Assembly (NCBI GenBank): GCA_030157745.1
Contig: JAOAUE010000032.1
Coordinates: 1-39,013 of the forward strand
Reading direction: 5' to 3'
Origin: Minisyncoccota bacterium
GTDB taxonomy: Bacteria > Patescibacteriota > Minisyncoccia > Phycocordibacterales > UBA9973
DNA: 39,013 bases
In this document: piece after piece, positions 1 through 39,013 of the stretch
Layout of the letters: each line of letters opens with the position of its first letter
Position numbering within the stretch: the first letter of the stretch is position 1
The notes under the pieces: generated by a model
What the model was told of the DNA's origin: nothing
Database searches by the model: none
What the model saw: only the letters and a program-made list of their open reading frames with translations
Made by a program: the position numbers and the translations under genes

Positions 1-44
1 TCGAAATCTTGACGGATCATAAATAAGAGGTATTATAACATAAA

Positions 45-386
45 ATGCATTTTATGGAAAAAATAACGATAGAAAATCTTAAGGAAAAAATTGTCAGCAT
101 GGTAACAAGTATCTTACTAGGAAAAGGGGTTACCGACATCTCAACTAAACCAGAAGGTTCGATCTATAGGAAAAACAACTTGCTATTTTACACACCAAAA
201 AGACCACAAGGTGTTATCCTGAAAATATATAAGAAAAAAGAAGAGGGCAAATTTCATGTTACTATCGAACCAAATTCTTGTGATATTATCTCTTCAGAAA
301 TAACCATATCAAATGTAGAGAGCGGTTGTAAAAAAGTAGCGGAAAACATTGCAGAATTTTTTGATTCTTTAATAATCCTAAATTGA
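45..386 (+). CDS. hypothetical protein (113 aa)
   Basis: Intact ATG ORF immediately followed by a stem-loop plus T-run terminator. No recognisable motifs. Confidence 0.4.
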   Translation: MHFMEKITIENLKEKIVSMVTSILLGKGVTDISTKPEGSIYRKNNLLFYTPKRPQGVILKIYKKKEEGKFHVTIEPNSCDIISSEITISNVESGCKKVAENIAEFFDSLIILN

Positions 387-387
387 T

Positions 388-420
388 GCGTTAGGCCAAG
401 CCTAACGCATTTTTTATTTT
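388..420 (+). terminator. rho-independent terminator
   Basis: Perfect 9-bp stem GCGTTAGGC / GCCTAACGC (388-396 / 400-408) followed by ATTTTTTATTTT. Confidence 0.65.
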
Positions 421-468
421 AATTTAAATTCAACTTATATTTGTAGTATAATTAAAAAAATACCAAAA

Positions 469-639
469 ATGAAAACCCGTAATTTTTTAGGAGTACTTCT
501 CCTTATTGTGGGGTCTGTCATCTTTGTGAGTTTCAAAGCAGTCGAGGAGGGTAAAAGATACCCCCTGACTGCAAAAAAAGAAAAAGTGAGTTCTGTAAAA
601 GAGGTAGAGCCTGACTTTGCAGTAAACCATATTAAATAA
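469..639 (+). CDS. small hypothetical membrane/secreted protein (56 aa, below the ORF-track cutoff)
   Basis: ATG at 469, TAA at 637-639. Translation is MKTRNFLGVLLLIVGSVIFVSF..., with an N-terminal hydrophobic helix. More plausible than the antisense 435..722 ORF, which overlaps the next gene. Confidence 0.3.
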   Translation: MKTRNFLGVLLLIVGSVIFVSFKAVEEGKRYPLTAKKEKVSSVKEVEPDFAVNHIK

Positions 640-699
640 ACAAAAACGGTCGTTCTCAAATCAATGAGGGCGACTTTTAACTTGTGGTAATATCTAAGT

Positions 700-1551
700 A
701 TGAAATTCAAAGAAGTTATCAAGGTTAGTCGTCCAAGATTTTGGCTTTATGAAGCGGCAACTTTTGGACTGGTAGGAACTGTGGGGGCGCTTCAAGGTTT
801 GTCTTTTTTTTCTGACTGGCGATACTGGGTATTTGCCCTCTACTTCCTTATACCAGCAAATATTTTGATTTATGGTATCAACGATATATTTGATTACGAA
901 ACAGACAAGCTTAATCCTAAAAAAGGTGATGATGCATATGAAGCTCTAGTGCCACCTGAGAGACAAAAGTCTCTTTGGAAATGGATTTTGTTTACCAACA
1001 TTCCCTTTTTCTTTTTTATTCCACACTCTATAGAGCTAGTACTTTCATTTTTTGCTTTTGTTTTTTTTGCTTCTTTTTATTCTGCAAAACCTATTCGTGC
1101 AAAAGCAAAACCTGTTATTGATTCACTTTTTTCTGCTGGGCACTATGTGGCAACAGGAGTATTTGGTTATTACCTCGCAGGCGGTGTAGACTTCCCTACT
1201 ATTGGAGTAATAGCTGGAATGCTCTGGGCAGTGGCTATGCATGCCTACAGCGCTGTACCTGACATCAAGGCAGACTTGGGAGCGGGTCTACACACTATCG
1301 CTATTATGATCGGAGAAAAGCGCACCATAGCGCTGTGCTGGTTTTTTTATGCTCTTGCAGACTACCTAGTGCGAGACATTATCCCTGTTGCTTCAGTTAT
1401 AGGAGTAATAGCCTTTTCATACTTTATGTGGCGTAGCACTAAAGCACAGACCCCTGAAGCACTCTTTAAGCTCTATACCTACTTCCCGCTCATCAATACT
1501 ATCATTGGCGCCCTTGTCTCAATGGAGCTGTTTGCGAAAAATATTTGGTAA
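700..1551 (+). CDS. UbiA-family prenyltransferase, possibly lycopene-elongase-like given its neighbours
   Basis: 283 aa, multi-pass hydrophobic. Asp-rich prenyl-diphosphate motif NDIFDYETDKLNPKK. Convergent with a desaturase/synthase pair. Confidence 0.8.
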   Translation: MKFKEVIKVSRPRFWLYEAATFGLVGTVGALQGLSFFSDWRYWVFALYFLIPANILIYGINDIFDYETDKLNPKKGDDAYEALVPPERQKSLWKWILFTNIPFFFFIPHSIELVLSFFAFVFFASFYSAKPIRAKAKPVIDSLFSAGHYVATGVFGYYLAGGVDFPTIGVIAGMLWAVAMHAYSAVPDIKADLGAGLHTIAIMIGEKRTIALCWFFYALADYLVRDIIPVASVIGVIAFSYFMWRSTKAQTPEALFKLYTYFPLINTIIGALVSMELFAKNIW

Positions 1552-1619
1552 TATATATTGTAAAAAGGCGTATAAAGGCCCCGGCAGATCTGATTAACCG
1601 GCTTATAAACAGTCAGAAT

Positions 1620-1646
1620 AACCTCTTTAAAAGAGGTTTTTTATTT
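1620..1646. terminator. bidirectional terminator between convergent genes
   Basis: AACCTCTT-taa-AAGAGGTT hairpin flanked by an A-run and a T-run (TTTTTTATTTTT). Lies between the UbiA stop and the desaturase stop. Confidence 0.55.
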
Positions 1647-3152
1647 TTATATCTTCTCTAATGGAAACGGGTGGGTGATATTTTCTATTCGCTTATAGGC
1701 AAGCTCGGCACTGATAAGACATATCGGCATACCGATACCTGGATTTGTCCCCGCTCCGACGTAGTACATGTTTTTTATCTTTGGATGAATATTGTTGGGA
1801 CGGAAGATAGCAGTTTGTGAAAGTGTATGAGCTAGGCCAAGAGCTGTACCTTTGAAAGCATTGTAGTCAGCAATGAAGTCTTTGACTGAGTACATATGCT
1901 TTACAACGATGCGCTCTTTGAGGTTTGGTATAGAGTAATACTGTGATATTTCTGACAAGACTTTTTCTGCATACTCTGCTGCGAAATCTTCTGTATACTC
2001 CAATCCTGATGCAATAGGCACCAAAACAAATAAATTTTCATCTCCTTCTGGAGCAATGAGTTTATCTGTTTTACTTGGTACGCAAATATACATAGATGGA
2101 TCATCCGGCCATTCTGGTCTTTTGAATATTTGTCCAAAGCCTCTTTCCCAGTCTTTGGTAAAAAGAAGATTGTGGTGTTCCATCTGAGGAAGCTTGCCTT
2201 TTACACCAAGATAAAGAATAAACGCACTTGGAGCCAAAACTCTAGAGTTCCAGTATTTATCTGACTTTGTTTGATAATCTTTTGGTAAAAGCATAGTGTC
2301 GGTATGCCAAATATCAGCATTGGAAACAACAATATCTGCAAATATCTCTTTGCCATTTTGTAGCCTTACGCCTTTTGCCACATCACTTTCTACAATGATC
2401 TCTTTTACAGGAGAGTTCAATAAAATCTCAGTGTTGTATTTCTTGGCGATATTTTCTAATGCTGTCGGGATAGCTCTGATGCCTCCACTTGGGTACCACT
2501 CTCCTAAAACAAGGTCGACATAGTTCATGAGAGTATAAATGCCTGGTGTATCTCCTGGAGCAGTTCCGAGCAAAACCGTTTGATACTGTAGAGTCTTTCT
2601 TAATATTTCACTTTTAAACTTCTTTTCTATGATCTGTTTTTGCTTTTTGAAAAGTGGGAGCTTGGAACCTTGTCGCATAATTCGTAGCGTCATAAAGTCC
2701 CTGATTGAGTTGTAATTTTTGTACATAAACTCTGCTTTTGATAGTTCGTATTGCCATTTTGTTTCTGTCAAAAATTTTTCCAAAACTTCCCCAGAGCCTG
2801 GTTCTATGGATTCAAAAAGTTCTTTGTTTTTTTGCATGTCAGAATAAAACTTATAACTTTTGCCGTCGCTTTTGAGAGTGATTTGGTATGACGGAGAGAG
2901 TCGTTCTAGGTGGTAATGGCTTTTTATATCTTCGCCTAAGATTTCAAAAAAGTGTTCAAATACGTCTGGCATCATGTACCAACTAGGACCCATATCAAAC
3001 GTAAACCCTTGATCATTAAATATTCTGGCACGACCTCCGACCATTTCGTTTTTTTCTATCAGCGTCACCTTGTAGCCTTTTTTGCCAAGCATGCCAGCAA
3101 GAGCAAGCCCTCCAATACCGGCACCTATTATGATTACAGATTTTTTGTCCAT
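1647..3152 (-). CDS. crtI: phytoene/dehydrosqualene desaturase family protein (CrtI/CrtN-like)
   Basis: 501 aa. N-terminal FAD Rossmann motif VIIIGAGIGGLALAGMLGKKGYKVTLIEK. Length and C-terminal GAGTNPGIGMP motif are typical of CrtI-family desaturases. Its start overlaps the upstream synthase stop by 19 nt. Confidence 0.85.
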   Translation of the reverse strand: MDKKSVIIIGAGIGGLALAGMLGKKGYKVTLIEKNEMVGGRARIFNDQGFTFDMGPSWYMMPDVFEHFFEILGEDIKSHYHLERLSPSYQITLKSDGKSYKFYSDMQKNKELFESIEPGSGEVLEKFLTETKWQYELSKAEFMYKNYNSIRDFMTLRIMRQGSKLPLFKKQKQIIEKKFKSEILRKTLQYQTVLLGTAPGDTPGIYTLMNYVDLVLGEWYPSGGIRAIPTALENIAKKYNTEILLNSPVKEIIVESDVAKGVRLQNGKEIFADIVVSNADIWHTDTMLLPKDYQTKSDKYWNSRVLAPSAFILYLGVKGKLPQMEHHNLLFTKDWERGFGQIFKRPEWPDDPSMYICVPSKTDKLIAPEGDENLFVLVPIASGLEYTEDFAAEYAEKVLSEISQYYSIPNLKERIVVKHMYSVKDFIADYNAFKGTALGLAHTLSQTAIFRPNNIHPKIKNMYYVGAGTNPGIGMPICLISAELAYKRIENITHPFPLEKI

Positions 3153-3991
3153 ATAGATTTTAAGAGTAACATTGTTTTTTGTAATGGACTAATAACTATT
3201 CTTTTTGAAAATGTATCGTAGGCTGATTTTTCCATCTCTTGCAGTAGCTCTTTGTAAATAAGATAAGATGCATAAACCGCCTTTCTACCTCTTCCTCTTA
3301 ACATAGTGATACCCCGCTTGCCGTTTTCTAGCAAAGTCTTGGCTCGCCCTACTTCAAAAGCCATCAAATCTCTCCATGCTTGGTCCGAAATATTATTTTT
3401 TATATGATCCTCTGTAACACCAAAGCGATCCATGCCTTCTTTTGGCAAATAAATCCTGCCTCGAGAGATATAATCTTCTTTTGAGTCTCTCAGGAAATTT
3501 ATCAACTGAAAAGCCTCTCCAAGAGATTTTGCGTGGCTAAGTGCCCCTTCATCAAAACCAATGATATGACTCATCGCCATACCGATAACAGAGGCTGAGC
3601 CATACATATACTGCTCTAGTTCTTGGTATGAAGCGTACCTATCTTTTATTAAATCTTGGTGCATAGCTACCAAAAAATCATGGCTATACTCTAGTGGTAT
3701 TTTGTACAAATCAAATATTTCTTTTGTTGCAAAAAGTATAGGGTCATAGCTTTGGTCTTTTTTGCCATCAAGCACACTTTTCCAATCATCAGTCCATTTG
3801 TTTAATTCGAGGAGCGCTTTTTGTTTATCTTGCTGACTATCTACCATCTCATCTGGCAACCGAACAAAAGCATAAAATATCCAAGTCGCCTCTCTTACTT
3901 TTTTTGGAAACAAAAAAGAAGCCCGGTAAAAACCACGGCCAAAATCTTTTGTTATTTTTCTGGCTCTTTCTAAAACTTCTTTTGATATCAT
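3134..3991 (-). CDS. crtB: phytoene/squalene (dehydrosqualene) synthase family protein (CrtB/CrtM-like)
   Basis: 285 aa. Asp-rich motifs (YAFVRLPDEMVD; NFLRDSKEDY) and YMYGSASVIG, as in head-to-head isoprenoid synthases. Operonic with the desaturase. Confidence 0.85.
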   Translation of the reverse strand: MISKEVLERARKITKDFGRGFYRASFLFPKKVREATWIFYAFVRLPDEMVDSQQDKQKALLELNKWTDDWKSVLDGKKDQSYDPILFATKEIFDLYKIPLEYSHDFLVAMHQDLIKDRYASYQELEQYMYGSASVIGMAMSHIIGFDEGALSHAKSLGEAFQLINFLRDSKEDYISRGRIYLPKEGMDRFGVTEDHIKNNISDQAWRDLMAFEVGRAKTLLENGKRGITMLRGRGRKAVYASYLIYKELLQEMEKSAYDTFSKRIVISPLQKTMLLLKSIWTKNL

Positions 3992-4045
3992 TTATAAAAT
4001 CTTTTTTAAATACTCTCCGGTAAAGCTATGTTTATTATTGGCGAC
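3992..4045 (-). pseudogene. relic copy of the uvrA 3' end (last 17 codons plus TAA), abutting the crtB ATG
   Basis: The minus strand reads GTCGCCAATAATAAACATAGCTTTACCGGAGAGTATTTAAAAAAGATTTTATAA, encoding VANNKHSFTGEYLKKIL-stop. This is the same peptide as the real uvrA end at 4116-4169. Confidence 0.8.
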
Positions 4046-4115
4046 CCCGCAGGAAAGTATTGTATCTTATTGCACACAATACTTCCAACGGGGCGAGATG
4101 TGGCTTGATTGTTTT
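4046..4115 (+). other. 70-nt structured insertion element, copy 1 (unknown class)
   Basis: Fold: CCCCG...CGGGG closing helix; GGAA(A)GTATTGT / ACAATACTTCC inner helix with a bulged A; then CGAGATGTGGCT and a T-rich tail. Related copy at 9320-9382 on the other strand. Confidence 0.6.
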
Positions 4116-6830
4116 CTACAATATTTTTTTAAGATACTCTCCGGTAAAGCTATGTTTGTTATTGGCGACTTCTTCTGGGGTACCTTTGGCGATAATTTTT
4201 CCGCCCGCTATTCCTCCTTCGGGACCAAAGTCGATAAGGTGGTCAGCACATTTGATAAGGTCGAGGTTGTGTTCAATCACCACGACAGTGTTGCCTTTGG
4301 CTACAAGGCGATTTAAAACTCCTATCAAGTTCTTTACGTCATCATAGTGAAGCCCAACAGTTGGTTCATCGAGAAGATAAATAGTTTTTTCTAAGTAAGG
4401 ACGATAAAGTTCACTAGCGATTTTTACGCGTTGCGCTTCTCCACCTGATAGTGTTGTGGCGCTTTGTCCGAGCTTCACATATCCTAGCCCTACTTCTGAT
4501 AGAGTTTTGAGTCTGTCATAAACAGCTGGTATATCAGCAAAAAATTCCAAACCTTCTTCAACAGACATTTGCAAAACATCATAAATATTTTTGCGCTTGT
4601 ATTTTACAGTGAGAGTTTCTTTATCAAATCTTTTCCCGCCACAAACATCACAGGTGACATACACAGTTGGCAAAAAGTGCATCTCTACTGCTATCTCTCC
4701 GTTACCTTCACAGGCTTCACATCTTCCACCTTTGACATTGAAAGAAAATCTGTTGACCTTCCATCCACGCAGACGCGCTTCTTCTGTTTGAGCAAATATG
4801 TCTCTGATATGGGTAAATGCTCCTGTATATGTAGCAATATTTGATCTAGGAGTACGACCTATTGGAGACTGATCTATCATGATGGCGCGGGCTAGATATT
4901 CGGTACCAGTAAAAGATGCGCAGTTGTAAACCTTGGCACTACGAAGTTTGCGCTCAAATCTAGCTTGGAGATTTTTGTACAAGATTTCATAAAGAAATGT
5001 ACTCTTACCACTTCCTGAGACTCCAGTGATAGCAACCATTTTTCCAAGTGGTACATCTATATTTTGATTGTGAATATTATGAAGATTTGCTCCGACAATT
5101 TTCAAAACCCCTTTGTCTTGGTCTCGACGCTTCTCTGGAGTTTCTATTTCCTCTTCTTTACGCAAATAAGCTAGAGTTCGAGAACCGCTTTCGTTTTTCT
5201 TGGCGGAGAGAAGTTTGTCCAAATACCCAGAAACAATGACTTGCCCTCCATGGACACCAGCACCAGGGCCAATATCAACAAGATAGTCTGAAGCATAGAT
5301 AGTATCTTCATCATGCTCAACAACCAAAATAGTGTTACCCATATCACGTAGATCTTCCAAAGTCCTTATAAGTCTTTCATTGTCTCTTTGGTGTAGGCCA
5401 ATAGTCGGCTCATCGAGTACATACATGGCCCCTACAAGTCGAGACCCGAGCTGAGAAGCTAGTCTGATACGCTGTGCTTCTCCTCCAGAGAGAGTGTTGG
5501 CGGTACGAGAAAGAGCCAAGTAGTTGAGCCCAACATTAAGAAGAAAGTTCAAACGATCTTCTATTTCTTTGAGAACTGCTTTGGCAACCTCCATATCCTT
5601 GGCCGAGAGTTTGAGAGAGCCAAAGAACTCAAAAGCTTCTTCTACAGAAAGCGAGGTGAGGTCAACGATATTAATTTTCGTCGACTTAAGACTAGTACTT
5701 TTTTTCGTGTCTGGCATAGCGCTAGCTACGAGATCCGAGGACCGAGAAAACCCTGCAGACTTGGCGCTTGTAGACTCCAAAAATACATTCAAAGCTTCTG
5801 GGCGAAGTCTCTTGCCTCCACAAACTTCACAAGCCTCTGTGCCACCAAAGAACTTTGTTCCAATACCATTACACTCAGGACAAGCTCCATATGGCGAGTT
5901 GAAAGAGAAAAGTCTCGGCTCAATCTCTGGAAAAGAATACCCATCATTTGGGCAAGAGAACTTGGAAGACATCAAAAACTCTTGAAGAGTTTGTGTCTCC
6001 ATATCAAAGTCTTCTGATACACCAAAAACTACTTGGACCAATCCATCAGCCTCAAGGAGAGCTCGCTCTGTTGCTTCAAAGAGTCGGAGCTCTGCATCTC
6101 GAGGGCTATCTTTAAATTCGTGAACCGCTAATTCATCTACTAAAACTTCGATAGTATGCTTGTCATTTTTCTTGAGCTCTATACGCTCTCGGAGTTTGTG
6201 AATCTTGCCATCAATACGCACAGTGCTAAAACCTTTACCTATCAGATCATATAGGAGTTGATAGTACTCCCCCTTTCTTCCGCGAACAATCGGCGCATAT
6301 ATTTGAATTCGAGTGTCATTAAATTCCACACCCATTACGGACTTATTTTTAGCTTTAGAAAATTCTTTTATCTTTCCTAAAATAAAAGTATTTATTTCCT
6401 CTGGAGAGAGCTTTTGTATAAGAGTGCCACAAACAGGACAATATGCCTTGCCGACACGCGCATATAGCACGCGCATATAGTCATACATTTCAGTGATTGT
6501 CGCGACCGTAGAGCGAGGATTGTTGGAGCGAGATTTTTGGTCAATGGAAATCGCAGGAGAAAGACCACTGATTTCATCAACATCAGGCTTGGGCATTTGG
6601 TTTAAAAATTGCCGAGCATAACTAGATAGACTCTCCACGTAACGACGCTGTCCTTCCGCGAAGATAGTATCAAAAGCCAAAGAGCTCTTGCCGGAGCCTG
6701 AAAGTCCGGTAATAGCGATCATTTTACCTCGAGGCATCTCAACAGACACATTTTTGAGGTTGTGTGTTCGAGCACCTTTGACTACTATAAGCCCAGCATT
6801 TGATTCATTTTTTGACTCTGCTTTCTTCAT
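4116..6830 (-). CDS. uvrA: excinuclease ABC subunit UvrA
   Basis: Two ABC modules (GLSGSGKSSLAFDT, GVSGSGKSTF, two LSGGEAQR signatures) and CxxC zinc modules. The ATG at 6830 (MKKAESK...) is preferred; the ORF track starts at a GTG at 6890. Confidence 0.95.
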   Translation of the reverse strand: MKKAESKNESNAGLIVVKGARTHNLKNVSVEMPRGKMIAITGLSGSGKSSLAFDTIFAEGQRRYVESLSSYARQFLNQMPKPDVDEISGLSPAISIDQKSRSNNPRSTVATITEMYDYMRVLYARVGKAYCPVCGTLIQKLSPEEINTFILGKIKEFSKAKNKSVMGVEFNDTRIQIYAPIVRGRKGEYYQLLYDLIGKGFSTVRIDGKIHKLRERIELKKNDKHTIEVLVDELAVHEFKDSPRDAELRLFEATERALLEADGLVQVVFGVSEDFDMETQTLQEFLMSSKFSCPNDGYSFPEIEPRLFSFNSPYGACPECNGIGTKFFGGTEACEVCGGKRLRPEALNVFLESTSAKSAGFSRSSDLVASAMPDTKKSTSLKSTKINIVDLTSLSVEEAFEFFGSLKLSAKDMEVAKAVLKEIEDRLNFLLNVGLNYLALSRTANTLSGGEAQRIRLASQLGSRLVGAMYVLDEPTIGLHQRDNERLIRTLEDLRDMGNTILVVEHDEDTIYASDYLVDIGPGAGVHGGQVIVSGYLDKLLSAKKNESGSRTLAYLRKEEEIETPEKRRDQDKGVLKIVGANLHNIHNQNIDVPLGKMVAITGVSGSGKSTFLYEILYKNLQARFERKLRSAKVYNCASFTGTEYLARAIMIDQSPIGRTPRSNIATYTGAFTHIRDIFAQTEEARLRGWKVNRFSFNVKGGRCEACEGNGEIAVEMHFLPTVYVTCDVCGGKRFDKETLTVKYKRKNIYDVLQMSVEEGLEFFADIPAVYDRLKTLSEVGLGYVKLGQSATTLSGGEAQRVKIASELYRPYLEKTIYLLDEPTVGLHYDDVKNLIGVLNRLVAKGNTVVVIEHNLDLIKCADHLIDFGPEGGIAGGKIIAKGTPEEVANNKHSFTGEYLKKIL

Positions 6831-6921
6831 AAATATAAGCGATTGTACCACAAAATTAGAAGCATTCCCTGTATATCTGTAGAGCCCCACCAGTAATCAT
6901 TTATACCTCTACAAAGAGAAC

Positions 6922-6950
6922 TTGACATGAATGTTGTAAATATGTAGTAT
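6922..6950 (+). promoter_or_regulatory. sigma70-like promoter
   Basis: TTGACA (6922-6927), 17-nt spacer, TAGTAT (6945-6950), about 15 nt upstream of the 6965 ATG. Confidence 0.5.
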
Positions 6951-6964
6951 CAATAAAAAAATAC

Positions 6965-7153
6965 ATGATTATTATGAATAAACATCCTTTTTTATCAGAC
7001 TCATGGATTGACGAACACCTCTCCAACTTAGATGGAGAAACTTGTACTAGCGAACATCCTTACTATGGACATAAAAAATGCTTAGCGGATAATTGGAAAG
7101 AAGTACTTTTTACTATAACCCTTGGGATTTCTGTAATTTTGATTTTTACTTAA
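6965..7153 (+). CDS. small hypothetical protein with a C-terminal TM helix (62 aa)
   Basis: ORF preceded by a consensus-like promoter and followed by a hairpin plus T-run. No family recognised. Confidence 0.4.
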   Translation: MIIMNKHPFLSDSWIDEHLSNLDGETCTSEHPYYGHKKCLADNWKEVLFTITLGISVILIFT

Positions 7154-7167
7154 GATAAAGTACTTAA

Positions 7168-7195
7168 AACGGGCTTCTAAGCTCGTTTTTTTTTA
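7168..7195 (+). terminator. rho-independent terminator overlapping the uvrB stop region
   Basis: AACGGGC...GCTCGTT stem with one G-T pair, followed by a run of 9 T. Confidence 0.45.
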
Positions 7196-9319
7196 TTTCT
7201 CTGGATTAATATATGTTTTATTTTTCAGCACCACTATCTCATCTCTCAGTATTGCGGCGGTTTCGAAGTCTAAGACTTTCACTGCTTCTTTCATTTCTGC
7301 TTCTTTGAGTGCAATAAGTTTTTCGATAGGGTTTTTCTTTCCTTTTCCTTTCTTACCACCTGCTTTTTCTACCGCGGCAAAGAGTTCCATATCGAGAGCA
7401 AGCTCGGCGTTGACTGCTTTTGCATGATCACTTTCCATCCCTTCGGTAATATCATTGATAGCTTTTGAGATAGTCTTTGGAGTGATGCCGTGTTTTTTGT
7501 TATAAGCGAGTTGCACATCTCGGCGTCTTTTGGTCTCGCCCATTGCCCGCTCCATAGAGCCTGTTATTTGGTCAGCATAAAGAATAACTCTTCCATTAGC
7601 ATTTCGAGCTGCCCGACCTATGGTTTGGATCAGGGAGACTTCACTTCGCAAAAATCCTTCTTTGTCTGCATCCAAAATACCAATAAGCGAAACCTCTGGC
7701 ATATCAAGACCTTCACGAAGCAGGTTAACTCCAACCAAAACATCGAAAGCTCCTTTTCGGAATTTTGTAATAATCTGAATACGCTCGATAGTTTTAATAT
7801 CGCTGTGCATATATTCTGCTTTGACACCTTTTTCTTTGAGATAAGCAGAGAGATCTTCAGCCATTTTTTTGGTTAGGGTTGTAGCAAGTACTCTGCCACC
7901 TTTTTTGATTTCTGACACAGCTTCGTTGATAAAGTCTTGGACCTGACCAGGGTAGTTTCTAGGTTCTAGGTTCAAGTTTTTAGTTTCTAGAACCTTGTCA
8001 CTAGCAACTAACACCTGCTCCAAAATCGGTCGGACCAAAACTTCTGGGTCTACGAGCCCTGTTGGACGAATGATTTGCTCTACTGTTTGTTCACTTAGCT
8101 CTGCTTCATTTTTCCCTGGTGTTGCGGAGACAAATATAGTTTGGCCGATGCGTTGTTTGAACTCTTCGAACTTAAGAGGTCTGTTGTCTTTGGCGCTAGG
8201 TAGACGGAAACCAAAATCTACGAGAGTTTGCTTTCGAGAAGCGTCCCCTGAATACATAGCTCCGAGTTGAGGAAGTGTGACATGAGACTCATCTATAAAT
8301 AATAAAAATTCAGGATTGCCATCCTTGTCGTGAGGAAAATATGAAAGTAGGGTCTCTGGTGGCTCTCCCGCTTTTTTGCCAGATAGAAGCCTAGAATAGT
8401 TTTCTATACCAGAGCAATACCTCATCTCTTTGATCATGGCCATATCATAAGAAGTACGACGCTTTAGCCTCTCTGCTTCCAGGAGTTTGCCTTCTTTTTC
8501 AAAATAAGCGAGCTGGGATTTGAGTTCATATGCGATAGCTTTGACTGCTTTTTCTTTTTGGTCTTCGGCTGTTATGAAGTGCTTAGCTGGGAAAACAAAA
8601 ACATGATTTTCTTCTTGTAAAATACGAGAGGACACCGGATCTATCTTTAGTATCTCTTCTACTTTATTTCCTGAAAAAGCAATACGATACTGAAGAGTTT
8701 CTGAAACTGGCATTATCTCAATAGTATTACCGAGCGCACGGAACTGAGCTGGTGAGAGATCGGCATTTGTTCTTTCATAGTGGATACCGATGAGCCTTTG
8801 CATAGCTTCTGTCCTAGACAAAGTCATACCTTTTTCTATTTTGAAATTTACTCTCTCATATTCAACAGGAGAACCAAGACCATAAATACAAGACACGGAG
8901 GCTACAATGATCACGTCTTTACGAGTAAGCAAACTCTGAGTGGTTGCATGACGAAGTCTATCTATTTCCTTATTTATTTGTGCATCTTTTTCTATATAAG
9001 TATCTGTTGTTGGTAAATAAGCCTCTGGTTGATAGTAATCATAATAAGAAACAAAGTAGTGAACCGCATTGTTAGGAAAAAAGCTTTTGAACTCACTAGC
9101 AAGCTGGGCAGCGAGAGTTTTGTTGTGAGCAATGATAAGGGTAGGCTTTTGAACACTGGCGATAATGTTGGCCATAGTAAAGGTCTTCCCTGTTCCTGTA
9201 GCACCAAGAAGAGTTTGCATTTGCAAACCTTTTTTAAGGCCAGAAAGAAGACCTTTGATAGCTTCTGGCTGGTCTCCACCCGGAGCGAAATCACTTATTA
9301 AGTCAAATTTATTTTCCAT
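7193..9319 (-). CDS. uvrB: excinuclease ABC subunit UvrB
   Basis: 708 aa. Walker A GATGTGKTFTMA, YYDYYQPEAY beta-hairpin region, DESH box, helicase C motifs, C-terminal UVR domain (LDFETAAILRDEI). Confidence 0.95.
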   Translation of the reverse strand: MENKFDLISDFAPGGDQPEAIKGLLSGLKKGLQMQTLLGATGTGKTFTMANIIASVQKPTLIIAHNKTLAAQLASEFKSFFPNNAVHYFVSYYDYYQPEAYLPTTDTYIEKDAQINKEIDRLRHATTQSLLTRKDVIIVASVSCIYGLGSPVEYERVNFKIEKGMTLSRTEAMQRLIGIHYERTNADLSPAQFRALGNTIEIMPVSETLQYRIAFSGNKVEEILKIDPVSSRILQEENHVFVFPAKHFITAEDQKEKAVKAIAYELKSQLAYFEKEGKLLEAERLKRRTSYDMAMIKEMRYCSGIENYSRLLSGKKAGEPPETLLSYFPHDKDGNPEFLLFIDESHVTLPQLGAMYSGDASRKQTLVDFGFRLPSAKDNRPLKFEEFKQRIGQTIFVSATPGKNEAELSEQTVEQIIRPTGLVDPEVLVRPILEQVLVASDKVLETKNLNLEPRNYPGQVQDFINEAVSEIKKGGRVLATTLTKKMAEDLSAYLKEKGVKAEYMHSDIKTIERIQIITKFRKGAFDVLVGVNLLREGLDMPEVSLIGILDADKEGFLRSEVSLIQTIGRAARNANGRVILYADQITGSMERAMGETKRRRDVQLAYNKKHGITPKTISKAINDITEGMESDHAKAVNAELALDMELFAAVEKAGGKKGKGKKNPIEKLIALKEAEMKEAVKVLDFETAAILRDEIVVLKNKTYINPEK

Positions 9320-9382
9320 AAAAGTTAAAAAATATTAGATAGCCCCATCTCGCCCCGTTGGAAGCGCTAGCTTTCCTTCGGG
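9320..9382 (-). other. 63-nt structured insertion element, copy 2
   Basis: The minus strand reads CCCGAAGGAAAGCTAGCGCTTCCAACGGGGCGAGATGGGGCTATCTAATATTTTTTAACTTTT. It has the same closing helix, bulged A and CGAGATGxGGCT tail as 4046-4115, but a shortened distal stem. Confidence 0.6.
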
Positions 9383-9427
9383 GTCTCCACCCGGAGCGAA
9401 ATCACTGACTAACCCAAACTTATCCAT
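9383..9427 (-). pseudogene. relic copy of the uvrB 5' end (ATG plus 14 codons), now heading a 30-aa chimeric upstream ORF (9335..9427)
   Basis: Encodes MDKFGLVSDFAPGGD, against MENKFDLISDFAPGGD at the functional start. The last 24 nt are identical to 9272-9295. Reading continues into the element and stops at TAA 9335-9337. Confidence 0.75.
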
Positions 9428-9464
9428 AAGTGTCAGTATAATAGCAAAAACTTAGTTTAGAAAG

Positions 9465-9593
9465 CTAATTCTTTAGCTTTTCAATATCATACATATTATC
9501 ACCATCGTAAGCTTTAACTATTATTTTGTAAGCAAACAAAGAAGCGAAAGACGTAAATATCAGAAAATAAATCAAAGTTTTTCTAAGTGTCAT
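9465..9593 (-). CDS. possible small membrane protein (42 aa, below the ORF-track cutoff)
   Basis: ATG 10 nt downstream of the tgt stop. Translation MTLRKTLIYFLIFTSFASLFAYKII... has one TM helix. Weak evidence only. Confidence 0.25.
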   Translation of the reverse strand: MTLRKTLIYFLIFTSFASLFAYKIIVKAYDGDNMYDIEKLKN

Positions 9594-9603
9594 ATACTAA
9601 ATA

Positions 9604-10815
9604 TTATACCTCTTTATAATATCTAGAGCAAAAGTCTTTCTTAAACTCAAAGAAGTCCCCGTCAAAGATACTTTGTCTCATCTTTTCAACAAGTCTCAAT
9701 ATGAAATGAATGTTGTGTATAGAAGCCAAAGTTGCAGCAGTCATTTCATCTGCTCGGAAAAGATGCGCAATATACGCCCGACTATGATGAGCGCATGTAT
9801 AACAAGAACAATCATTTTCTATAGGAGTAAAATCATCCACAAATTTTGCATTGCGAATATTTAGTCTGCCGTCATGAGTGTGTAGTGTTCCATGTCGTCC
9901 CATACGAGTTGGGGCTATACAATCAAAAAGATCACACCCTGCCTCGACAGCATCAAAAAGATCTCTCGGCTCTCCTATCCCGAGAAGATGTCTAGGTTTT
10001 TCTTCGGGCAATATTTTGTTGACCCAAGAAACAGCGGTTGCGATATCATCTTTGGTAAAGGAGCCTCCTATTCCATATCCATCAAATCCTTCGGCAAGCT
10101 CAGGACTAGACGCTAGCGCACCAAGAGTTTTGGCGGCTTCTTCTCTTAAATCTTGGTGTCTTCCGCCCTGAATAACTGCAAATAAAGCCTGCTTCTTTTC
10201 TGAATCTAGTTCATTATGTTTTGCAAGACAACGCTTGGCCCATTCATAGGTTCTATCGAGGGATTTTTTTTGATATTCATAAGGAGCTGTCGGACTAGTA
10301 CATTCATCAAAAGCAAATATCATATCAGCTCCTATCTTCCATTGTGCCTCCATAGAACTCTCAGGGGTAAAGAAGTGCGTAGAGCCATCTATATGACTTT
10401 TGAATGTCACGCCTTCATCTGTGACCTTTGCGAGTTGCCCTGCGGTCGAAGAAATATCTTCAACAGGTGCATCAGCTGAAGCAACCTTGGAAACAGCGCT
10501 TCCAAATGCAGCACCCAAAGAAAAAGCTTGGAAGCCTCCACTGTCAGTCATAGTCGGACCATGCCAATCCATAAACTTTCCAAAGCCTCCGGCTTTTTCA
10601 ACTATATCTGTACCTGGCTGAAGATATAAGTGATAGGTATTTGCCAAGACTACTTGCGCACCCAGGCTTCTGATCTGCTCGGCTGTCAGAGCCTTGACTG
10701 TGGCTTTAGTGCCGACGACTACAAAAGCCGGAGTTTCTATAACGCCATTTTGGGTCTCAATAGTTCCAGCTCGAGCAAGTGTACCTTCTAGTTTTTTTTC
10801 GATAGAGAATTTCAT
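9604..10815 (-). CDS. tgt: tRNA-guanine transglycosylase (queuine tRNA-ribosyltransferase)
   Basis: Motifs LANTYHL and DSGGFQ, plus the zinc site CSCYTCAHHSRAYIAHL. The ATG at 10815 (MKFSIEKK...) avoids overlap with mreC; the track start is 10839. Confidence 0.9.
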   Translation of the reverse strand: MKFSIEKKLEGTLARAGTIETQNGVIETPAFVVVGTKATVKALTAEQIRSLGAQVVLANTYHLYLQPGTDIVEKAGGFGKFMDWHGPTMTDSGGFQAFSLGAAFGSAVSKVASADAPVEDISSTAGQLAKVTDEGVTFKSHIDGSTHFFTPESSMEAQWKIGADMIFAFDECTSPTAPYEYQKKSLDRTYEWAKRCLAKHNELDSEKKQALFAVIQGGRHQDLREEAAKTLGALASSPELAEGFDGYGIGGSFTKDDIATAVSWVNKILPEEKPRHLLGIGEPRDLFDAVEAGCDLFDCIAPTRMGRHGTLHTHDGRLNIRNAKFVDDFTPIENDCSCYTCAHHSRAYIAHLFRADEMTAATLASIHNIHFILRLVEKMRQSIFDGDFFEFKKDFCSRYYKEV

Positions 10816-10820
10816 GGAAA

Positions 10821-11558
10821 TTATTTCACCACCACCCATTTAAGTGTCTGTAAATTCACCGGTGCCTTGGCGAGAAGCCTTTGGAATGGATCACGAGGGT
10901 CTGTGACTATCTTTTGGATAGAAGCGAGTGGGTGAAGCGCGAGAGATTGGTCAGTGATAATGTCGCCTTCATTGAAAGCTATATCTCTAGGCATACGAAC
11001 TTCGTATTCGCCAGAGCCTCGACCGATGAGAGTAATGTTCAGGTCGCTAGCTGTTACAGAGCCGACTGTCTCCCTACCAGGAGAGCTGTACAAAAGCACT
11101 GTTGAAGAATTTTCAGAAACTTCCGAAATAGTCCCGAGAGAAATAGACCCAAACGCATAAACATTTTGTCCTACAGAGATACCAAGATTGCTCCCAACAT
11201 CAATAACAAGTGTGTCATAAATAGAACGATTTGGTGGGACTATAACTCTAGCCAAAGTTCCTTTGATAAATCCTTCTCTGCCAAACTCTTTTTTTAAATT
11301 TTCATTTTCTTTTTCTAAACTAGAGAGAACTATTAGAGAAGCATTTTGTACATCTATAGCACTTTGAAGTTCGACAACCTTTTTTATCAAAGATTGTTTT
11401 GAGAGAAACGTCAATGAAGCGACGTCACTATAAATAGGCGCGCCCAAACCTCTAAACTTTTTGATCCATGAAAACAAAAACCAAACAACAAAAAGTAGTA
11501 TTATTACAAAAATAATTTTTCTCCAATTTATAGATCTGTTTTTACGAAACTGTGACAT
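10821..11558 (-). CDS. mreC: rod shape-determining protein MreC
   Basis: Directly downstream of mreB, overlapping it by 17 nt. N-terminal TM helix, coiled-coil segment, beta-rich C-terminal domain. Confidence 0.7.
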   Translation of the reverse strand: MSQFRKNRSINWRKIIFVIILLFVVWFLFSWIKKFRGLGAPIYSDVASLTFLSKQSLIKKVVELQSAIDVQNASLIVLSSLEKENENLKKEFGREGFIKGTLARVIVPPNRSIYDTLVIDVGSNLGISVGQNVYAFGSISLGTISEVSENSSTVLLYSSPGRETVGSVTASDLNITLIGRGSGEYEVRMPRDIAFNEGDIITDQSLALHPLASIQKIVTDPRDPFQRLLAKAPVNLQTLKWVVVK

Positions 11559-12591
11559 GGTCTTCTATGGAAAGCAGTGTGCTTTTGTATTCTTCAAATG
11601 ATTCCAAAATAATCCCTGTACCTCTAACAACTGCAGAGAGGGGGTCTTCGGCTATATATATAGGTAGTTTGAGCTCTTGCGCCAAGAGATTTGGTAAACC
11701 TTTTAGAAGTGCACCCCCGCCTGTAAGGATAACACCACTAGAGATAATATCAGCAACCATCTCTGGCGGAGCAGTTTCCAAAACTTCTCGAATACCAGAG
11801 ACAAGCAAAGAAACTGGATACTCTAGAGCTTCTCTGATATCTCCATCTGTTACAACAAGAGCTCTTGGAAGGCCGGTGATCATATCTCGACCTCGGACTT
11901 CGAGTTCAGCATAATCCGTCTCCACAGCAGAACCTATAGATATCTTTACTTGTTCGGCTGTTTGCTCTCCTATCAAAAGTTTAAATTCATCTCGCAAATA
12001 TTCTATAACGCGAGCATTGAAGTGGTCTCCTGCCACACGCAAGTTTAGCGACCGCACTATCCCACCGAGCGAAATAAGAGCTACGTCAGTAGTCCCGCCA
12101 CCAATATCAACTATCAGCGAAGCAGTAGAAGAAAGAACTGGCAAACGCACTCCGATAGCTGCTGCCATAGCTTCTTCTACCAAAAACACCTCTCGCGCTC
12201 CGGCATTGATAGCGGCATCATAAACAGCACGCATTTCTACATTGGTAATACCACTCGGTACTCCAATAACAACACGCGGACGAAAAAACTTTTTGTTCAT
12301 CTTTTCTACCTTTCTTATAAAATAAGCCAGCATTTCTTCTGTGACCTCAAAATCAGAAACCACTCCTTCAACAAGAGGGCGAACTATCGAAATGTGAGCT
12401 GGGGTTTTGCCGTCCATTTTTTTGGCTTCTCTACCTATGGCAACTATTTGTCCGGTTTTTTGGTTGAGAGCTACGATAGAAGGCTCGTTGATAACAGTGC
12501 CATGCCCTTTCAAATAAACTAGCGTATTTGCAGTTCCAAGATCAATCCCTATATCATTTGAAAATCGACTATAAAGCTTTTTGAACATCAT
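11542..12591 (-). CDS. mreB: rod shape-determining protein MreB (actin-like ATPase)
   Basis: IGIDLGTANTLVY, DIGGGTTDVA and GGGALLKGL motifs; 349 aa. Confidence 0.95.
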   Translation of the reverse strand: MMFKKLYSRFSNDIGIDLGTANTLVYLKGHGTVINEPSIVALNQKTGQIVAIGREAKKMDGKTPAHISIVRPLVEGVVSDFEVTEEMLAYFIRKVEKMNKKFFRPRVVIGVPSGITNVEMRAVYDAAINAGAREVFLVEEAMAAAIGVRLPVLSSTASLIVDIGGGTTDVALISLGGIVRSLNLRVAGDHFNARVIEYLRDEFKLLIGEQTAEQVKISIGSAVETDYAELEVRGRDMITGLPRALVVTDGDIREALEYPVSLLVSGIREVLETAPPEMVADIISSGVILTGGGALLKGLPNLLAQELKLPIYIAEDPLSAVVRGTGIILESFEEYKSTLLSIEDHVTVS

Positions 12592-12613
12592 TTTAGTTTC
12601 TAGTGGCTAGGTT

Positions 12614-13867
12614 CTAGTGGTTAGTGGTAAGAGCAGAAAGGACCTCAGAAAGAGGGACGACTCGACTTTCAGTTTCGGTGCGACCTTTTATTTCAGCCCC
12701 ACCAGCTTCTAGACTTCTCTTTGAAACAACAACACGCATAGGCATACCTAAAAGGTCAGCATCAGCAAACTTCTCCCCCGCTGTTGCGTTTGCTCGATCA
12801 TCAAATAAAACCTCAACGCCTTTTTCGGTTAATTCTTTATACAAACTTTCAGCTTCAGCCATGTCTTCACCGAGCCGAATCAAATGCACTGCAAATGGAG
12901 CTATCTCACGTGGCCAAACTATGCCTTTGTCGTCTGAAAATATTTCAGTTAAAACTCCCACCAAACGGGTGACACCTACGCCATAAGAACCTAGGAAAAC
13001 TGGCTTTTTCTCTCCTTCAGAATTTGTAAAATAAAGACCCATCTTTTCACATTTTTCAGTTCCAAAAGTAAAAATATTTCCTACCTCAGCGGCTTTTTTC
13101 ATTTCAAAATCTTCTTTTTGAGCACCCAGCTTAGCTAACGTCTCGTCATTAAAAATCTCTTCATTAACTGCATAATTTTCTTTTTTGTGAACATAAATAA
13201 CGTCCTCACCTGCTTCACAAATAGTTTGAAATTCGTGACTAAAGTTTTTTGTAAAAGCACCCCCTGAAGCAGAAGTTACATAAGTAATATCACCAAGCCC
13301 AAGTCGTTTGTAAACATTTAAGTAAGCTTCAGTTGCGAGATTGTAAAACTTCATATGGTCTTCTTCTGTCTCACAAAAAGAATACATATCTTTCATAACA
13401 AATTCACGACAACGCATAATACCGCTTTTTGCGCGAACTTCATTTCGGAGTTTGTTTTGGAATTGATGAACGTAAACAGGAAGACTTTGATAACTAGAAA
13501 CAAAAGATTTCATCATCTCCACAATAGGCTCTTCATGAGACCAACCAAAACCTACTTCTGCTCCATTTTTTAATTGTGACTTAAACCAAATATCTACATT
13601 GTCATCACTCCAACGATCTGTTTTTTCCCAAATCTCTTTGTTTTGAAGAGTGGTCATTATGATTTCTTGAGAACCAATCTTCTCCATTTCTTCTCCAACT
13701 ATCTTTTTTATCTTATTTACAACTCTAAGCCCAAGTGGAAGCAGAGCATAAACTCCTGCCATTTCTTTATAAATATAACCCCCACGAATAAGTAGTTGGG
13801 CATTTTTTGCCTCTTCATCAGAAGGGTTTTCTCTCTTGGTACGGGTAAAAAGCTGGCTTTGTCTCAT
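12614..13867 (-). CDS. proS: proline--tRNA ligase (short form without the editing insertion)
   Basis: The N-terminus MRQSQLFTRTKRENPSDEEAKNAQLLIRGGYI...LPLGLRVVNKIKKIVGEEM...IWEKTDRW aligns by eye with bacterial ProRS. Class II core plus C-terminal anticodon-binding domain. The ATG at 13867 is preferred over 13894. Confidence 0.85.
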   Translation of the reverse strand: MRQSQLFTRTKRENPSDEEAKNAQLLIRGGYIYKEMAGVYALLPLGLRVVNKIKKIVGEEMEKIGSQEIIMTTLQNKEIWEKTDRWSDDNVDIWFKSQLKNGAEVGFGWSHEEPIVEMMKSFVSSYQSLPVYVHQFQNKLRNEVRAKSGIMRCREFVMKDMYSFCETEEDHMKFYNLATEAYLNVYKRLGLGDITYVTSASGGAFTKNFSHEFQTICEAGEDVIYVHKKENYAVNEEIFNDETLAKLGAQKEDFEMKKAAEVGNIFTFGTEKCEKMGLYFTNSEGEKKPVFLGSYGVGVTRLVGVLTEIFSDDKGIVWPREIAPFAVHLIRLGEDMAEAESLYKELTEKGVEVLFDDRANATAGEKFADADLLGMPMRVVVSKRSLEAGGAEIKGRTETESRVVPLSEVLSALTTNH

Positions 13868-13943
13868 ACCTACATAATCGCATATTTTGAGCAATAAAAA
13901 AAGCCTGCTTGCTTTTGATTTTTTAAGAGTATAATATAAAAGT

Positions 13944-14204
13944 ATGAAAAATTTTGAAGAAAGTTTAATAGGCCCACAGTCAGATGAACGTGAAGAAAGA
14001 GTGATTGAAGATGTTGATTCTAGTGGTCAACCACTCTGGATGGCATTTTTGGCAGACCCTGAGGCGCTTACTATTAACTCAGATGAGGTAGGAGATGCAA
14101 AAAATGCTTACGAGAATTTCAAAAAAAGTAAACCTGAGGTTATAAAAATGTGTGCTCGAAAAACAATAGAAGAATGCCAGGACATAATCCGAGAAGCTGC
14201 ATAA
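13944..14204 (+). CDS. hypothetical acidic protein (86 aa)
   Basis: Intact ORF followed by a strong terminator. No motif recognised. Confidence 0.4.
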   Translation: MKNFEESLIGPQSDEREERVIEDVDSSGQPLWMAFLADPEALTINSDEVGDAKNAYENFKKSKPEVIKMCARKTIEECQDIIREAA

Positions 14205-14218
14205 TTATTAAACATTAA

Positions 14219-14260
14219 AAAAGCCGGTACTTTTTAGTATCGGCTTTATCTTTTGTTTTT
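14219..14260. terminator. bidirectional terminator
   Basis: AAGCCGGTAC-ttttta-GTATCGGCTT stem of about 10 bp with one G-T pair. Flanked by an A-run upstream and T-runs downstream, between convergent genes. Confidence 0.6.
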
Positions 14261-14872
14261 TTAAAAGATTTTCCCTTTTGGGTATGCTGAATACCCGGTA
14301 AGCTTCATAGGATGCGGGGGTTGATGTGAAGGTCCGTAGACTGCATCAACCAGTGCTTCATACAACTGCGATTGTGCTTCTTTTAAGCTTTTTGTATGGA
14401 AGAGGACATCGCCTCCATCTCTAACCACGATTTCGCCTTTTCTGATTGCGTTTTTATTCACATGCATATAATCGCCCATATCATCTGACGACCATGATGT
14501 GTCTGCCACATTGTAATCTTCCTTTGCAATGCTGAAATCATAAACCGCACTATAGTGCTCTATTTCGTCCCAGACATTTTCAGAGTCGTACCTGGCAAAA
14601 ATCTCATACACTCCAGTGATATACCTTATGTCCTTCAATGCGGCATAAGATTCTACCTTAATACCTTTGAAGTGTTCATTGGTATCAGCAAAATGTTGCA
14701 ACTTAGTCACAACATCATAAACGAGGCTGTCCAGGCGATCCTGCGGCAAGGGTGGCGTTTCGTCAAATTCACCGGAAACTGTTGTTTCAGTAACTTTTTG
14801 TGTAGTTACTTTATCTTTGCAACTAATTAAAACCACTGAAGCCATAAAGGCTAAGATAATGTATTTTTTCAT
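14261..14872 (-). CDS. hypothetical lipoprotein (203 aa)
   Basis: Signal peptide with lipobox-like VLISC (MKKYIILAFMASVVLISCKD). No family recognised. Confidence 0.55.
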   Translation of the reverse strand: MKKYIILAFMASVVLISCKDKVTTQKVTETTVSGEFDETPPLPQDRLDSLVYDVVTKLQHFADTNEHFKGIKVESYAALKDIRYITGVYEIFARYDSENVWDEIEHYSAVYDFSIAKEDYNVADTSWSSDDMGDYMHVNKNAIRKGEIVVRDGGDVLFHTKSLKEAQSQLYEALVDAVYGPSHQPPHPMKLTGYSAYPKGKIF

Positions 14873-15089
14873 ATTCAGTTTTTAAAATTTTGTACAATTT
14901 GATTATCTTATATATTATAGCATAGATAATATATAAAGTCAAATATACAACCTTGCCAAAAGGCCTTGGAAATGTTAAATTAAATCGTCCATTCATGGGC
15001 GAAATTATTCAGTTAAGCAAGCCCTTCGGCAAGCTCAGGGTAAAGTCCCTAAGGTTACCAAAGAAGGGCTCGTACAGATTAGTAAAAAT

Positions 15090-15764
15090 ATGAAAAAAGA
15101 ACTATCATTAACGCCTCTTATGGAGGCAGGTGTCCACTTTGGATACTCACGTACTCGTCGTCACCCTACCGTTACTCCATACCTATATGGAACAAAAGGT
15201 GGTGTAGATATTATCGATCTAGAAAAGACAACTCCTCTTATGGAGAAGGCTTGTGCATTTTTGTCAGAGCTTGGCCAAGCAGGTAAGACTGTGCTTTTTG
15301 TAGGTGTTAAACCAGAAGCTAGAAATATAGTTATGGAAGTAGCACAATCTCTCAAAATGCCATACGTAACAGAGCGATGGATCGGTGGGATACTCACAAA
15401 CTTCCCTGAAATCAAAAGAAGAATTGCTCGCCTAGAAGAGCTCAAAGAAGAGCGCTCAAGTGGTGGATTTGATAAATACACTAAAAAGGAACAAATCCTT
15501 CTAAACAGAGAGATGGATCGTCTCAACAAATACTTTAGTGGCCTGACAGGTCTTACAAAAATGCCTGACGCTGTAGTAATAGTAGATACAAAAAAGGAAC
15601 ACATCGCCATAGCAGAAGCTCGAAAGATTGGAGTGCCAGTTATAGCTATCGGAAATACAGACTGTTCTATCCGCGCTATCTCTTACCCTATCATCGCTAA
15701 CGACAGTAGTGCTTCTAGTATTTCTACAGTTCTTGGTATACTTAAGGACGCATTTAGTAAGTAA
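15090..15764 (+). CDS. rpsB: 30S ribosomal protein S2
   Basis: LMEAGVHFGYSRTRRHP and the VPVIAIGNTDC region are typical of S2. Followed by tsf, the conserved gene order. Confidence 0.95.
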   Translation: MKKELSLTPLMEAGVHFGYSRTRRHPTVTPYLYGTKGGVDIIDLEKTTPLMEKACAFLSELGQAGKTVLFVGVKPEARNIVMEVAQSLKMPYVTERWIGGILTNFPEIKRRIARLEELKEERSSGGFDKYTKKEQILLNREMDRLNKYFSGLTGLTKMPDAVVIVDTKKEHIAIAEARKIGVPVIAIGNTDCSIRAISYPIIANDSSASSISTVLGILKDAFSK

Positions 15765-15939
15765 AAAGTTTTTAAAGTTATAAAGTTCGTAAAGTTTAAA
15801 AGGTAAATAAAACGGACGAAGATATTCTTTGAAGAATGCCCTGCGTAGGCTGTCTGAGCCGAGCAGAGCAATCCGTCAGCAGACGGATATGCGTGCATTT
15901 TGAAAAGAGATATCAAGGAAGTTTTTATAAAAAATAAAA

Positions 15940-16725
15940 ATGACAACAACAATTACAACAGAACAGGTTAAAGAGTTAAGAGACAAAACAAGTGTATCAG
16001 TTATGCAATGTCGCAAGGCCCTTGAAGAAGCAGGTGGCGACATGGAAAAGGCTTTGATTATCCTCCGCAAAAAAGGTAGTGAGATGGCTGAAAAAAAGTC
16101 AGATAGAACTGCTGTTGATGGCCGAGTATTTATAAAGTCTGAGGGAGGCAAAGCAGTAGTAGTAACTCTAAACTGTGAGACTGATTTCGTAGCTCAAAAC
16201 CAAGGCTTTATAGACTGTGGAGAAGCTATCTTGTCTATTGCGTGGACCGAAGGGGCTGAAAAAGCTAAAGAACAAGCACCAAGCGCTATAAACGAAGCTG
16301 TATTAAAGACTGGAGAAAACATCCAACTCGGTACAATAGATGAGTATTCTGGAGAGACTATTGGTACATACATTCACTTTAACGGCAAAAACGCTGCTTT
16401 GGTTGTACTGAAGGGAGGCAATGTAGATGTAGCCAAAGACATAGCTATGCATATAAGCGCAATGAAGCCTACATACCTACAAGCTACAGATATCAAAGAG
16501 AGCGACAGAGAAGCTGTTATAGAAGTTTTGAAAAAAGAAGTAGACGAAAGCGGTAAACCAGAAGACATAAAAGCAAAAATGATGGAAGGAAAAATATCTG
16601 GATATTTCAAAGAACAAACCCTACTCGATCAACCATTTTTCAAAAATCCAGAAATGACTATCGGCAAAGTAGCTGATAGTGCCGGTGCAGAAGTAGTCTC
16701 ATTTAAACTCTACACACTAAACTAA
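15940..16725 (+). CDS. tsf: translation elongation factor Ts
   Basis: N-terminal UBA-like VKELRDKTSVSVMQCRKALEEAGGDMEKA, CETDFVAQN motif, downstream of rpsB. Confidence 0.9.
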   Translation: MTTTITTEQVKELRDKTSVSVMQCRKALEEAGGDMEKALIILRKKGSEMAEKKSDRTAVDGRVFIKSEGGKAVVVTLNCETDFVAQNQGFIDCGEAILSIAWTEGAEKAKEQAPSAINEAVLKTGENIQLGTIDEYSGETIGTYIHFNGKNAALVVLKGGNVDVAKDIAMHISAMKPTYLQATDIKESDREAVIEVLKKEVDESGKPEDIKAKMMEGKISGYFKEQTLLDQPFFKNPEMTIGKVADSAGAEVVSFKLYTLN

Positions 16726-16730
16726 AAAAC

Positions 16731-17114
16731 ATGATTGGCAAAGTTTTTGCGATTATAATCTCTATCTTGGCATTGTGGTTCCTTGTTATGTTTCTTATCT
16801 TCAGAGAAGCACACAAAAAAGAAACAAATGTTGAAATAAAACAAATATCAAACAAGTATCTAAGAGAGACTAGAAAGTTTTGGTTTTTGTTTTTAAGAAT
16901 AATAAACACACTTAGAGATCTTGCTACAAAAATAATAGCCAAAGCGTTCTTTTATATCTTTCCAAAAGCCAAAAGTGTTTTTGAAAAAAAGGACGAACTA
17001 GCAGGTCTAGAGCATGGGCCATCCTCTTACTTCCTAATGAGTATTTCTGAGGATAAAACAAAAGTACCATCTAGTGAAAAGAAAAAAGCTAGACGAAAAA
17101 CAAAAAATGTGTAA
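16731..17114 (+). CDS. hypothetical membrane protein (127 aa) with a lysine-rich C-terminus
   Basis: N-terminal TM helix (FAIIISILALWFLVMFLIF). Starts 5 nt after tsf. Confidence 0.45.
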   Translation: MIGKVFAIIISILALWFLVMFLIFREAHKKETNVEIKQISNKYLRETRKFWFLFLRIINTLRDLATKIIAKAFFYIFPKAKSVFEKKDELAGLEHGPSSYFLMSISEDKTKVPSSEKKKARRKTKNV

Positions 17115-17224
17115 AATATAGTTCAGTTGGCCCCATTTTTTGGAGCCGATTACGCCACCTTATCTGTTTTGGTGGATATAATGATTAGCAATAAAACAGA
17201 CACTGGTTAGCACATCCAGTACAT

Positions 17225-17300
17225 GCCGCTTTAGCTCAGTTGGTAGAGCAACGCTTTTGTAAAGCGAAGGTCGTCAGTTCAAGTCTGACAAGCGGCTCCA
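17225..17300 (+). tRNA. tRNA-Thr (anticodon TGT) with encoded CCA
   Basis: Manual cloverleaf fold: acceptor GCCGCTT/AAGCGGC; D arm GCTC-AGTTGGT-AGAGC; anticodon arm ACGCT-TTTGTAA-AGCGA with anticodon TGT; variable loop AGGTC; T arm GTCAG-TTCAAGT-CTGAC; discriminator T plus CCA. Confidence 0.9.
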
Positions 17301-18828
17301 TCACTCGCATTTCGTCGGGAATACTAAAATTAGCACGGGCGGCGCGAAGCGCCGACCACGGATTTTCGCCTGATTTTGAAACAGCATTCTCGGAATTCGG
17401 CGCGCTCGCACGCACTGTTTTTTCGCCAAGGAGGAGGTTCGAGCCAAAGACTTTTTTGGCAGCAACCTTTTTATCTAAAAAGTTGCTATCCAATGCGATT
17501 TTTTCCATATCCTGAGCCTCTTTTATCCATTTTGCCATCGGTTCGAGCCACAATTTTTGTTTGCTCTCCGAACGAGAGATTTCTTCCTCCAGCGACTTTT
17601 TCTCGGATAATAATTTTGCTTTTTCCGCTCGATAAATTTCCTTTTCTATATCTTGATCTAAATATCCGTCTAAAAGTCGCTGGAGCTTCACTGTGATGCC
17701 TTGTATCTTTTTCTCGTTTTCGAAAACAAAAATATGAACAGATTGGGCGGATTCCGTTTTGTCTTTTTCAAGTCTTTCATTCAGATAATCCGCCCAATCT
17801 TGTGGCATAGAAACTTTTTGAAGAAGTGATGAAATTTGCGCGTCCATTTTTTCTGCTCGAATACAAGGTTCAGGGCATTTTTGAGTTTTTGATTTCTTGG
17901 TACAGCGATAATATGTATAGAAATGTTGAGTACCATTTTTCTGCGTTTTTACCTTGTATTCGCCAGTTATTTGCATTCCGCACGACGCGCACGAAAGCAG
18001 TCCGCAATATGCTTGTGGATTATTCTTATGCTTACCAGTCGGACGACTTTTCCGCTCCATCACTTCTTGCACCTGGTCAAAAAGTTTCTTTGACACGATT
18101 GGCTCGTGCTTGCCTTCGTGTACTTCGAGATTAAACCTGAAATGTCCGTAATAAAATGGATTTGAGAGGATAAAGGTCGTACGCGAGATGTGGATTCTCT
18201 TTCCTTGTTTGGTTAGCAAGCGGTTTGCTTCAAAATACTCGCCGATACTTTGAAGTGTAGAATCTCCTTTTGCGTAAAGTTCAAATGCTTGGCGAATAAT
18301 CGGAGCAGTCTTTTTGTCAGCAACAACAGTTTTCGTCCTCGAATCGTTTATATACCCCACCGGAGCCAGACTTGGATATTCGCCACGCCTGACTTTCTGC
18401 CGCAAACCGCGCTTCGTATTTTCGGAAAGAGAATCCACATAGTATTTGCTTTGTCCAAATGCCATATTGAGCATAAACTTGCCTTGTGAACTGCTGTCAC
18501 ACCAAAATGTCGGGAATTTTAAACTCACAAGTTTTTCTGTGTCGAGGAGATAGATAATACGCCCACCATCAACAGAATTACGAGCGAGACGGTCAGGATG
18601 CCACGCGAGAATATTTCCGCCGAGTTTTTCAATTTCATTTAGCATCTCGTTAAATATCGGACGACCAGGAATCTTGGCAGATTGTTTTTCCACATACTCG
18701 GCGGAGATTTCAATATTCTCTCGCGTGGCATAGTCTCGCAATTCTTGAAGTTGTGCTTCAATCGAAAGAACCTGCTTATCCTCGACATCAGTTGACTTGC
18801 GAGCATACAAAAAGAATTTTTCACTCAT
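17236..18828 (-). CDS. large serine recombinase (resolvase/invertase N-terminal domain, recombinase domain, zinc ribbon, coiled coil)
   Basis: YARKSTDVEDKQVLSIEAQ catalytic-Ser region; WHPDRLARN; Cys-rich CASCGMQ...YYRCTKK...CPEPC; long coiled coil. The last ~42 codons lie in inverted repeat IR1, and the final 20 codons read antisense through the tRNA, so the exact functional C-terminus is uncertain. Confidence 0.85.
   Translation of the reverse strand: MSEKFFLYARKSTDVEDKQVLSIEAQLQELRDYATRENIEISAEYVEKQSAKIPGRPIFNEMLNEIEKLGGNILAWHPDRLARNSVDGGRIIYLLDTEKLVSLKFPTFWCDSSSQGKFMLNMAFGQSKYYVDSLSENTKRGLRQKVRRGEYPSLAPVGYINDSRTKTVVADKKTAPIIRQAFELYAKGDSTLQSIGEYFEANRLLTKQGKRIHISRTTFILSNPFYYGHFRFNLEVHEGKHEPIVSKKLFDQVQEVMERKSRPTGKHKNNPQAYCGLLSCASCGMQITGEYKVKTQKNGTQHFYTYYRCTKKSKTQKCPEPCIRAEKMDAQISSLLQKVSMPQDWADYLNERLEKDKTESAQSVHIFVFENEKKIQGITVKLQRLLDGYLDQDIEKEIYRAEKAKLLSEKKSLEEEISRSESKQKLWLEPMAKWIKEAQDMEKIALDSNFLDKKVAAKKVFGSNLLLGEKTVRASAPNSENAVSKSGENPWSALRAARANFSIPDEMRVMEPLVRLELTTFALQKRCSTN
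17296..17421 (+). repeat. inverted repeat IR1, left copy (126 bp)
   Basis: Exact reverse complement of 18907-19032, checked base by base. Imperfect extension to 17442 / 18886. Confidence 0.9.
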
Positions 18829-18906
18829 TTATTGATTCTAACAAAAATTCTTTTTGTATGTAAATAGCAAAAATTGCATTTGATTTCGAACCTCCTCCTC
18901 CAAAAC

Positions 18907-19032
18907 AAAACAGTGCGTGCGAGCGCGCCGAATTCCGAGAATGCTGTTTCAAAATCAGGCGAAAATCCGTGGTCGGCGCTTCGCGCCGCCCGTGCTAATT
19001 TTAGTATTCCCGACGAAATGCGAGTGATGGAG
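18907..19032 (-). repeat. inverted repeat IR1, right copy (126 bp); a duplicated recombinase 3' end
   Basis: Exact reverse complement of 17296-17421. Read on the plus strand it encodes ...SNLLLQNKTVRASAPNSENAVSKSGENPWSALRAARANFSIPDEMRVME, the recombinase C-terminal peptide. Confidence 0.9.
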
Positions 19033-19215
19033 TGGTTGTACGATTCGGCTCGAACCTATTTCATCAAAAATTCATAAATGTATTAAATGCGGACTCGGTT
19101 TTGCGAAAGCTCTTTTTTGGGGACACGGATTTCGCAAAACCTCGGCTGATTCTTTTTTGGCATTCGCCTCTGGTTCTGGGTTCTCCCGCAGGAGGGGTTT
19201 GGGGAGGAATGCGGG
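19030..19215 (+). repeat. inverted repeat IR2, left copy (186 bp)
   Basis: Exact reverse complement of 26046-26231, checked base by base. Overlaps IR1-right by the 3-nt GAG core. Ends 2 nt before the RT1 stop codon. Confidence 0.9.
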
Positions 19216-19217
19216 GG

Positions 19218-20306
19218 TTATTTTGGGTCTTTGAGAAAATGTTTAAACTTATTCCGTAAGCGATAACTATTGGCATGAGAAAAATGTCCGAGATATGAGC
19301 TTATGCCAGCTTGTAATTTCTCTCGCGTTTTCTCGTGGCAAGGAAGCCTCAATTTTTCTGCCCTCTGTTTACACCTTCCAACAGTTGCCCGACGAACGAG
19401 GACATGAGTGGGCTTGATAATATACCCGACGAAGTCAATACCGTGGCGCACTCGTTGCAAGATAATTTTCCGCGGATGGATGTTGAGCTTGCGTTCTCTC
19501 TTCAGCCACACTTCTATCTGTACCACCGCACTCTTTAATTTTTCTTTATCCGCATCAAGAAATACGAAATCGTCCACATACCTCGCGTAGCGAGGAAATC
19601 CGAGCGTCTGGCTGATATATTTATCAAGCCCGTCGAGATAGCAGTTAGCGAAGAATTGCGAGGTCAAGTTCCCTATCGGCAAGCCCGTACCGCCGGAGTA
19701 AAAGAGTGATTTATGTTTCGGGATAAGTGCTTTGAGTGCAGTATCTCCCCTGTAAATATAATCAAGTGTCGGGTCACAAAAGATAACCTGCTCGCAAATC
19801 CAAAGCATATCCCCTTTCCACCACTCGGGTTTTTCTTGCTGATTGATAAGCCCTGCGATGACATCAAAAAGAATTGGTCGGTCAATCGAACGGAAGAAGC
19901 TCTCGACATCAAGCTTCAGATACCAATCATTCGGGCGCTCTCGGGCATAGGCACGCACTTGCTTGAATCCTGAGTGCGTCCCCTTGCCTTCCCTATTGGC
20001 ATACGAAGTTGGCACGAACCAACTTTCGCACAAAGGAGCAAGCTCGTTGTAAATAATATGGTGTATAACCCGATCACGAAAGTCGGCAGCAAAAATCTCT
20101 CTCGGCTTCGGGTCAGTCACGACAAAAGAAATATGTCGACTGATGCAGTATGTCCGTTCAGTGAGTTCTTTCCGCAGACTGATAAGCTCGCGCTCCCGCA
20201 AGAGTTCAAACCGAAGTCGATTGACTGTTTTCTTTTTACGCTTGATACAGCTCTTGTACGCCAGCCAGAGATTCTCTAAGGTAAAAATAGTTTCTACTGT
20301 ATTCAT
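19218..20306 (-). CDS. DGR reverse transcriptase 1
   Basis: RT motifs, including the DGR-typical LPIGNLTSQFFANCYL and the YxDD box YARYVDDFVFL. Lies immediately downstream of TR1. Start taken at ATG 20306 (MNTVETIFTLENLWLAYK); alternative start 20327. The track ORF extends to 20606 only by reading through TR1. Confidence 0.9.
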   Translation of the reverse strand: MNTVETIFTLENLWLAYKSCIKRKKKTVNRLRFELLRERELISLRKELTERTYCISRHISFVVTDPKPREIFAADFRDRVIHHIIYNELAPLCESWFVPTSYANREGKGTHSGFKQVRAYARERPNDWYLKLDVESFFRSIDRPILFDVIAGLINQQEKPEWWKGDMLWICEQVIFCDPTLDYIYRGDTALKALIPKHKSLFYSGGTGLPIGNLTSQFFANCYLDGLDKYISQTLGFPRYARYVDDFVFLDADKEKLKSAVVQIEVWLKRERKLNIHPRKIILQRVRHGIDFVGYIIKPTHVLVRRATVGRCKQRAEKLRLPCHEKTREKLQAGISSYLGHFSHANSYRLRNKFKHFLKDPK

Positions 20307-20354
20307 TTGGTCTGTTATTGTGCGCATAAAGCAGAGGGTTCGATAGAGGAGTTC

Positions 20355-20491
20355 TCGAACACACCGGACATAGTTGCCATTGGTCTTATCATTCGCATCA
20401 GAGTTGCCATTGTTGAAGTTCACGTTCCAGGCGTTGTTCTCATTGCCCGGATTCTGATAGGTAGAGGACGACCAGTAGTTGTCCGACTGTG
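20355..20491 (-). repeat. DGR-1 template repeat (TR1, 137 bp)
   Basis: Aligns without gaps to 21137-21273 with 25 mismatches. 24 of them are at TR adenines (sense strand). Asn (AAY) codon-rich in frame. Confidence 0.9.
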
Positions 20492-20605
20492 AAATATGAT
20501 ATGTGCGTGACTGTCCGTGTCGGACGTACAGCGCAAATTCGTTTCGTTTATCCTCAGAACTATTAAAAATAATTCTGAGAGCACACACTGAACTCCTCGT
20601 CCTCA

Positions 20606-21007
20606 CTAAAACAATGTTTTTATAGTTGTCTTATTCTGGGTGGGCGCAGTTTTTTTCGGACTGCACGAAGTTCTCCAACCCTCTGCTTGACGCGCGCAAT
20701 CCACCACTTGCTCGACCAGATACAAGTATTGCCGCGGCGAAGCGAACTGCTTCAGCTCCTCGGCTACGCGGAGCATAATCGTAATCTCCTCAATCTTCCA
20801 AACCAACTCACTCAAAACAGCACTCCTGTGTTCAACCGGAGTGCTATTGGCTTTTACGATCAGCCGTACTGCTTCCATCGCGCTTGCAAGGAGCGATGCG
20901 CCGAGCGTGTACTTGTATTGCTTGTCTATTTTCGGCACACGAATGTAGAACTCTTTCAGGAGCCTGAACGTTGCGCTATAGATAGGGAGGTGTTGGTATT
21001 GAGCCAT
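20606..21007 (-). CDS. avd: DGR accessory variability determinant (Avd-like four-helix-bundle protein)
   Basis: 133 aa helical, basic protein in the canonical position between the target gene and TR/RT. Sequence resembles the four-helix-bundle (23S rRNA IVS protein) family. Confidence 0.75.
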   Translation of the reverse strand: MAQYQHLPIYSATFRLLKEFYIRVPKIDKQYKYTLGASLLASAMEAVRLIVKANSTPVEHRSAVLSELVWKIEEITIMLRVAEELKQFASPRQYLYLVEQVVDCARQAEGWRTSCSPKKTAPTQNKTTIKTLF

Positions 21008-21025
21008 AGAAAAATATCACCCCCC

Positions 21026-21047
21026 CCCCTCGCGAAAACGCGAGGGG
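21026..21047 (-). promoter_or_regulatory. GC-rich hairpin (9-bp stem, 4-nt loop) downstream of VR1, embedded in a G10 tract
   Basis: CCCCTCGCG-AAAA-CGCGAGGGG on the plus strand. About 86 nt 3' of the target stop codon and 19 nt 5' of the avd ATG. Confidence 0.5.
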
Positions 21048-21133
21048 AAGAATAACCAAAGGAATAAAAAGAATCGAGAAAAGAACCCAAAGAAAAACCG
21101 CAAAAATTATCAAATAAACAAATCATCAAAGAA

Positions 21134-21976
21134 TTATCGAACACACCGGACATAGCCGCCCTCGGCCTTACCAACCGCATCAGAGTAGCCATCGCCGAAG
21201 CTCACGAGCCAGGCGCCGCCCTCACCGCCCGGACCCTGATAGGTAGAGGACGACCAGTAGCTGCCCGACTGTGTGTTTGGGAAGAATGTCGTATCGATGG
21301 CAGGGTTGACTGTGGCAAGGCTCACAATGGAAAGAAGTTCGATTCTATTTGGCAAGCGCCAGTCACTGTGTCCCGCTGTGGTATCGGCTTCACAGGTCGA
21401 GAGCGCAGTCGTCCAGTCAAGTCCAGTAGCAGAATCAGCCGAACAGTCAGTATCTGATTGTCCTTCGGAACATTTTTTCCACATAAGTCCTGTCGCGTTA
21501 TCCGAAATCGTGCTGTCAGTATTATCTACAAATCGCGCGCCGCTTGTGGGTAAACCTTTTTCGTAGTCGCCATCTTGTCCGGTACCAGTACACGATATTG
21601 GAGTACCACTTGCATCCCAACAATCAGTCTGACCAGTTTTTGGTAGTCCAGCTTGTCCAGCCGATGCAGTACCTGCAACGCCCATATATGTCGTCCCTGT
21701 GAGTATTTTAGTCGCATCAAGCGTCGGAATGCTTTCATAAATCTGCTTGAGGGTGTGAAATGTCGCAGACACAGAGCCAGGCGTAGTAAACGAAGCCGAA
21801 CCTTCGACTTGGCTTGTCGTGTTGTCGATGAGTCTGTTGTAAATGCCATCGAGTGTGTACATCGTGCTTGCCGGAACTCCAGGCGGAGTAAGCGAACCTG
21901 CAAAACTTGTGCGGACAAATGCACCGATTATAAATGCGACGAGAACAAAGGAACCGATTTTTAGAAACTTTTTCAT
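21134..21976 (-). CDS. DGR-1 variable target protein, secreted DUF1566 (Lcl C-terminal / C-type-lectin-fold) protein
   Basis: Signal peptide. GLMWKK...HSDWRLPNRIELLSIV...YWSSSTY...YVRCVR is the DUF1566 signature. The C-terminal 45 codons are VR1. Confidence 0.9.
   Translation of the reverse strand: MKKFLKIGSFVLVAFIIGAFVRTSFAGSLTPPGVPASTMYTLDGIYNRLIDNTTSQVEGSASFTTPGSVSATFHTLKQIYESIPTLDATKILTGTTYMGVAGTASAGQAGLPKTGQTDCWDASGTPISCTGTGQDGDYEKGLPTSGARFVDNTDSTISDNATGLMWKKCSEGQSDTDCSADSATGLDWTTALSTCEADTTAGHSDWRLPNRIELLSIVSLATVNPAIDTTFFPNTQSGSYWSSSTYQGPGGEGGAWLVSFGDGYSDAVGKAEGGYVRCVR
21137..21273 (-). repeat. DGR-1 variable repeat (VR1)
   Basis: 137-bp match to TR1 with adenine-specific substitutions, at the extreme 3' end of the target ORF. 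Confidence 0.9.
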
Positions 21977-21977
21977 A

Positions 21978-22856
21978 TTATTTACTATTTAATTTATTTC
22001 TTGTAATAGGACCGACGATGCCATCTGCTGTGAGAGTATTATTTTTTTGAAACGTTACCACCGCTTGCTTGCTCTTTGGACCAAAAATGCCGTCAGTCAC
22101 TAAAGGTGGCGACAATGTCTGAACTTTTTTGTTGAGACATATTTGCAAGTCTTTGACGTTGGTGTTATTCATCCGAGGAATTGTCAGCTTTAAAGTTTGA
22201 GTGAAGTTGAGTGTACACACTGTAGTAGGTAAAGTTGTCGGAAGTGTTGTAATCACAATAGTTCCCTCGCTTGCAGTCAAATACGATCCTTTGCAATCTG
22301 GATCAGCTAAATCAATCTTCCCATCGTGGTCATCGTCAATGCCATTGTTGCACTGTGTGATTATTCGCCCTCCCCCACTACTGTGACTAGTACTTGGTGC
22401 GGGCGTGACTGGTGGTCGCCACGCAGTCGTCACTTTGTAGTCCACTGTCCCGCAACTTGAAGTGTTGGCGCAGTTAAAAGAGATCCAACCGATATTTGGG
22501 CTATATGCGTAGCCAGAAAAAATTCCAGTGCTTGTGTTGATGGTCGCCTGAGAGAAATCCACATAGCCAGTATTCTCGCTCCACGCGTAACCTGAGAGTG
22601 TGCCGGAGGAATTTGAAACTTTGTAATCAGTGGTACCGCATGAACTAGTGTTATCACAATTGAGCGACAACCAGCCGATGTTCGGACTGTACGCATAGCC
22701 GGAAAGTACGCTACTTGAAACAGTCACTTGAGAAAAATCTATCCAGCCAGTATTCTCGCTCCAGGCATAACCGGAGGTGCTATCTGCAAACGCTTTTGTC
22801 GCAGAGAAAAACATTATTGATAATATGAATAAACTAAAAACGGATTTTAATCTCAT
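21978..22856 (-). CDS. secreted repeat protein with a C-terminal peptidoglycan-binding domain
   Basis: Signal peptide. Two ~70-aa repeats carrying GYAWSENTGW(I/V)DFSQ and GYAYSPNIGW(L/I)S(L/F)NC. C-terminal PG_binding_1-like DGIFGPKSKQAVVTFQKNNTLTADGIVGPITRNKL. Its stop is 1 nt from the DGR-1 target start. Confidence 0.8.
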   Translation of the reverse strand: MRLKSVFSLFILSIMFFSATKAFADSTSGYAWSENTGWIDFSQVTVSSSVLSGYAYSPNIGWLSLNCDNTSSCGTTDYKVSNSSGTLSGYAWSENTGYVDFSQATINTSTGIFSGYAYSPNIGWISFNCANTSSCGTVDYKVTTAWRPPVTPAPSTSHSSGGGRIITQCNNGIDDDHDGKIDLADPDCKGSYLTASEGTIVITTLPTTLPTTVCTLNFTQTLKLTIPRMNNTNVKDLQICLNKKVQTLSPPLVTDGIFGPKSKQAVVTFQKNNTLTADGIVGPITRNKLNSK

Positions 22857-22877
22857 TCTATTATTATACCCCCCCCC
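22857..22877 (-). promoter_or_regulatory. G9 tract abutting a TATAAT box 6 nt upstream of the ATG (candidate leaderless promoter of the DGR-1 operon)
   Basis: The minus strand reads GGGGGGGGG-TATAAT-AATAGA-ATG. Confidence 0.4.
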
Positions 22878-22904
22878 GAGCGTTTTGGCAAGGGTGTTGC
22901 CCCC

Positions 22905-23930
22905 CTATTCCTTGTTAAAATCGGCCGTTTGAGAACGCTTTACATACTCAACAACTTGCCCCGCGAGCCTCTCTGCGTTTCCGTGGCTCAATAGCCCGAG
23001 ATACGACTGAACTGTTTCTTCCTTGCCCTCTTTCTCTTTGATACGCTTCCACATCCTGCGTTTCGTTGCCGTTCTTACTATGCGGTGATCGGGAAAATGT
23101 ACCCAGCCGAGGAAATCAACACCGGAGGCAAGCGTCTTTATAAAAACTTTATTGGGATGAAGTGATAGCTTGAGTCGTTCTTTTAGGAAAGAACCTACTT
23201 GGGGTAGTATCGTTTCCAACCATTTCTTGTCTTCAGACAGAAAAACAAAATCGTCAGCATAGCGTATATAGTATTGTGCTTTCAACTTGTGCTTCACGAA
23301 TTGGTCAAACTCATTCATATATATGTTTACGAATATCTGCGAGGTAAGATTGCCAAGTGGAAGCCCAACCTCTTTTCGTGTCGAATGAAAACTCCCGATG
23401 ATACCTGATAACAAAGAGAGTATGTCTTCGTCAGAAATATATTTCTTGATAATCCCGATAAGTACACTATGGTCAATGGATGCAAAAAACTTTCGTATAT
23501 CGCATTTCAAAATCCATACTGTTCTTGTGTTATTTTTTGATACTGTGTCAGAAAACATTTTAAATCGTTGTAACGCTTTATGTGTTCCCTTTCGCTCTCG
23601 GCAAGAATAGGAGTCAGCTATAAATGTCTTATCGAAGAATGGATAGAGTTCCCGATAGAGTGCATGGTGAAGCAGTCTATCCCGCACCCTTGCTTTATGT
23701 ATACTTCGTGGCTTTGGGTCAGATATATTGAATGCGTAATAGTCGGAGTGCTTATATGTTTTTTGTGAAAGTTCATTGTGAAGCTCTATGATATTCGCCA
23801 TTAAATTTCGCTCAAAATCCAAGACATCTTTTCGGAGTTTTTTACCTTTCAAAAAATCTTTCCACGCAAGGAGGAGATTTTCAAGAGAAATGATATATTG
23901 ATATGTATGAATAAACTGAATCCGAGCCAT
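22905..23930 (-). CDS. DGR reverse transcriptase 2
   Basis: LPLGNLTSQIFVNIYM and YIRYADDFVFL motifs; N-terminal ...SLENLLLAWKDFLKGKK. Paired with TR2/VR2. ATG at 23930 preferred; the track start at 23960 translates the G-tract. Confidence 0.9.
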   Translation of the reverse strand: MARIQFIHTYQYIISLENLLLAWKDFLKGKKLRKDVLDFERNLMANIIELHNELSQKTYKHSDYYAFNISDPKPRSIHKARVRDRLLHHALYRELYPFFDKTFIADSYSCRERKGTHKALQRFKMFSDTVSKNNTRTVWILKCDIRKFFASIDHSVLIGIIKKYISDEDILSLLSGIIGSFHSTRKEVGLPLGNLTSQIFVNIYMNEFDQFVKHKLKAQYYIRYADDFVFLSEDKKWLETILPQVGSFLKERLKLSLHPNKVFIKTLASGVDFLGWVHFPDHRIVRTATKRRMWKRIKEKEGKEETVQSYLGLLSHGNAERLAGQVVEYVKRSQTADFNKE

Positions 23931-23992
23931 AATAACTATAAAGATACCCCCCCCCGACAACGCTTTTACCAGTACTTCAGAAACTCAAAACT

Positions 23993-24313
23993 GTGTATAT
24001 CTTATGGTATCAGTATTATCAAAACTTGCCTAAAGCCCATCGCTACTCGCTTGGAGTACGGATTGATGCCTTGTTCGTAGAAATAATGGAAGCTATCTCA
24101 CTTGCAGGATTTCTTCCCCGTAGCGAGAAACAAACCTATGTACGGCTCTCTATACGGAAAGTAGATACTCTTAAAATCTTACTGATGATTGTATGGGAAA
24201 CGAAATCTATAGATAATAGGAAATACATCGCCCTCTCTGTACCACTTGAAGAAATCGGGAAAATGCTCGGCGGTTGGAACGGACAGCTTACAAAACAAAA
24301 CTCCCCCAACTAA
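23993..24313 (+). CDS. avd: Avd-like four-helix-bundle protein, divergent from RT2
   Basis: 106 aa helical protein (…AHRYSLGVRIDALFVEIMEAI…KVDTLKILLMIVWETKSIDNRKYIALSVPLEEIGKMLGGW). GTG start. Lies between RT2 and TR2 but on the opposite strand. Confidence 0.65.
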   Translation: MYILWYQYYQNLPKAHRYSLGVRIDALFVEIMEAISLAGFLPRSEKQTYVRLSIRKVDTLKILLMIVWETKSIDNRKYIALSVPLEEIGKMLGGWNGQLTKQNSPN

Positions 24314-24337
24314 ATAGTTGAGGGAGAAAGAAGAGAG

Positions 24338-24440
24338 TTGCGAACACCAGCGAACCACCAATTGTCATTCCAGTCGTTATCATTACGATTGACATTCACG
24401 TTACGCTCGTCGTCATTCCAGTGGTTGAACGTGGCAATTT
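24338..24440 (-). repeat. DGR-2 template repeat (TR2, ~103 bp)
   Basis: Gap-free alignment to 24803-24905 with 20 mismatches, all at TR adenines (sense strand). In-frame translation is Asn-rich (NVNVNRNDNDWNDNWWFAGVR). Confidence 0.9.
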
Positions 24441-24676
24441 GTACAAAGTATCATCTGTGCCACTGCCCTTTGAATACTCTCGGGGCTGTATCGTATTTGC
24501 GATCATAATCGCTCGATACTCTGTACCAAGTATCTTCATTTTTTGTTTGAAGTTTCTACATACACCACTCTATCCTAAGCCGTAGCCCTAGATATTCTCA
24601 ATGTATGGATACTGGGATCGGTAGCGGACAATCGTGATCGTCCACATATTCACCTACTGCCATGATTATTTTAGCA

Positions 24677-24709
24677 TAAAAAATACCCCTGCGTTTTATG
24701 CGAGGGGTA
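24677..24709 (-). terminator. rho-independent terminator after the DGR-2 target gene
   Basis: The minus strand reads ACCCCTCGCATAAAACGCAGGGGT followed by ATTTTTTAT. Confidence 0.55.
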
Positions 24710-24798
24710 GGAAGTTTGTAAAACCTCCAAAACTTTTTGCGAACGAAGGGCAAAGTTCAAAGTGTCAAAATAGGACAGAGTGAACAAAATCCTAAGTA

Positions 24799-25410
24799 CT
24801 ACTTGCGAACACCAGCGAACCACCAACCGTCATCCCAGCCGTCATCACCACGACTGACAAACACGCTACGCCCGCCGCCATTCCAGCGGTCGAACGCGGC
24901 AAAGCACCATTTACCATTTGCATCCTTCCAGTGTGTACCATTAGGATATTTGTCAGCAAAGGCAGGATCAGCTTCGTTTACAGCAGCCTGTGAATACGGG
25001 TCGGCGGGTTTTAATCCACGGAGGTCATATTCTTTTTCCAGGTCGTTGTCATTAACAAAGCGACCAAGGTTAAAGAAGAAAACTTCTGTTTCTTCGCCTT
25101 CTCCTTTTGGCATTTTGGCAACAACACCGCTATCAGTGTATTGCTTCCTGCCTGTGGCATCCAACATTTCTTTTGGTGATCGGTTGCGGTTTACTTTTAC
25201 CTTGCGGATAATCAGATTACTGATCGCATCCACACGTTTAAGGATTGAAGCATACATCTCATCCAATAATGTTTCATCTCCAAGCACTTGCTGGAAAAGA
25301 TTACTTGGAAGCTCATTTTTGTGCTTCAGTAATCGTGCAGTCAAGTTTTGGTTTAATTTACCGATTTGACCTTCGGTAACAGGTTCTGTTGATGGGGTCA
25401 TAGTGTCCAT
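24799..25410 (-). CDS. DGR-2 variable target protein (no signal peptide; C-terminal CLec/FGE-like variable region)
   Basis: 203 aa. The C-terminus ...WCFAAFDRWNGGGRSVFVSRGDDGWDDGWWFAGVRK is VR2. No N-terminal hydrophobic segment. Confidence 0.85.
   Translation of the reverse strand: MDTMTPSTEPVTEGQIGKLNQNLTARLLKHKNELPSNLFQQVLGDETLLDEMYASILKRVDAISNLIIRKVKVNRNRSPKEMLDATGRKQYTDSGVVAKMPKGEGEETEVFFFNLGRFVNDNDLEKEYDLRGLKPADPYSQAAVNEADPAFADKYPNGTHWKDANGKWCFAAFDRWNGGGRSVFVSRGDDGWDDGWWFAGVRK
24803..24905 (-). repeat. DGR-2 variable repeat (VR2)
   Basis: Matches TR2 with adenine-specific substitutions, at the 3' end of the ORF. Confidence 0.9.
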
Positions 25411-25599
25411 GGCGTCATCGTTTTAATTGTTTGTGCCATCGGACTATACCTTCGTGGTATAGCCATAGCCAAAAAGTGCTTAGAGATAAGAACCTTTTGG
25501 CTATGGCTATGTTGCAAGTAGATGTAAAAGAGCTGTTCCGAGCTGTATAATAGCATAATAAACCATAAAAGTCAATCTTTGAGTTTAGAAATGGAGCGA

Positions 25600-26045
25600 T
25601 GACCTATTCACGGGGAGTGTCTTCCGTGCGCGCGAATGGGTGGGATAGTCCGCCTGTATTCAGGCGGACTGGGTCAAGCGCAGTTGCATCTGAGCCTCGG
25701 GCATTTCCGCTATGAGCGTCCAATGGCTAAAGGATGAGCGCCGTGGGTAATCGAAGTGGAATATGTAAATAGCGAAGCAAAAGATACACGCTAATATGAA
25801 AAGCGTGGAGTGGGTGTGGCGAGGGCGCACGACGAGGAACGAGGAGTATATCGCCCGACCCAGGGAGAGGAGACTTCCTCTCCCTAAGAAGCGCGGGTGA
25901 TAACCCGCACATAGGCACCTAGGCGCGAGTAGCCATAGCGGAAATGCCCGAGGCGGATGCCGAGGGTGCATCCCCTTTAGACTTGGACAATACATAGCAG
26001 AGAAATGACTGAGACAATGATTTAGTCCTGTTTCTTTCTTAGAAG
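25600..26045 (+). ncRNA. candidate large structured RNA or DNA element (unclassified)
   Basis: ORF-poor and GC-rich. A perfect 21-bp long-range helix pairs 25693-25713 with 25933-25953. Nested hairpins: AGTCCGCC/GGCGGACT at 25648-25671, AGGGAGAGGA/TCCTCTCCCT at 25862-25885, GCGGGT/ACCCGC. A TATAAT box lies at 25546-25551. Strand and ends are uncertain. Confidence 0.4.
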
Positions 26046-26231
26046 CCCGCATTCCTCCCCAAACCCCTCCTGCGGGAGAACCCAGAACCAGAGGCGAATG
26101 CCAAAAAAGAATCAGCCGAGGTTTTGCGAAATCCGTGTCCCCAAAAAAGAGCTTTCGCAAAACCGAGTCCGCATTTAATACATTTATGAATTTTTGATGA
26201 AATAGGTTCGAGCCGAATCGTACAACCACTC
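26046..26231 (-). repeat. inverted repeat IR2, right copy (186 bp), right end of the island
   Basis: Exact reverse complement of 19030-19215. Confidence 0.9.
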
Positions 26232-26244
26232 AAGGATATACAAA

Positions 26245-26310
26245 CAGTTGGTAGAGTTCTGTCAACGCATAACTAAAGCGAAAGGTCTTTCAAGTCTGAC
26301 AAGGGACTCC
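26245..26310 (+). pseudogene. degenerate partial tRNA-Thr copy (3' three-quarters)
   Basis: Shares CAGTTGGTAGAG, AACGC, AAGCGAA, GGTC and TTCAAGTCTGACAAG with the tRNA at 17225. It has an insertion, a broken T stem and no 5' acceptor strand. Confidence 0.65.
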
Positions 26311-26317
26311 GGCATAA

Positions 26318-26344
26318 GAAAACCCATCACAAGGATGGGTTTTC
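26318..26344. terminator. bidirectional terminator
   Basis: AAAACCCATC-acaa-GGATGGGTTTT hairpin with flanking A/T runs, directly after the stop of the 26345 gene. Confidence 0.6.
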
Positions 26345-27451
26345 TTATTCAACACTATGAATCTTTTTTTCTATATCTTCTTCTAAAGCAGTGACATGCT
26401 CCATTTCTTCTTTGAGAGACTGGTGTACTCTCTGCAATTCTTTTAGCTCATCTTCAACTTCACTAACGGTTTCTTTTTTTCTAGTTCTACTAAAAAGCAT
26501 TTTTATTTGAGTTTTCCTCAGTGTTACAACAGTGACAACTGTAGCTATGATAAGAACAATAAAACCAGCAAATATAAGCCACAAATGCAGGTTGTTATCA
26601 GCAGGAGATTCTTTTAGATTATTTGCGTTATCTATAGTACCTATATCTATCCATTTATCTATGATAACTTGCTTTTCAGCGTCAGAGAGAGCCTTGAGCC
26701 CTTGGTCTAGTATAAGCAAAAGTTCAGGTTTTGACTTTGGAACCGCAAATGAGTGTTTGTATTCAAAACCAGTACGACCGACTGCTTTTATATAAGAGAG
26801 CACATCCTTGCTTGTGTAATATGAAAGAGAAGCTAGATCCATAACAGCTGCGTCGACTTCTCCGAGGAGGAGTTTTTGTAGAGCGACTTCGTCATCAGAG
26901 ACAGGTACTATTTCAACCTTTTCATAGTTGGTCTTTATATAAGAAACAACTGGATAGCCCTCTCCTACTGCTACCTTTTTATTTTTAAAAGATGACAAAG
27001 ATGTTACGGTGCTTTTTTCTTTGAAGTCCTTTCTAACAACAACAACTGCTGGCATAGTAAGGTAAGAGTCGGTAAAATTGAAATTTTTCTCTAGTTCCTC
27101 TGTTGGGCTTAGAGAAAGTATGATGCTGTCGAAATCTAACTCCTTAGATTCTTTTAAAATCTCACCCAAAGAAGCCTCTTCTTCATAAGAGAGCTTTGCG
27201 CCGATTTTTGATGCAATTGCCTCTAAATATTCAGCTGACAAGCCCTTGATCTTCCTCGAAGTACCAGAGCCCAAAAAAACATAAGGGGGGTTACTCTTTT
27301 CCGGCTTTATAGAAATAGTACGATTGTATTTATTTAGCCATAAATTTTGAGTAGGAGTCAATACTTGAGCAGAAACTATAGATGCACTGAAAAAGCTTAG
27401 GCAAAAAATAGCCAGAAACACTGCTGAGATATATTTGCTGAGCTTGGGCAT
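26345..27451 (-). CDS. membrane-anchored solute-binding protein (SBP_bac_3-like domain, C-terminal TM helix, coiled coil)
   Basis: Signal peptide. Periplasmic-binding fold features (NPPYVFL, GLSAEYLEAIASKIG, DAAVMDLAS). TM helix LWLIFAGFIVLIIATVVTVVTL, then a charged coiled coil. Confidence 0.75.
   Translation of the reverse strand: MPKLSKYISAVFLAIFCLSFFSASIVSAQVLTPTQNLWLNKYNRTISIKPEKSNPPYVFLGSGTSRKIKGLSAEYLEAIASKIGAKLSYEEEASLGEILKESKELDFDSIILSLSPTEELEKNFNFTDSYLTMPAVVVVRKDFKEKSTVTSLSSFKNKKVAVGEGYPVVSYIKTNYEKVEIVPVSDDEVALQKLLLGEVDAAVMDLASLSYYTSKDVLSYIKAVGRTGFEYKHSFAVPKSKPELLLILDQGLKALSDAEKQVIIDKWIDIGTIDNANNLKESPADNNLHLWLIFAGFIVLIIATVVTVVTLRKTQIKMLFSRTRKKETVSEVEDELKELQRVHQSLKEEMEHVTALEEDIEKKIHSVE
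26792..26902. repeat. 111-bp block identical to 27945-28055 (direct repeat inside the paralogous SBP genes)
   Basis: Base-by-base identical. Encodes VSDDEVALQKLLLGEVDAAVMDLASLSYYTSKDVLSY in both genes. Confidence 0.9.
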
Positions 27452-27497
27452 ATTGTTATAAGGTATTGTAGCGTGTTTATGGGCCTAAAATCAACAC

Positions 27498-28577
27498 TTA
27501 GTCTATACGCTCGATCTTCTCCTCTATAGACCTTTTTAACGAGTCTATTTCTTCTAAATTTTGCTCTAGGGTGTTGCTGGCAGACTCTAGTCGAGTAAGC
27601 TCAGTTTTGAGTTCAGCAGCCTCCTTAGACCTCTTTAGGCTTGCTATGTGATACCTATGATGCTTTCTCGAGTGAGCAATTATCAAAGTCAATAAAACTA
27701 TAATGATGACTATCCCAATGATGCTTATAGAGATCCATAGCGGACTTTGTAAGACCTTAGCGACTTTCTCACCTTTTGAATCTGTGTTTTCCTTAAATGT
27801 TATCCAACGGTCAGAAATAATACTTTTTTCTGTGGGTGTTATCTCTTTCAGCCCAGCATTTAATATTGTGATCATCTCAGGCATTGTTTTTGGGACAGCA
27901 AAAGATAGTTTGTACTCAAAGCCAGTTTGTCCACCAATAGCAACATAAGAGAGCACATCCTTGCTTGTGTAATATGAAAGAGAAGCTAGATCCATAACAG
28001 CTGCGTCGACTTCTCCGAGGAGGAGTTTTTGTAGAGCGACTTCGTCATCAGAGACGGGATCTAAAATTATTTTTGGGTAGTTGTCTTTGATATAATCGAA
28101 TGCTTCATAACCATTTGTTACAGCCAACTGTTTGGCCTCAAAATCAGCCAAGGTCAGCTCTTTTGGATGTCTAAAATCTTTTCTTACTACTATAACAGCG
28201 GGAAGAGAGATGAAAGCTTCTGAAAAATACATGTAGTCTAACCTTTCGTTTGATTCCGCAATCGCAAGTATAATGCCTTCTTTTCCTGATTTTATATCAG
28301 AGAGTATGGTGTTTCTAGATTTAGCTTCCAAAAATGTAGCTTGTGCGCCTACTTTTTTTGCGACGAGATCTAGATAGTCAACAGCAAGACCTTTGGGTCT
28401 GGCACTAGTAGAAGAAGAAAGGAAAGAAAAAGGCGGATAGTTACGCTCTGGCCTAGCTAACAAAGTGTTGTTGTGTTTTTTGAGCCAAGAGGACTGATCA
28501 GGAGTAAGAACATTGGCGCTCACCAAAGAGAATATACTTAAAAAACAAAAAGTTGTTAGTAAAAAATAACGGAGCAT
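27498..28577 (-). CDS. membrane-anchored solute-binding protein paralog (SBP_bac_3-like, TM helix, coiled coil)
   Basis: Same architecture as 26345..27451. Start set at ATG 28577 (MLRYFLLTTFCFLSIFSLVSA, a signal peptide). The track start at 28811 overlaps the upstream gene. Confidence 0.75.
   Translation of the reverse strand: MLRYFLLTTFCFLSIFSLVSANVLTPDQSSWLKKHNNTLLARPERNYPPFSFLSSSTSARPKGLAVDYLDLVAKKVGAQATFLEAKSRNTILSDIKSGKEGIILAIAESNERLDYMYFSEAFISLPAVIVVRKDFRHPKELTLADFEAKQLAVTNGYEAFDYIKDNYPKIILDPVSDDEVALQKLLLGEVDAAVMDLASLSYYTSKDVLSYVAIGGQTGFEYKLSFAVPKTMPEMITILNAGLKEITPTEKSIISDRWITFKENTDSKGEKVAKVLQSPLWISISIIGIVIIIVLLTLIIAHSRKHHRYHIASLKRSKEAAELKTELTRLESASNTLEQNLEEIDSLKRSIEEKIERID
27945..28055. 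repeat. 111-bp block identical to 26792-26902
   Basis: See the partner copy at 26792-26902. Confidence 0.9.
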
Positions 28578-28615
28578 ATATTTATATAAATATTGTATCA
28601 CAACAAAAGCTTGAG

Positions 28616-29698
28616 TTATGTTTGCTCTACCGAGGATTCTTCTTTTTTTATCTGCTTTTCTGTAAGAGTTAACTTTTCGTCTTCTAATTTTATTTTGTGG
28701 TTTAGAATCTTCATTCTGAGTCTTGAGTACCAAGGGATAAAATAAATAATAACACCAAGACAAACTATAGGTATAAGCAGAGCTAGAACATTTATCAGAA
28801 CAACTAACCACTTGACCATCTTACTGTTGTTAACCAAGAGCTGGACTCCAAATCCAGGTTTTTGGGTCTGATTATCTTCTTCAACCAAGAAAGGGGTGAC
28901 ATTATAAGCGCCAGCAACCAAGTTATCGGCTGAAATATACTGGAAGACTCCCTGAGTATCATTTTTAACAAGCGCTTCTGTTGGCTTTTGTTTCTTTGTT
29001 TGTAAAGCAATAATGAACTGTTCCCCCAAACTTTTCGCTGAAGTATCTTTAAAGGCTAGTTTTGTTAGAGCGTTAGGTTCACCTTTACCTTTAATAAAAG
29101 CTCGTCCAGAAGAGTCAACAACTTGAGAATATTCAGTTATGACAGGAAGTGCTAATAGCTTACCACTAGAGACAGGTTGCTCTGTAGCAATAGGCACCCT
29201 TGGTATCGGGTCAACGATAACAGGAGCACCGGAGACTATTTTTATTGTTTTTGTTGAAAGTGAATCGATGATGTTGCTTCCCAATCCATCATTTGCAAGT
29301 ATTGCCCCATCTGAAAACGACAGCAGAGCATTACCTTCTTTTCGAGCTAAAAAGTTTATAGTAAAAAGCCTACCACTTTGACCCTGAAATCCAGGATTGA
29401 GAACAACTCCTTCGAACTTAACCTGACTGCCAAAAATCTGCGGTTCTATTGTCCAAAAATCAACTATACTACTTTGTTTTGAAACACCACCAACACTAAG
29501 ACCTCCTGATGCTTGAAGTGTTCCCGAGACAGCATTCATGGCTTGAGAGTTACTACTTACAAAAACTGTAACAGGGAAAGTCTCGCCTACTCTTATGTCT
29601 CTACTGGGAGCACTTATCACAAAAGTCTCAGCGGCAAAAAGCTCTTTGCGTAAAGCTAAAGTTAGTACCAAAAATAAAACTAGGCTAAATCTTTTCAT
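28616..29698 (-). CDS. cohesin-like domain protein with a C-terminal TM anchor and coiled coil
   Basis: Signal peptide. N-terminal ~140 aa beta domain with a cohesin-like pattern (…VTVFVSS…NAVSGTLQ…FEGVVLNPGFQGQSGRLFTINFLARKEGNALLSFSDGAILANDGLGSN). TM helix near residue 300. Confidence 0.6.
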   Translation of the reverse strand: MKRFSLVLFLVLTLALRKELFAAETFVISAPSRDIRVGETFPVTVFVSSNSQAMNAVSGTLQASGGLSVGGVSKQSSIVDFWTIEPQIFGSQVKFEGVVLNPGFQGQSGRLFTINFLARKEGNALLSFSDGAILANDGLGSNIIDSLSTKTIKIVSGAPVIVDPIPRVPIATEQPVSSGKLLALPVITEYSQVVDSSGRAFIKGKGEPNALTKLAFKDTSAKSLGEQFIIALQTKKQKPTEALVKNDTQGVFQYISADNLVAGAYNVTPFLVEEDNQTQKPGFGVQLLVNNSKMVKWLVVLINVLALLIPIVCLGVIIYFIPWYSRLRMKILNHKIKLEDEKLTLTEKQIKKEESSVEQT

Positions 29699-30584
29699 TT
29701 TTTACCTTATTCTTATTATAAAATTTATAACGAATAAAGCCAAGGATAATAGCAAATATTCCTATAATGATACCTGTACCATAAACCTTCTCACCGCTAA
29801 CTATAACCCTCTGTTCTCTAAAGTTCTCAGAATAGTCATAAGCTCTAACAACAACCTCATAAGAGAAAAACTTATACGGCAAAGGCACAGGACTAGAAGA
29901 AGCAACAAAGACCCCACCAGCAACAGAAACTTCGTATCGCTGTATCCCGCCACCCTCATCATTGGAAGAAAAAACGGCAAGTCTTGGAGTTCTACCAAAG
30001 ACAGAGCGCTCTATAATCTGTATAGAAAAAGGCTCTGGAGCTACCAAATCTGGCACTTCTTGCGTAGAAGAATCTTGTGCCGTAACTGAGACCAACTTTT
30101 TATTTACTGAAACACTTGTCTTAGTCCCAAGCCCATCATTTTTTAAAATCATAGGCTCATAAAAAGCAAACTCGCCCACACCCTCTTTGTTTGCGATAAA
30201 AAACAGTCTAACTACCGGGATAACTCTTTTGCTTGTATTTAATGGGTCGTATATTCTATCTATTCCACCAGGGATAACTCCAGAGAAATTTATAATTCCA
30301 CGACTTTCTTGTTTTGGCTCTTCTACCCAAACAGGAATACTGCTTTGCTTTGAACTGAAACCTTCATAGGAAAAAATCTCGGGGTCAAAAACAACTGATG
30401 TTCCTATAGAGTTTATACTTTGAGATTCTGGATCGACCAAAACATCAAGGAAAAACTTTTGATTTACAGATACTTTTTCTGACACAGAAAAATCAAGAGA
30501 TGAGGCTTCTGTCTTGTTTATAAGCAATGCAAAAAAACTAAATAAAAATATGATTATAGATTTTTTAAATTTTTTATTATTCAT
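29685..30584 (-). CDS. cohesin-like domain protein with a C-terminal TM anchor
   Basis: Signal peptide. Cohesin-like pattern (…FFLDVLVDP…INSIGTSVVFDPEIF…GIINFSGVIPGG…VVRLFFIANKEGVGEFAFYEPMILKNDGLGTK). C-terminal TM helix GIIIGIFAIILGFI. Confidence 0.6.
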   Translation of the reverse strand: MNNKKFKKSIIIFLFSFFALLINKTEASSLDFSVSEKVSVNQKFFLDVLVDPESQSINSIGTSVVFDPEIFSYEGFSSKQSSIPVWVEEPKQESRGIINFSGVIPGGIDRIYDPLNTSKRVIPVVRLFFIANKEGVGEFAFYEPMILKNDGLGTKTSVSVNKKLVSVTAQDSSTQEVPDLVAPEPFSIQIIERSVFGRTPRLAVFSSNDEGGGIQRYEVSVAGGVFVASSSPVPLPYKFFSYEVVVRAYDYSENFREQRVIVSGEKVYGTGIIIGIFAIILGFIRYKFYNKNKVKNEKI

Positions 30585-30587
30585 ACT

Positions 30588-31484
30588 TTAACCATTCCAA
30601 TAAAAAGCAACGATACTAAAGTCTACTAGGTTTATTATTTTATCAGAATTAGCGTCAACACATTTTGGCGGGTTTGGTTTTCCATACCAAAAAGCTAGAA
30701 CTGAAAAATCAACAAGGGTGATGTTTTGGTCAAAGTTGCAATCTCCAGGAATATTGTTTGTTGCCTCATTTCTTAAAATTGAAGAGTTCCCTACTGTTAT
30801 TTTAAGAGCCTTACTCGTTCTAGAGTCTTTTGGATAAAAAGCTCTAACTACGTATTCTCCATTTTTTAAATCAAGCGGTACTGTGGCAGAAAAAAAGCCT
30901 AAGCTATCAGAAACAAGATAAAAAGTCTTGGATTCTTCCCCTTCAAAAGAAACTTCGATGTTTGAATTTGGTAAAGCGGAACCAGAAACTGTTATGAAAT
31001 CACCCTTTTTTACAGAGAGCTTATCAGTAACTAATGTTGGGGCAAACCTTATCCCTGAAATATCTGTTATATACCCGCTATAAAGAATTGTCGGGAAATT
31101 AAGAAGCGTTGATTTACGACCTTTTACATCAACAGCAAAAAGAGTAAAAAGTTGCCATGAGCTCTCTGGTATAAGAATAGAAAAAGCCCCTTTTTCATCA
31201 GCTGTAACTGTTACAAAAGTACTATCTCTCTTTTGAACCGTTACAAGAGCGTTTGGATAAGCCAATCCGGAGAAACGCACACCGCTTTGATATGTTCCTC
31301 CACCTGGACTAGGATCTATAGTGGGTATACTGCCGACAATAGCCCCTATAGAGACGTTTTCTGTTTCTGTTAGAGTTAAAGCGTTTAAATTTTTATTCGG
31401 AAAAAATAAGTTTAAAAGGGTAAATAGTGTTCCTAGAAAAATAATGTGCTTAATTTTGAAAGACATAATACCTGCATAAAGCAT
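30588..31484 (-). CDS. secreted protein with two Ig/CarboxypepD_reg-like domains and a C-terminal dockerin
   Basis: The C-terminus GDCNFDQNITLVDFSVLAFWYG...VDANSDKIINLVDFSIVAFYW has two DxNxDxxIxxxDF calcium-loop repeats, a dockerin pattern. The TAATG overlap with the upstream gene suggests translational coupling. Confidence 0.7.
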   Translation of the reverse strand: MLYAGIMSFKIKHIIFLGTLFTLLNLFFPNKNLNALTLTETENVSIGAIVGSIPTIDPSPGGGTYQSGVRFSGLAYPNALVTVQKRDSTFVTVTADEKGAFSILIPESSWQLFTLFAVDVKGRKSTLLNFPTILYSGYITDISGIRFAPTLVTDKLSVKKGDFITVSGSALPNSNIEVSFEGEESKTFYLVSDSLGFFSATVPLDLKNGEYVVRAFYPKDSRTSKALKITVGNSSILRNEATNNIPGDCNFDQNITLVDFSVLAFWYGKPNPPKCVDANSDKIINLVDFSIVAFYWNG

Positions 31485-32494
31485 TATCTTATACCCATTT
31501 GCCTCTGAGCCCTTCTAATAACAGATCTGTTATATCTCCTGAGCATAGTTCTAAGGATGAAGTAAACAGGTATAGCCAAGACTATAACAACCAATATCAG
31601 CTCCCAAGGAAAAACTACAAAATAAACGGCATGACTTTTTGCTACCTGATTTGTAACACCAAAGTTAGCTACTACTTTTGCTCGAAAAATACCTAGCGCA
31701 AAATTATGCCACTCGTCACTTACTGATTTTTTAAATGAATATGATTCATTTCTAGAATTTTCTTGATCTCTGGTTTCTACAGAGTCTCTCTTGCTCCACT
31801 CTGGTGAGAACTTTCGAGTTGTTCCAGGGAGAACGTTACCATCGTATGGATTTGCATTTATTCTTTTTGCAACCCATCCAAATATACTGCGTATAACAAT
31901 ATCTCCTTTTGGTTTTACTCTATCGCTTCCTTGGTTTGAAAATCTATATTGGAAACCGACAGGCAGCGTTTTATAAAAATGCTTGTTGTTATGTAGTTGA
32001 AAATCTACAAGCCCCGCCTGCTCTTTTACATCACCGTTAACAGAAAGAAGCACTAAAAGACCAGTCTTTGTACCGATAGAAACTTGCCCCGGTGAACCTC
32101 CCCTTGGAGAAGTACCCCAAAAAATAGCAGCAAAATGACCTCCTGGCTCTGCATCTTTAGGAATCTTTATACTAAAAGAAATCTCTTTTTGTGCCCCTGG
32201 AGCCAATGTCACTGATGCTTGTTCTGTTGTCATCCATGTACCCAATCCTTCCTTAGCGTCAACAAAAGAAGGACTTCCTGTGTCTCCTTGTGCTTCAAAG
32301 TTCGCAAAAGAAGCGTAGAATGTTTGAGTTTTATTTGATTCATTTACGAGACCCATCTTTTCTGTCAGGGTTTGTCCAGGATTTCCTGAGATCTCGTATC
32401 GAATAGGAGTAATGGTAAGAGCATATGCCTTAGTAGCAAATAGCACAATAGCTAAGGCCGATATAGAAATCGTTAAAAATATTTTTCTTACCAT
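31484..32494 (-). CDS. cell-surface protein, DUF916/CscA-like (signal peptide, beta domains, C-terminal TM anchor)
   Basis: 336 aa. Architecture and motifs (ITPIRYEISGNPGQTLTEKMGLVNESNKTQTF; PGGHFAAIFWG) resemble the DUF916 proteins of Gram-positive WxL loci. Family assignment is from memory of the pattern, not from a search. Confidence 0.55.
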   Translation of the reverse strand: MVRKIFLTISISALAIVLFATKAYALTITPIRYEISGNPGQTLTEKMGLVNESNKTQTFYASFANFEAQGDTGSPSFVDAKEGLGTWMTTEQASVTLAPGAQKEISFSIKIPKDAEPGGHFAAIFWGTSPRGGSPGQVSIGTKTGLLVLLSVNGDVKEQAGLVDFQLHNNKHFYKTLPVGFQYRFSNQGSDRVKPKGDIVIRSIFGWVAKRINANPYDGNVLPGTTRKFSPEWSKRDSVETRDQENSRNESYSFKKSVSDEWHNFALGIFRAKVVANFGVTNQVAKSHAVYFVVFPWELILVVIVLAIPVYFILRTMLRRYNRSVIRRAQRQMGIR

Positions 32495-32522
32495 AAACTC
32501 TCTTTTTTAAATTAATGAATTT

Positions 32523-33599
32523 TTAGAAGTTTCCAGTTGCAACATAATCAAGTGTTGTAACATATGTACCTGCAGCTTGCGCAGAAGAAGTGTTTGCTAA
32601 ATATTCCATAGCTATACTAGAGGAAGATGTAGCAGAAGAAGCTGAAGCGATAGTTGTTACAGTAGAAGCTACAAAGTCCCAGTTTGGAGTAGTAGCATCA
32701 TAATCAGCACTCATTGCACCGCCTCCTGTCTCTGTACCAGCTAAGGCAAACTGACTTGTCCCTGCTGTACCATCAGCATCCGCGTTTATGTCTGCGCCTG
32801 GAATAGTGTTAGCCCCAGATGTCAAAGTCGCTCCATTATATGTAAGTGAATACCCTGTTGGGGCGTTAGTTCCAATCACTAGAGTATGCGCTGTTGTTCT
32901 TGTTCCAGAACCTGTTGCACCAGCATTAGCATATTTTACAGAGCCAGAACTAAGAGTTCCAAAACCTATAGCATTGTCATCATTTGAGAAGGTAAGTGTA
33001 GGAGAAACAGTAGCAGTTATAGTAACAGTAGCATTTGTCTCTGCCACTACAGCACCTGTAGCACTATCTGTTGTTTCAGTTATAGAAAAAGTTGATGATT
33101 CAACATCTGTTGACTTATTGGTCATTGTACCTGTCCCTGTTGTAGTTGTTCCATTTACTGTAAATGTAACAGTTGGCGCAGCACCTGAAGGTGTCCAAGA
33201 AGAACATGGAGTGATAGTAAATGTTACGTTTGTAACATCTATTGTTACTGTATAGTTGTTAGCACCAGCAGAACAAGAAGGTGCAGCTCCGACAGCCACA
33301 GGGTTACCTCTGTTTGTACCATCATTTAGAGTAAAGTCTGTTGTTTGCCAGTTACCTATAGCGTTAAGTGTAAAATCAGCGTTTACAAAGTCGTAAGCTA
33401 CAGTATCACCGTTAGCTAGAGTGTTAGCTCCAACAAGAGTAGCTGTAATCGTGTGTGTAGCTGTAGTGTTTACAGTAACAGTTGACAGTGTATCTCTAAC
33501 ACTTGTCATCTGAGCGGCTGTAGCTATAAATGGGTTATACGCAAGTGTTCCAAAAACAAAAGCTAAAATTGAAATGGAACTAATAATTTTCTTTAACAT
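32523..33599 (-). CDS. secreted Thr/Ala-rich beta protein, WxL-like (or SCPU-like) C-terminal domain
   Basis: Signal peptide. C-terminal block IGFGTLSSG...AHTLVIGTNAPTGYSLTYNGATLTSG...DGTAGTSQFAL...NWDFV...GTYVTTLDYVATGNF. Paralogous to 33714..34721. Confidence 0.55.
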   Translation of the reverse strand: MLKKIISSISILAFVFGTLAYNPFIATAAQMTSVRDTLSTVTVNTTATHTITATLVGANTLANGDTVAYDFVNADFTLNAIGNWQTTDFTLNDGTNRGNPVAVGAAPSCSAGANNYTVTIDVTNVTFTITPCSSWTPSGAAPTVTFTVNGTTTTGTGTMTNKSTDVESSTFSITETTDSATGAVVAETNATVTITATVSPTLTFSNDDNAIGFGTLSSGSVKYANAGATGSGTRTTAHTLVIGTNAPTGYSLTYNGATLTSGANTIPGADINADADGTAGTSQFALAGTETGGGAMSADYDATTPNWDFVASTVTTIASASSATSSSSIAMEYLANTSSAQAAGTYVTTLDYVATGNF

Positions 33600-33713
33600 A
33601 ATTTAAATTTAATTTTATTTATAATAATTTTAAGCACTTACCTAGTACTTACTTATAGTATATCAATATCCAAAGCCTTAATCAATAAAAAAGCCTGAGT
33701 TATCCACAGTTTT

Positions 33714-34721
33714 TTAGAAATTACCCGTTATTACATAAGTAACACTGGTGCTATAAGCCCCAGCTGGAGTTGTAGAGGAAATGTTTGACAAATACCTGTT
33801 ACTAAATGTCTCTGTTGTTGTTACCCCACTAGTATTTGCTATTGTTTCAACGGTACTATCTACAAATTTCCAATTGCCTGACCCACTCGCTTGATTATAG
33901 GCTGAGGTGATACTTGCACTACCAGAAGATGATAAAGACAAGGCAAACTGACTTGATCCAGGCGTACCATCAGCGTCATTTGTTATTGTTGCTGGAGTTA
34001 TATTATTTGATCCGCTGGTGAGTGTTGGACCGAAGTAGGTTATTGTATAACCACTTCCTGCATTACTTGAAGCGCTCATGGTATGAGCTACTGAGTTTGT
34101 ACCACTTCCTCCTGTTGTTGTGGCATATCTTGGACCACTAGCAGAAAGTGTTCCAAAATCTATAGCGTTAGCAGAGATAGAGAAAGTCAACACTGCTTGG
34201 ATAGTTATACACTCTTCTTGTGAGGTAGCTATAACATTACTAAAAGCATCCAAGGTTTGTAAAATAAAACAATACCCTCCAGGAGTTAGTCCTGTGTATG
34301 AATAACTAGTAATGAGACCATGTGTTGTATAGCTATAAGACCCGCCGGTAGGTTTGATACCTGTTTTATAACCTGAGACACTCCAACCAAGACCAGCGGT
34401 AGAAGCTCCCCAAGATAGATCTGCTTGGGAGCCATTTGGAGTAGCAGTGAAAGCTCCCTGAGTTACATAAGGATACCAAAGAAACCCATATCTTCCTTCA
34501 AAACTAGCCGAGGTAGATCTACCAATAGTCGTCATGTCTCCTGAACCGAAGGCTTGAAAGCTAGCAGAAGAACCATAGGATCCACCTGTTCCAATAAGTG
34601 GATCACGAATAATAAAACTTGTACTTGTCATATCTCCAGCATAAACAAAAGGAGTAATGAAAAAAGAGGCTAAAAAAAATATAGCAAAAGTTTTTTGAAT
34701 TAAAGCAAACGCTTTAGACAT
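33714..34721 (-). CDS. secreted beta protein, paralog of 32523..33599 (WxL-like C-terminal domain)
   Basis: Signal peptide. IDFGTLSASG...AHTMSASSNAGSGYTITYFGPTLTSG...DGTPGSSQFAL...NWKFV...GAYSTSVTYVITGNF. Confidence 0.55.
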   Translation of the reverse strand: MSKAFALIQKTFAIFFLASFFITPFVYAGDMTSTSFIIRDPLIGTGGSYGSSASFQAFGSGDMTTIGRSTSASFEGRYGFLWYPYVTQGAFTATPNGSQADLSWGASTAGLGWSVSGYKTGIKPTGGSYSYTTHGLITSYSYTGLTPGGYCFILQTLDAFSNVIATSQEECITIQAVLTFSISANAIDFGTLSASGPRYATTTGGSGTNSVAHTMSASSNAGSGYTITYFGPTLTSGSNNITPATITNDADGTPGSSQFALSLSSSGSASITSAYNQASGSGNWKFVDSTVETIANTSGVTTTETFSNRYLSNISSTTPAGAYSTSVTYVITGNF

Positions 34722-34762
34722 AAATATATAATAACATAAGAACTAGTCTTGAATATTGGTCT

Positions 34763-35146
34763 TTAGTTACCTACGCCAGTAGTAGTGTTCCCAGTATCAG
34801 TATTGAAAGGAGCAATGGCAATGATTTTGTCTATACTTGGACGATAAAGTACAGCCTTGCCTGCTTGTGTAAATATAAGCACCTTGTCCCCTTTTTGAGA
34901 CTCAGAAAAAAATGCTTGATCTTTTAATTTATCAGGATCAGAAACTGTGGCAACAGTAGGAGTTTCATTTGTTGAGACTAGGTAAAGTCTTGATACTTTA
35001 TTTAATAGCTCTTGAGATTCTTTTTTTACTGTATCAGGATTATTTTTTTTGATTTTTTGGAACTTATAATAGAAAAATCCACCTAAAGACAAGGCTACTA
35101 TCACGATTGCAAATAAAACTATATTTTTAAAATTTTTCTTAGTCAT
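34763..35146 (-). CDS. small membrane-anchored hypothetical protein
   Basis: Start set at ATG 35146 (MTKKNFKNIVLFAIVIVALSLGGFFYY, an N-terminal TM helix). The track start is 35188. Confidence 0.5.
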   Translation of the reverse strand: MTKKNFKNIVLFAIVIVALSLGGFFYYKFQKIKKNNPDTVKKESQELLNKVSRLYLVSTNETPTVATVSDPDKLKDQAFFSESQKGDKVLIFTQAGKAVLYRPSIDKIIAIAPFNTDTGNTTTGVGN

Positions 35147-35206
35147 AAAAACACAAATAAATATTAAGTCTTCAAGATTATACGGCAAATATTTTTTTTG
35201 AGCAAT

Positions 35207-38200
35207 TTAGAGCTTATTTTGTGGAGCAAAAACCTGAGAAATAAAATTGAAGATACTTAAGTTAATAGGATTATAAAGGGCAAAAAATCTTCTTTTTTGA
35301 AAAATGAACCCTATGTCACCACCTCCTCCTCCACCACCAGAGCCTCCGGTTGTAGGACAGTTACTATTGAATACTACAGTTGGAGCTGATGAGTAGCCAG
35401 AGCCTCCATTATCTACTGTAACACTTGTAACAACATCTCCTGTTAGAACTGCTGTTCCTAGCGCACCAGAACCTCCACCTCCACAAAATAGTACAGTTGG
35501 TATAGATGTATAGCCAGTACCGCCATAATTTATAGTAACGCTTTGAACAACGTTTGAAGAAACTACTGCTGTAGCTATTGCAAAGCTCGCTCCTCCACCA
35601 CCAGAGCCTCCGCTACTTCCTCCTGTACCTTGTCCGCTTGGAGAAGCAGAAGATTCTAGAGATTCTCCTCCTTTTTTAAATCCAGGAGCTATAAATGACC
35701 AACATATGCCATTGTTTCCATAATCATAAACAGTATTGCTTGCAGAGATTGTATTTCCCCCACTACAACCTGAGTCCTTAACTTTTATATATGACAATGA
35801 ACTAGTACCTGATAGTGTCATCAACCATTGAACTCCAGAACTGTCTGAGTTTAGAGATATTGGATTACCATCAGCGCCATTTAATGTAAGCGTGTTTGCA
35901 AAAGTATATGTATTGCCTGCTTTAAACTGTAAAGTTGAGCCAGCAGTATTGTTGGTCAAGTTATAAAAACTAGTATTAGAGCTACCTAAAATATTTGTTG
36001 TTAAAGCAGTATTTGTAGGAGCTATTGTTAGAGTACCATTACTATGAGTAAAAGTACCACTGTTACTAAAGTCGCCACTTAAAGTCATAGTTGTTGGCGC
36101 AACGAAGGTACCATCTGAAATGGCTAGATTTCCTCCAATTGTAGTGACCCCTGTTAAGGTCAAAGTACCAGCACCGATTTTGGTAAGTCCTCCTATAGAC
36201 CCCATTGTTCCTGCAATGCTTACACTATTTCCATTTGTATCAATAGTTGCATTAGAGATGAGAGTAAATGCTCGAGTAGAAGCTGAGGTGATAGTTCCAG
36301 TTGCTTGCAAAGTACCTCCTTTAAAAATAAATGTATTTGTTGAGGCCTCATTTCCTATTGAGTTAGTAGTGTTGGCGACAAGTGTTCCATTTATCAATGT
36401 TGTTGTTCCTGTATAAGTATTGTTTCCAGAAAGAGCAAGTGCACCAGCACCATCTTTGGTGATAGTTCCACTTGTTGTAGTTATTGCTCCACTGACTGCT
36501 ATATTACCATCCCCACCAAAAATAGTATTGAATGTGTTCCCAGAAATTGTAGGAATAGTCAGGGTGCCACTATCAGAGTTTATACGAACATTTGTTGTTC
36601 CAAGTGTAATGTTTGCTCCTATAGAATTGGTGCCACTGATATTTCTTATTGCGCCATTTCTACCTACTCCAGTACCGTTTACAGTGATGGCCTTGACACT
36701 CGGTATAGTAATACTATTTTCTAACTCTAGTGTTGCTCCTGCTAAAACAGTTGTAGTGTTTGCACTAGCCGCAGCCCCAAGAGCGTTACTATGGCCTAAA
36801 TTCAAATACCCCGCGTTTACAGCAATAGTGGCAGCGGTACCGTTGAAAGTATTGTTTCCTGAGAGAACTACTTTTCCTGCGGTGTTTTTTACAATAGCAG
36901 CTACAACTGCTCCTCCAAGGACAGCACTAACTGTTCCTTTTTCAAGAGTATATGTAGCTGTCGATGTAAGTGATGCGGTACCGTTACTATTTATAATAGA
37001 CCCATCTATCAATGTGACTGCTCCAATATTTGTTTCATTAAATGTAGCCAAATTAAGTGTTCCTCCTGCCACAGTTAGGGCTGGAGTAGAAAGCGCATCG
37101 TTTACTCCATAGTTGATTGTTCCTCCATTAATACGAACCAATCCGGTGGTAATACTTGCAGCATTGATGCTCAATGTTCCTGAATCCCATTTTGTTATCG
37201 TTGCTGATGTAGCAGTAGCACCATAGACTCCAGATATTGTTATCGGGCCAGTTCCTCCTATAGCTGTTGTTATTCCGTTTGCAGCAGTTATTGTTCCTCC
37301 AAAAGTAACAGTACCACTACCTGAATTTATAATTCGAGTGTTAGCTGCCACTGTCATAGCTCCAAAGTTATTGTTTGTAGAAGCAGAAAATGTCAAAGCA
37401 CCTCCGTTATTTAAACCAGTACCACTTAAGTTAAGTGTCTCATATGTTGATGCTCCACCCAAAGAAAACGTGCTTAGATCAAGGACGGCCCCCGAAGAAA
37501 CAGTCACACCTCCAGCGTTTGTTCCAAGTGGGGTGTTTGTAGCACCTCCACTTGCACCGAGCCTTAATATCCCTGTACTAACAGTAACCGCCCCTGTAAA
37601 AGAATTTTGACCGGAAAGTGTTAGGATACCAGAACCTTCTTTTATAATAGTACTGGAACCGGAACGAACACTATTTGTAGCCTGAGTAAAGTTTCCAACC
37701 GCTACTATTGTTAGAGCAAAGTTTCCTGAAATATTACCACTTACTGTCATCGTGCCAGACCCATGGTTTGCTACACGGGATGCGGCGCCCAAAGTAATAG
37801 CTCCACTATAAGAAACCGAACTATTAGAACTATTGATAAATGCCCCTATACTTGCAATACCTGTTCCGTTTAAAGAACCAATGGGCTCTGCAGTTGCTAA
37901 AGTAAAACCATTAAGATCAAAAACCGCACCGCTAGTGATGGTGATACCCCCTGCACTTGTTCCAAGCGGTGTATTTGATCCGCTACCAGCAGATCCGAGT
38001 TTTAAAGTACCTGCACTTATAGTGGTAAGACCTGTAAATGTACTTCCGCCACCATATATAGTCCAAACACCAAGTCCATTTTTTGTTAAGGTCCCACTGG
38101 TTGTATTTAGGTTGCTATAAAGACTACCGTTGCCAGCTCCACCAATAGTTAGACCAAAAGTAGCTCCTGTTATATTGCCTCCGTTGGTTATACTTATATC

Positions 38201-39013
38201 TCCGTAGTTAGCAATAATAGTACTAGCCGCACCAAGAGTGATAAGTCCAGTATAAGAAACAGCGGCACTAGATTGATTTTGTAGCGCCCCTGTTGCAACA
38301 GCTCCACTTAAAGTAAGCGCTTCAGCTGTGCCGAGAGTATAGCCATTTAAGTCTAATGCTGAAGATGCGCCGGAGATAGTAGTACCAGCACCAGTTGTAC
38401 CCAGTGGTGTATTTGTGACGCCACCAGTCGCTCCTAGACGAAGCGTACCAGCACTTACAGTGGTTAATCCTGTATAACTATTATCCCCAGCAAATATTAG
38501 TGTCCCTGTACCCGTGAGTTTTGTTACTGTAAAACCACCACTGATTACAGCTGTGATGACTGCATCATTGTCCATCAAGCCCTCTCCTATATTGAAATCT
38601 CTGTTGGCACCAAGAGCAAGATTTCCAGTTACAATTGAAGCAAAGTTTGCATTAGCAATAGTTGTAACAGTGCCTCCAAGAGTTAGAGTTCCAGCTCCAG
38701 TAGCCACAGTACCAGCATTTATAGAAAGTGCTCCGATAGTATCAGAGTTAGCATTTAAATTATAAGTCCCTCCTACTATAGTTACCCCACCACTTGAAAT
38801 AACATTGTTTGCTCCTGCAGTAAGAGTGGCACCGTTAATAAATGTTGTACTTGTGTATGCATTAGCGGCAATTAAAGTAACATTGCCTGTACCACTGAGA
38901 GTCAAAGACCCTGTTGTAGCAGTACCGATATTTGCAGAAATAGTCGAATTTGCTGTAGCCAAAATAGGTAACTCAAAAGTTGTAATGCCGAGTGTTGTAT
39001 TTGCTCCTGCAAT
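35207..39013 (-). CDS. giant surface adhesin with autotransporter-associated beta-strand (PATR-type) repeats, 5'-truncated by the window edge
   Basis: More than 1268 aa. Dozens of repeats of the type GTLTLSG.NT(Y/F)TG.TT(V/I).(A/T)GTL.LG. The frame stays open from 38962 to 39013 (…IAGANTTLGITTFELPI-LATANST…). The C-terminus has two GG(T/S)GY(T/S)S.PTV.F modules and Gly runs. Confidence 0.85.
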   Translation of the reverse strand: MAGANTTLGITTFELPILATANSTISANIGTATTGSLTLSGTGNVTLIAANAYTSTTFINGATLTAGANNVISSGGVTIVGGTYNLNANSDTIGALSINAGTVATGAGTLTLGGTVTTIANANFASIVTGNLALGANRDFNIGEGLMDNDAVITAVISGGFTVTKLTGTGTLIFAGDNSYTGLTTVSAGTLRLGATGGVTNTPLGTTGAGTTISGASSALDLNGYTLGTAEALTLSGAVATGALQNQSSAAVSYTGLITLGAASTIIANYGDISITNGGNITGATFGLTIGGAGNGSLYSNLNTTSGTLTKNGLGVWTIYGGGSTFTGLTTISAGTLKLGSAGSGSNTPLGTSAGGITITSGAVFDLNGFTLATAEPIGSLNGTGIASIGAFINSSNSSVSYSGAITLGAASRVANHGSGTMTVSGNISGNFALTIVAVGNFTQATNSVRSGSSTIIKEGSGILTLSGQNSFTGAVTVSTGILRLGASGGATNTPLGTNAGGVTVSSGAVLDLSTFSLGGASTYETLNLSGTGLNNGGALTFSASTNNNFGAMTVAANTRIINSGSGTVTFGGTITAANGITTAIGGTGPITISGVYGATATSATITKWDSGTLSINAASITTGLVRINGGTINYGVNDALSTPALTVAGGTLNLATFNETNIGAVTLIDGSIINSNGTASLTSTATYTLEKGTVSAVLGGAVVAAIVKNTAGKVVLSGNNTFNGTAATIAVNAGYLNLGHSNALGAAASANTTTVLAGATLELENSITIPSVKAITVNGTGVGRNGAIRNISGTNSIGANITLGTTNVRINSDSGTLTIPTISGNTFNTIFGGDGNIAVSGAITTTSGTITKDGAGALALSGNNTYTGTTTLINGTLVANTTNSIGNEASTNTFIFKGGTLQATGTITSASTRAFTLISNATIDTNGNSVSIAGTMGSIGGLTKIGAGTLTLTGVTTIGGNLAISDGTFVAPTTMTLSGDFSNSGTFTHSNGTLTIAPTNTALTTNILGSSNTSFYNLTNNTAGSTLQFKAGNTYTFANTLTLNGADGNPISLNSDSSGVQWLMTLSGTSSLSYIKVKDSGCSGGNTISASNTVYDYGNNGICWSFIAPGFKKGGESLESSASPSGQGTGGSSGGSGGGGASFAIATAVVSSNVVQSVTINYGGTGYTSIPTVLFCGGGGSGALGTAVLTGDVVTSVTVDNGGSGYSSAPTVVFNSNCPTTGGSGGGGGGGDIGFIFQKRRFFALYNPINLSIFNFISQVFAPQNKL

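Follow-up and report, generated by a model that had tools for sequence, protein, structure and literature searches.

A hairpin module paired with duplicated gene termini at uvrA and uvrB: an apparently undescribed, miniature strategy by which DNA may reside within conserved genes

A small hairpin element occurs twice in the window, meaning the whole 39,013-nucleotide stretch of DNA analysed here, once at the 3′ end of uvrA and once at the 5′ end of uvrB; in some Patescibacteria, these DNA-repair genes carry it close to their termini. At roughly even odds (probability about 0.5), we read it as a miniature, non-coding, non-autonomous insertion that replaces a gene terminus. Such an insertion would consist of a conserved hairpin module, a short A+T-rich spacer and a substitute gene terminus, and would sit within the last or first 14–18 codons of a conserved gene. 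On its hairpin side it joins the native terminal fragment, which becomes a dead relic; in canonical copies the joint lies directly after GGNGAC. The foreign terminus is fused in frame to the gene body, and uvrA and uvrB are therefore intact. The acquisition is horizontal, and among close relatives the occupied allele is transferred to empty ones by ordinary homologous recombination, with flanking gene sequence imported along.

Results

A native relic and a foreign replacement flank the module at the uvrA 3′ end

The window's uvrA gene (4116..6890, minus strand, likely start near 6830) is intact, with Pfam UvrA_inter and ABC_tran domains and homologues that are 82–94% identical. The initial annotation, made from the sequence alone, had reported that 3992–4045 and 4116–4169 encode the same peptide on the minus strand. 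Indeed, both translate to VANNKHSFTGEYLKKIL followed by a stop codon, and they differ at exactly 7 nucleotides in six codons, every change being synonymous as described. In simulations, none of 200,000 sets of seven random substitutions left the peptide unchanged (p < 1e-5), and a plain target-site duplication followed by drift, which had been considered improbable from the outset, is thereby excluded. Six of the seven differences fall in the last 18 nt, bearing out the clustering noted earlier (p = 0.004).

The outer copy (3992..4045, minus strand; 17 codons plus stop) is the relic of the native uvrA 3′ end. Severed from uvrA, it still adjoins the start of crtB, its stop codon running into the crtB ATG as TAAATG, and had been taken for the ancestral gene end. 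The insert-free relative L037 supports this polarity: there, uvrA passes directly into crtB as ..GAGTATTTAAAAAAGATTTTATAAATG, which matches the relic, unlike the functional copy. The last 18 nt of the relic and the crtB junction likewise agree with the empty-site relatives L037 and L038. Translation, repeat comparison and outgroup comparison identify the copy fused to the gene (4116..4169, minus strand) as the replacement. Its distal 18 nt (4116–4133) are foreign, with six synonymous differences from the relic; its proximal 36 nt equal the relic but for one base.

The 70 nt between the two copies (4046–4115) adopt the fold described in the initial annotation, with a 5-bp CCCCG/CGGGG stem and a 2×2 internal loop. 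The upper stem, GGAA-A-GTATTGT, contains a bulged A and is closed by a 12-nt loop. RNA folding of this segment gave z-scores of -2.8 on the plus strand and -5.7 on the minus strand, and DNA folding gave -3.65. The hairpin proper occupies 4045..4093 on the plus strand (covariance-model matches of 91.3 bits and 75.8 bits), antisense to uvrA. It is followed on the same strand by the conserved 3′ motif CGAGATGTGGCT (4094..4105), whose prefix CGAGAYG is present in all canonical copies, and by an A+T-rich spacer, or tail (4106..4115), that extends to the functional uvrA stop codon.

A second copy lies between two versions of the uvrB start

The second copy, placed at 9320–9382 by the initial annotation, is real; the claim that it adjoins a relic gene end was mistaken, as its flanks are a duplicated gene start. 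The native uvrB start, MDKFGLVSDFAPGGD, survives with its native upstream region as a relic (9383..9427, minus strand) that matches the empty relatives L037 and L041. The intact uvrB gene (7193..9319, minus strand; 708 aa), assigned by its Pfam UvrB domains and homologues, begins instead with MENKF. Sequence and repeat comparison place the replacement 5′ end, MENKFDLISDFAPGGD, at 9272..9319 on the minus strand; it differs from the relic by non-synonymous differences and by one codon. Its first 24 nt are foreign, and its last 24 nt equal the relic exactly.

Between relic and replacement, again on the minus strand, lie the hairpin (9353..9383), which folds and gives a covariance-model match of 74.4 bits, the conserved 3′ motif CGAGATGGGGCT (9341..9352), recognised by motif comparison, and the A+T-rich tail ATCTAATATTTTTTAACTTTT (9320..9340). 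The hairpin has the lower stem, internal loop and bulged A of copy 1, with a short upper stem and a 4-nt loop. In the tail, a -10-like TAATAT box is located 12 nt upstream of the new uvrB ATG, and the reading frame of the relic crosses the module and ends at a TAA 15 nt before that ATG. The new start may be expressed from the putative promoter box; alternatively, translation of the relic reading frame may terminate and then reinitiate at the new start.

The 24-nt motif CTTCCAACGGGGCGAGATGNGGCT occurs twice in the window, with 0 occurrences expected. The two copies are mutually inverted and bracket uvrB and uvrA, their 3′ sides facing the functional gene; the genes of this neighbourhood are tgt, uvrB, uvrA and crtB. 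The DoxX gene is missing between uvrB and uvrA. As the duplicated-terminus structure recurs in more than eight independent assemblies of the same species, it is no assembly artefact. Strain variation within copy 2 (L008 versus the window) was no denser than in other recombination patches, and this hot spot was not counted as evidence.

The module is conserved in fold and motif and matches no Rfam family

Across copies, the module comprises a hairpin of 31–49 nt and the motif CGAGAYGNGG. The basal stem CCCCG/CGGGG is present in every canonical copy; 94.7% of pair cells retain the hairpin pairing, and the upper stem shows compensatory changes. The spacing between half-sites ranges from 4 to about 24 nt. 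In the diverged L049 copy the 3′ motif reads CAGGCAATGGA, and the positions after CGAGAYG are variable, for example GTTAGG in L042. The same module accompanies two types of cargo within the window and three gene termini overall (uvrA 3′, uvrB 5′ and uvrA 5′), with 61–76 nt and no ORF between relic and new terminus.

The initial annotation had known of no described class to which the element would belong. An Rfam search of the module found nothing at the gathering threshold and only chance-level matches (E ≥ 0.64) in a scan at E ≤ 10, and no REP-type or terminator family matched. Neither window copy contains a terminator-like site: what comes after the hairpin is CGAGAYG on one strand and coding sequence on the other, with no directly adjoining U run. 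No dispersed REP-, REPIN- or MITE-like copies were found in the DNA scanned, with 2 copies in the 39-kb window and 0 outside uvr termini in 229 kb from 13 loci. The module flanks have no short fixed-length target-site duplication; the repeats there are diverged gene segments of 33–54 nt.

Empty alleles reveal the polarity of insertion and an imported flank

Comparison of the uvrA–crtB junction, where relatives lacking the insert had been thought informative, and of the uvrB site revealed empty alleles in close relatives. Judged against the empty L037, L038 and L041, it is the relics that are native, whereas the fused termini are foreign. At uvrB, the occupied allele of L045 and the empty allele of L046 are identical (0 differences) across about 2 kb of the gene, and the first ~400 nt of L045 uvrB form a diverged tract (about 7% over nt 100–400) that is denser in the new start; the relic matches at 41/42 nt. 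The initial annotation had raised a homing-type element with co-conversion of its flanks, and a tract of this appearance is visible in L045 against L046 and L047. Since occupied and empty alleles differ by an imported tract reaching ~400 nt into uvrB, the insertion spreads by recombination among relatives. The DNA imported into L045 was probably at least 2 kb long and entered by plain homologous recombination; the tract offers nothing for a site-specific step.

Integration of a minicircle of 104–124 nt alone was rejected, given that the L045 differences run past the GAC codon. Import of both inverted copies on one uvrB–uvrA cassette was rejected as well: L042 contains the uvrB copy only, the L045 tract stops ~400 nt into uvrB, and divergence in the uvrA and uvrB gene bodies does not exceed that of neighbouring genes. 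In L044, of the same species as the empty L041, a scaffold gap of 100 N falls exactly at the junction.

Other lineages carry the module at the same uvrB codon

Further copies, each with a relic and a replacement terminus, are present in other lineages, in line with the expectation of a recurrent element. Loci L042, L045 and L049 were chosen for their odd UvrA or UvrB N-termini, so the sample is biased; in a covariance-model scan of 229 kb from 13 loci, copies were confined to uvrA and uvrB termini. In L042/L043, whose UvrB is 87% identical, and in L045, at 79%, the module occupies the same codon of uvrB and follows GGNGAC. In each case the relic is the clade's own native UvrB N-terminus (MSKFELVSDFKPGGD in L042, MKFKLSGEYQPAGD in L045), and the new start ATGGAAAATAA(A/G)TTT is common to all uvrB-inserted lineages. 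The junction falls at the same nucleotide in three clades, even though the preceding 20 nt differ. Among 120 UvrB cluster representatives, only 3 have MENKF as their start, and all three loci carry relics. Most relatives are without the module.

The initial annotation had placed GGNGAC before the hairpin. This holds for the uvrA-3′ copy and for the three uvrB-5′ loci, the two window copies reading GG(C/A)GAC; the junction in L049 is GCTCAT|CTCG, and the rule that the element always follows GGNGAC therefore fails. L049 contains a decayed copy at the uvrA 5′ end, between two versions of the terminal segment, where it is in frame and read through as 18 extra residues; its hairpin no longer folds. 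Within the window, 34 of 38 GGNGAC sites are coding. The near-identical direct repeats of the window measure 36 nt and 24 nt, and no such identity exists in L042, L045 or L049.

Broader searches returned little else. One real match in the JGI metagenomes, L034, indicates that the module exists elsewhere; we rejected it as an insertion context, since the contig is a chimera that folds back on itself, bears SISPA adapters and is fused to a truncated actinobacterial ABC-2 permease gene. Besides L034, exact-pattern scanning gave 18 chance matches in the JGI metagenomes and, in GTDB species genomes, seven chance matches, all in G+C-rich genomes. Scans of IMG/VR gave chance matches or none, and BLAST against phage and plasmid collections gave no match. 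The 30-aa relic reading frame, searched with HMMER against 1.8 billion representative proteins, had the L042 relic ORF as its sole match. No recombinase, transposase or nuclease was found linked to the module. Among the window ORFs no tyrosine recombinase was found; the window contains only a large serine recombinase and diversity-generating retroelement (DGR) reverse transcriptases in an unrelated island. The copy number of the module is very low, and neither a solo module nor a circular form was seen.

Discussion

The initial annotation likened the insertion to e14 and phage 21 in icd, and as a description this comparison, which extends to SXT-type surrogate gene ends, is apt. Integrative elements with surrogate gene ends include e14 and phage 21 at the 3′ end of icd, SXT/R391 at the 5′ end of prfC, where a new promoter is supplied, and the dusA islands; they span 10–100 kb and encode their own integrase. 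The present insertion resembles them in entering terminal codons, in supplying a functional, diverged replacement terminus and in leaving a native relic on the far side. In contrast to these elements, it has only 61–76 nt between relic and terminus, no ORF and no internal recombinase gene, and one module serves three gene termini.

The hairpin itself is similar in architecture to the folded sites integron attC and CTX attP, having an imperfect stem, a conserved basal stem, an unpaired internal loop, an upper stem with an extrahelical base and an end of variable length; as in attC, the junction lies at the hairpin base. Integron gene cassettes are non-autonomous and moved in trans. The module is, however, shorter than a typical attC and has no RYYYAAC/GTTRRRY core, intI, attI or cassette array; the likeness is one of architecture, and recombination is putative. 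Homing introns, inteins and free-standing endonuclease genes share the fixed insertion point in a conserved motif, the patchy presence and the co-conversion of flanks, here seen in L045 against L046 and L047. Unlike them, the insert neither contains nor adjoins an endonuclease gene and is not spliced; it is a duplicated terminus that preserves the gene, and not removal of the insert from RNA or protein. Rickettsia palindromic elements are also small palindromic inserts in coding sequence, as is the in-frame L049 copy, but they are high-copy, occupy many genes and bring no duplicated gene segment, whereas the module is low-copy, confined to uvr termini and accompanied by a duplicated terminus. 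With IS91/ISCR rolling-circle elements and IS200/IS605 derivatives, the insertion shares one fixed hairpin end, the lack of a fixed-length duplication, and a variable other end whose captured neighbouring DNA stops at a further occurrence of the target motif; its canonical copies also lie 3′ of a short specific sequence, GGNGAC, although L049 has GCTCAT there. It differs in its single hairpin and in the constant homology of its cargo to the target.

Entry into a new clade would require a new junction at the same nucleotide. We infer that a trans-acting enzyme may recognise the folded hairpin and join its 5′ base to GGNGAC, candidates being a tyrosine recombinase of the integron-attC or CTX-like kind or an HUH-type nuclease, and that the gene-body side would be resolved by homology. 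The hairpin side might alternatively be joined by homology-facilitated illegitimate recombination. GGNGAC sites are ~90% coding, and a working gene would remain only after insertion at the site matching the carried terminus; this would account for the constant match between cargo and target. In its fullest form, which we offer as a tentative possibility, the proposal is that the element belongs to a new class of non-autonomous mobile DNA defined by its structure. A ~50-nt hairpin, folded as single-stranded DNA, would be recombined in trans and travel with a captured gene terminus; it would jump site-specifically between clades, spread afterwards by recombination, and colonise the coding sequence of conserved genes, here uvrA and uvrB, without inactivating them.

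The same structures could be passive scars that involve neither a dedicated enzyme nor a selfish element. Foreign uvr DNA, acquired for example by natural transformation, would have been trimmed to a stable G+C-clamped hairpin natively flanking the donor's uvr genes and integrated by homology-facilitated illegitimate recombination, the gene body acting as anchor and the hairpin end joining at GGNGAC microhomology (a conserved Gly-Asp). We consider this rather unlikely but give it real weight: one boundary clearly lies in homologous sequence and varies in position, the other lies constantly at the hairpin base, the module is invariably oriented into the gene, as expected of a native flanking element, and copies are few, restricted to uvr genes and free of any linked enzyme gene. 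Yet the donor layout, a module beside uvrB without a relic, was not found, 3/3 MENKF-type UvrB loci having relics. The identical junction nucleotide in three clades with different preceding 20 nt also argues against such scars, and the persistence of sequence and fold across three termini and in hosts at 79% UvrB identity is unexpected for a neutral one. It is improbable that the copies are deletion remnants of integrase-bearing islands or prophages that targeted uvrA and uvrB termini with surrogate gene ends and left only their two att-proximal ends (CIME-like). The layout of relic and replacement terminus is exactly that of such islands, and the 36- and 24-nt direct repeats in the window could be att cores; but these repeats are not kept in L042 or L045, one hairpin module serves three different "att" sequences, and the compact 61–76 nt arrangement recurs in three uvrB lineages and at uvrA with no larger version seen.

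A host regulatory role is less probable again. Restriction to uvrA and uvrB would suit an RNA leader or operator common to nucleotide-excision-repair genes and recruited for expression control rather than mobility, and at uvrB the leader position, with a relic frame ending at or near the new ATG, has a geometry that could give translational coupling. Against this, the module at the uvrA 3′ end lies antisense to that gene, most relatives do without it, a half-site spacing of 4 to about 24 nt is unsuited to a duplex operator, and the duplicated termini would be left unexplained. Direct repeats flanking a small insert would also remain if an ordinary transposon or MITE had duplicated its target site and the two copies had then drifted, but the functional copy rather than the relic departs from the outgroup and the repeat lengths are unequal (33, 42–45 and 54 nt); we regard this origin, like an assembly artefact of a structure present in many independent assemblies, as having a negligible chance.

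Were the gene-terminus-replacing insertion truly mobile, the "bring your own gene end" approach used by large islands would be reducible to about 110–125 nt with no gene of its own, and an unrecognised trans-acting activity that recombines or nicks hairpins would be implied in Patescibacteria. Such mobility would further account for the odd N-terminal variants, short upstream ORFs and scaffold gaps seen at conserved genes in metagenome assemblies. As a scar of homology-facilitated illegitimate recombination, it would be a rare natural record of foreign DNA patched into essential genes of uncultivated bacteria. Either reading provides a searchable motif, in the form of covariance models R1 and R2, for a census. 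An origin of the duplicated uvrA end in DGR activity was rejected, the differences being T/C, A/T, G/A and so on rather than adenine-specific; the adenine pattern is present in the true DGR pairs of the window.

A hairpin module separates native and fused termini of uvrA and uvrB

The minus strand encodes VANNKHSFTGEYLKKIL and a stop codon twice at the 3′ end of uvrA, at 3992-4045 and 4116-4169, and the outer copy adjoins the crtB ATG as TAAATG. Translation, comparison and folding bear out the initial annotation, which had described two synonymously differing uvrA ends around a 70-nt hairpin: the copies differ at 7 bases across 6 codons, all synonymous, and the 70 nt separating them fold as drawn there. 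None of 200,000 simulated sets of 7 random substitutions kept the peptide, and the differences are clustered (p = 0.004), six of the seven falling within the last 18 nt. The CTTCCAACGGGGCGAGATGNGGCT motif occurs twice in the window against an expectation of 0, and more than eight independent assemblies of this species share this structure. A sigma-70-like consensus match (TTGGAA-18 nt-TACAAT; 4059-4088, minus strand) lies in the hairpin and points at the outer copy and crtB; such sites are as frequent in the region as in shuffled sequence.

The second copy (9320-9382, minus strand) repeats the arrangement in mirror form, at the start of a gene. In gene direction, the native uvrB upstream region with a start encoding MDKFGLVSDFAPGGD (9383-9427) is followed by the hairpin, CGAGATGGGGCT and a 21-nt A+T-rich tail, and then by a second uvrB start, MENKFDLISDFAPGGD, which runs on into an intact 708-aa UvrB. 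In both copies the hairpin side abuts a short terminal fragment (the relic) right after GG(C/A)GAC and the tail side abuts the functional gene. The copies have opposite orientations and bracket uvrB and uvrA. The second copy was thus found as claimed, joined after GG(C/A)GAC to a relic, but the terminus is the uvrB start and not a gene end.

Relatives with empty sites distinguish native from foreign termini. In the relatives L037 and L038 (UvrA 94% identical), both insertion sites are empty: uvrA reads ..GAGTATTTAAAAAAGATTTTATAAATG into crtB, which is the window relic and not the functional end (..TATCTTAAAAAAATATTGTAG), and uvrB has the upstream region of the window relic, followed by the start MDKFELIS. 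A further relative, L041 (UvrB 95% identical), is empty too, with the uvrB start MDKFELVS. Since empty relatives carry relic-type termini, sequence comparison identifies the relics as native, as had been proposed for the outer uvrA copy, and the gene-fused termini as imports. Near the gene body, relic and replacement differ at one of 36 nt in uvrA and at none of 24 nt in uvrB, and their distal parts are strongly diverged at both genes.

Module anatomy and occurrence in other lineages

The conserved parts of the module are, in order, (A)CCCCG, 2 nt, GGAAAG, a variable upper stem and loop, CTTCC, AA, CGGGG and CGAGAYGNGG, with loops of 4 nt up to about 24 nt. Pairing is retained in 94.7% of cells of the module; two pairs of the upper stem show compensatory changes, and the basal half is invariant. 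The module contains neither an ORF nor a U-run, was not scored as a terminator-like site, and matched no family in the Rfam search that had been suggested for the hairpin. At 5′-end copies, the relic reading frame stays open through the module; in the window its stop codon lies 15 nt upstream of the new ATG, and in the occupied loci L042 and L045 it overlaps that ATG as ATGGAAAATAA. The tails hold -10-like boxes (TAATAT, TATATA, TATTAT), located 9-12 nt upstream of the new start codon. The reading-frame arrangement has the geometry of translational coupling, a predicted route of expression; the new start may also be expressed from the tail box.

Covariance models of the module (R1 and R2), run on the window and 229 kb from 13 related loci, returned only the known copies, all at uvrA or uvrB termini, those in other lineages included. 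The sample is biased, three of the loci having been selected for unusual UvrA or UvrB N-termini, but the window's own two copies both lie at uvr genes among about 35 genes. At the search stringency used, the module was absent from GTDB species representatives, IMG/VR, and phage and plasmid collections.

A MENKF start occurs in only 3 of 120 UvrB cluster representatives, all three with the relic-module-new start structure. In L042/L043 (UvrB 87%), the relic MSKFELVSDFKPGGD is joined after GAC to CCCAATGGAAAGCTGTCGCTTCCAACGGGGCGAGACG.. and the new start is MENKFNLVSQFTPSGD; in L045 (UvrB 79%), the relic is MKFKLSGEYQPAGD, GAC is followed by CCCGTACAAAGC..GCTTCTAACGGGGCGAGATGTGG.., and the new start is MENKFKLSGEYAPAGD. 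The relic peptide is the exact native N-terminus of the respective clade in each occupied uvrB locus, and the first five codons of the new start are nucleotide-identical throughout (ATGGAAAATAA(A/G)TTT); a strain variant, L008, has ATGGAAAATGAATTT at the first new codons. The uvrA end of L042 is insert-free.

At the uvrA 5′ end of L049 lies a diverged copy that no longer folds and that the gene reads through in frame (MPKKENTDQ-GNIIIKGARAH / LEGNRFAESARASDGAGN / GHIVVKGARTH-NLK), between two versions of the terminal segment whose differences are mostly synonymous or conservative. The association of duplicated termini with a GGNGAC junction thus holds for the window copies, L042 and L045, whereas L049 retains the duplicated terminus with a different junction (GCTCAT/CTCG). 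A further copy lies in L034, a chimeric SISPA contig with unusable insertion context. In L034 1-202 (OGVY01011573.1), both ends carry the SISPA primer GTTTCCCAGTCACGATA. The imperfect hairpin forms the centre of a perfect palindrome of 70-75 nt and has one A/C mismatch at its base, which looks like hairpin-primed fold-back synthesis; the contig continues into a truncated actinobacterial ABC-2 permease gene, cut off at about residue 157.

Empty and occupied alleles among close relatives

Comparison with relatives lacking the insert, proposed for the uvrA-crtB junction, yielded empty alleles in L037, L038, L041 and L046. L046 (..GCAGGAGAC/CAGCCC..) shows no difference from occupied L045 over the final ~2 kb of uvrB and past its end, and it matches the L045 relic at 41 of 42 nt. 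L045 is diverged over the first ~400 nt of uvrB and also differs upstream of the relic; in a three-way comparison with L046 and L047, the loci are equidistant (6-7%) at uvrB nt 100-400, and L045 is unique across nt 1-63, positions beyond the GAC codon included. The occupied allele of L045 was thus imported, as a tract of probably at least 2 kb, from a donor that itself had the insert and was ~7% away, by ordinary homologous recombination with co-conversion. In L044 (GCA_964595255.1, CAZQOP010000025.1), of the same species as L041 and otherwise identical upstream to its empty allele, a 100-N scaffold gap (4395-4500) falls exactly at the uvrB insertion point, between ..GGTGGGGACC (..GGGGACC) and GACCAGCC.., which hints at a polymorphic or unresolved insert.

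Proposed routes of joining and relation to known elements

These comparisons establish an insertion relative to the native state, foreign fused termini, horizontal distribution of the module and its spread among close relatives by homologous recombination. In three clades that differ over the last 20 nt of the relic, the relic stays native to its clade as far as the junction; each entry into a clade presumably had to make the junction anew, at the same nucleotide, which long-homology recombination through the relic could not do. A trans-acting enzyme could recognise the folded hairpin and join its base to GGNGAC. In its layout, with a basal stem, an internal loop, an extrahelical base and a variable tip, the module is reminiscent of integron attC and CTX attP substrates, and the fixed hairpin end, variable captured end and insertion after a short motif recall HUH elements. 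Homology-facilitated illegitimate recombination would instead use the gene body as anchor and GGNGAC as microhomology, with the hairpin shielding the incoming strand end. We slightly favour the enzymatic route, because module sequence and fold are conserved across three termini and distant hosts and because a relic-less donor arrangement was never seen among the loci examined. Since 34 of the 38 GGNGAC sites in the window are coding, selection would keep mainly insertions at the site repaired by the carried terminus, which would explain the match of cargo and target without homology-guided targeting.

As the initial comparison with e14 and phage 21 had it, the function is that of e14, phage 21, SXT and dusA islands, which also supply a surrogate gene end; unlike them, the module has no integrase and is about 100 times smaller. 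The hairpin is similar to attC but comes without attC core sequences, integron integrase or arrays, and the population behaviour is similar to homing with co-conversion but without a nuclease gene. The module matches none of REP, MITE, terminator, DGR repeat and Rfam family. To our knowledge, no such class of element has been described, in line with the earlier statement that no described class fits. The finding is real and reaches further than the first reading could show, to three kinds of uvr gene termini and at least four lineages, with close relatives carrying empty alleles; it is best classed as a new variant of gene-terminus-replacing insertions, miniature and non-autonomous, with the joining routes as proposals.

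Neighbouring genes and other elements

The carotenoid genes crtB and crtI and a UbiA-family prenyltransferase gene lie directly after uvrA (window 700-3991; L037 12668-16003), the uvrA stop overlaps the crtB start in the empty relative (TAAATG), and uvrC lies a few kb beyond (L008 15047-16363); this suggests a co-expressed UV-protection cluster. Compared with L037, the UvrC of this species, encoded outside the window at those L008 coordinates, contains two additional short in-frame segments, LGSPKQGGGG and HSASSAGSLQEGSGQAKKEAQ. At about 7900-7960 (codons about 434-455), window uvrB carries an in-frame insertion or replacement of about 57 nt encoding QVLVASDKVLETKNLNLEPRN, where the close relatives P0361 and L041 have DGSYQ; it contains the inverted repeat GGTTCTAG..CTAGAACC and may be another small palindromic in-frame insert. 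An intein bearing LAGLIDADG and intein-splicing Pfam domains is present in P0235, a 1228-aa UvrB homologue of the same clade; classical homing elements thus target uvrB as well in these bacteria. The uvrB-uvrA spacer (6891-7192) has a sole ORF of 59 aa (6974-7153, plus strand) and no detectable DoxX remnant; relatives carry there a DoxX-family gene (L037, L039, L044) or DUF3750 and another gene (L042).

A ~9-kb island (17225-26340) adjoins tRNA-Thr (17225-17300) and is missing from the syntenic SBP - EF-Ts interval of L041, L042 and L048. It encodes a large serine recombinase (17236-18828, minus strand), between 147-nt inverted repeats (17296-17442 / 18886-19032, 96% complementary), and two reverse-transcriptase/bAvd cassettes; perfect 186-nt inverted repeats (19030-19215 / 26046-26231) enclose the DGR region. 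Its two genuine template/variable pairs are 20349-20491 / 21131-21273, the variable repeat being the 3′ end of an Lcl_C-domain gene (21134-21976), and 24338-24437 / 24803-24902, the variable repeat lying within ORF 24799-25410; template-copy adenines account for 24 of 27 and 17 of 17 differences, respectively.

Follow-up and report, generated by a model that had tools for sequence, protein, structure and literature searches.

A surrogate gene end beside the crossover point is a hallmark of integrative elements and islands, and gene termini can also be duplicated by the insertion of free-standing homing-endonuclease genes, as in atp6 or cox of fungal mitochondria. To our knowledge, the principle of a replacement end is known only from such kilobase-sized integrative elements and from endonuclease genes. 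Here we describe a much smaller insertion of this kind in a contig of 39,013 nt from a Minisyncoccota bacterium (JAOAUE010000032.1, analysed over its whole length and referred to below as the window), where it lies in the 5' end of uvrB, with a counterpart (copy 1) in the 3' end of uvrA. As in integrative elements, the insertion lies within a conserved gene and between direct repeats of that gene's end, the copy that it bears restores the gene, and the resident end is left as a relic. Unlike them, the cassette measures 109–124 nt and contains no integrase gene or other ORF, has a hairpin of variable length at the junction, replaces the 5' end of a tRNA gene as well as of a protein gene, and uses one module at three unrelated targets. 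Homing-endonuclease insertions share with it a foreign in-frame terminus fused to the gene body, a resident relic and a co-conversion tract in the flanking body. The cassette, however, has a hairpin in place of an endonuclease ORF, resides in a bacterial (CPR) host and, in the window, recreates the native site; an insertion driven by a homing endonuclease was rejected because of the missing ORF and the intact target site in the occupied window allele.

Small hairpin elements offer a different set of likenesses. Those that HUH enzymes process as single strands, namely IS200/IS605 with their ORF-less PATE derivatives and REP/RAYT, have imperfect hairpins in which one arm and the single-stranded tail beside it are conserved; they enter just 3' of a short motif and leave no classical target-site duplication, and the five copies, all of which follow ...GA, may do likewise. 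By contrast, the cassette has one hairpin rather than two ends, occurs in very few copies and, with 66–71 nt of cargo specific to its target, enters the homologous gene in register; neither TnpA nor RAYT genes were found near the copies, nor any Y1 HUH TnpA in the 39-kb window. MITEs and Rickettsia palindromic elements are likewise short, palindromic, non-autonomous insertions tolerated in coding regions. The latter, however, are translated in frame within the host protein, and MITEs occur in large numbers with short target duplications of fixed length, whereas the cassette re-starts or re-ends its gene; a MITE was rejected on the basis of a single real match in 185,579 genomes and a duplicated stretch of 19–54 nt of foreign origin. 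Integron attC sites fold as single strands in a way similar to the hairpin: an unpaired central loop separates the closing helix from a second helix, which has an extrahelical base, and the terminal stem-loop varies. They differ in that the cassette lacks RYYYAAC/GTTRRRY boxes, an integron integrase and a cassette array, and has its junction at the outer foot; attC was rejected since the AA of ...CCAACGGGG is unpaired in the hairpin and the junction lies at the 5' foot.

Anatomy of the insertions in uvrB and uvrA

The features of both insertions are listed in Table 1. On the minus strand, the resident start of uvrB (ATGGATAAGTTTGGGTTAGTCAGTGATTTCGCTCCGGGTGGAGAC, 9427–9383) breaks off after ...GGAGA and is followed by CCCGAAGGAAAGCTAGCGCTTCCAACGGGGCGAGATGGGGCT, then ATCTAATATTTTTTAACTTTT, then ATGGAAAAT... 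at 9319, with the last C of the relic shared as the first base of the hairpin. In the fold of the hairpin, the helix CCCCG/CGGGG closes the structure and a 2x2 AA loop separates it from a second helix, from which one A bulges; a GC stem with a TAGC loop forms the tip. Reading from the relic start yields MDKFGLVSDFAPGGDPEGKLALPTGRDGAI before the stop codon, TAA at 9337–9335 within the spacer. The original prediction that the element splits uvrB 45 nt into the gene, leaving a relic start, a chimeric upstream ORF of 30 codons and a replacement start at 9319, thus agrees with this anatomy. The element had been sized at 63 nt; the inserted DNA in fact amounts to 111 nt (9272–9382), made up of hairpin, tail, spacer and a new 48-nt start, and the putative mobile unit includes the second 5' end. 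As had also been noted, the two 5' ends are identical over the 24 nt at the junction and beyond that differ at 9 nt and by one codon: the proximal 24 nt of the replacement end equal the relic, and the distal 24 nt are foreign. On the gene-body side, the junction of new copy and body (GGTGGAGAC/CAGCC, the slash marking the junction) restores the native target sequence, which argues against a nuclease that cuts empty alleles only.

Table 1. Coordinates of the uvrB insertion and of copy 1 in uvrA, in window positions
Feature	Positions	Strand	Remarks
Functional uvrB ORF	7193..9319	-	708 aa
Resident uvrB 5' end relic, 15 codons MDKFGLVSDFAPGGD	9383..9427	-	contiguous with native upstream region
uvrB-copy hairpin, 31 nt, CCCCGAAGGAAAGCTAGCGCTTCCAACGGGG	9353..9383	-	folds and covariance-model match
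uvrB-copy conserved tail, 10 nt, CGAGATGGGG	9343..9352	-	form CGAGAYGKGK common to all five copies
uvrB-copy spacer, 23 nt	9320..9342	-	homologous across three uvrB cassettes
uvrB replacement 5' end, 16 codons MENKFDLISDFAPGGD (48 nt)	9272..9319	-	cassette-borne
Chimeric upstream ORF, 30 codons and stop	9335..9427	-	relic start read into hairpin
Copy 1, whole module, uvrA 3' end	4045-4169		
Resident uvrA 3' end relic (VANNKHSFTGEYLKKIL and stop)	3992..4045	-	
Copy 1 hairpin, 49 nt	4045-4093	+	covariance model 80.6 bits, fold
Copy 1 tail CGAGATGTGG	4094-4103	+	
Copy 1 right arm, 66 nt	4104..4169	+	joins uvrA body

In uvrA, the right arm consists of a 12-nt spacer and the reverse complement of a replacement 3' end of 54 nt, stop codon TAG included. 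The TAA of the uvrA relic still overlaps the ATG of the next gene, and all six codon differences between the new end and the relic are synonymous. The element runs in the sense direction of uvrB and in the antisense direction of uvrA, while its polarity with respect to relic and working copy is the same at both sites, just as first described. The distal stem of copy 1, previously counted at 11 bp, comes to 7–8 bp in the folds.

The similarity of the two hairpins, on which the claim of a second copy in uvrB had been based, is far beyond chance. The window contains a 19-mer (CTTCCAACGGGGCGAGATG) two times where 0.01 occurrences would be expected, and a covariance model matches the uvrB copy at 9334–9388 with 71 bits; scores for the copies range from 54 to 81 bits, with E = 7e-15 for a copy outside the training set. 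Less can be made of the compensatory pairing that had been read as the signature of a selected structure, given that both partners change in only two of the 11 pairs, a result that 26 of 500 shuffles also reach. Both insertions, with identical hairpins, were recovered in same-species contigs from at least eight independent sequencing runs and are therefore not assembly artefacts.

Empty sites and foreign working copies in relatives

At exactly this position the uvrB site is empty in five relatives (L031, L034, L036, L042 and L043). The empty site of L031 reads ...GGTGGGGAC/CAGCC, and in L034 the uvrA site is empty as well, with the TAAATG overlap present. The window contains two copies of the hairpin, and the DNA fetched from syntenic relatives lacking the insertion contains none. 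Comparison of the sequences identifies the truncated uvrB copy as resident and the working copy as foreign. The uvrB relic differs from the intact start of L031 at 4 of 45 nt, and it is the relic (MDKFELVSDF) with which the N-termini of the nearest UvrB relatives agree. Codon differences between relic and native end are synonymous in 5/5 cases in uvrA, 5/5 in L037, 1/1 in L041 and 3/4 in the window uvrB. Among the best 120 UvrB relatives, three clusters start with MENKF, all of them with the cassette; the spacer and this start are common to the three uvrB lineages. In L037, where the relic represents the native N-terminus of its clade, the new copy differs from it at 16 of 45 nt, spread along the whole length.

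The presence or absence of the cassette is polymorphic between near-identical strains, with a recombination tract on its flank. L041, which carries the cassette, and L042, which is empty, have 0 mismatches over 2 kb of uvrB. Beside the cassette, on the gene-body side, 25 mismatches fall within 342 nt; the new copy has 10 mismatches, and on the relic side there are only 2 mismatches in 106 nt. This tract could reflect plain homologous import of an already occupied allele.

These comparisons also bear on simpler origins of the repeated gene ends. A simple tandem duplication, against which relatives' uvrB 5' ends were checked as the original prediction had proposed, was ruled out: the foreign copy travels with the hairpin in three uvrB lineages, sharing the MENKF start, the two L037 copies differ at 16 of 45 nt although the relic equals the native N-terminus of its clade, and the differences in uvrA are synonymous only. 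A long target-site duplication followed by decay was rejected on account of the tRNA site described below, which has 19 identical nt preceded by 48 unrelated nt upstream. Nor is the DNA between the inverted hairpins a composite foreign segment of 5.3 kb, since identity to relatives is 86–87% both inside and outside it and L037 has a single copy.

Copies at three targets in two CPR classes

The module is known in five copies at three targets, namely uvrB, uvrA and tRNA-Arg. Outside the window species, uvrB copies occur in two further lineages (L037/L038 and L041), both with the same ATGGAAAATAARTTT start of uvrB as in the window. The fifth copy belongs to a second CPR class, in the tRNA-Arg gene of a Saccharibacteria genome (L003), in which the gene is intact at 1890–1962 and its first 19 nt are duplicated. 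The earlier idea that both nucleotide-excision-repair genes are hit holds for the window species; it does not extend to L037, which has a uvrB copy and no uvrA copy, and the third target is a tRNA gene.

In all five copies the resident end stops at ...GA, the element begins with CCCC and contains the core GCTTCYAACGGGGCGAGAYGKG, and a right arm of 66–71 nt with the replacement end follows. Right-arm lengths are 71, 69, 69, 66 and 68 nt despite a very different make-up at each target. The uvrB and uvrA sites further share GGNGA, and independent sites number only three: both the GA/Y rule and the 66–71-nt rule rest on n = 3, because the five copies represent three independent target types. The whole unit is 109–124 nt long and free of ORFs in all copies. 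The strongest conservation lies in the primary sequence of the hairpin 3' arm and tail, with 0–3 changes in 23 nt across classes, as against about one-third of positions different in the adjoining spacers; the distal stems are just dissimilar or deleted. A conserved fold of the whole unit was rejected, the hairpin alone being common to the copies. Hairpins are short in the window uvrB and L037 and long in L041 (31–49 nt overall), and this cassette phylogeny parallels that of the hosts, which makes old vertical inheritance with repeated precise loss a possible history.

Beyond these copies the module is rare. A scan for the exact 18/19-mer core gave one real match, that of L003, in 185,579 species genomes; three other genome matches were due to chance in high-GC genomes. 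Neither JGI metagenome contigs, in which all 25 matches were chance and without the 5' arm, nor IMG/VR viral contigs gave a real core match, and BLAST of the hairpin against phages and plasmids returned nothing meaningful. A protein search with the chimeric upstream ORF, padded to 44 aa, gave no candidates in an index from which ORFs of this size seem to be missing. These genome, metagenome and viral core scans found no multi-copy reservoir or autonomous relative of the cassette, and the genome and metagenome contig scans no lineage with intergenic, donor-type copies. A CRISPR repeat or DNA-uptake sequence was rejected, as the core is far too rare. Rfam searches around both window copies, at the gathering threshold and with E up to 10, assigned no family: the best local matches had E >= 0.2, far below threshold, so that ribozymes, riboswitches, CRISPR repeats and other Rfam RNA families were rejected, and tRNA-Thr alone passed the gathering threshold. 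In the DNA around each copy (8–39 kb per genome) we found no ORF within the cassette and no adjoining transposase or integrase, and no circular or excised form of the cassette was encountered. A literature search, itself incomplete, turned up no published description of such an element. Together, these data point to a small mobile element of an apparently undescribed kind, which no known family fits. Two minor observations come from elsewhere in the window: a direct repeat at 17436/17540, within a recombinase gene, looks coincidental, and a tail-like match at 18184 is attributable to chance.

Proposed insertion mechanism and rival explanations

From the observed anatomy, the empty sites, the foreign working copy, the three targets in two CPR classes and the polymorphism between near-identical strains, we favour, with a probability of roughly 0.55, a mobile, non-autonomous cassette of 109–124 nt that lacks an ORF and replaces gene ends. 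Its first part is a conserved structured module, a hairpin of 31–49 nt starting with CCCC and followed by the tail CGAGAYGKGK; its second, the 66–71-nt right arm, is copied from another lineage and comprises the outer flank and the end of a conserved gene, that is, a promoter-like region with a start codon, a stop codon or the 5' part of a tRNA, depending on the target. The cassette sits in the matching gene of its host, with the resident end cut after ...GA and kept as a relic on the left; on the right, the replacement end continues without a break into the gene body, which keeps the target gene intact. We infer that the cassette moves as a discrete unit, probably single-stranded, and that, in a new host, base pairing between its right arm and the homologous end of the gene would determine both the register and the site of insertion. 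A putative trans-acting enzyme that reads the hairpin 3' arm and tail would then link the 5' end of the cassette, which bears the hairpin, at GA/Y to the resident strand that has been displaced, at the 3' end of this strand; an HUH-type single-strand nuclease/ligase or a reverse transcriptase would be candidates for this enzyme. Once established, a cassette may also spread or disappear through ordinary homologous recombination of its flanks, and relic and new copy may swap sequence through gene conversion; the 24 nt that the two have in common in the window would then be accounted for. A bolder proposal, which we put forward tentatively, is that these insertions represent a new class of non-autonomous homing element, a single strand of fixed length composed of the hairpin and the 66–71-nt arm. 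Its cargo, a diverged version of the target gene end, would serve both as insertion guide and as rescue copy, and a putative CPR enzyme recognizing the hairpin 3' arm and tail would join it to its target.

The cassette could instead be an attachment-site scar or a mini integrative element, left by an integrase of the tyrosine or serine type that recombined an attB in the gene with an attP composed of replacement end, GA(C) and hairpin; units of 109–124 nt would then be minicircle-sized elements or the remnants of larger islands after internal deletion. Such an origin would account for the element-borne surrogate gene end beside the crossover and for junctions precise to 1–3 nt in all copies (in L037 the crossover falls within the last 3 nt), and the short 13-6-12 forms (CCCCGAAGGAAAG CTAGCG CTTCCAACGGGG) resemble a recombinase core site. 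We consider it unlikely, however, as no integrase lies in or beside any copy, the long version of the insertion is seen at no site, and an inter-arm spacing of 6 to 24 nt is incompatible with a double-stranded core site; moreover, the three unrelated targets share GA/Y only, so one integrase could not read them all. The window does encode a large serine recombinase (17236–18828), but it belongs to a separate 9-kb island beside tRNA-Thr. The retention of a 23-nt core between two CPR classes while its neighbours decay calls for sequence-specific recognition, and for this reason we are similarly doubtful of a passive by-product of DNA uptake without a dedicated enzyme. In that scenario, strands from a donor with the hairpin just outside the gene would be trimmed to the hairpin, the gene-body side would be joined by homology, and the hairpin end by homology-facilitated illegitimate recombination at GA(C) microhomology. 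In its favour, many CPR bacteria possess DNA-uptake machinery, the replacement ends are foreign, the left joint shows 2–3 nt of microhomology, and the gene-body side was resolved homologously at a variable distance (342 nt in L041). Illegitimate joins would not lead one to expect three independent events ending exactly at the hairpin foot with a 66–71-nt arm, and the scenario lacks a donor lineage with intergenic copies in the genome and metagenome scans.

In retro-homing, a hairpin-ended RNA would be copied by a reverse transcriptase primed from the nicked resident ...GA-3'OH, with the cDNA running through hairpin, spacer and replacement end and being resolved by homology in the gene body. 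This would explain why the relic/CCCC joint is precise, why the relic is kept, why the right side is in register and why the conversion tract varies. Although the window encodes two reverse transcriptases, both look DGR-type, one of them with its own bAvd and TR/VR pair, and the DNA examined around the L003 and L041 copies encodes none. The template would have to be antisense to uvrB and to the tRNA gene, and the adenine-specific change pattern is absent, and we regard this route as improbable. A diversity-generating retroelement proper was rejected, as differences between relic and new copy are mixed and synonymous; the true DGR of the window lies elsewhere, with its own TR/VR pair, adenine-specific changes and no similarity to the hairpin. 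Least probable of all, in our estimate, is that the hairpin acts mainly as a cis-regulatory RNA or DNA element (by upstream-ORF coupling, as a terminator or insulator, or as a new promoter) and that the duplications are incidental and tandem. Some features would suit such a role. Expression of uvrB may depend on the upstream ORF, as had been suggested; in L037 and L041 the stop TAA of this ORF overlaps the new uvrB start (ATGGAAAATAA), which fits translational coupling. The interior of copy 1 has a promoter-like TTGGAA-18-TACAAT directed at the next gene. The spacer of the uvrB cassette has a -10-like TATTTT 7–9 nt before the ATG, resembling the leaderless-looking native uvrB promoters and perhaps serving as a promoter element, while a simple promoter scan of the spacer region gave no full -35/-10 site. 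Such a role is hard to reconcile with an element that is antisense in uvrA and occupies a non-coding gene at the tRNA site, with a new copy that is foreign rather than a tandem duplicate, and with a hairpin that has no Rfam match and, at both window copies, no terminator-like T run after it.

If the cassette is mobile as proposed, some 110 nt of gene-less DNA can occupy the highly conserved uvrB, uvrA and tRNA-Arg genes at no cost, because it supplies its own replacement end. The constant 66–71-nt arm and the conserved hairpin arm and tail point to an undescribed enzymatic step, and the putative enzyme could be of interest for homology-programmed insertion. Were the tentative homing reading true, engineered 'insert-and-rescue' gene drives would have a natural counterpart in the cassette, with DNA homology programming the choice of target. 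On a practical level, it alters the annotated N-terminus of UvrB (MENKF...), creates spurious small ORFs and provides a population marker for recent recombination among CPR strains. Metagenome assemblies, moreover, are broken at the insertion site: GCA_964595255.1 has a 100-N gap there, and a contig from sample JGI 3300045332 (L033) begins ~150 nt inside uvrB.

Replacement gene ends at uvrB and uvrA

A gene-less insertion cuts a conserved gene, supplies a foreign replacement end and leaves the gene intact; this cassette is present at three targets, and near-identical strains are polymorphic for it. Each copy comprises a hairpin, a tail (CGAGAYGKGK) and a right arm that carries the replacement gene end, and adjoins the cut-off resident end (the relic). 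At uvrB the insertion measures 111 nt (9272–9382), second start included, and the long ORF (7193..9319, 708 aa) is UvrB by Pfam domains and homologues. The original prediction described a relic whose reading ends after 30 codons, a restart at 9319 and 24 identical nt before each junction, and all of these statements hold; the outer parts of the two starts differ by 9 nt and one codon.

The host belongs to the CPR (Patescibacteria), and its UvrB relatives are named Pacebacteria, Nomurabacteria or Minisyncoccia. The nearest of these (95–97% identity) begin MDKFELVSDF..., which is the relic type and unlike the working copy, and in the relative L031 an uninterrupted uvrB has the same upstream region followed by ATGGACAAG...GGTGGGGAC/CAGCCAGAAG (slash, insertion position). 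Together, these data identify the relic as the resident uvrB 5' end and the second start as part of the insertion. The same position is also empty in L034, L036, L042 and L043.

Copy 1, a 124-nt insertion at uvrA, shares with the uvrB copy an exact 19-mer (CTTCCAACGGGGCGAGATG; 2 occurrences in the window versus 0.01 expected). The empty uvrA site of L034 reads ...GAAGAAGTC/GCAAAC...TATTTAAAAAAGATTTTATAAATG, and its uvrA end is of the same type as the relic in the window, down to the stop/start overlap with the following gene. Both uvrA end copies encode VANNKHSFTGEYLKKIL, and since all six of their codon differences are synonymous, the two copies each evolved as functional coding sequence, and did so in separate lineages. 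The phytoene-synthase gene lost its stop/start overlap with uvrA upon cassette insertion, and a promoter-like TTGGAA-18-TACAAT within the copy 1 hairpin (4059–4088, minus strand) is directed toward the uvrA relic and this gene. Between uvrB and uvrA, where L032, L033, L034 and L036 have DoxX, the window lacks this gene; the sole content of the 343-nt gap (6850–7193) is a 62-aa ORF (6965–7153, plus strand) without a Pfam match.

Features of the cassette copies and of the 9-kb island (window coordinates unless another genome is named)
Feature	Position	Strand	Content
uvrB relic	from 9427 downward	minus	15 codons, ATGGATAAGTTTGGGTTAGTCAGTGATTTCGCTCCGGGTGGAGAC; sequence read
uvrB hairpin	directly after relic	minus	CCCGAAGGAAAGCTAGCGCTTCCAACGGGG; first paired C is the relic's last C
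uvrB tail	after hairpin	minus	CGAGATGGGG; sequence read
uvrB spacer	between tail and second start	minus	CTATCTAATATTTTTTAACTTTT; sequence read
Second uvrB start	9319–9272	minus	16 codons, ATGGAAAATAAATTTGACTTAATAAGTGATTTCGCTCCGGGTGGAGAC; sequence read
uvrB gene body	after second start	minus	opens CAGCCAGAAG...; sequence read
Copy 1 hairpin	4045–4093	plus	at uvrA 3' end
Copy 1 tail	4094–4103	plus	at uvrA 3' end
uvrB right arms	9272–9342; L037 9980–10048; L041 1597–1665		non-gene, 21–23 nt spacer; gene, 48 nt coding
uvrA right arm	4104–4169		non-gene, 12 nt spacer; gene, 54 nt including stop
tRNA-Arg right arm	L003 1842–1909		non-gene, 48 nt upstream; gene, 20 nt of tRNA
tRNA-Thr	17225–17300		island
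Large serine recombinase	17236–18828		island; CcrB/XisF-like
DGR reverse transcriptase	19218–20606		island
bAvd of DGR	20606–21007		island
Lcl_C target of DGR	21134–21976		island
Second reverse transcriptase	22905–23960		island
Peptidoglycan-binding protein	within 17200–26300		island

Distribution and common anatomy of five copies

When 185,579 species genomes were scanned for the 19-mer, a single real match emerged, in a Saccharibacteria MAG (L003). Its module occupies the D-loop region of a tRNA-Arg gene; on the left is a duplicate of the tRNA's first 19 nt, and on the right are an unrelated 48-nt upstream stretch and the intact tRNA (1890–1962). Among the 120 best UvrB clusters a MENKF start occurs in three (the window, P0032 and P0073), all of which have the cassette at the same codon (in the window, in the genomes L037/L038 and in L041, respectively). 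With four copies as input, a covariance model detected the unseen L041 copy (54 bits, E = 7e-15), and across about 290 kb of related DNA it yielded no further convincing copy besides L041 and those already known. The cassette is thus represented by five copies at three target types in two CPR classes. In the window's own species (at least eight runs) both insertions are fixed and their hairpins identical.

In all five copies the resident end ...GA is followed by the element's CCCC, and the gene body resumes at C or T. The hairpins (31, 31, 46, 49 and 46 nt) follow one plan: a 4–6-bp closing helix is succeeded by an internal loop, another helix and a distal stem-loop that varies. The distal parts of L041 (TTCGCCGAATGCGCTC) and L003 (TTCGCCGAGTGCGCCC) are homologous to each other, and a short deleted distal form is common to the window's uvrB copy and L037. 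The original prediction had also seen the signature of a selected structure. Pairing is indeed kept, with 92.7% of the model's pair cells paired versus 35–53% when partners were slid, yet covariation is slight (just two pairs, a level also reached in 26 of 500 shuffles). Across the 3' arm plus tail (GCTTCYAACGGGGCGAGAYGKG) there are 0–3 changes in 23 nt, while about one third of the adjoining spacer positions differ. Conservation of the hairpin follows from this, although primary sequence along a single arm plus the tail gives the stronger signal.

From the tail end to the insertion end the five copies measure 71, 69, 69, 66 and 68 nt. We take this steady length, despite an unlike make-up in what are only three independent types, as a probable sign of a discrete unit. 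The 66–71-nt arm looks like a molecular ruler.

Recombination, candidate mechanism and alternatives

Beyond residue 20 the UvrB of L042 (P0088), which keeps the native start, is 100% identical to that of L041 (P0073), and their DNA has 0 mismatches over 2 kb of uvrB. In the 342 nt adjoining the cassette there are 25 mismatches, 10 more lie in the replacement copy, and just 2 occur in 106 nt on the relic side. By this pattern, the cassette forms the left border of a recombination tract that closes by homology within the gene body. Fresh-looking relics are present in L037, with 6 nt differences relative to the native L043 start, all synonymous, and in L041, with 1 nt difference relative to L042, also synonymous. 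Because the L037 replacement copy (MENKFNLVSQFTPSGD) diverges from the relic over its full length, ordinary homologous recombination cannot have produced the left joint. The replacement copies in the window equal the relic over their inner 24 nt (uvrB) and 33 nt (uvrA), as would result from later gene conversion between tandem copies.

The L041 contig also has a 249-aa ORF (407–1156) between TGT and uvrB, without a Pfam match and not in L042, beside a small ORF only ~70% identical between the two. L032 (GCA_964595255.1) has a 100-N scaffold gap (4438–4537) exactly at the uvrB insertion point, and contig L033, from another sample, begins about 150 nt into uvrB; these breaks fit mixed empty and occupied alleles in those samples.

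The cassette would travel as a discrete, probably single-stranded unit, its right arm pairing with the homologous gene end and so setting register and position, and its hairpin end would be attached behind the GA of the resident strand by a putative trans-acting enzyme that recognises the 3' arm and tail. HUH relaxases and transposases recognise sites of this layout, a sequence-specific arm and, after it, a tail of about 10 nt. Target-primed reverse transcription would be expected to give the same product. Within a species, homologous recombination may later spread or remove the cassette.

One rival is passive, homology-facilitated illegitimate recombination following DNA uptake. Another is an att-type integration scar; none of the five copies adjoins a transposase or integrase. 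A third would make the cassette a purely regulatory element.

Native uvrB starts lie 6–7 nt behind a TATACT box, which suggests leaderless native mRNAs; the spacer retains TATTTT 7–9 nt before the new ATG, and the upstream ORF stops at the TAA inside ATGGAAAATAA in L037 and L041 and 15 nt before the ATG in the window. A simple promoter scan picked out no full -35/-10 site in the spacer. Judging from these sequences, uvrB could be expressed either from a cassette-borne promoter or by termination–reinitiation.

Like an integrative element or a free-standing homing-endonuclease insertion, the cassette restores its target gene, yet it has no enzyme gene and so lacks the defining feature of both; it likewise does not fit the definition of MITEs, attC sites or DGRs, and probably not that of PATEs, having a single hairpin where those carry one at each end. 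We class it as a novel variant of target-restoring insertion, and think it quite possible, though less likely than not, that its mechanism is categorically new. The hairpin element matched no Rfam family and was not found in known phages, plasmids or IMG/VR; a CRISPR repeat or uptake sequence was rejected because the core is too rare.

Other mobile and hairpin elements

A relative's UvrB (P0115, 1228 aa) contains an intein with a LAGLIDADG endonuclease domain, so uvrB in this group is also the target of another kind of selfish element. The window carries a 9-kb island (17200–26300) that is missing from the syntenic L031. The window's large serine recombinase belongs to this separate island, and membership of the cassette in the island's DGR was rejected because the DGR has its own TR (20349–20491) and VR (21131–21273), which differ at TR adenines.

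Within a 1251-aa surface-protein ORF, ACCGCAGGAAAAGTAGTTCTCTCAGGAAACAATACTTTCAACGGT (36840–36882, minus strand) resembles the copy 1 hairpin, private distal stem included, and has the same architecture (covariance model 20.5 bits, E about 6e-4), without a tail or flank duplication. This element could be a chance likeness or a decayed copy, or copy 1 could have acquired its distal stem from it.

Follow-up and report, generated by a model that had tools for sequence, protein, structure and literature searches.

Large serine integrases of phages, such as those of A118/LI, phiC31, Bxb1 and TP901-1, contain Resolvase and Recombinase domains, a zinc ribbon and a coiled-coil region, and they act on short, non-identical attP and attB sites that share few bases at the crossover. 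The spacing of the recognition motif differs by ~4-5 bp between attP and attB half-sites of serine integrases. Staphylococcal cassette chromosomes (SCCmec) are small islands without transfer genes of their own and with highly variable cargo; their large serine recombinases (LSRs; CcrA/B/C) target a conserved housekeeping gene and insert them at its 3' end. In myxophage Mx8, attP lies within the coding sequence of intP, so that integration alters the C-terminus of the integrase. In the yeast 2-micron plasmid, the FLP/FRT recombination site lies within 599-bp inverted repeats. Tycheposons of Prochlorococcus are described as tRNA-targeting cargo mini-islands that provide flexible genes to streamlined genomes in which conjugation is absent; 910 of 937 tycheposons and related elements carry tyrosine recombinases and a minority carry LSRs (bioRxiv 10.1101/2020.12.28.424599). 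Further, a DGR of Legionella pneumophila Corby is reported on a horizontally transferred, integrase-dependent genomic island, and DGRs are also found on plasmids and phages (PMC5758913).

We analyzed a window of 39,013 nt, contig JAOAUE010000032.1 of a Minisyncoccota bacterium (GCA_030157745.1; Patescibacteria, CPR), which contains an 8.9-kb island (17299-26228) with CTC cores (17296-98 and 26229-31) at its ends. This island is very probably a recently acquired, site-specifically integrated member of a large LSR-driven family of mini-islands in Patescibacteria, with the att scheme, layout and cargo proposed here (Table 1). The original prediction had described attL, attR and an internal attP-like copy with a common CTC core. 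All three read as claimed (attL, ...GACAAGCGG-CTC-CATCACTCGC; internal attP, the reverse complement of GTACAACCA-CTC-CATCACTCGC), and the 3-nt shared core, of a length typical of serine integrases, and the att logic were borne out. The 3' end of tRNA-Thr forms the B half of attB and attL. Within the tRNA, the three bases of CTC are the final base of the acceptor stem, the discriminator and the leading C of CCA, and the CA that completes CCA comes from the element side of attL.

Table 1. Features of the island and its borders (positions in the window)
Feature	Position	Strand	Remark
tRNA-Thr(TGT)	17225..17300	+	ARAGORN; Rfam 69.5 bits
Large serine recombinase (LSR), 530 aa	17236..18828	-	Resolvase + Recombinase + Zn_ribbon_recom
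attL crossover core CTC	17296..17298		tRNA positions 72-74
IR-A left arm (P' arm)	17296..17442		codes for last ~49 recombinase codons on minus strand
Promoter-like site for recombinase	18835..18864	-	TTTACA-18-TG-TAGAAT, consensus match only; in 57-nt unique spacer
IR-A right arm (inverted P' arm)	18886..19032		in-frame copy of recombinase tail (SNLLLQNKTVRASAP...)
Internal attP core GAG	19030..19032		inverted, intact; P-CTC-P' on minus strand
IR-B left arm (inverted P arm)	19030..19215		inverted-repeat comparison
DGR1 reverse transcriptase (RT1)	19218..20327	-	ORF open to 20606; likely start ATG 20327 or 20306, downstream of TR1
DGR1 template repeat TR1	20354..20491	-	repeat comparison
DGR1 accessory protein Avd	20606..21007	-	scores slightly below curated cut-offs
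DGR1 target gene	21134..21976	-	Lcl_C / DUF1566, C-type-lectin-like
PG_binding_1 protein	21978..22856	-	Pfam
DGR2 reverse transcriptase	22905..23960	-	probable ATG ~23929; 34% identical to RT1
DGR2 Avd-like protein	23993..24313	+	opposite strand; profile search
DGR2 template repeat TR2	24338..24437	-	repeat comparison
DGR2 target gene	24799..25410	-	203 aa, no Pfam match
Structured element, ~260 nt	25694..25954	+	21-bp closing stem; directly behind P arm
IR-B right arm (P arm)	26046..26231		T-loop mimic GGTTCGAGCC at 26205-26214
attR crossover core CTC	26229..26231		...GTACAACCA-CTC-AAGGATATAC
5'-truncated pseudo-tRNA	26245..26310	+	host side; occurs at empty sites, hence outside island

When syntenic genomes were compared, the predicted empty site, GTCTGACAAGCGGCTCAAGGATATACAAAC, was found letter for letter at the insert-free tRNA-Thr locus of three near-identical strains (L086/L087/L088). 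Their flanks match window positions 5939-17298 at 99.4% and 26229-35651 at 98.9%, and overlap by exactly CTC. The flanks of the window are nearest to those of other strains (L090-L092), in which the pseudo-tRNA at 26245..26310 is doubled by an extra 78-nt unit, so that the exact pre-insertion haplotype of the window was not seen. The island also differs from its flanks in composition: the GC content is 44.7% compared with 39.3% and 38.6%, and in tetranucleotide distance, subwindows centred on the island lie 0.36-0.40 from the host profile, falling to ~0.30 near its right end, compared with 0.16-0.23 for the adjoining flanks, out to ~33 kb. The tetranucleotide profile of the far right of the window (~33-39 kb, under a giant ORF) deviates as well.

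The LSR has the same domain set as the phage integrases, and its nearest solved structure is the C-terminal domain of A118 integrase (E = 6e-13). Its best NCBIfam matches, CcrB and CcrC, were far under cut-off (CcrB, 132 bits against 900), indicating that the LSR is not a Ccr. Its ORF reads through attL and stops within the tRNA D-loop, on the antisense strand (...CSTN*). Similar to the phage sites, attP and attB of the island are short and non-identical and have few crossover bases in common, and the recognition motif is displaced between them. The T-loop of tRNA-Thr (TTCAAGT, 17278-84) starts 18 nt from the core, and the TTCGA of the T-loop mimic in the P arm (GGTTCGA) begins 22 nt from it. 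This offset of +4 fits the attP/attB geometry of serine integrases.

The LSR would recombine attP with attB, the 3' end of tRNA-Thr(TGT), by a crossover within CTC. The tRNA would stay intact after integration, and the last 14 recombinase codons (P-tail) would be swapped for 20 codons from the tRNA antisense. Judging from spacing, the zinc-ribbon domain may read the T-loop motif GGTTCRA at 18 nt (tRNA) or 22 nt (P arm) from the core, which would explain the use of many tRNAs by close relatives. Unlike the phage systems, the island is not part of a phage; attB is a tRNA 3' end, attP contains a T-loop mimic, and the recombinase gene holds attP within its 3' end. Further, the integrated island keeps an intact inverted attP with arms of 100-400 nt, and no recombination directionality factor (RDF) was identified for it. 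Mx8 shares the position of attP within the integrase gene, but has a tyrosine integrase and no duplicated attP.

The internal copy is far longer than the 21 nt noted in the original prediction. It is the junction of two inverted repeats, IR-A around the recombinase gene (147 nt, 96% identical, exact over 126 nt, with 6 diverged and then 13 matching bases at the inner end) and IR-B around the cargo (186 nt, 100% identical). This double layout is kept in ~130 of 160 related Patescibacteria loci; among 70 loci whose flanks were adequate, 64 have IR-A, the total with IR-A is 128, and IR-B is complete in 33. For the 26 complete elements tabulated, the overlap between the arms of IR-A and IR-B is mostly 3-8 nt, with odd results (24, 44, or a gap) for four (L026, L036, L051, L064). 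Arms are 114-405 nt long and 77 to 100% identical, and their sequences are element-specific. The elements are inserted at the 3' ends of 15 or more tRNA species. Of the 26 elements that could be scored, 23 have the T-loop mimic shifted by +4 nt. The P' arm contains a conserved GC hairpin (17337-17357 in the window) followed by a T tract, with compensatory changes in 6 of 8 pairs; in the window, this module is not a canonical terminator and was not called by a terminator scan. The internal copy had been introduced as an illustration of the circular junction, and its sequence is as stated, but it is more than an illustration: an internal inverted attP copy is a structural feature that is conserved in the family and marks it out.

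DGR cargo was found in ~4 of ~150 loci examined (~4 lineages). The proposed recombinase-mobilised DGR carrier is an integrative mobile island, but as an element type it is a shuttle for cargo in general, which is highly varied, rather than a DGR carrier. In contrast to SCCmec, which it resembles in small size, absence of transfer genes, variable cargo and insertion at gene 3' ends, the family has a single recombinase, tRNA targets and the double inverted-repeat layout. Tycheposons are likewise tRNA-targeting, but have hallmark replication genes in common and belong to another phylum, and an internal inverted attP is not noted in the accessible text of that report (bioRxiv 10.1101/2020.12.28.424599). 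A partial literature search revealed no published description of a double inverted-repeat LSR/tRNA mini-island family, which is apparently undescribed so far. DGRs on integrase-mobilised islands, by contrast, are already known from the accessible account of Legionella (PMC5758913).

The inverted attP with its long arms splits the island into one compartment with the recombinase and its own putative promoter and another with the cargo. In the free form, the left arm of IR-B would give the recombinase its 14-codon P-tail (WLYDSARTYFIKNS*), followed by a hairpin and a T-run. We tentatively suggest, with doubts of our own, that the internal attP serves as the second attP of an excised circle with a 330-bp inverted repeat, and that the inward hairpin/T-tract modules of the chromosomal arms insulate the recombinase and cargo from outside transcription. 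The circular junction matches the internal attP over 330 nt, so that no contig can prove the circular form. Mismatches between the family arms are evenly spread and not depleted at the attP core, counter to the expectation if the internal site were under strong binding-site selection.

A somewhat unlikely alternative is that the repeat pairs allow the recombinase and/or cargo segment to flip, through the LSR or RecA. A flip would swap the LSR C-terminus from the tRNA-antisense tail to the P-tail and change the orientation to the strongly transcribed tRNA, providing an RDF-free switch for excision. Consistent with this, the P-tail (LYDSARTYFIKNS) replaces the tRNA-antisense tail in ~15% of the 120 closest LSR homologues, and tRNA(+) lies directly upstream of LSR(+) in 6-7 contigs (L017, L021, L048, L060, L079, L112 and P0032, the last at the same rpsB-tsf-tRNA locus). 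Further, a family-typical coding variant of the tail is kept in frame in the upstream arm, and P-tail codons vary chiefly at synonymous third positions and stop at the same codon. However, all completely assembled elements of both scans (the 26 tabulated and more) have one orientation, and the flipped-looking contigs all end inside the repeat, as expected of ambiguous de Bruijn graph walks when repeats are at least as long as k. The cargo does not flip freely, as a small XRE gene adjoins the proximal arm in each of 7 elements. Conservation of the P-tail needs no flipping, because the free form has to translate this tail in any case. Recombination of attL with attP is not known from serine integrases.

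Natural transformation is known in Patescibacteria, and the inverted attP might serve a single-stranded DNA stage such as this kind of uptake, but that is less probable still. The internal copy would anneal to both element ends to form a duplex attP, or act as a splint for circularisation, and strand-specific hairpin signals would be present whichever strand enters. The arms far exceed the site needs of an LSR and contain numerous short GC hairpins. Many of these have a GAA-type triloop (for example GCGAAGC), and DNA mini-hairpins of this type are very stable. The elements move between divergent hosts although they lack transfer genes, and the even decay of the arms, many of which are 100% identical, fits periodic whole-arm homogenisation. 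On the other hand, serine recombinases need duplex DNA and cut all four strands, and recombination of a folded single strand with attB would presumably leave a hairpin-capped broken chromosome. The hairpin loop bases are third positions of an invariant Leu codon in the recombinase tail, so that protein constraint may explain the hairpins, and any single-stranded form is hypothetical.

The predicted mobility was confirmed by other copies of the island (L001/L002, L096 and L179), which occupy the tRNA-Thr site of two further host backgrounds at least, and probably of three. They are identical to the window base for base except for the two VRs, two indels and one hairpin loop, whereas their flanks are 66-81% identical to it (19-34% different). 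On the right, identity ends exactly at 26231/26232, confirming the predicted limit; on the left, the only differences are host tRNA positions 17273, 17281 and 17289, and the L096/L179 variants all lie left of 17290. An identical island in divergent hosts indicates very recent spread. These borders make it very improbable that the island is passive, namely an ancestral segment deleted in the empty strains or one passed on when DNA that was taken up recombines homologously through the flanks. The tsf / tRNA-Thr / SBP gene site is syntenic in all carriers and the excised form is predicted only, as a passive segment would have it, but with homologous exchange the end points would vary and lie in the flanks, instead of the observed switch precisely at the 3-nt core of the right border and within the tRNA at the left one. 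Further, family members are inserted at one and the same position in 15 or more different tRNAs.

Equally hard to sustain is a phage satellite (PICI-like), or a plasmid amplified in the manner of the 2-micron plasmid by the recombinase flipping between the repeats. The predicted circle does have the 2-micron layout, with two unique regions, long inverted repeats between them, a recombination site central in each repeat and the recombinase in one region. The 2-micron plasmid is, however, eukaryotic and autonomously replicating with a tyrosine recombinase, and no replication function is evident on the island. The smallest members carry only 1.2-1.6 kb of ordinary metabolic/regulatory cargo, with no recognisable replication or packaging gene among their ORFs, which were read directly and clustered rather than scanned against Pfam. 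Further, IMG/VR yielded a single distant match to the family, which is otherwise essentially absent from it, and we know of no serine integrase that recombines attP with attP. An assembly artefact, in which reads of excised circles were threaded into the integrated contig to create the internal attP and the repeats, is extremely unlikely, because IR-A is imperfect in a way no assembler makes, the structure recurs in four further independent assemblies (L001, L002, L096, L179) and ~130 related loci have it with diverged, element-specific arms, although palindromic or ambiguous short-read contigs do occur in the family (L107, L133, L141, L157) and IR-B of the window is perfect.

Domains, TR/VR pairs and folding confirmed the predicted cargo of two complete DGRs, a PG-binding protein and a structured ORF-free segment; the stated absence of phage structural and conjugation genes agrees with the lack of phage or conjugation domains among 10 ORFs scanned against Pfam. 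The structured element, kept in L077 and L095, is probably non-coding. The PG_binding_1 gene has a G9 tract before its ATG, which is G10 in L001/L002. DGR1 has a DUF1566/Lcl_C-type target like the DGR of Legionella Corby, where the island is larger and integrase-dependent according to the accessible text (PMC5758913). The present LSR element, in a CPR bacterium, has only 8.9 kb and holds two DGRs that are unrelated to each other.

Each TR has one VR within the window. VR1 (21136-21273) is at the extreme 3' end of the DGR1 target gene and VR2 (24803-24902) at the 3' end of the DGR2 target gene, which is preceded by a promoter-like site (25547-25575). TR adenines account for 24 of 26 mismatches between TR1 and VR1, and for 17 of 17 between TR2 and VR2. 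Each DGR would copy its own TR via an error-prone reverse transcriptase and rewrite adenine-templated positions at the 3' end of its target gene. Between the island copies, the non-VR differences are a 1-nt homopolymer indel, a 13-bp deletion (L001) and the hairpin loop, while the VRs differ at 22-23 (VR1) and 13-18 (VR2) sites, with 22/23 and 13/13 differences, respectively, at TR-adenine positions. These copies show that both DGRs have been active since the island spread.

Contigs carrying the exact EF-Ts protein of the window were searched for the unoccupied site. Several of them (L086, L087 and L088) lacked the island, and the predicted empty site, ...GTCTGACAAGCGGCTCAAGGATATACAAAC..., was present verbatim in all three. 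Their flanks matched window positions 5939-17298 at 99.4% and 26229-35651 at 98.9%, with CTC as the overlap. Three JGI contigs nearer still to the window (99.8-100%) were also empty, with one additional 78-nt pseudo-tRNA unit. Further, the island was found at the syntenic tsf / tRNA-Thr / SBP site in the NCBI assemblies L001 and L002 (flank identity to the window about 76-81%) and L096 (66-69%), and in the JGI contig L179 (67-74%). The comparison of syntenic genomes proposed in the original prediction thus revealed the site both without the island and with an almost identical one. When the island copies were compared base by base, every difference from the window was confined to five places: VR1 (22-23 sites), VR2 (13-18 sites), a homopolymer indel at 22868, a 13-bp deletion in L001 and a hairpin loop at 25898-25922. 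On the right, divergence began at 26232, directly past the core; on the left, the only differences were at positions 17273, 17281 and 17289 of the host tRNA. That the DNA is identical in such divergent hosts and stops at a 3-nt core indicates site-specific integration, as neither homologous exchange nor vertical descent can produce this pattern. The composition of the island also differed from that of its flanks, with a GC content of 44.7% (flanks, about 39%) and about twice their tetranucleotide distance. We concluded that the island is mobile and site-specifically integrated with exact ends; the predicted element is real and its interpretation was essentially right.

The same 8.9-kb island occurs unchanged in hosts that differ by 19-34% in the adjacent DNA. 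For the ultra-small CPR bacteria, which lack conjugation systems and are prophage-poor, it is a concrete vehicle of horizontal gene flow, defined at the sequence level. An exact scan of a metagenome contig collection for a 27-mer of the attP core gave no matches; because L179 (Ga0451708_0003081) contains this 27-mer, the result reflects the limits of that collection and not absence.

Next to the island, the host flank of the window holds a 5'-truncated pseudo-tRNA-Thr. In the nearest empty-site strains (L090-L092; L003), a second 78-nt unit ends in a perfect ...TGACAAGCGGCTC half-site without a T-loop. We had considered L003 as an odd empty site and dropped it, as the tandem 78-nt unit, also present in L090-L092, explains the short contig. 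Since the related loci L004 and L077 possess two tandem tRNA-Thr genes, the pseudo-tRNA-Thr unit is probably a decayed second tRNA or the footprint of older insertions.

The three predicted att sequences were all located in the window. Both attL and attR are attP-attB hybrids sharing the short core CTC, and the empty attB exists. The internal attP is present as the reverse complement, as predicted, but is far larger than had been noted, because it forms the junction of two inverted-repeat pairs, of which IR-A bounds the recombinase compartment and IR-B the cargo compartment. From their positions, the island reads in the order tRNA, P' arm, recombinase, inverted P' arm, inverted P arm, cargo, P arm and host, where the P' and P arms are the two sides of attP. 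The predicted circular junction has the same sequence as the internal attP across 330 nt.

Features of the island and its borders in the window (DGR, diversity-generating retroelement; RT, reverse transcriptase; TR, template repeat; VR, variable repeat; Avd, accessory protein)
Feature	Position	Strand	Remarks
tRNA-Thr(TGT)	17225-17300		ARAGORN and Rfam
attL	3' end of tRNA-Thr		...GACAAGCGG-CTC-CATCACTCGC
Large serine recombinase (LSR), 530 aa	17236-18828	minus	Resolvase, Recombinase and Zn_ribbon_recom domains
IR-A	17296-17442 x 18886-19032		147 nt; 126 nt exact, then 6 diverged and 13 matching bases
Internal attP	19021-19041		reverse complement of GTACAACCA-CTC-CATCACTCGC
IR-B	19030-19215 x 26046-26231		186 nt, 100% identical
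DGR1 RT	19218 to about 20327
DGR1 TR	20354-20491
DGR1 Avd candidate	20606-21007
DGR1 target gene	21134-21976		Lcl_C protein
DGR1 VR	21136-21273
PG_binding_1 protein	between DGR1 and DGR2		Pfam
G9 tract and motif before PG-binding gene	22858-22879	minus (sense)
DGR2 RT	22905-23960
G9 tract and motif before RT2	23936-23957	minus (sense)
DGR2 Avd candidate	23993-24313	plus
DGR2 TR	24338-24437
DGR2 target gene	24799-25410		203-aa ORF
DGR2 VR	24803-24902
24-bp hairpin	25459-25510		near-perfect, 92% complementary, 4-nt loop
Promoter-like site	25547-25575
Structured element	25694-25954	plus	about 260 nt
attR	26220-26241		...GTACAACCA-CTC-AAGGATATAC
Pseudo-tRNA-Thr	26232-26310		host flank

The N-terminal part of the LSR matched the catalytic domain PF00239 (Pfam, E = 2.9e-22), and the putative nucleophile, S12 in RKSTDVED, was invariant in 22 homologues. 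The C-terminal part matched PF07508 (E = 1.1e-16) and the zinc ribbon PF13408 (E = 1.3e-7), and the structural match was the C-terminal domain of A118 integrase (4kis/6dnw, E = 6e-13). The CcrB score was 132 bits against an NCBIfam cut-off of 900; the enzyme is only distantly Ccr/XisF-like and falls outside Ccr. The LSR ORF spans the core. In the chromosomal form its last 20 codons are read from the antisense of the tRNA (...CSTN*) and the stop falls in the D-loop, whereas across attP it would end in a conserved P-tail of 13-14 codons (LYDSARTYFIKNS*), the variation of which lies mostly at synonymous third positions. Integration therefore alters the C-terminus of the enzyme, as it likewise does in Mx8.

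The best predicted LSR promoter lies within the unique spacer, downstream of the upstream arm, and we therefore dropped the idea of a 5' UTR in which this arm pairs with the 3' end of the LSR mRNA. Between promoter and LSR start, many family members carry a conserved long-hairpin leader of about 110 nt upstream of the ATG (e.g., GGCTTTAATGGCCGTCTCGGA...CCGAGGCGGTCATTTAAG; L004, L022, L023, L046, L051, L054, L057, L065, L070, L075, L076, L077, L082, L083 and L095), which may be a regulatory 5' UTR. The window element, with a spacer of only 57 nt, does not have this leader.

The LSR has thousands of close homologues, with 63-81% identity among the best 120; where named, the sources were mostly Patescibacteria MAGs, and many homologues sat on contigs of 1.7-2.5 kb. 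With one script, we surveyed 80 loci of GTDB representative genomes together with 80 metagenomic loci. Of the 70 loci with sufficient flanking sequence, 64 had IR-A; over the whole survey it was present in 128, with arms 100% identical in 56 loci and at least 95% identical in 103. At almost every locus, the recombinase gene and a tRNA gene on the opposite strand meet at their 3' ends, and the target tRNAs include Thr, Val, Lys, Gly, Arg, Cys, Glu, Ile, Leu, Tyr, Asn, Gln, His, Ala, Asp and Met. A complete IR-B was present in 33 loci, with arms of 123-487 nt around 1.2-7 kb of cargo. Among the 26 complete elements that were tabulated, most had arm pairs overlapping by 3-8 nt (CTC, CAC, CACCA, CTCCA and similar), a sequence that corresponds to the tRNA end with the discriminator and CCA; L026, L036, L051 and L064 gave odd values, the overlap being longer or replaced by a gap. 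Different tRNAs were occupied by recombinase modules with about 90% DNA identity, and several MAGs had two elements each. IMG/VR gave one distant match only.

Two or more elements, at different tRNAs, are often present in one small CPR genome, in some cases within convergent tRNA clusters (L082, L127 and L066; MAG pairs L032/L039, L006/L056 and L015/L079). One region falls outside the standard layout: at 9640-11600 of L095, a recombinase without a tRNA has one type of P arm upstream (…TTTAATAAACA|CACC) and a different type downstream (…CGTAAAGACA). Recombination between elements could have produced it, as could an assembly path that crossed from one element into another.

The family cargo was very diverse, including alanine racemase, XRE regulators, methyltransferases, PadR, dehydrogenases, glycosyltransferases and pilin-like proteins. 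No universal cargo gene or recombination directionality factor (RDF) was found across the family elements; only a small XRE-type gene recurred, in 7 elements. The island had been regarded as a carrier of DGRs, and both predicted DGRs, each with RT, TR, VR and target, were present in it. As a description of the family this does not hold, since DGR cargo was confined to the window lineage, L023 and L077, and probably L123, in which an RT lies upstream of the LSR and the distal arm was not seen. Further, no capsid, terminase or packaging domains were detected in 10 ORFs by Pfam, and no relaxase or type IV secretion genes among the island ORFs scanned, consistent with the predicted lack of phage structural and conjugation genes.

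Mismatches between TR and VR fell at TR adenines in 24 of 26 cases for DGR1 and 17 of 17 for DGR2. Within the window each TR has one VR, which ends at the stop codon of the target gene. The two RTs matched RVT_1 (Pfam, E = 5.5e-17 and 1.2e-23), with only sub-threshold group II and retron matches in NCBIfam; they are 34% identical and thus represent two distinct DGR lineages. The Avd candidates scored 39.5 and 35.9 bits for bAvd against a cut-off of 40, and 38.5 for DivGenRetAVD against a cut-off of 80. Pairwise comparisons with the window gave 35-40 substitutions over both VRs and none outside them in up to about 8.7 kb (L179, 7.7 kb), except in one variable hairpin loop. Between the window and L001, 22 of 23 and 13 of 13 VR differences were at TR-adenine positions. 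Because the copies differ almost only at these positions, both DGRs have been active since the island spread, and identical islands with differing VRs provide a natural measure of DGR activity.

The ATG of the PG-binding gene and that of RT2 each come after a G9 tract and an adjoining TAT(A/C)(A/T)T(A/T)ATAG motif. In L001 and L002 the tract is G10 at 22868, and the PG-binding gene is called as 278 aa versus 292 aa. The tract is slippage-prone and may modulate expression. The 24-bp hairpin lies between the promoter-like site and the DGR2 target start, in a predicted 5' UTR.

We consider the most interesting part of these elements to be not the DGR cargo as such but the internal attP, which is intact, inverted, provided with long arms and kept family-wide. 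Existing models of directionality in serine integrases do not account for its conservation, which can be tested directly. Tentatively, the free form may be a circle with two inverted attPs, the chromosomal arms serving as inward-facing insulators of the recombinase and cargo compartments. Arm mismatches were uniform at 4-6% and not depleted at the core, which fits periodic whole-arm homogenisation better than site-specific selection. Somewhat more doubtful is the proposal that the internal attP functions in a mechanism of mobilisation or control as yet undescribed for serine integrases. In one version, a flip of the recombinase gene would swap the C-terminus of the enzyme and set directionality without an RDF; in another, a duplex attP would be rebuilt, or the element circularised, from single-stranded DNA that enters by natural transformation. 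Either version, if true, would constitute a new class of tRNA-targeting serine-integrase cargo shuttles dominating the Patescibacteria mobilome.

Isomers and circles were sought among LSR C-terminal tails, contigs for P0096 and P0032, and the second set of 80 metagenome loci. About 15% of LSR homologues ended in the P-tail instead of the tRNA-antisense tail and the recombinase was flipped relative to the tRNA in 6-7 contigs, as if the recombinase and/or cargo segment inverted as a switch. However, all flipped-looking contigs stopped within a repeat, the arms being at least as long as assembler k-mers, and none had a near-identical (at least 99%) standard-orientation counterpart in this search, the best being about 90%. 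All complete elements shared one orientation, and the XRE gene, where it occurs, was invariably at the proximal arm; we regard an inversion switch as unlikely. That the internal attP is an adaptation to a single-stranded stage appears more improbable still. The imperfect IR-A, together with the structure in four further independent assemblies and about 130 related loci, rules out an assembly artefact.

Throughout the family, the P arm reads AAAATAGGTTCGAGC-N4-GT(T/C)GTAAAGACA followed by the core. TTCGA in this arm starts 22 nt from the core and TTCRA in the tRNA T-loop 18 nt from it; this offset of +4 was found in 23 of the 26 scorable elements. In serine integrases the zinc-ribbon motif of attP is displaced outward by about half a turn relative to that of attB. 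We infer that the family recombinases read the universal T-loop, which would explain easy switching between tRNAs. The P' arm contains a GC hairpin and a T tract, oriented toward the tRNA at attL and toward the cargo at the internal copy; 6 of the 8 hairpin pairs covaried in 18 elements. The family offers thousands of serine integrases with a tRNA 3' end as attB, apparently recognised by the T-loop motif, and because an intact attP stays inside the element, attP can be read from a single integrated copy. These properties make it useful for integrase discovery and for studying the evolution of target choice.

By its mechanism, the element belongs with the serine-integrase islands. Its lifestyle is like that of SCC elements, cargo cassettes that LSRs insert at the 3' end of a housekeeping gene, and of tycheposons, which shuttle cargo to tRNA genes in streamlined genomes and mostly use tyrosine recombinases (bioRxiv 10.1101/2020.12.28.424599). 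Legionella is known to have DGRs with DUF1566-type targets on transferable islands (PMC5758913). In an incomplete literature search, which leaves prior description possible, we found no account of a CPR-wide family, of a retained inverted attP with long arms, of a T-loop mimic or of an 8.9-kb LSR element with two DGRs.

The structured element, with a closing stem of 21-23 bp (also at 3018-3330 of L077 and 8978-9276 of L095), had a fold z of -6.4 and no match in Rfam at either the gathering or a permissive threshold. It always lies directly behind the P arm, and is not DGR-specific because L095 has no nearby RT. The DGR block of L077 is in the opposite orientation; we dropped a cargo flip in favour of an internal rearrangement because the structured element adjoins the distal arm in both elements. 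An alignment of four sequences showed compensatory changes in 8 pairs. One-sided changes give G-U pairs on the plus strand of the window and A-C mismatches on the minus strand, and the element, if RNA, is therefore probably made from the plus strand. Beside the island, two SBP_bac_3 paralogues share a 100% identical stretch of 111-114 nt (26792-26905 and 27945-28058), which suggests gene conversion between these adjacent genes.

Follow-up and report, generated by a model that had tools for sequence, protein, structure and literature searches.

A canonical diversity-generating retroelement on a 9-kb integrative element of Candidatus Saccharibacteria

A 39,013-nt contig of a Minisyncoccota bacterium (GCA_030157745.1 JAOAUE010000032.1:1-39013, analyzed as a whole and hereafter called the window) carries a locus, DGR-1, in which a gene with a 3′-terminal repeat is followed by an avd-like gene, a second copy of the repeat, and a reverse transcriptase (RT) gene. 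The question raised by this arrangement is whether it is a diversity-generating retroelement (DGR) that still operates, and in what genomic setting. Tens of thousands of DGRs have been catalogued, and the phylum group of the host is known to be rich in them. We conclude with high confidence that DGR-1 is a functional DGR of the Bordetella/Legionella type in a Candidatus Saccharibacteria genome. It is real, active, and canonical; the type is already known, and the interest of the locus comes mainly from its mobile context. Coordinates of the features discussed below are collected in Table 1.

Table 1. Features of DGR-1 and of the element that carries it (positions in the window).
Feature	Position	Strand	Basis or remark
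Integrative element carrying DGR-1	17225-26231	.	tRNA-Thr junction, recombinase, DGR-1, DGR-2, inverted repeats
Large serine recombinase, 530 aa	17236-18828	minus	Resolvase + Recombinase + Zn_ribbon_recom
Inverted repeats of the element	17296-17442/18886-19032 and 19030-19215/26046-26231		
RT1, 362 aa, starts MNTVETIF	19218-20306	minus	alternative ATG at 20327
Spacer-like segment	20325-20354	minus	directly 3′ of TR; 3′ strands of both helices; overlaps RT start
TR1, template repeat	20355-20491	minus	41 A in 137 nt, 13 AAY codons
Inner helix, 5′ strand GAGGAGUUC	20590-20598	minus	8 nt past avd stop; partner 20354-20346
avd1, 133 aa	20606-21007	minus	Pfam, NCBIfam, PHROG
Outer long-range helix, 5′ strand	20674-20692	minus	avd 3′ coding region; partner 20343-20325
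G10 tract, then −10-like TGATAT(T)	21020-21029	minus	12 nt 5′ of avd ATG
GC-rich hairpin with TTTT loop and a core stem of 9 bp	21021-21052	minus	between target stop and avd start
IMH-like 3′ end of VR1	21131-21155	minus	analogy to BPP-1 IMH/IMH*
VR1, variable repeat	21137-21273	minus	homology with TR continues to 21131
VR1 variable codons, n = 17			residues 238-274 of target
Target gene, 280 aa, ends YVRCVR	21134-21976	minus	ORF; C-terminal Lcl_C/DUF1566
Partner gene, secreted repeat protein, C-terminal PG_binding_1	21978-22856	minus	ORF + Pfam
Promoter-like site TTGCCA-17-TATAAT	22863-22891	minus	11/12, consensus match only
DGR-2	22905-25410		within the 9-kb element
G tract of putative RT2 promoter	23947-23955		
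Predicted circular junction			recombinase 3′ end, next ...GTGATGGAG joined to TGGTTG..., next the right-end unique sequence
Flank to the right of the element (window)			...AAGGATATAC

The repeat pair, its target, and VR1 alleles

A repeat search of the window returned a 143-nt direct repeat (20349-20491/21131-21273, 81% identity). Within it, TR1 and VR1 align over 137 nt without gaps and differ at 25 positions, 24 of which are TR adenines (20 A>G, 3 A>T, and 1 A>C). The lone exception is a T>G (TR 20379/VR 21161) within an AAT>GAG codon change. These counts, recomputed here, are identical to those of a first-pass annotation of the locus. With 41 A in 137 nt, at least 24 of 25 mismatches would land on adenines by chance with a probability of 4.7e-12 under a binomial and 9e-15 under a hypergeometric model; over the full 143-nt repeat, the TR has 43 adenines. 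The annotation had also derived the G, S, D, or A codons of the VR from Asn codons of the TR; this stands except for Ala, whose codon arises from Thr (ACC>GCC). Only one TR1 codon is able to mutate to a stop. No second VR for TR1 was found by the repeat search of the whole window. The repeat 26792-26980/27945-28133 was considered as an extra TR/VR pair and rejected: it is a 113-nt identical stretch in two paralogous solute-binding genes, the mismatches around it are non-specific, and it is not a DGR.

VR1 forms the final 45 codons of the 280-aa target ORF, as had been proposed. The N terminus, MKKFLKIGSFVLVAFIIGAFVRTSFA followed by GS, is signal-peptide-like as judged by eye. A PDB sequence search with the target gave no match; residues 156-280 match Pfam Lcl_C (1.2e-33). 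In an AlphaFold2 model of the protein (pLDDT 86 overall and >93 for residues 150-280), the top Foldseek match is the Lcl C-terminal domain of Legionella (8q4e), followed by many C-type lectin-like domains. The profile match and the model agree with the earlier assignment of the target to the DUF1566 lectin-fold proteins and predict an Lcl_C/DUF1566 C-type-lectin-like fold for its C terminus. DUF1566 targets make up category d/CLec2, 14% of DGRs (Wu et al. 2017, PMC5758913). The target may bind a ligand at the cell surface.

A single base (21977) separates the end of the PG_binding_1 gene from the target ATG, in line with the 1-nt gap noted before, and the target is probably co-expressed with this peptidoglycan-binding partner. 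The pair of a PG-binding protein and a DUF1566 protein was found again at three related loci (L024, L025, and L051), and at a fourth, L027, the DUF1566 protein is paired with a repeat protein that was left out of the Pfam scan. The spacer of the promoter-like site upstream of the pair contains a G9 tract (22869-22877), and its −10 ends 6 nt 5′ of the ATG of the PG-binding gene.

To look for the VR1 heterogeneity that the annotation had proposed as a check, we compared the window with 10 public contigs that encode an identical Avd; what this comparison shows is variation from sample to sample among assembled consensus sequences, as opposed to variation inside a single population. TR1 is invariant in 10 of 10 contigs, while VR1 occurs as six alleles, counting that of the window, with pairwise differences of 10 to 24 nt. 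Relative to the TR, 114 of the 116 substitutions summed over the six alleles fall on TR adenines (71 A>G, 36 A>T, and 7 A>C); the other two are T>G, and both adjoin mutated adenines. The spectrum is thus skewed (G > T >> C), which could be due to selection or to RT bias.

Outside the repeats, the copies are nearly unchanged. Over 2.7 to 9 kb aligned per contig, 31 positions differ from the window in VR1 and 23 in VR2. Elsewhere, the host tRNA accounts for 3 differences and one end of a contig for 11; the remainder are 9 positions clustered at 25897-25922 and changes in G-tract length. In the longest contigs, which share ~9 kb with the window, non-VR differences are limited to a few small clusters. 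VR1 and VR2 nevertheless differ in nearly every study. Since six VR1 alleles are found on near-unchanged copies of the element, VR changes must be far more frequent than background mutation. The element thus offers a clean natural experiment: across many samples and at least four host species, copies with almost no change outside the VRs differ within them, which directly demonstrates an active DGR in Saccharibacteria that have not been cultured. The pattern of substitutions points to ongoing mutagenic retrohoming, as seen between samples.

The same comparison bears on two other readings. The TR/VR pattern could be a record of past activity in a fossil DGR in which diversification has ceased, and some related contigs do have broken or uncalled genes (in L021, avd is uncalled and RT2 is truncated). 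We consider this improbable, since the six alleles reside on copies with almost no substitutions outside the two VRs, and every copy examined has the same, undamaged RT1, Avd1, and TR1. Even less credible is the view that the alleles are old and were shuffled between strains by homologous recombination instead of retrohoming. Allele exchange is conceivable, as the element occurs in several host backgrounds and chromosomal homologues of the target exist; however, ordinary divergence would strike all bases and would not spare the remainder of the gene. In fact, the copies do not differ in that remainder, and all differences from the invariant TR other than the two T>G are on adenines.

The alleles also delimit the transfer of information from TR to VR at its 3′ side. 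In the last 19 nt of VR1 (21155-21137), every allele is identical to the TR. The TAA stop codon comes next, and from here on TR and VR show fixed differences at non-A positions (G/T at 20354/21136 and C/T at 20351/21133). The VR-specific T21136 and T21133 are retained in six of six alleles and, as read from the aligned alleles, mark the limit of transfer. By analogy with BPP-1, the 3′ end of VR1 may act in an IMH-like manner.

Avd, reverse transcriptase, and RNA structure

Residues 1-125 of Avd1 match PHROG 3206, “Avd protein of DGR” (8.5e-19). The protein also matches Pfam bAvd (8.7e-10) with 39.5 bits, 0.5 bit short of the gathering score of 40, and NCBIfam DivGenRetAVD (1.1e-9) with a score of 38.5 against a cut-off of 80. 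Searches of PDB sequences with Avd1 and with a four-sequence Avd profile gave no match, so the identification as Avd rests on Pfam, NCBIfam, and PHROGs.

For RT1, the start at 20306 is the one called in public contigs, and a 462-aa ORF from 20606 represents read-through of the in-frame TR. The motifs LPIGNLTSQ and YVDDF (YVDD) align to IGxxxSQ and YxDD of the Bordetella enzyme bRT, which is also the best PDB match (8ub7, E 3.4e-45); other RTs in the PDB (Cas6-RT-Cas1, group II, and retron) follow at 5e-11 or worse. RT1 matches Pfam RVT_1 at 3e-17 and PHROG 1423 at 1e-103. The ranking of PDB matches and the motifs support grouping RT1 with the DGR enzyme; RTs of the DGR clade are marked by [I/L/V]GxxxSQ as motif 4 and by a catalytic YxDD. 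Homologues at ~50% identity number in the thousands in Patescibacteria metagenomes, and cassettes with 65 to 94% RT identity have A/non-A mismatches of 16/0, 17/0, and 24/0. The Avd-like protein, the RT motifs, and the overall description of a canonical target-avd-TR-RT cassette given in the first-pass annotation are all upheld; this gene order corresponds to B1 in the scheme of architectures by Wu et al. 2017 (PMC5758913). That the repeats are an ordinary partial gene duplication beside an RT of a group II intron, a retron, or a defence system can be dismissed almost entirely: the best NCBIfam match of RT1 is a group II intron RT/maturase (E 1.2e-28, far under the cut-off, in a library without a DGR RT model) and relatives are publicly named “retron-type” or “maturase,” but among solved relatives bRT is ahead by 34 orders of magnitude, the cassette has an adjacent Avd and adenine-specific mismatches, and an Rfam scan of the window found no intron RNA or retron ncRNA family.

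Two nested helices bracket TR1. The outer helix (17 pairs) is 96% paired in six relatives, with 5 pairs changed on both sides; the inner helix (9 pairs) is 94% paired, with 4 pairs changed on both sides. In the test against slid controls, the helices were 88% paired in the six relatives versus 39 to 46% in the controls, 14 pairs had changes on both sides, and the covariation score was matched by 0 of 500 shuffles. The two helices are thus conserved with compensatory changes in the aligned relatives. The outermost 7 pairs of a 27-nt inverted repeat around the TR were dropped from the model, being 62% paired and not conserved. By comparison with the Bordetella Sp/avd duplex (bioRxiv 10.1101/2023.10.23.563531), the helices may play a role like that of the “cPRT Stop” duplex. 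Since the distance from the TR to the RT start is only 22 to 43 nt, any priming spacer must overlap the RT coding sequence. With these helices, the RNA model built on Bordetella also covers a distant lineage whose spacer is very short.

The hairpin upstream of avd is a candidate terminator or DGR cruciform. At the same site, three relatives (L051, L027, and L052) have a hairpin with a 4-nt loop and a different stem sequence; the loops in the window and these relatives are TTTT, CAAG, ATCA, and TTAG, and none is GRNA. Published DGR cruciforms have a 7- to 10-bp stem and a GRNA loop and lie 4 to 34 bp from the VR (PMC3240598), whereas the hairpin of the window is ~80 nt from VR1. The G-tract/−10 element (21029-21010), whose G tract is 10 to 11 nt long in other assemblies, is a candidate promoter of avd-TR-RT.

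These observations are consistent with the following course of events. Transcription from the candidate promoter would yield an RNA that covers the 3′ end of avd, passes through TR1, and reaches into the beginning of the RT gene. In this RNA, as covariation shows, 20692-20674 and 20598-20590 pair with 20343-20325 and 20354-20346, which would loop the TR. By homology with bRT-Avd, RT1-Avd1 would copy the TR to cDNA with misincorporation opposite template adenines. The cDNA would replace VR1, with transfer stopping at the 19 unvarying nucleotides that precede the stop codon, since no allele carries TR-specific bases past them. In this way, up to 17 codons (residues 238-274; ~5e17 combinations) could be renewed in the C-type-lectin-like domain of the predicted secreted target. 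The cassette itself does not belong to the fixed part of the chromosome: with DGR-2, which is of the type usual in the Candidate Phyla Radiation (CPR), and a large serine recombinase, it makes up a 9-kb element.

Compared with the DGR of the Bordetella phage BPP-1 (mtd-avd-TR-brt), DGR-1 has the same order of a target with a 3′ VR, avd, TR, and RT; RT1 aligns to bRT over both halves with both motifs kept; the TR-to-VR differences are adenine-specific; a 3′ VR segment is invariant, with TR-specific differences just past its end; and the helices resemble the Bordetella upstream/downstream duplex. The differences are as follows. The target is a bacterial DUF1566/Lcl_C protein and not the phage tail-fibre protein Mtd; RT1 has a ~50-aa insertion between its two aligned blocks; the TR-RT spacer is 22 to 43 nt versus 140 nt in Bordetella; the helices are two and nested, the outer one starting 183 nt upstream of the TR, inside avd; the hairpin is ~80 nt past the VR and without a GRNA loop; and the carrier is a serine-recombinase element, not a phage.

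The DGR of Legionella pneumophila (LdtA) was reportedly placed, in work by Arambula et al. in 2013, on a horizontally acquired island as well. It resembles DGR-1 in its avd-TR-RT architecture and in a VR that falls within a C-type-lectin fold of the DUF1566 type, in a protein that is secreted or exposed at the surface (category d/CLec2 of Wu et al. 2017), and the Lcl C-terminal domain is the best structural match of the DGR-1 target model. Unlike LdtA, a lipoprotein of the diderm outer membrane, the DGR-1 target has a plain putative signal peptide without a lipobox and a conserved peptidoglycan-binding partner gene; the host is a CPR bacterium of the Saccharibacteria, and the element, only 9 kb long, has a second DGR.

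DGRs of CPR bacteria are said to have been the subject of Paul et al. in 2017. DGR-1 shares their host group, and DGR-2 has the order TR-(avd)-RT, or “B3,” found in 90% of the CPR set (Wu et al. 2017, PMC5758913). In contrast, the B1 order of DGR-1 is typical outside CPR, and its target has a recognisable Pfam domain, which most CPR DGR targets lack (Wu et al. 2017, PMC5758913).

The 9-kb integrative element

What the first-pass annotation overlooked is the setting of the cassette: it belongs to a 9-kb mobile element whose boundaries are formed by long inverted repeats. The element is inserted at the 3′ end of tRNA-Thr(UGU), and its recombinase matches the PHROG “integrase” at 2.8e-76. The only recognisable cargo is the two DGRs. 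In four Saccharibacteria host backgrounds, the junction is at the tRNA-Thr 3′ end and the element is at least 99.4% identical, with differences mostly in the VRs, while the adjacent S2/EF-Ts flanks of the four hosts are 64 to 75% identical. Horizontal spread of the element among Saccharibacteria is thereby essentially shown. It suggests that a ready-made hypervariable surface lectin, together with its mutator, can spread horizontally among epibionts, which, if true, would be relevant to host attachment or phage evasion. A phage origin of the element was considered and rejected: GenBank phages gave no DNA match except to the tRNA, and IMG/VR contained no relative.

A 3-nt core (GAG) is common to the ends of the element and to an internal junction, and the element holds a 330-nt internal inverted copy of its would-be joined-ends (attP-like) sequence. 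This copy leaves long inverted repeats on both sides of the recombinase gene and likewise on both sides of the DGR block. No excised circular form or empty site was present among the loci retrieved, the attP-like junction was absent from IMG/VR, and no recombination directionality factor (RDF) was found. An excised or inverted form would be expected to give the recombinase a different C terminus, but all forms of the protein on record have 530 aa. The DGR block (19216-26045) is oriented alike in the six assemblies that extend across a repeat arm, namely the window, L001, L002, L009, L021, and L022; many short-read contigs break at the inverted repeats and are therefore uninformative on inversion.

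One can speculate that the 9-kb block is an autonomous minimal “diversification cassette” with no cargo other than two DGRs and the secreted target of each, combining interspecies mobility at tRNA-Thr with G-tract phase variation and recombinase-driven inversion, a combination that we regard as rather unlikely. The G tracts of variable length in three putative promoters, one each for avd1, for the PG-binding/target operon, and for RT2, would then provide phase variation, and the internal inverted copy of the joined ends would let the recombinase invert the DGR block or its own gene.

The element shares its set of recombinase domains with large-serine-recombinase elements, such as those of phage-type serine integrases, Ccr of SCCmec, and TnpX/TndX transposons. 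It also resembles them in the GAG core that its ends have in common with an internal junction, in its insertion at a tRNA 3′ end and in the occurrence of near-identical copies in divergent hosts; it differs from them in its cargo of two DGRs and in the inverted internal attP-like copy.

Adenine-specific variation in DGR-1

DGR-1 has the defining features of a diversity-generating retroelement (DGR) that could be tested: a reverse transcriptase (RT) of the DGR clade with its motifs, adenine-specific differences between template repeat (TR) and variable repeat (VR), a VR at the 3′ end of the target gene, an accessory variability determinant (Avd), an RNA duplex bracketing the TR, a lectin-fold target, and natural VR variation. 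The interpretation as a canonical DGR, made in the first-pass annotation from sequence, is thus correct as judged by the RT, Avd, target fold, and adenine-specific and natural VR variation. All parts of DGR-1 lie on the minus strand.

Features of the 9-kb element and its two DGRs (window positions)
Feature	Coordinates	Strand	Basis or remark
tRNA-Thr(UGU)	17225-17300		Element starts at tRNA 3′ end
Large serine recombinase, 530 aa	17236-18828		
Inverted repeat, 147 nt, 96%	17296-17442 / 18886-19032		Brackets recombinase gene
Perfect inverted repeat, 186 nt	19030-19215 / 26046-26231		Brackets both DGRs
Long ORF, C-terminal 362 residues = RT1	20606-19218	minus	ORF list
Direct repeat, TR1 side / VR1 side	20349-20491 / 21131-21273	minus	143 nt, 81% identity
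avd1, 133 aa	21007-20606	minus	ORF list; Avd models
Target gene, 280 aa	21976-21134	minus	ORF list; Pfam Lcl_C
PG-binding protein gene, 292 aa	22856-21978	minus	ORF list
DGR-2	22905-25410		Directly follows DGR-1
RT2, 341 aa	23930-22905	minus	Extent of the gene called in public contigs
avd2	23993-24313	plus	Opposite strand to RT2
TR2	24437-24338		
VR2	24902-24803		C-terminus of 203-aa protein

An ungapped comparison of TR1 and VR1 over 137 nt reproduced exactly the 25 mismatches counted earlier, 24 of which fall on sense-strand adenines of the TR (20 A>G, 3 A>T, and 1 A>C), together with the sole exception, a T>G at TR 20379/VR 21161 within an AAT>GAG change. With 41 adenines in these 137 nt, the probability that at least 24 of 25 mismatches fall on A by chance is 4.7e-12. 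Of the TR1 codons, 13 are AAY and only one (K270, AAG) can mutate to a stop, which is classic DGR template design.

The exact Avd1 sequence is present on 19 public contigs, ten of which were compared with the window over alignments of 2.7 to 9 kb each. TR1 was identical in all ten, and six VR1 alleles were found, the window's included. The substitutions relative to TR, summed over these alleles, comprise 71 A>G, 36 A>T, 7 A>C, and two T>G. This almost wholly adenine-restricted heterogeneity of VR1, seen between samples in assembled contigs, answers the refutation test of the first-pass annotation at that level of comparison. At least one allele carries a substitution at 29 of the 43 adenines of the 143-nt repeat, and the 17 variable codons (residues 238 to 274) allow ~5e17 possible proteins. 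Related cassettes show the same pattern, with 16 adenine and 0 non-adenine TR-VR mismatches in L051 (RT 94% identical to RT1), 17 and 0 in L027, and 24 and 0 in L052 (RTs of the latter two, 65%).

Positions differing from the window in the ten contigs numbered 31 in VR1 and 23 in VR2. Outside the VRs, the host tRNA accounted for 3 differences, one contig end for 11, and a cluster at 25897-25922 for 9; beyond these, three G tracts differed in length by one base. Because the differences concentrate in the VRs, these change much faster than by background mutation.

The two T>G changes, the only non-adenine ones among 116 substitutions, both fall in AAT codons (AAT>GAG at window 21161 and AAT>AGG in the VR1 of L001/L007, two of the compared contigs), and each adjoins a mutated adenine. 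They may reflect a neighbor effect of RT misincorporation. The 25897-25922 cluster (7 substitutions and a 2-nt deletion, in contigs L002 and L003) is the only non-VR difference cluster between element copies. It falls in the uncharacterized stretch that separates the DGR-2 target from the right inverted repeat, and its variation alters which small ORF is open.

DGR-1 proteins and RNA structure around TR1

Database and structure searches bore out the protein assignments of the first-pass annotation. The best solved relative of RT1 is the Bordetella bRT (8ub7, 3.4e-45), with whose motifs LPIGNLTSQ and YVDD line up, whereas the next matches, to Cas6-RT-Cas1, group II, and retron RTs, were at 5e-11 or weaker; the RT is thus of DGR type. 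The Avd-like protein matches Pfam bAvd (8.7e-10, half a bit below the gathering score), NCBIfam DivGenRetAVD (1.1e-9), and, over its full length, PHROG 3206 "Avd protein of DGR" (8.5e-19). Target residues 156 to 280 match Pfam Lcl_C (DUF1566) at 1.2e-33. An AlphaFold2 model of the target, built with 68 homologs as input, reached a pLDDT of 86 overall and >93 at residues 150 to 280, and its best structural match was the Legionella Lcl C-terminal domain (8q4e), followed by many C-type lectin-like domains, in line with the proposed lectin fold. The nearest counterparts of DGR-1 in organization are the Bordetella and Legionella DGRs; by type of target, it stands nearest the Legionella/CLec2 group. 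The RT1 gene start called in public contigs is 20306; the 462-aa ORF arises by reading through the in-frame TR1, which also accounts for database proteins that carry both Lcl_C and RVT_1 annotations.

In the minimum-free-energy fold of 20720-20250, the avd 3′ region pairs with the segment just after TR1 (z = −4.3). An alignment of six relatives (53 to 94% RT identity) showed two nested helices bracketing TR1 that are conserved with compensatory changes: an outer one of 17 pairs (20692-20674/20343-20325; 96% paired, five pairs with changes on both sides) and an inner one of 9 pairs (20598-20590/20354-20346; 94% paired, four such pairs). Overall, 88% of helix cells were paired, compared to 39 to 46% with slid partners, and no shuffle scored as high for covariation. 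A 7-pair extension on the outer side was dropped because the aligned relatives do not conserve it. In Bordetella, cryo-EM showed that the spacer 3′ of TR pairs with the TR 3′ end and also with an upstream avd segment, the latter duplex being termed "cPRT Stop"; of 278 DGRs, 207 were predicted to form such duplexes (bioRxiv 10.1101/2023.10.23.563531). The pairing of the avd 3′ region with the segment just past TR1 in DGR-1 fits the Bordetella scheme, but TR1 is only 22 to 43 nt from the RT1 start, so that any spacer functions must share sequence with the RT gene.

At the VR1 3′ end, 19 nt are invariant across alleles. The VR-specific bases that make the stop codon (TAA versus GAA in TR) are retained in every allele; hence, information transfer ends there, consistent with an IMH at the VR 3′ end. 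Between the target stop and the avd1 start, ~80 nt from VR1, lies a GC hairpin with a 4-nt loop that is not GRNA; its structure but not its sequence is conserved in three relatives. Cruciforms of DGRs in the literature lie 4 to 34 bp from VR (PMC3240598). The hairpin is a candidate terminator or cruciform.

A 9-kb integrative element with two DGRs

A canonical DGR in a Candidate Phyla Radiation (CPR) bacterium is not surprising. What makes this case interesting is how cleanly its activity is documented and how compact the integrative element is, with two DGRs, unusually arranged inverted repeats, and variable G tracts.

Together with the recombinase, both DGRs occupy a block that extends from the tRNA-Thr(UGU) 3′ end to ~26231. 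Copies of the block are at least 99.4% identical across four Saccharibacteria host backgrounds (the window, L001, L021/L022, and L023), while the adjacent ribosomal protein S2/EF-Ts genes are only 64 to 75% identical between hosts, and the tRNA-Thr at the insertion site carries host-specific compensatory changes. One carrier contig is recorded as Candidatus Saccharibacteria. A near-identical block in diverged hosts indicates that the element is mobile and spread recently. No phage, plasmid, or conjugation genes were found within it.

DGR-2 has the TR-(avd)-RT order "B3," typical of CPR DGRs (PMC5758913); DGR-1 is B1. RT1 and RT2 share 34% identity. VR2 occurs as three alleles, with 52 of 52 substitutions relative to TR2 at adenines, and a Pfam search with the 203-aa target gave no match.

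The left end reads GCGAGTGATGGAG followed by CCGCTT of the tRNA, the internal junction GCGAGTGATGGAG followed by TGGTTGTACGA, and the right end flank-T(T/G)GAG followed by TGGTTGTACGA. A 3-nt core, GAG, is common to the ends and the junction. Judged by these sequences, the end structure would be the outcome expected from recombination of an attP-like site with a tRNA 3′ end. Surprisingly, the element still contains the joined-ends sequence as an inverted copy of 330 nt, formed by two abutting inner repeat arms, which is why the DGRs and the recombinase are bracketed by inverted repeats. Searches of the loci, protein, and IMG/VR collections revealed no flipped, excised, or empty-site form.

The recombinase ORF 3′ end runs antisense through the tRNA-Thr gene (...MEPLVRLELTTFALQKRCSTN; 17236-17300), and its inverted copy continues into ...MEWLYDSARTYFIKNS (ORF 18874-19077), the ending expected of this gene once excision had joined the two ends of the element. 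The protein collection holds only the 530-aa form and none with the alternative C-terminus. A degenerate tRNA-Thr copy lacking the 5′ end lies just beyond the right end (window 26244-26310; L021, ~5682-5750) and is absent from the L002 flank. Short repeated tRNA 5′-end fragments occur on the other side of the real tRNA-Thr, most clearly in L023 (1990-2150). This suggests that the tRNA-Thr locus is a repeatedly used integration site.

Promoter-like sites, target partners, and other repeats

A single base separates the end of the PG-binding gene from the target ATG, as noted originally and seen in the ORF coordinates (21978 and 21976). A strong promoter-like site matching the consensus, TTGCCA-17-TATAAT, lies just upstream of the PG-binding gene, and the pair of PG-binding protein and DUF1566 protein was found again in relatives. 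In L027, a repeat protein of like kind, not covered by the Pfam scan, precedes the target. Cotranscription and a joint cell-wall-anchored function are both plausible.

G runs of at least 7 occur in the 39-kb window only at 21020-21029, 22869-22877, and 23947-23955, all on the sense strand and inside the element. Each is immediately followed by a −10-like hexamer and then by the start of avd1, the PG-binding gene, or RT2, in that order, and the second falls within the 17-nt spacer of the TTGCCA/TATAAT site. Tract lengths range from 8 to 11 across assemblies, and the G-tract and TATAAT motif recurs in L024, L027, L051, and L052. The variable tracts may be phase-variable promoters or homopolymer assembly errors.

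Chromosomal pairs of PG-binding and DUF1566 proteins with no RT on the same contig occur at L024 1772-3595 and L025 2375-3577. The DUF1566 protein of L024 shares 84% identity with the target, and its VR-like tail shows 19 A and 5 to 7 non-A differences from TR1 or the L051 TR; upstream is a 74-nt piece of the 186-nt repeat. Either the element at this locus has decayed, or the target there is served in trans. The L025 protein is 59% identical and has no VR-like tail.

The repeat 26792-26980/27945-28133 was rejected as a DGR repeat, being an identical stretch inside paralogous solute-binding genes. The 113-nt perfect identity between these adjacent, otherwise diverged SBP_bac_3 paralogs looks like gene conversion.

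Follow-up and report, generated by a model that had tools for sequence, protein, structure and literature searches.

The stretch of DNA analysed here, referred to as the window (39,013 nt), carries an island of ~8.9 kb at the 3′ end of a tRNA-Thr gene. Besides a large serine recombinase and two DGRs (DGR-1 and DGR-2), the island contains a single gene for cell-wall binding and a structured region that is non-coding. Its end-junction recurs inside it as an inverted copy, and its predicted excision would join 26231 to 17296. In DGR-2, the subject of this analysis, the minus strand carries in turn the target gene, a terminator hairpin, a spacer, TR2 and RT2, with an Avd ORF on the plus strand between the last two (Table 1); this is the gene order that was first described for the locus.

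Table 1. Genes, repeats and predicted RNA elements of DGR-2, in window coordinates.
Feature	Position	Strand	Basis or remark
RT2, DGR reverse transcriptase	22905..23930	-	RVT_1 1.2e-23; PDB 8ub7_A 8.9e-44
C9 tract (G9 on the RT strand)	23947..23955	.	between the avd and RT2 starts
avd2, accessory variability determinant	23963..24313	+	Pfam bAvd; strand opposite to and convergent with TR2
Linker AACUCUCUUCUUU, then hairpin 24326->24301 and U-run	24291..24337	-	terminator-like TR RNA end
TR2, template repeat	24338..24440	-	invariant across all 4 island copies
Structured 5′ domain of the TR RNA, starting GGCAGUAGG	24441..24661	-	conservation and covariation
Predicted extended -10 promoter of the TR RNA, TGCTAAAAT	24668..24676	-	motif TGnTAnnnT
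Target mRNA terminator, hairpin 24708->24685 and U-run	24679..24708	-	sequence
VR2, variable repeat	24803..24905	-	19 diversifiable codons; repeat comparison
DGR-2 target gene	24799..25410	-	ORF of 203 aa; VR2 forms the C-terminus

Direct comparison of the two repeats in the minus-strand reading establishes the adenine pattern of a DGR. TR2 and VR2 differ at 20 of 103 nt, in each case at an adenine of TR (A>G at 16 positions, A>T at 3 and A>C at 1), so that the coordinates, the count and the adenine specificity given in the original prediction all stand. TR2 contains 31 adenines in its 103 nt, and the probability that 20 of 20 mismatches would fall on them by chance is ~(31/103)^20, roughly 4e-11 by simple arithmetic. 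The ends of the repeats had also been placed exactly: the base adjoining the 5′ edge (24440 on the TR side) is a C/T mismatch, not at an adenine, and the 3′ edge lies one base short of the VR stop codon. The GC-rich 3′ segment GGTGGTTCGCTGGTGTTCGCAA is identical in TR2 and VR2, which part directly after it; any IMH/IMH* elements, which tell recipient from donor, would be expected at these 3′ ends. Substitution of adenines cannot introduce a stop codon into VR2. An adenine-only pattern is likewise found in ~35 related loci, most of them with 0 non-A mismatches. In a search of the whole window, TR1 paired with VR1 only and TR2 with VR2 only, as expected from the earlier statement that the two templates are unrelated, and no further VR1-like or VR2-like sites that might be remote targets were present in the window. 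A search of JGI metagenome contigs with an exact 50-mer that spans the 3′ end of TR2 and the linker gave 0 matches.

The protein families of the diversifying machinery are equally clear. The best PDB match of RT2, 8ub7_A, is a solved DGR-type RT, and residues 13-316 of the query align with residues 11-304 of its 328-residue chain. Missing catalytic residues had been named as a finding that would count against RT2; in the alignment the residues are present, with YADD and LGNLTSQ placed opposite YMDD and IGSLTSQ. Translation of RT2 most likely starts at ATG 23930, and an in-frame TTG lies at 23960. RT1 and RT2 are different proteins, as had been claimed, with 33.6% identity, and Avd1 and Avd2 are 21% identical. 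The opposite-strand ORF, originally called Avd-like, belongs to the bAvd family by Pfam: its extended form scores E=1.8e-9 against PF22296 (38.5 bits, just below the gathering cut-off of 40), and bAvd is matched by 20/20 members of the Avd2 family (the window sequence and 19 relatives; best E 1.2e-18). A PDB search with the single Avd2 sequence gave no match, and the best match of an Avd2 profile was 4dwl_A, Bbp7, at E=0.16. The conserved coding region of Avd2 begins with LLPVLQK at 23963, and its sole canonical start codon is GTG 23993. Because this listed GTG is preceded by the codons of the conserved N-terminal helix (LLPVLQKLK, from 23963), the start of avd2 probably lies upstream of it.

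The DGR-2 target belongs to a family of >1000 Patescibacteria proteins of ~200 aa each. Its highest Kyte-Doolittle 19-residue mean is 0.57, with no hydrophobic segment, compared with 2.06 at residue 3 of the DGR-1 target. This profile agrees with the earlier description of a protein without signal peptide or TM segment, and it makes a non-secreted product plausible. Neither a Pfam search nor a PDB sequence search with a 37-sequence profile of the target gave a match, and hhalign found no similarity between the DGR-2 and DGR-1 targets. Foldseek of the AF2 model (pLDDT 92.7) against PDB and BFVD returned nothing at E<=0.001; its weak matches were C-type-lectin-like (PDB E ~0.4-1, TM <=0.47; BFVD best E=0.037), and the model thus weakly indicates the C-type-lectin fold that is expected of a DGR target.

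The opposite-strand avd had been read as a departure from the usual DGR layout, and the signal-peptide-less target had been singled out with it. In fact, the TR-(avd)-RT arrangement with a reverse-strand avd is architecture B3, which makes up “90% of the CPR set” (Wu et al. 2018, PMC5758913), and the targets of CPR DGRs are typically without TM segment or recognisable domains (Roux et al. bioRxiv 10.1101/2020.04.01.020958). Across 36 loci including the window (target identity 50-96%), VR and TR share a strand and the distance from the VR end to the TR start is 315-441 nt; avd is on the opposite strand in every one, and RT follows on the TR strand. Because this layout is already standard in Patescibacteria (CPR), the seemingly odd features of DGR-2 are ordinary ones: it is a DGR of the CPR-typical B3 layout, with nothing different in kind. 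It shares with the CPR DGRs described by these authors (B3; ‘DGR clade 2’ of Roux et al.) the order, with the target upstream of TR, the host group, adenine-specific mutagenesis, and a target without TM segment, signal peptide or recognisable domain. It was correctly recognised that DGR-2 forms a second DGR in full, distinct from DGR-1 and equipped with an RT, an Avd, a TR and a target of its own. The further claim of two independent diversifiers was justified as to these components, but the two DGRs lie on a single mobile island and have G-tract promoters of the same design.

This promoter design can be read in more than one way. On the RT strand, the G9 tract stands directly upstream of the -10-like hexamer TATCTT, and the RT2 ATG lies 16 nt beyond the tract. 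A simple-sequence repeat just upstream of the RT start codon is present in 43/44 loci, as G6-G12 in 39, (CTGG)n in 3 and (TGAC)n in 1. The DGR-1 avd-TR-RT and DGR-1 target operons on the island carry similar tracts. In phase-variable promoters, homopolymers serve as spacers, such as the poly-G of Neisseria porA/opc and the poly-C of Bordetella fim. DGR-2 resembles these promoters in that a -10-like hexamer is immediately preceded by a G/C tract of 8-12 nt and that tract length varies between otherwise identical copies, as assembled; it differs in that the genes under control would be a hypermutation RT, the DGR-1 avd-TR-RT operon and the DGR-1 target operon. The conserved repeat tract upstream of the RT start points to possible on/off switching of the mutator in these cells; if true, targeted hypermutation would be subject to a new level of control. 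The chances are about even, however, that the tract is a fixed promoter or structural element and that errors in sequencing or assembling homopolymers account for the length differences. Short-read assemblies are prone to such errors at homopolymers of 9-11, and the RT2 tract deviates in just one of six independent island assemblies (G11 in the copy L008, G9 in 5 others); the neighbouring operon tract is G9 or G10, depending on the assembly. In addition, the distance from the -35-like element to the -10 hexamer ranges over 14-22 nt and gives no clean ON/OFF pattern. A fixed element is harder to reconcile with the 4 loci in which (CTGG)10-14 or (TGAC)13 occupies the position of the G tract, because these substitutions indicate that a simple-sequence repeat, and not a G-rich motif, is what is conserved. 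Moreover, G/C tracts of at least 8 are almost confined to such sites: the 39-kb window has 3, each at an island promoter, and 895 kb of related loci have 55, nearly all at avd-RT junctions by our own tally. Island copies differ from one another in very few respects, and tract length is one of them.

The template appears to have a transcription unit of its own. In 18/25 loci including the window, the conserved RNA start is preceded at a distance of 7-9 nt by the motif TGnTAnnnT, and a hairpin and T-run equivalent to the target terminator are also visible in related loci. Downstream of TR, a hairpin with a U-run is found in 36/39 loci, mostly 10-20 nt past TR and with differing stem sequences. 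A terminator-type hairpin within 90 nt past VR was detected in 15/39 loci, the window not being among the 15. In the window, the post-TR hairpin follows a conserved 13-nt linker, completes a tail of ~47 nt, has a 3′ arm antisense to the final avd codons, and was the sole terminator-like site reported by a scan of 22800-25700. The promoter and terminator of the TR RNA are consensus-type predictions, and the hairpin could be a structural RNA element instead of a terminator, in which case TR and RT could be co-transcribed through the antisense avd. We consider it rather unlikely that one long transcript runs from the promoter after the target, through the hairpin and antisense over avd, into RT2, the hairpin and linker serving only to bind Avd and prime cDNA. 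The U-run after the hairpin gives it the form of an intrinsic terminator, at least about half of the loci have a -10-like TAnnnT after the G tract (11/19 regex matches; apparent in most loci with a tract), with the RT ATG typically 0-21 nt past this hexamer, and read-through would collide with avd transcription. These observations outweigh, in our view, the precedent of Bordetella, where the DGR RNA is a TR-spacer RNA whose segment directly past TR binds Avd and primes, and the crowding of the avd-RT junction, where the two start codons are 33-60 nt apart with scant room for two promoters and RT2 is preceded by a weak -35-like element that overlaps avd codons.

Whichever way its RNA is made, DGR-2 has been at work in the recent past. 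The same island is present in three other assemblies (L001, L002 and L008), which match the window over 17223-26231 save in a few places, namely VR1, VR2, homopolymer lengths, a hairpin patch at 25898-25922 and, in L002, a 13-bp deletion that shifts the RT2 reading frame. Between the genomes, identity is 100% for island proteins but 40-77% for host flank proteins. VR2 of L001 and L002 differs from that of the window at 13 positions, all of them TR-A positions, and VR2 of L008 is a third variant with a 3-nt deletion; three VR2 alleles thus exist among otherwise identical island copies, in which the DGR-2 cassette otherwise differs in G-tract length and the one RT2 deletion. This turnover is observed rather than reconstructed, and natural island copies that differ almost only at their variable repeats are direct evidence of activity. 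With VR2 alleles that diverge at adenines in copies that are otherwise identical, DGR-2 is not a relic but, as read from these sequences, is recently active, in the sense of past activity in the island lineage. No island isomers with either inverted-repeat-flanked segment (17443-18885 or 19216-26045) flipped were seen: the orientation is that of the window in the three copies of full length and in the partial one, L008. It is improbable that the window copy has itself become inactive, for instance by loss of the avd2 start codon, and that only its relatives diversify. No ATG, GTG or TTG lies upstream of the LLPVLQK helix, an in-frame TAA occurs 8 codons before it, many Avd homologs have TTG where the window reads TTA, and the sister copy L002 carries the RT2 frameshift. 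However, L001 and L008 have the same avd sequence as the window and yet VR2 differs at adenines among all three, so that diversification occurred with the avd allele of the window, and TR2, RT2 and the RNA elements are intact.

The region 5′ of TR2 is conserved as RNA. Its predicted pairs show compensatory changes in 36 of 56 cases (alignment A5); in alignment A3, 96.8% of cells are paired compared with 33-56% in slid controls, and the observed values were matched in 0/500 shuffled controls. A long helix (24526-24515 / 24452-24441) adjoins the first TR base. The domain had no match in Rfam, where at the gathering threshold the whole window yielded tRNA-Thr only and a search of 25380-26360 in E-value mode gave chance-level matches only. 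Since compensatory base changes are the signature of RNA structure and not of a pseudogene, the original suggestion that the spacer is a decayed duplicate of the 3′ coding region of the target, based on a stop-interrupted translation that seemed faintly target-like, can be set aside as highly improbable: the regions upstream of TR and of VR have no similarity at the DNA level, and the covarying spacer is conserved across loci. Neither the structured 5′ domain and the post-TR hairpin nor the RT-promoter repeat tract nor the carriage of both DGRs by a serine-recombinase island at tRNA-Thr is mentioned in Wu et al. 2018 or the Roux preprint, and the newness of the domain and the tract is therefore to be read solely as absence from these two sources.

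Taken together, it is very likely that DGR-2 is a complete, recently active B3 DGR with a separately transcribed TR RNA, carried as cargo of a serine-recombinase island. We propose that a short non-coding TR RNA of ~370 nt (~24661 to 24291, minus strand) would be transcribed on its own from the extended -10 promoter directly after the target terminator, would consist of the ~220-nt structured 5′ domain, the 103-nt TR, the 13-nt linker and the hairpin with its U-run, and would end just ahead of the 3′ end of the convergent avd gene. RT2 and Avd2 would be expressed from separate transcripts that both arise in the short avd-RT intergenic region. The RT2-Avd2 complex would then copy TR into cDNA with errors at adenines, and the cDNA would replace VR2, so that 19 codons for the C-terminal face of a small binding protein, probably not secreted, are recoded. 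In this scheme we infer, rather than observe, where the TR RNA begins and ends, what the 5′ domain and 3′ hairpin do in RT-Avd recruitment and priming, and the cellular location and ligand of the target. The stronger proposal, in which the template is such a self-contained ~370-nt ncRNA gene with a structured domain 5′ of TR and RT expression is in addition toggled by the slippage-prone repeat, is put forward as tentative and somewhat doubtful. With the TR RNA now delimited by prediction, from promoter through the 220-nt covarying 5′ domain and TR to the hairpin end, reconstitution of a CPR DGR becomes practical.

Comparison with the prototype, the DGR of Bordetella phage BPP-1 (mtd-avd-TR-brt), points to the questions such work would face. 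The two systems have the same RT motifs, a bAvd-family protein, a C-terminal VR, A-to-N changes without possible stops, and identical GC-rich TR/VR 3′ ends. They differ in the position of avd, which is upstream of TR in BPP-1 and inverted between TR and RT in DGR-2; in the RNA upstream of TR, which is avd coding sequence in BPP-1 and a dedicated non-coding structured domain in DGR-2; in the target, a phage tail-fibre tip as against a small protein without secretion signal; and in the carrier, a phage as against a chromosomal island. In Bordetella, the ~56 nt downstream of TR matter most, with the Avd site at Sp 4-30 and priming at Sp 56, and RNA upstream of TR also adds to processivity (Handa 2018). 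The ~47-nt tail of DGR-2 is similar in size to the essential Sp 1-56, and by this analogy the post-TR linker and hairpin are possibly the counterpart of the Bordetella spacer. The presence of the covarying domain raises the question of whether a 5′ domain acts in place of the Bordetella 3′ spacer.

The serine-recombinase island also shows how DGRs spread among small-genome bacteria. The DGR of Legionella pneumophila lies in a predicted mobile element (Roux et al. preprint) and, like DGR-2, is cargo of a horizontally moving island; in comparison with the Legionella element, the island described here is minimal (~8.9 kb), is located at a tRNA-Thr 3′ end and carries two DGRs.

The call of a second DGR is correct: DGR-2 is independent of DGR-1 and has been active recently. 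Its template and variable repeats, TR2 and VR2, form a gapless alignment of 103 nt in which, as originally predicted, there are 20 mismatches and all 20 fall at TR adenines (16 A>G, 3 A>T and 1 A>C). Adenine makes up 31 of the 103 nt of TR2, and by our own arithmetic such a restriction to adenine has a chance probability of ~4e-11. The predicted limits of the repeats also hold: the match is broken on the 5′ side by a C/T mismatch at the adjoining base, and the 3′ limit lies one base short of the VR stop codon. VR2 is the C-terminus of a 203-aa ORF. None of the 19 adenine-containing in-frame codons of TR2 can mutate to a stop, and the diversification capacity amounts to ~5e16 protein variants. 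No additional VR1-like or VR2-like sites were found within the 39-kb window.

The protein components support the same assignment. RT2 matches Pfam RVT_1 (1.2e-23), and its residues 13–316 align (8.9e-44) with the 328-aa chain 8ub7_A, named ‘Reverse transcriptase’, which we take to be the reverse transcriptase of the Bordetella phage DGR. Because YADD of RT2 lies opposite YMDD of this chain and LGNLTSQ opposite IGSLTSQ, RT2 is neither truncated nor deprived of its catalytic residues. The plus-strand avd2 ORF, read from the GTG at 23993, scores 35.9 bits against Pfam bAvd (PF22296) and, when extended with the upstream LLPVLQKLK helix, 38.5 bits (E=1.8e-9, profile positions 4–104 of 107), both slightly under the curated cut-off of 40 bits. 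This E value and the bAvd matches in 20 of 20 aligned Avd relatives (best E = 1.2e-18) confirm the predicted membership of the ORF in this family; the best PDB match of the Avd family profile, 4dwl_A Bbp7, was weak (E=0.16). The window sequence holds no canonical avd2 start codon 5′ of the conserved first helix, and at one avd2 position it has TTA versus TTG in many homologs. An in-frame TAA at 23939 lies ahead of avd2, with a C tract between it and the conserved helix (23939–23995). Since identity is 33.6% between the two RTs and 21% between Avd1 and Avd2, DGR-1 and DGR-2 are separate systems, in keeping with the predicted independence of the two.

Evidence of activity comes from copies of the same island in two NCBI assemblies (L001, L002) and one MAG contig (L008). 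Over 17223–26231 the window is identical to L001 and L002 save in five places. The differences include 23 positions of VR1, 13 positions of VR2, all 13 at TR2 adenines, and one additional homopolymer base; a non-coding hairpin also differs among island copies, over a patch of 8 positions. L002 has a frameshifting 13-bp deletion in its RT2 gene (corresponding to window 23274–23286), and L001 and L002 have the same VR2 sequence. L008 carries a third VR2 allele, including a 3-nt deletion; indels of this type, adjoining AAC codons, were described by Wu et al. (2018). TR2 is unchanged across all island copies. As judged by these sequence comparisons, DGR-2 has been active recently, in the sense of VR2 turnover in the island lineage and not as a demonstration for the window's own population. 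The variation in VR1 implies that DGR-1, too, has been active.

The opposite orientation of avd2 had been predicted to depart from the usual layout, which proved incorrect. We fetched 80 loci encoding target relatives, searched each for TR, avd and RT, and compared the window with 35 non-redundant loci (target identity 50–96%). Throughout this set the TR shares a strand with the VR and starts 315–441 nt past its end, avd follows on the opposite strand, with its stop codon mostly 10–30 nt beyond the last aligned TR codon, and RT comes after avd on the TR strand; non-A mismatches between TR and VR are zero in most loci, and a co-directional avd occurs in none. This layout is architecture B3, ‘TR-(avd)-RT’, of Wu et al. 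(2018, PMC5758913). Because the inverted avd and the target type have both already been described for Patescibacteria, neither is novel, and DGR-2 represents the published norm in this group in both respects. The less typical DGR of the island for a CPR genome is DGR-1, with the co-directional avd-TR-RT layout that is rarer in CPR (Wu et al. 2018). In the DGR-1 target, a signal peptide or anchor accompanies an Lcl_C domain, and the RT1 ORF as listed runs upstream through TR1.

The DGR-2 target lacks a hydrophobic N-terminus or TM segment, as predicted, with a maximal 19-residue hydropathy of 0.57; the DGR-1 target, whose signal or anchor is obvious, reaches 2.06. The DGR-2 target falls in a family of over 1000 proteins, each ~200 aa long, whose named sources are Paceibacteria-type Patescibacteria and whose members contain no Pfam domain. 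In an alignment of 37 sequences the body is well conserved and the final ~30 residues read FxRWxxxxRxVxVxRxxxxWxDxWWFAGVRK, where x is hypervariable. A confident AlphaFold model (pLDDT 92.7) has a helical bundle at the N-terminus and then an alpha/beta domain that closes with the VR strands. Fold searches gave only weak C-type-lectin matches, and sequence searches with the target found no match, either in PDB or to the DGR-1 target. Our best guess is that the target is a binding protein, either intracellular or exported by a non-classical route. About 30 further loci or genomes have a target homolog and lack TR, avd and RT within 6 kb of it (e.g. L009, L011, L014, L018, L020, L026, L027, L037 and L040), and L004 retains a truncated RT as its sole DGR remnant; the family therefore outlives DGR loss or is diversified from another place in the genome. 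The target 5′ leader, which includes a 16-bp hairpin, is common to unrelated loci: L004 and L005 match 25411–25558 at 76%, and the hairpin itself is matched in L066 and L073 at 84%. The leader may be a lineage-wide regulatory element.

The value of DGR-2 as a model is raised by its delimited, covarying template-RNA gene, the conserved repeat tract shortly ahead of the RT start codon and its carriage on a serine-recombinase island, and these three features hold the only real chance of novelty. The suggestion that the sequence 5′ of TR2 is a decayed target copy was not supported, as the sequences upstream of TR and upstream of VR show no resemblance. Instead, the region from target to TR follows a fixed plan across the lineage, consisting of a terminator, a −10 motif and a conserved start (see table). 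From this start to the TR, RNAalifold on 19 sequences gave 56 pairs, 36 of them with compensatory double changes. In the TR-proximal half (31 sequences), 96.8% of cells pair, versus 33–56% when partners are slid by 1–3 columns, and 142 cells carry double changes versus 37.5 in shuffles; none of 500 shuffles equalled any observed measure. On the 3′ side of the TR, a conserved linker (consensus AACUCUCUUCAUUUCUC) is followed in 36 of 39 loci by a hairpin, its stem sequence varying by locus with pairing kept, and a U-run. The 3′ arm and U-run of the TR2 hairpin are antisense to the final avd codons (...TKQNSPN), so that this stretch is constrained on both strands. No Rfam family covers the TR RNA. 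Because the promoter motif, the covarying domain and the terminator-like end are conserved, we propose that the TR RNA would be the product of a self-contained gene of ~370 nt. In Bordetella, ~56 nt of spacer RNA (Sp) 3′ of the TR bind Avd (Sp 4–30) and supply the priming nucleotide (Sp 56), and RNA upstream of the TR helps processivity too (Handa et al. 2018). By analogy, the ~47-nt tail after the TR of DGR-2 is a candidate counterpart of Sp, and the 5′ domain may then act as an enlarged upstream helper.

Coordinates of DGR-2, the island and comparison loci (window positions unless a locus is named)
Feature	Coordinates	Strand	Remarks
tRNA-Thr gene	17225-17300		
Large serine recombinase, 530 aa	17236-18828	minus	Resolvase, Recombinase, Zn-ribbon domains
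Inverted repeats	17296-17442 with 18886-19032		147 nt, 96% complementary; around recombinase gene
Inverted repeats	19030-19215 with 26046-26231		186 nt, 100% complementary; around all cargo
DGR-1	19218-21976		
C10 tract	21020-21029		avd1-TR1-RT1 operon
C9 tract	22869-22877		operon of peptidoglycan-binding protein and DGR-1 target
C9 tract (G9 on RT strand)	23947-23955		between avd and RT2 starts
Hairpin and UUUUGUUUUG after TR2	24326->24301	minus	sole terminator-like site in 22800-25700
TR2	24440->24338	minus	
Longest helix of 5′ domain	24526-24515 with 24452-24441	minus	ends precisely at first TR base
Conserved RNA start GG(Y)AGUAGG	24661	minus	7-9 nt past −10 motif
Predicted extended −10 motif TGnTAnnnT, TGCTAAAAT	24676->24668	minus	18/25 loci
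Target terminator hairpin and U-run	24708->24679	minus	from sequence
VR2	24905->24803	minus	
Target ORF	24799-25410	minus	
Target 5′ leader	25411-25560		
Leader hairpin	25459-25510		
Non-coding region	25560-26045		
Long-range helix	25688-25716 with 25936-25962		~27 bp
Non-coding hairpin	25898-25922		GCGGGTGATAACCCGC vs GCGGGCTTGCCCGC
tRNA-like remnant	26245-26312		
L093 inverted repeats	2769-2905 / 9541-9677 and 9674-9811 / 11387-11524		
L092 inverted repeats	50-196 / 1651-1797		

On the RT strand, the G9 tract is followed directly by TATCTT and, 10 nt on (16 nt past the tract), by the RT2 ATG. The equivalent site in 44 lineage loci is G6–G12 in 39 (mode G10), (CTGG)10–14 in three, (TGAC)13 in one and an assembly gap in one; because tetranucleotide repeats replace the G tract, it is a slippage-prone repeat that is conserved and not one sequence. 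The window contains three G/C homopolymers of at least 8 nt, all on the island and each directly upstream, in the sense direction, of a −10-like hexamer and start codon; that at 22869 falls in the 17-nt spacer of a predicted promoter, TTGCCA-N17-TATAAT. By our own tally, nearly all of the 55 G/C tracts of at least 8 nt in 895 kb of fetched loci lie at these sites. Phase-variable promoters are exemplified by Neisseria porA and Bordetella fim, and by analogy the arrangement fits promoters of this type, with an uncertain −35 element. Among otherwise identical island copies the RT2 tract is G9 or G11 and that of the neighbouring operon G9 or G10, length differences for which homopolymer assembly errors are a live alternative to phase variation. 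Neither Wu et al. (2018) nor the Roux preprint (bioRxiv 10.1101/2020.04.01.020958) mentions homopolymers or promoters.

Both DGRs reside on an ~8.9-kb island (17296–26231) at the 3′ end of the tRNA-Thr gene, and the stretch identical among copies runs from this gene to 26231. It holds the serine recombinase, DGR-1, a peptidoglycan-binding gene, DGR-2 and a structured non-coding region, and its G+C is 0.43–0.48, versus 0.37–0.40 in most flanking windows. Between the window and L001, identity is 100% for the recombinase and for RT1 and RT2, whereas outside the island gene order is common to both and proteins are 40–77% identical (EF-Ts 77%, S2 76%, SBP 40%). This near-identity of the island relative to the host flanks points to recent horizontal transfer, presumably via the large serine recombinase. 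Since the two inverted-repeat pairs adjoin, the internal junction repeats, in inverted form, the sequence that the joined island ends would have. This arrangement is also present in other genomes around recombinases of 65–81% identity, in L092, L093 and, with shorter arms, L094; in L092 and L093 it adjoins tRNA-Thr genes, and the L093 cargo includes a DGR. No flipped isomers of the inverted-repeat segments were seen among island copies. The ~480-nt non-coding region, which precedes the DGR-2 target gene, is confined to island copies, has no Rfam match and folds with a z of about −6.4 versus shuffles on both strands, with a long-range helix; one hairpin shows a compensatory difference among island copies. 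Just beyond the right end of the island lies a degenerate tRNA-like remnant, not called by ARAGORN, that has CAGTTGGTAGAG and the T-arm in common with tRNA-Thr, which suggests that the island is attached at a site flanked by tandem tRNA genes.
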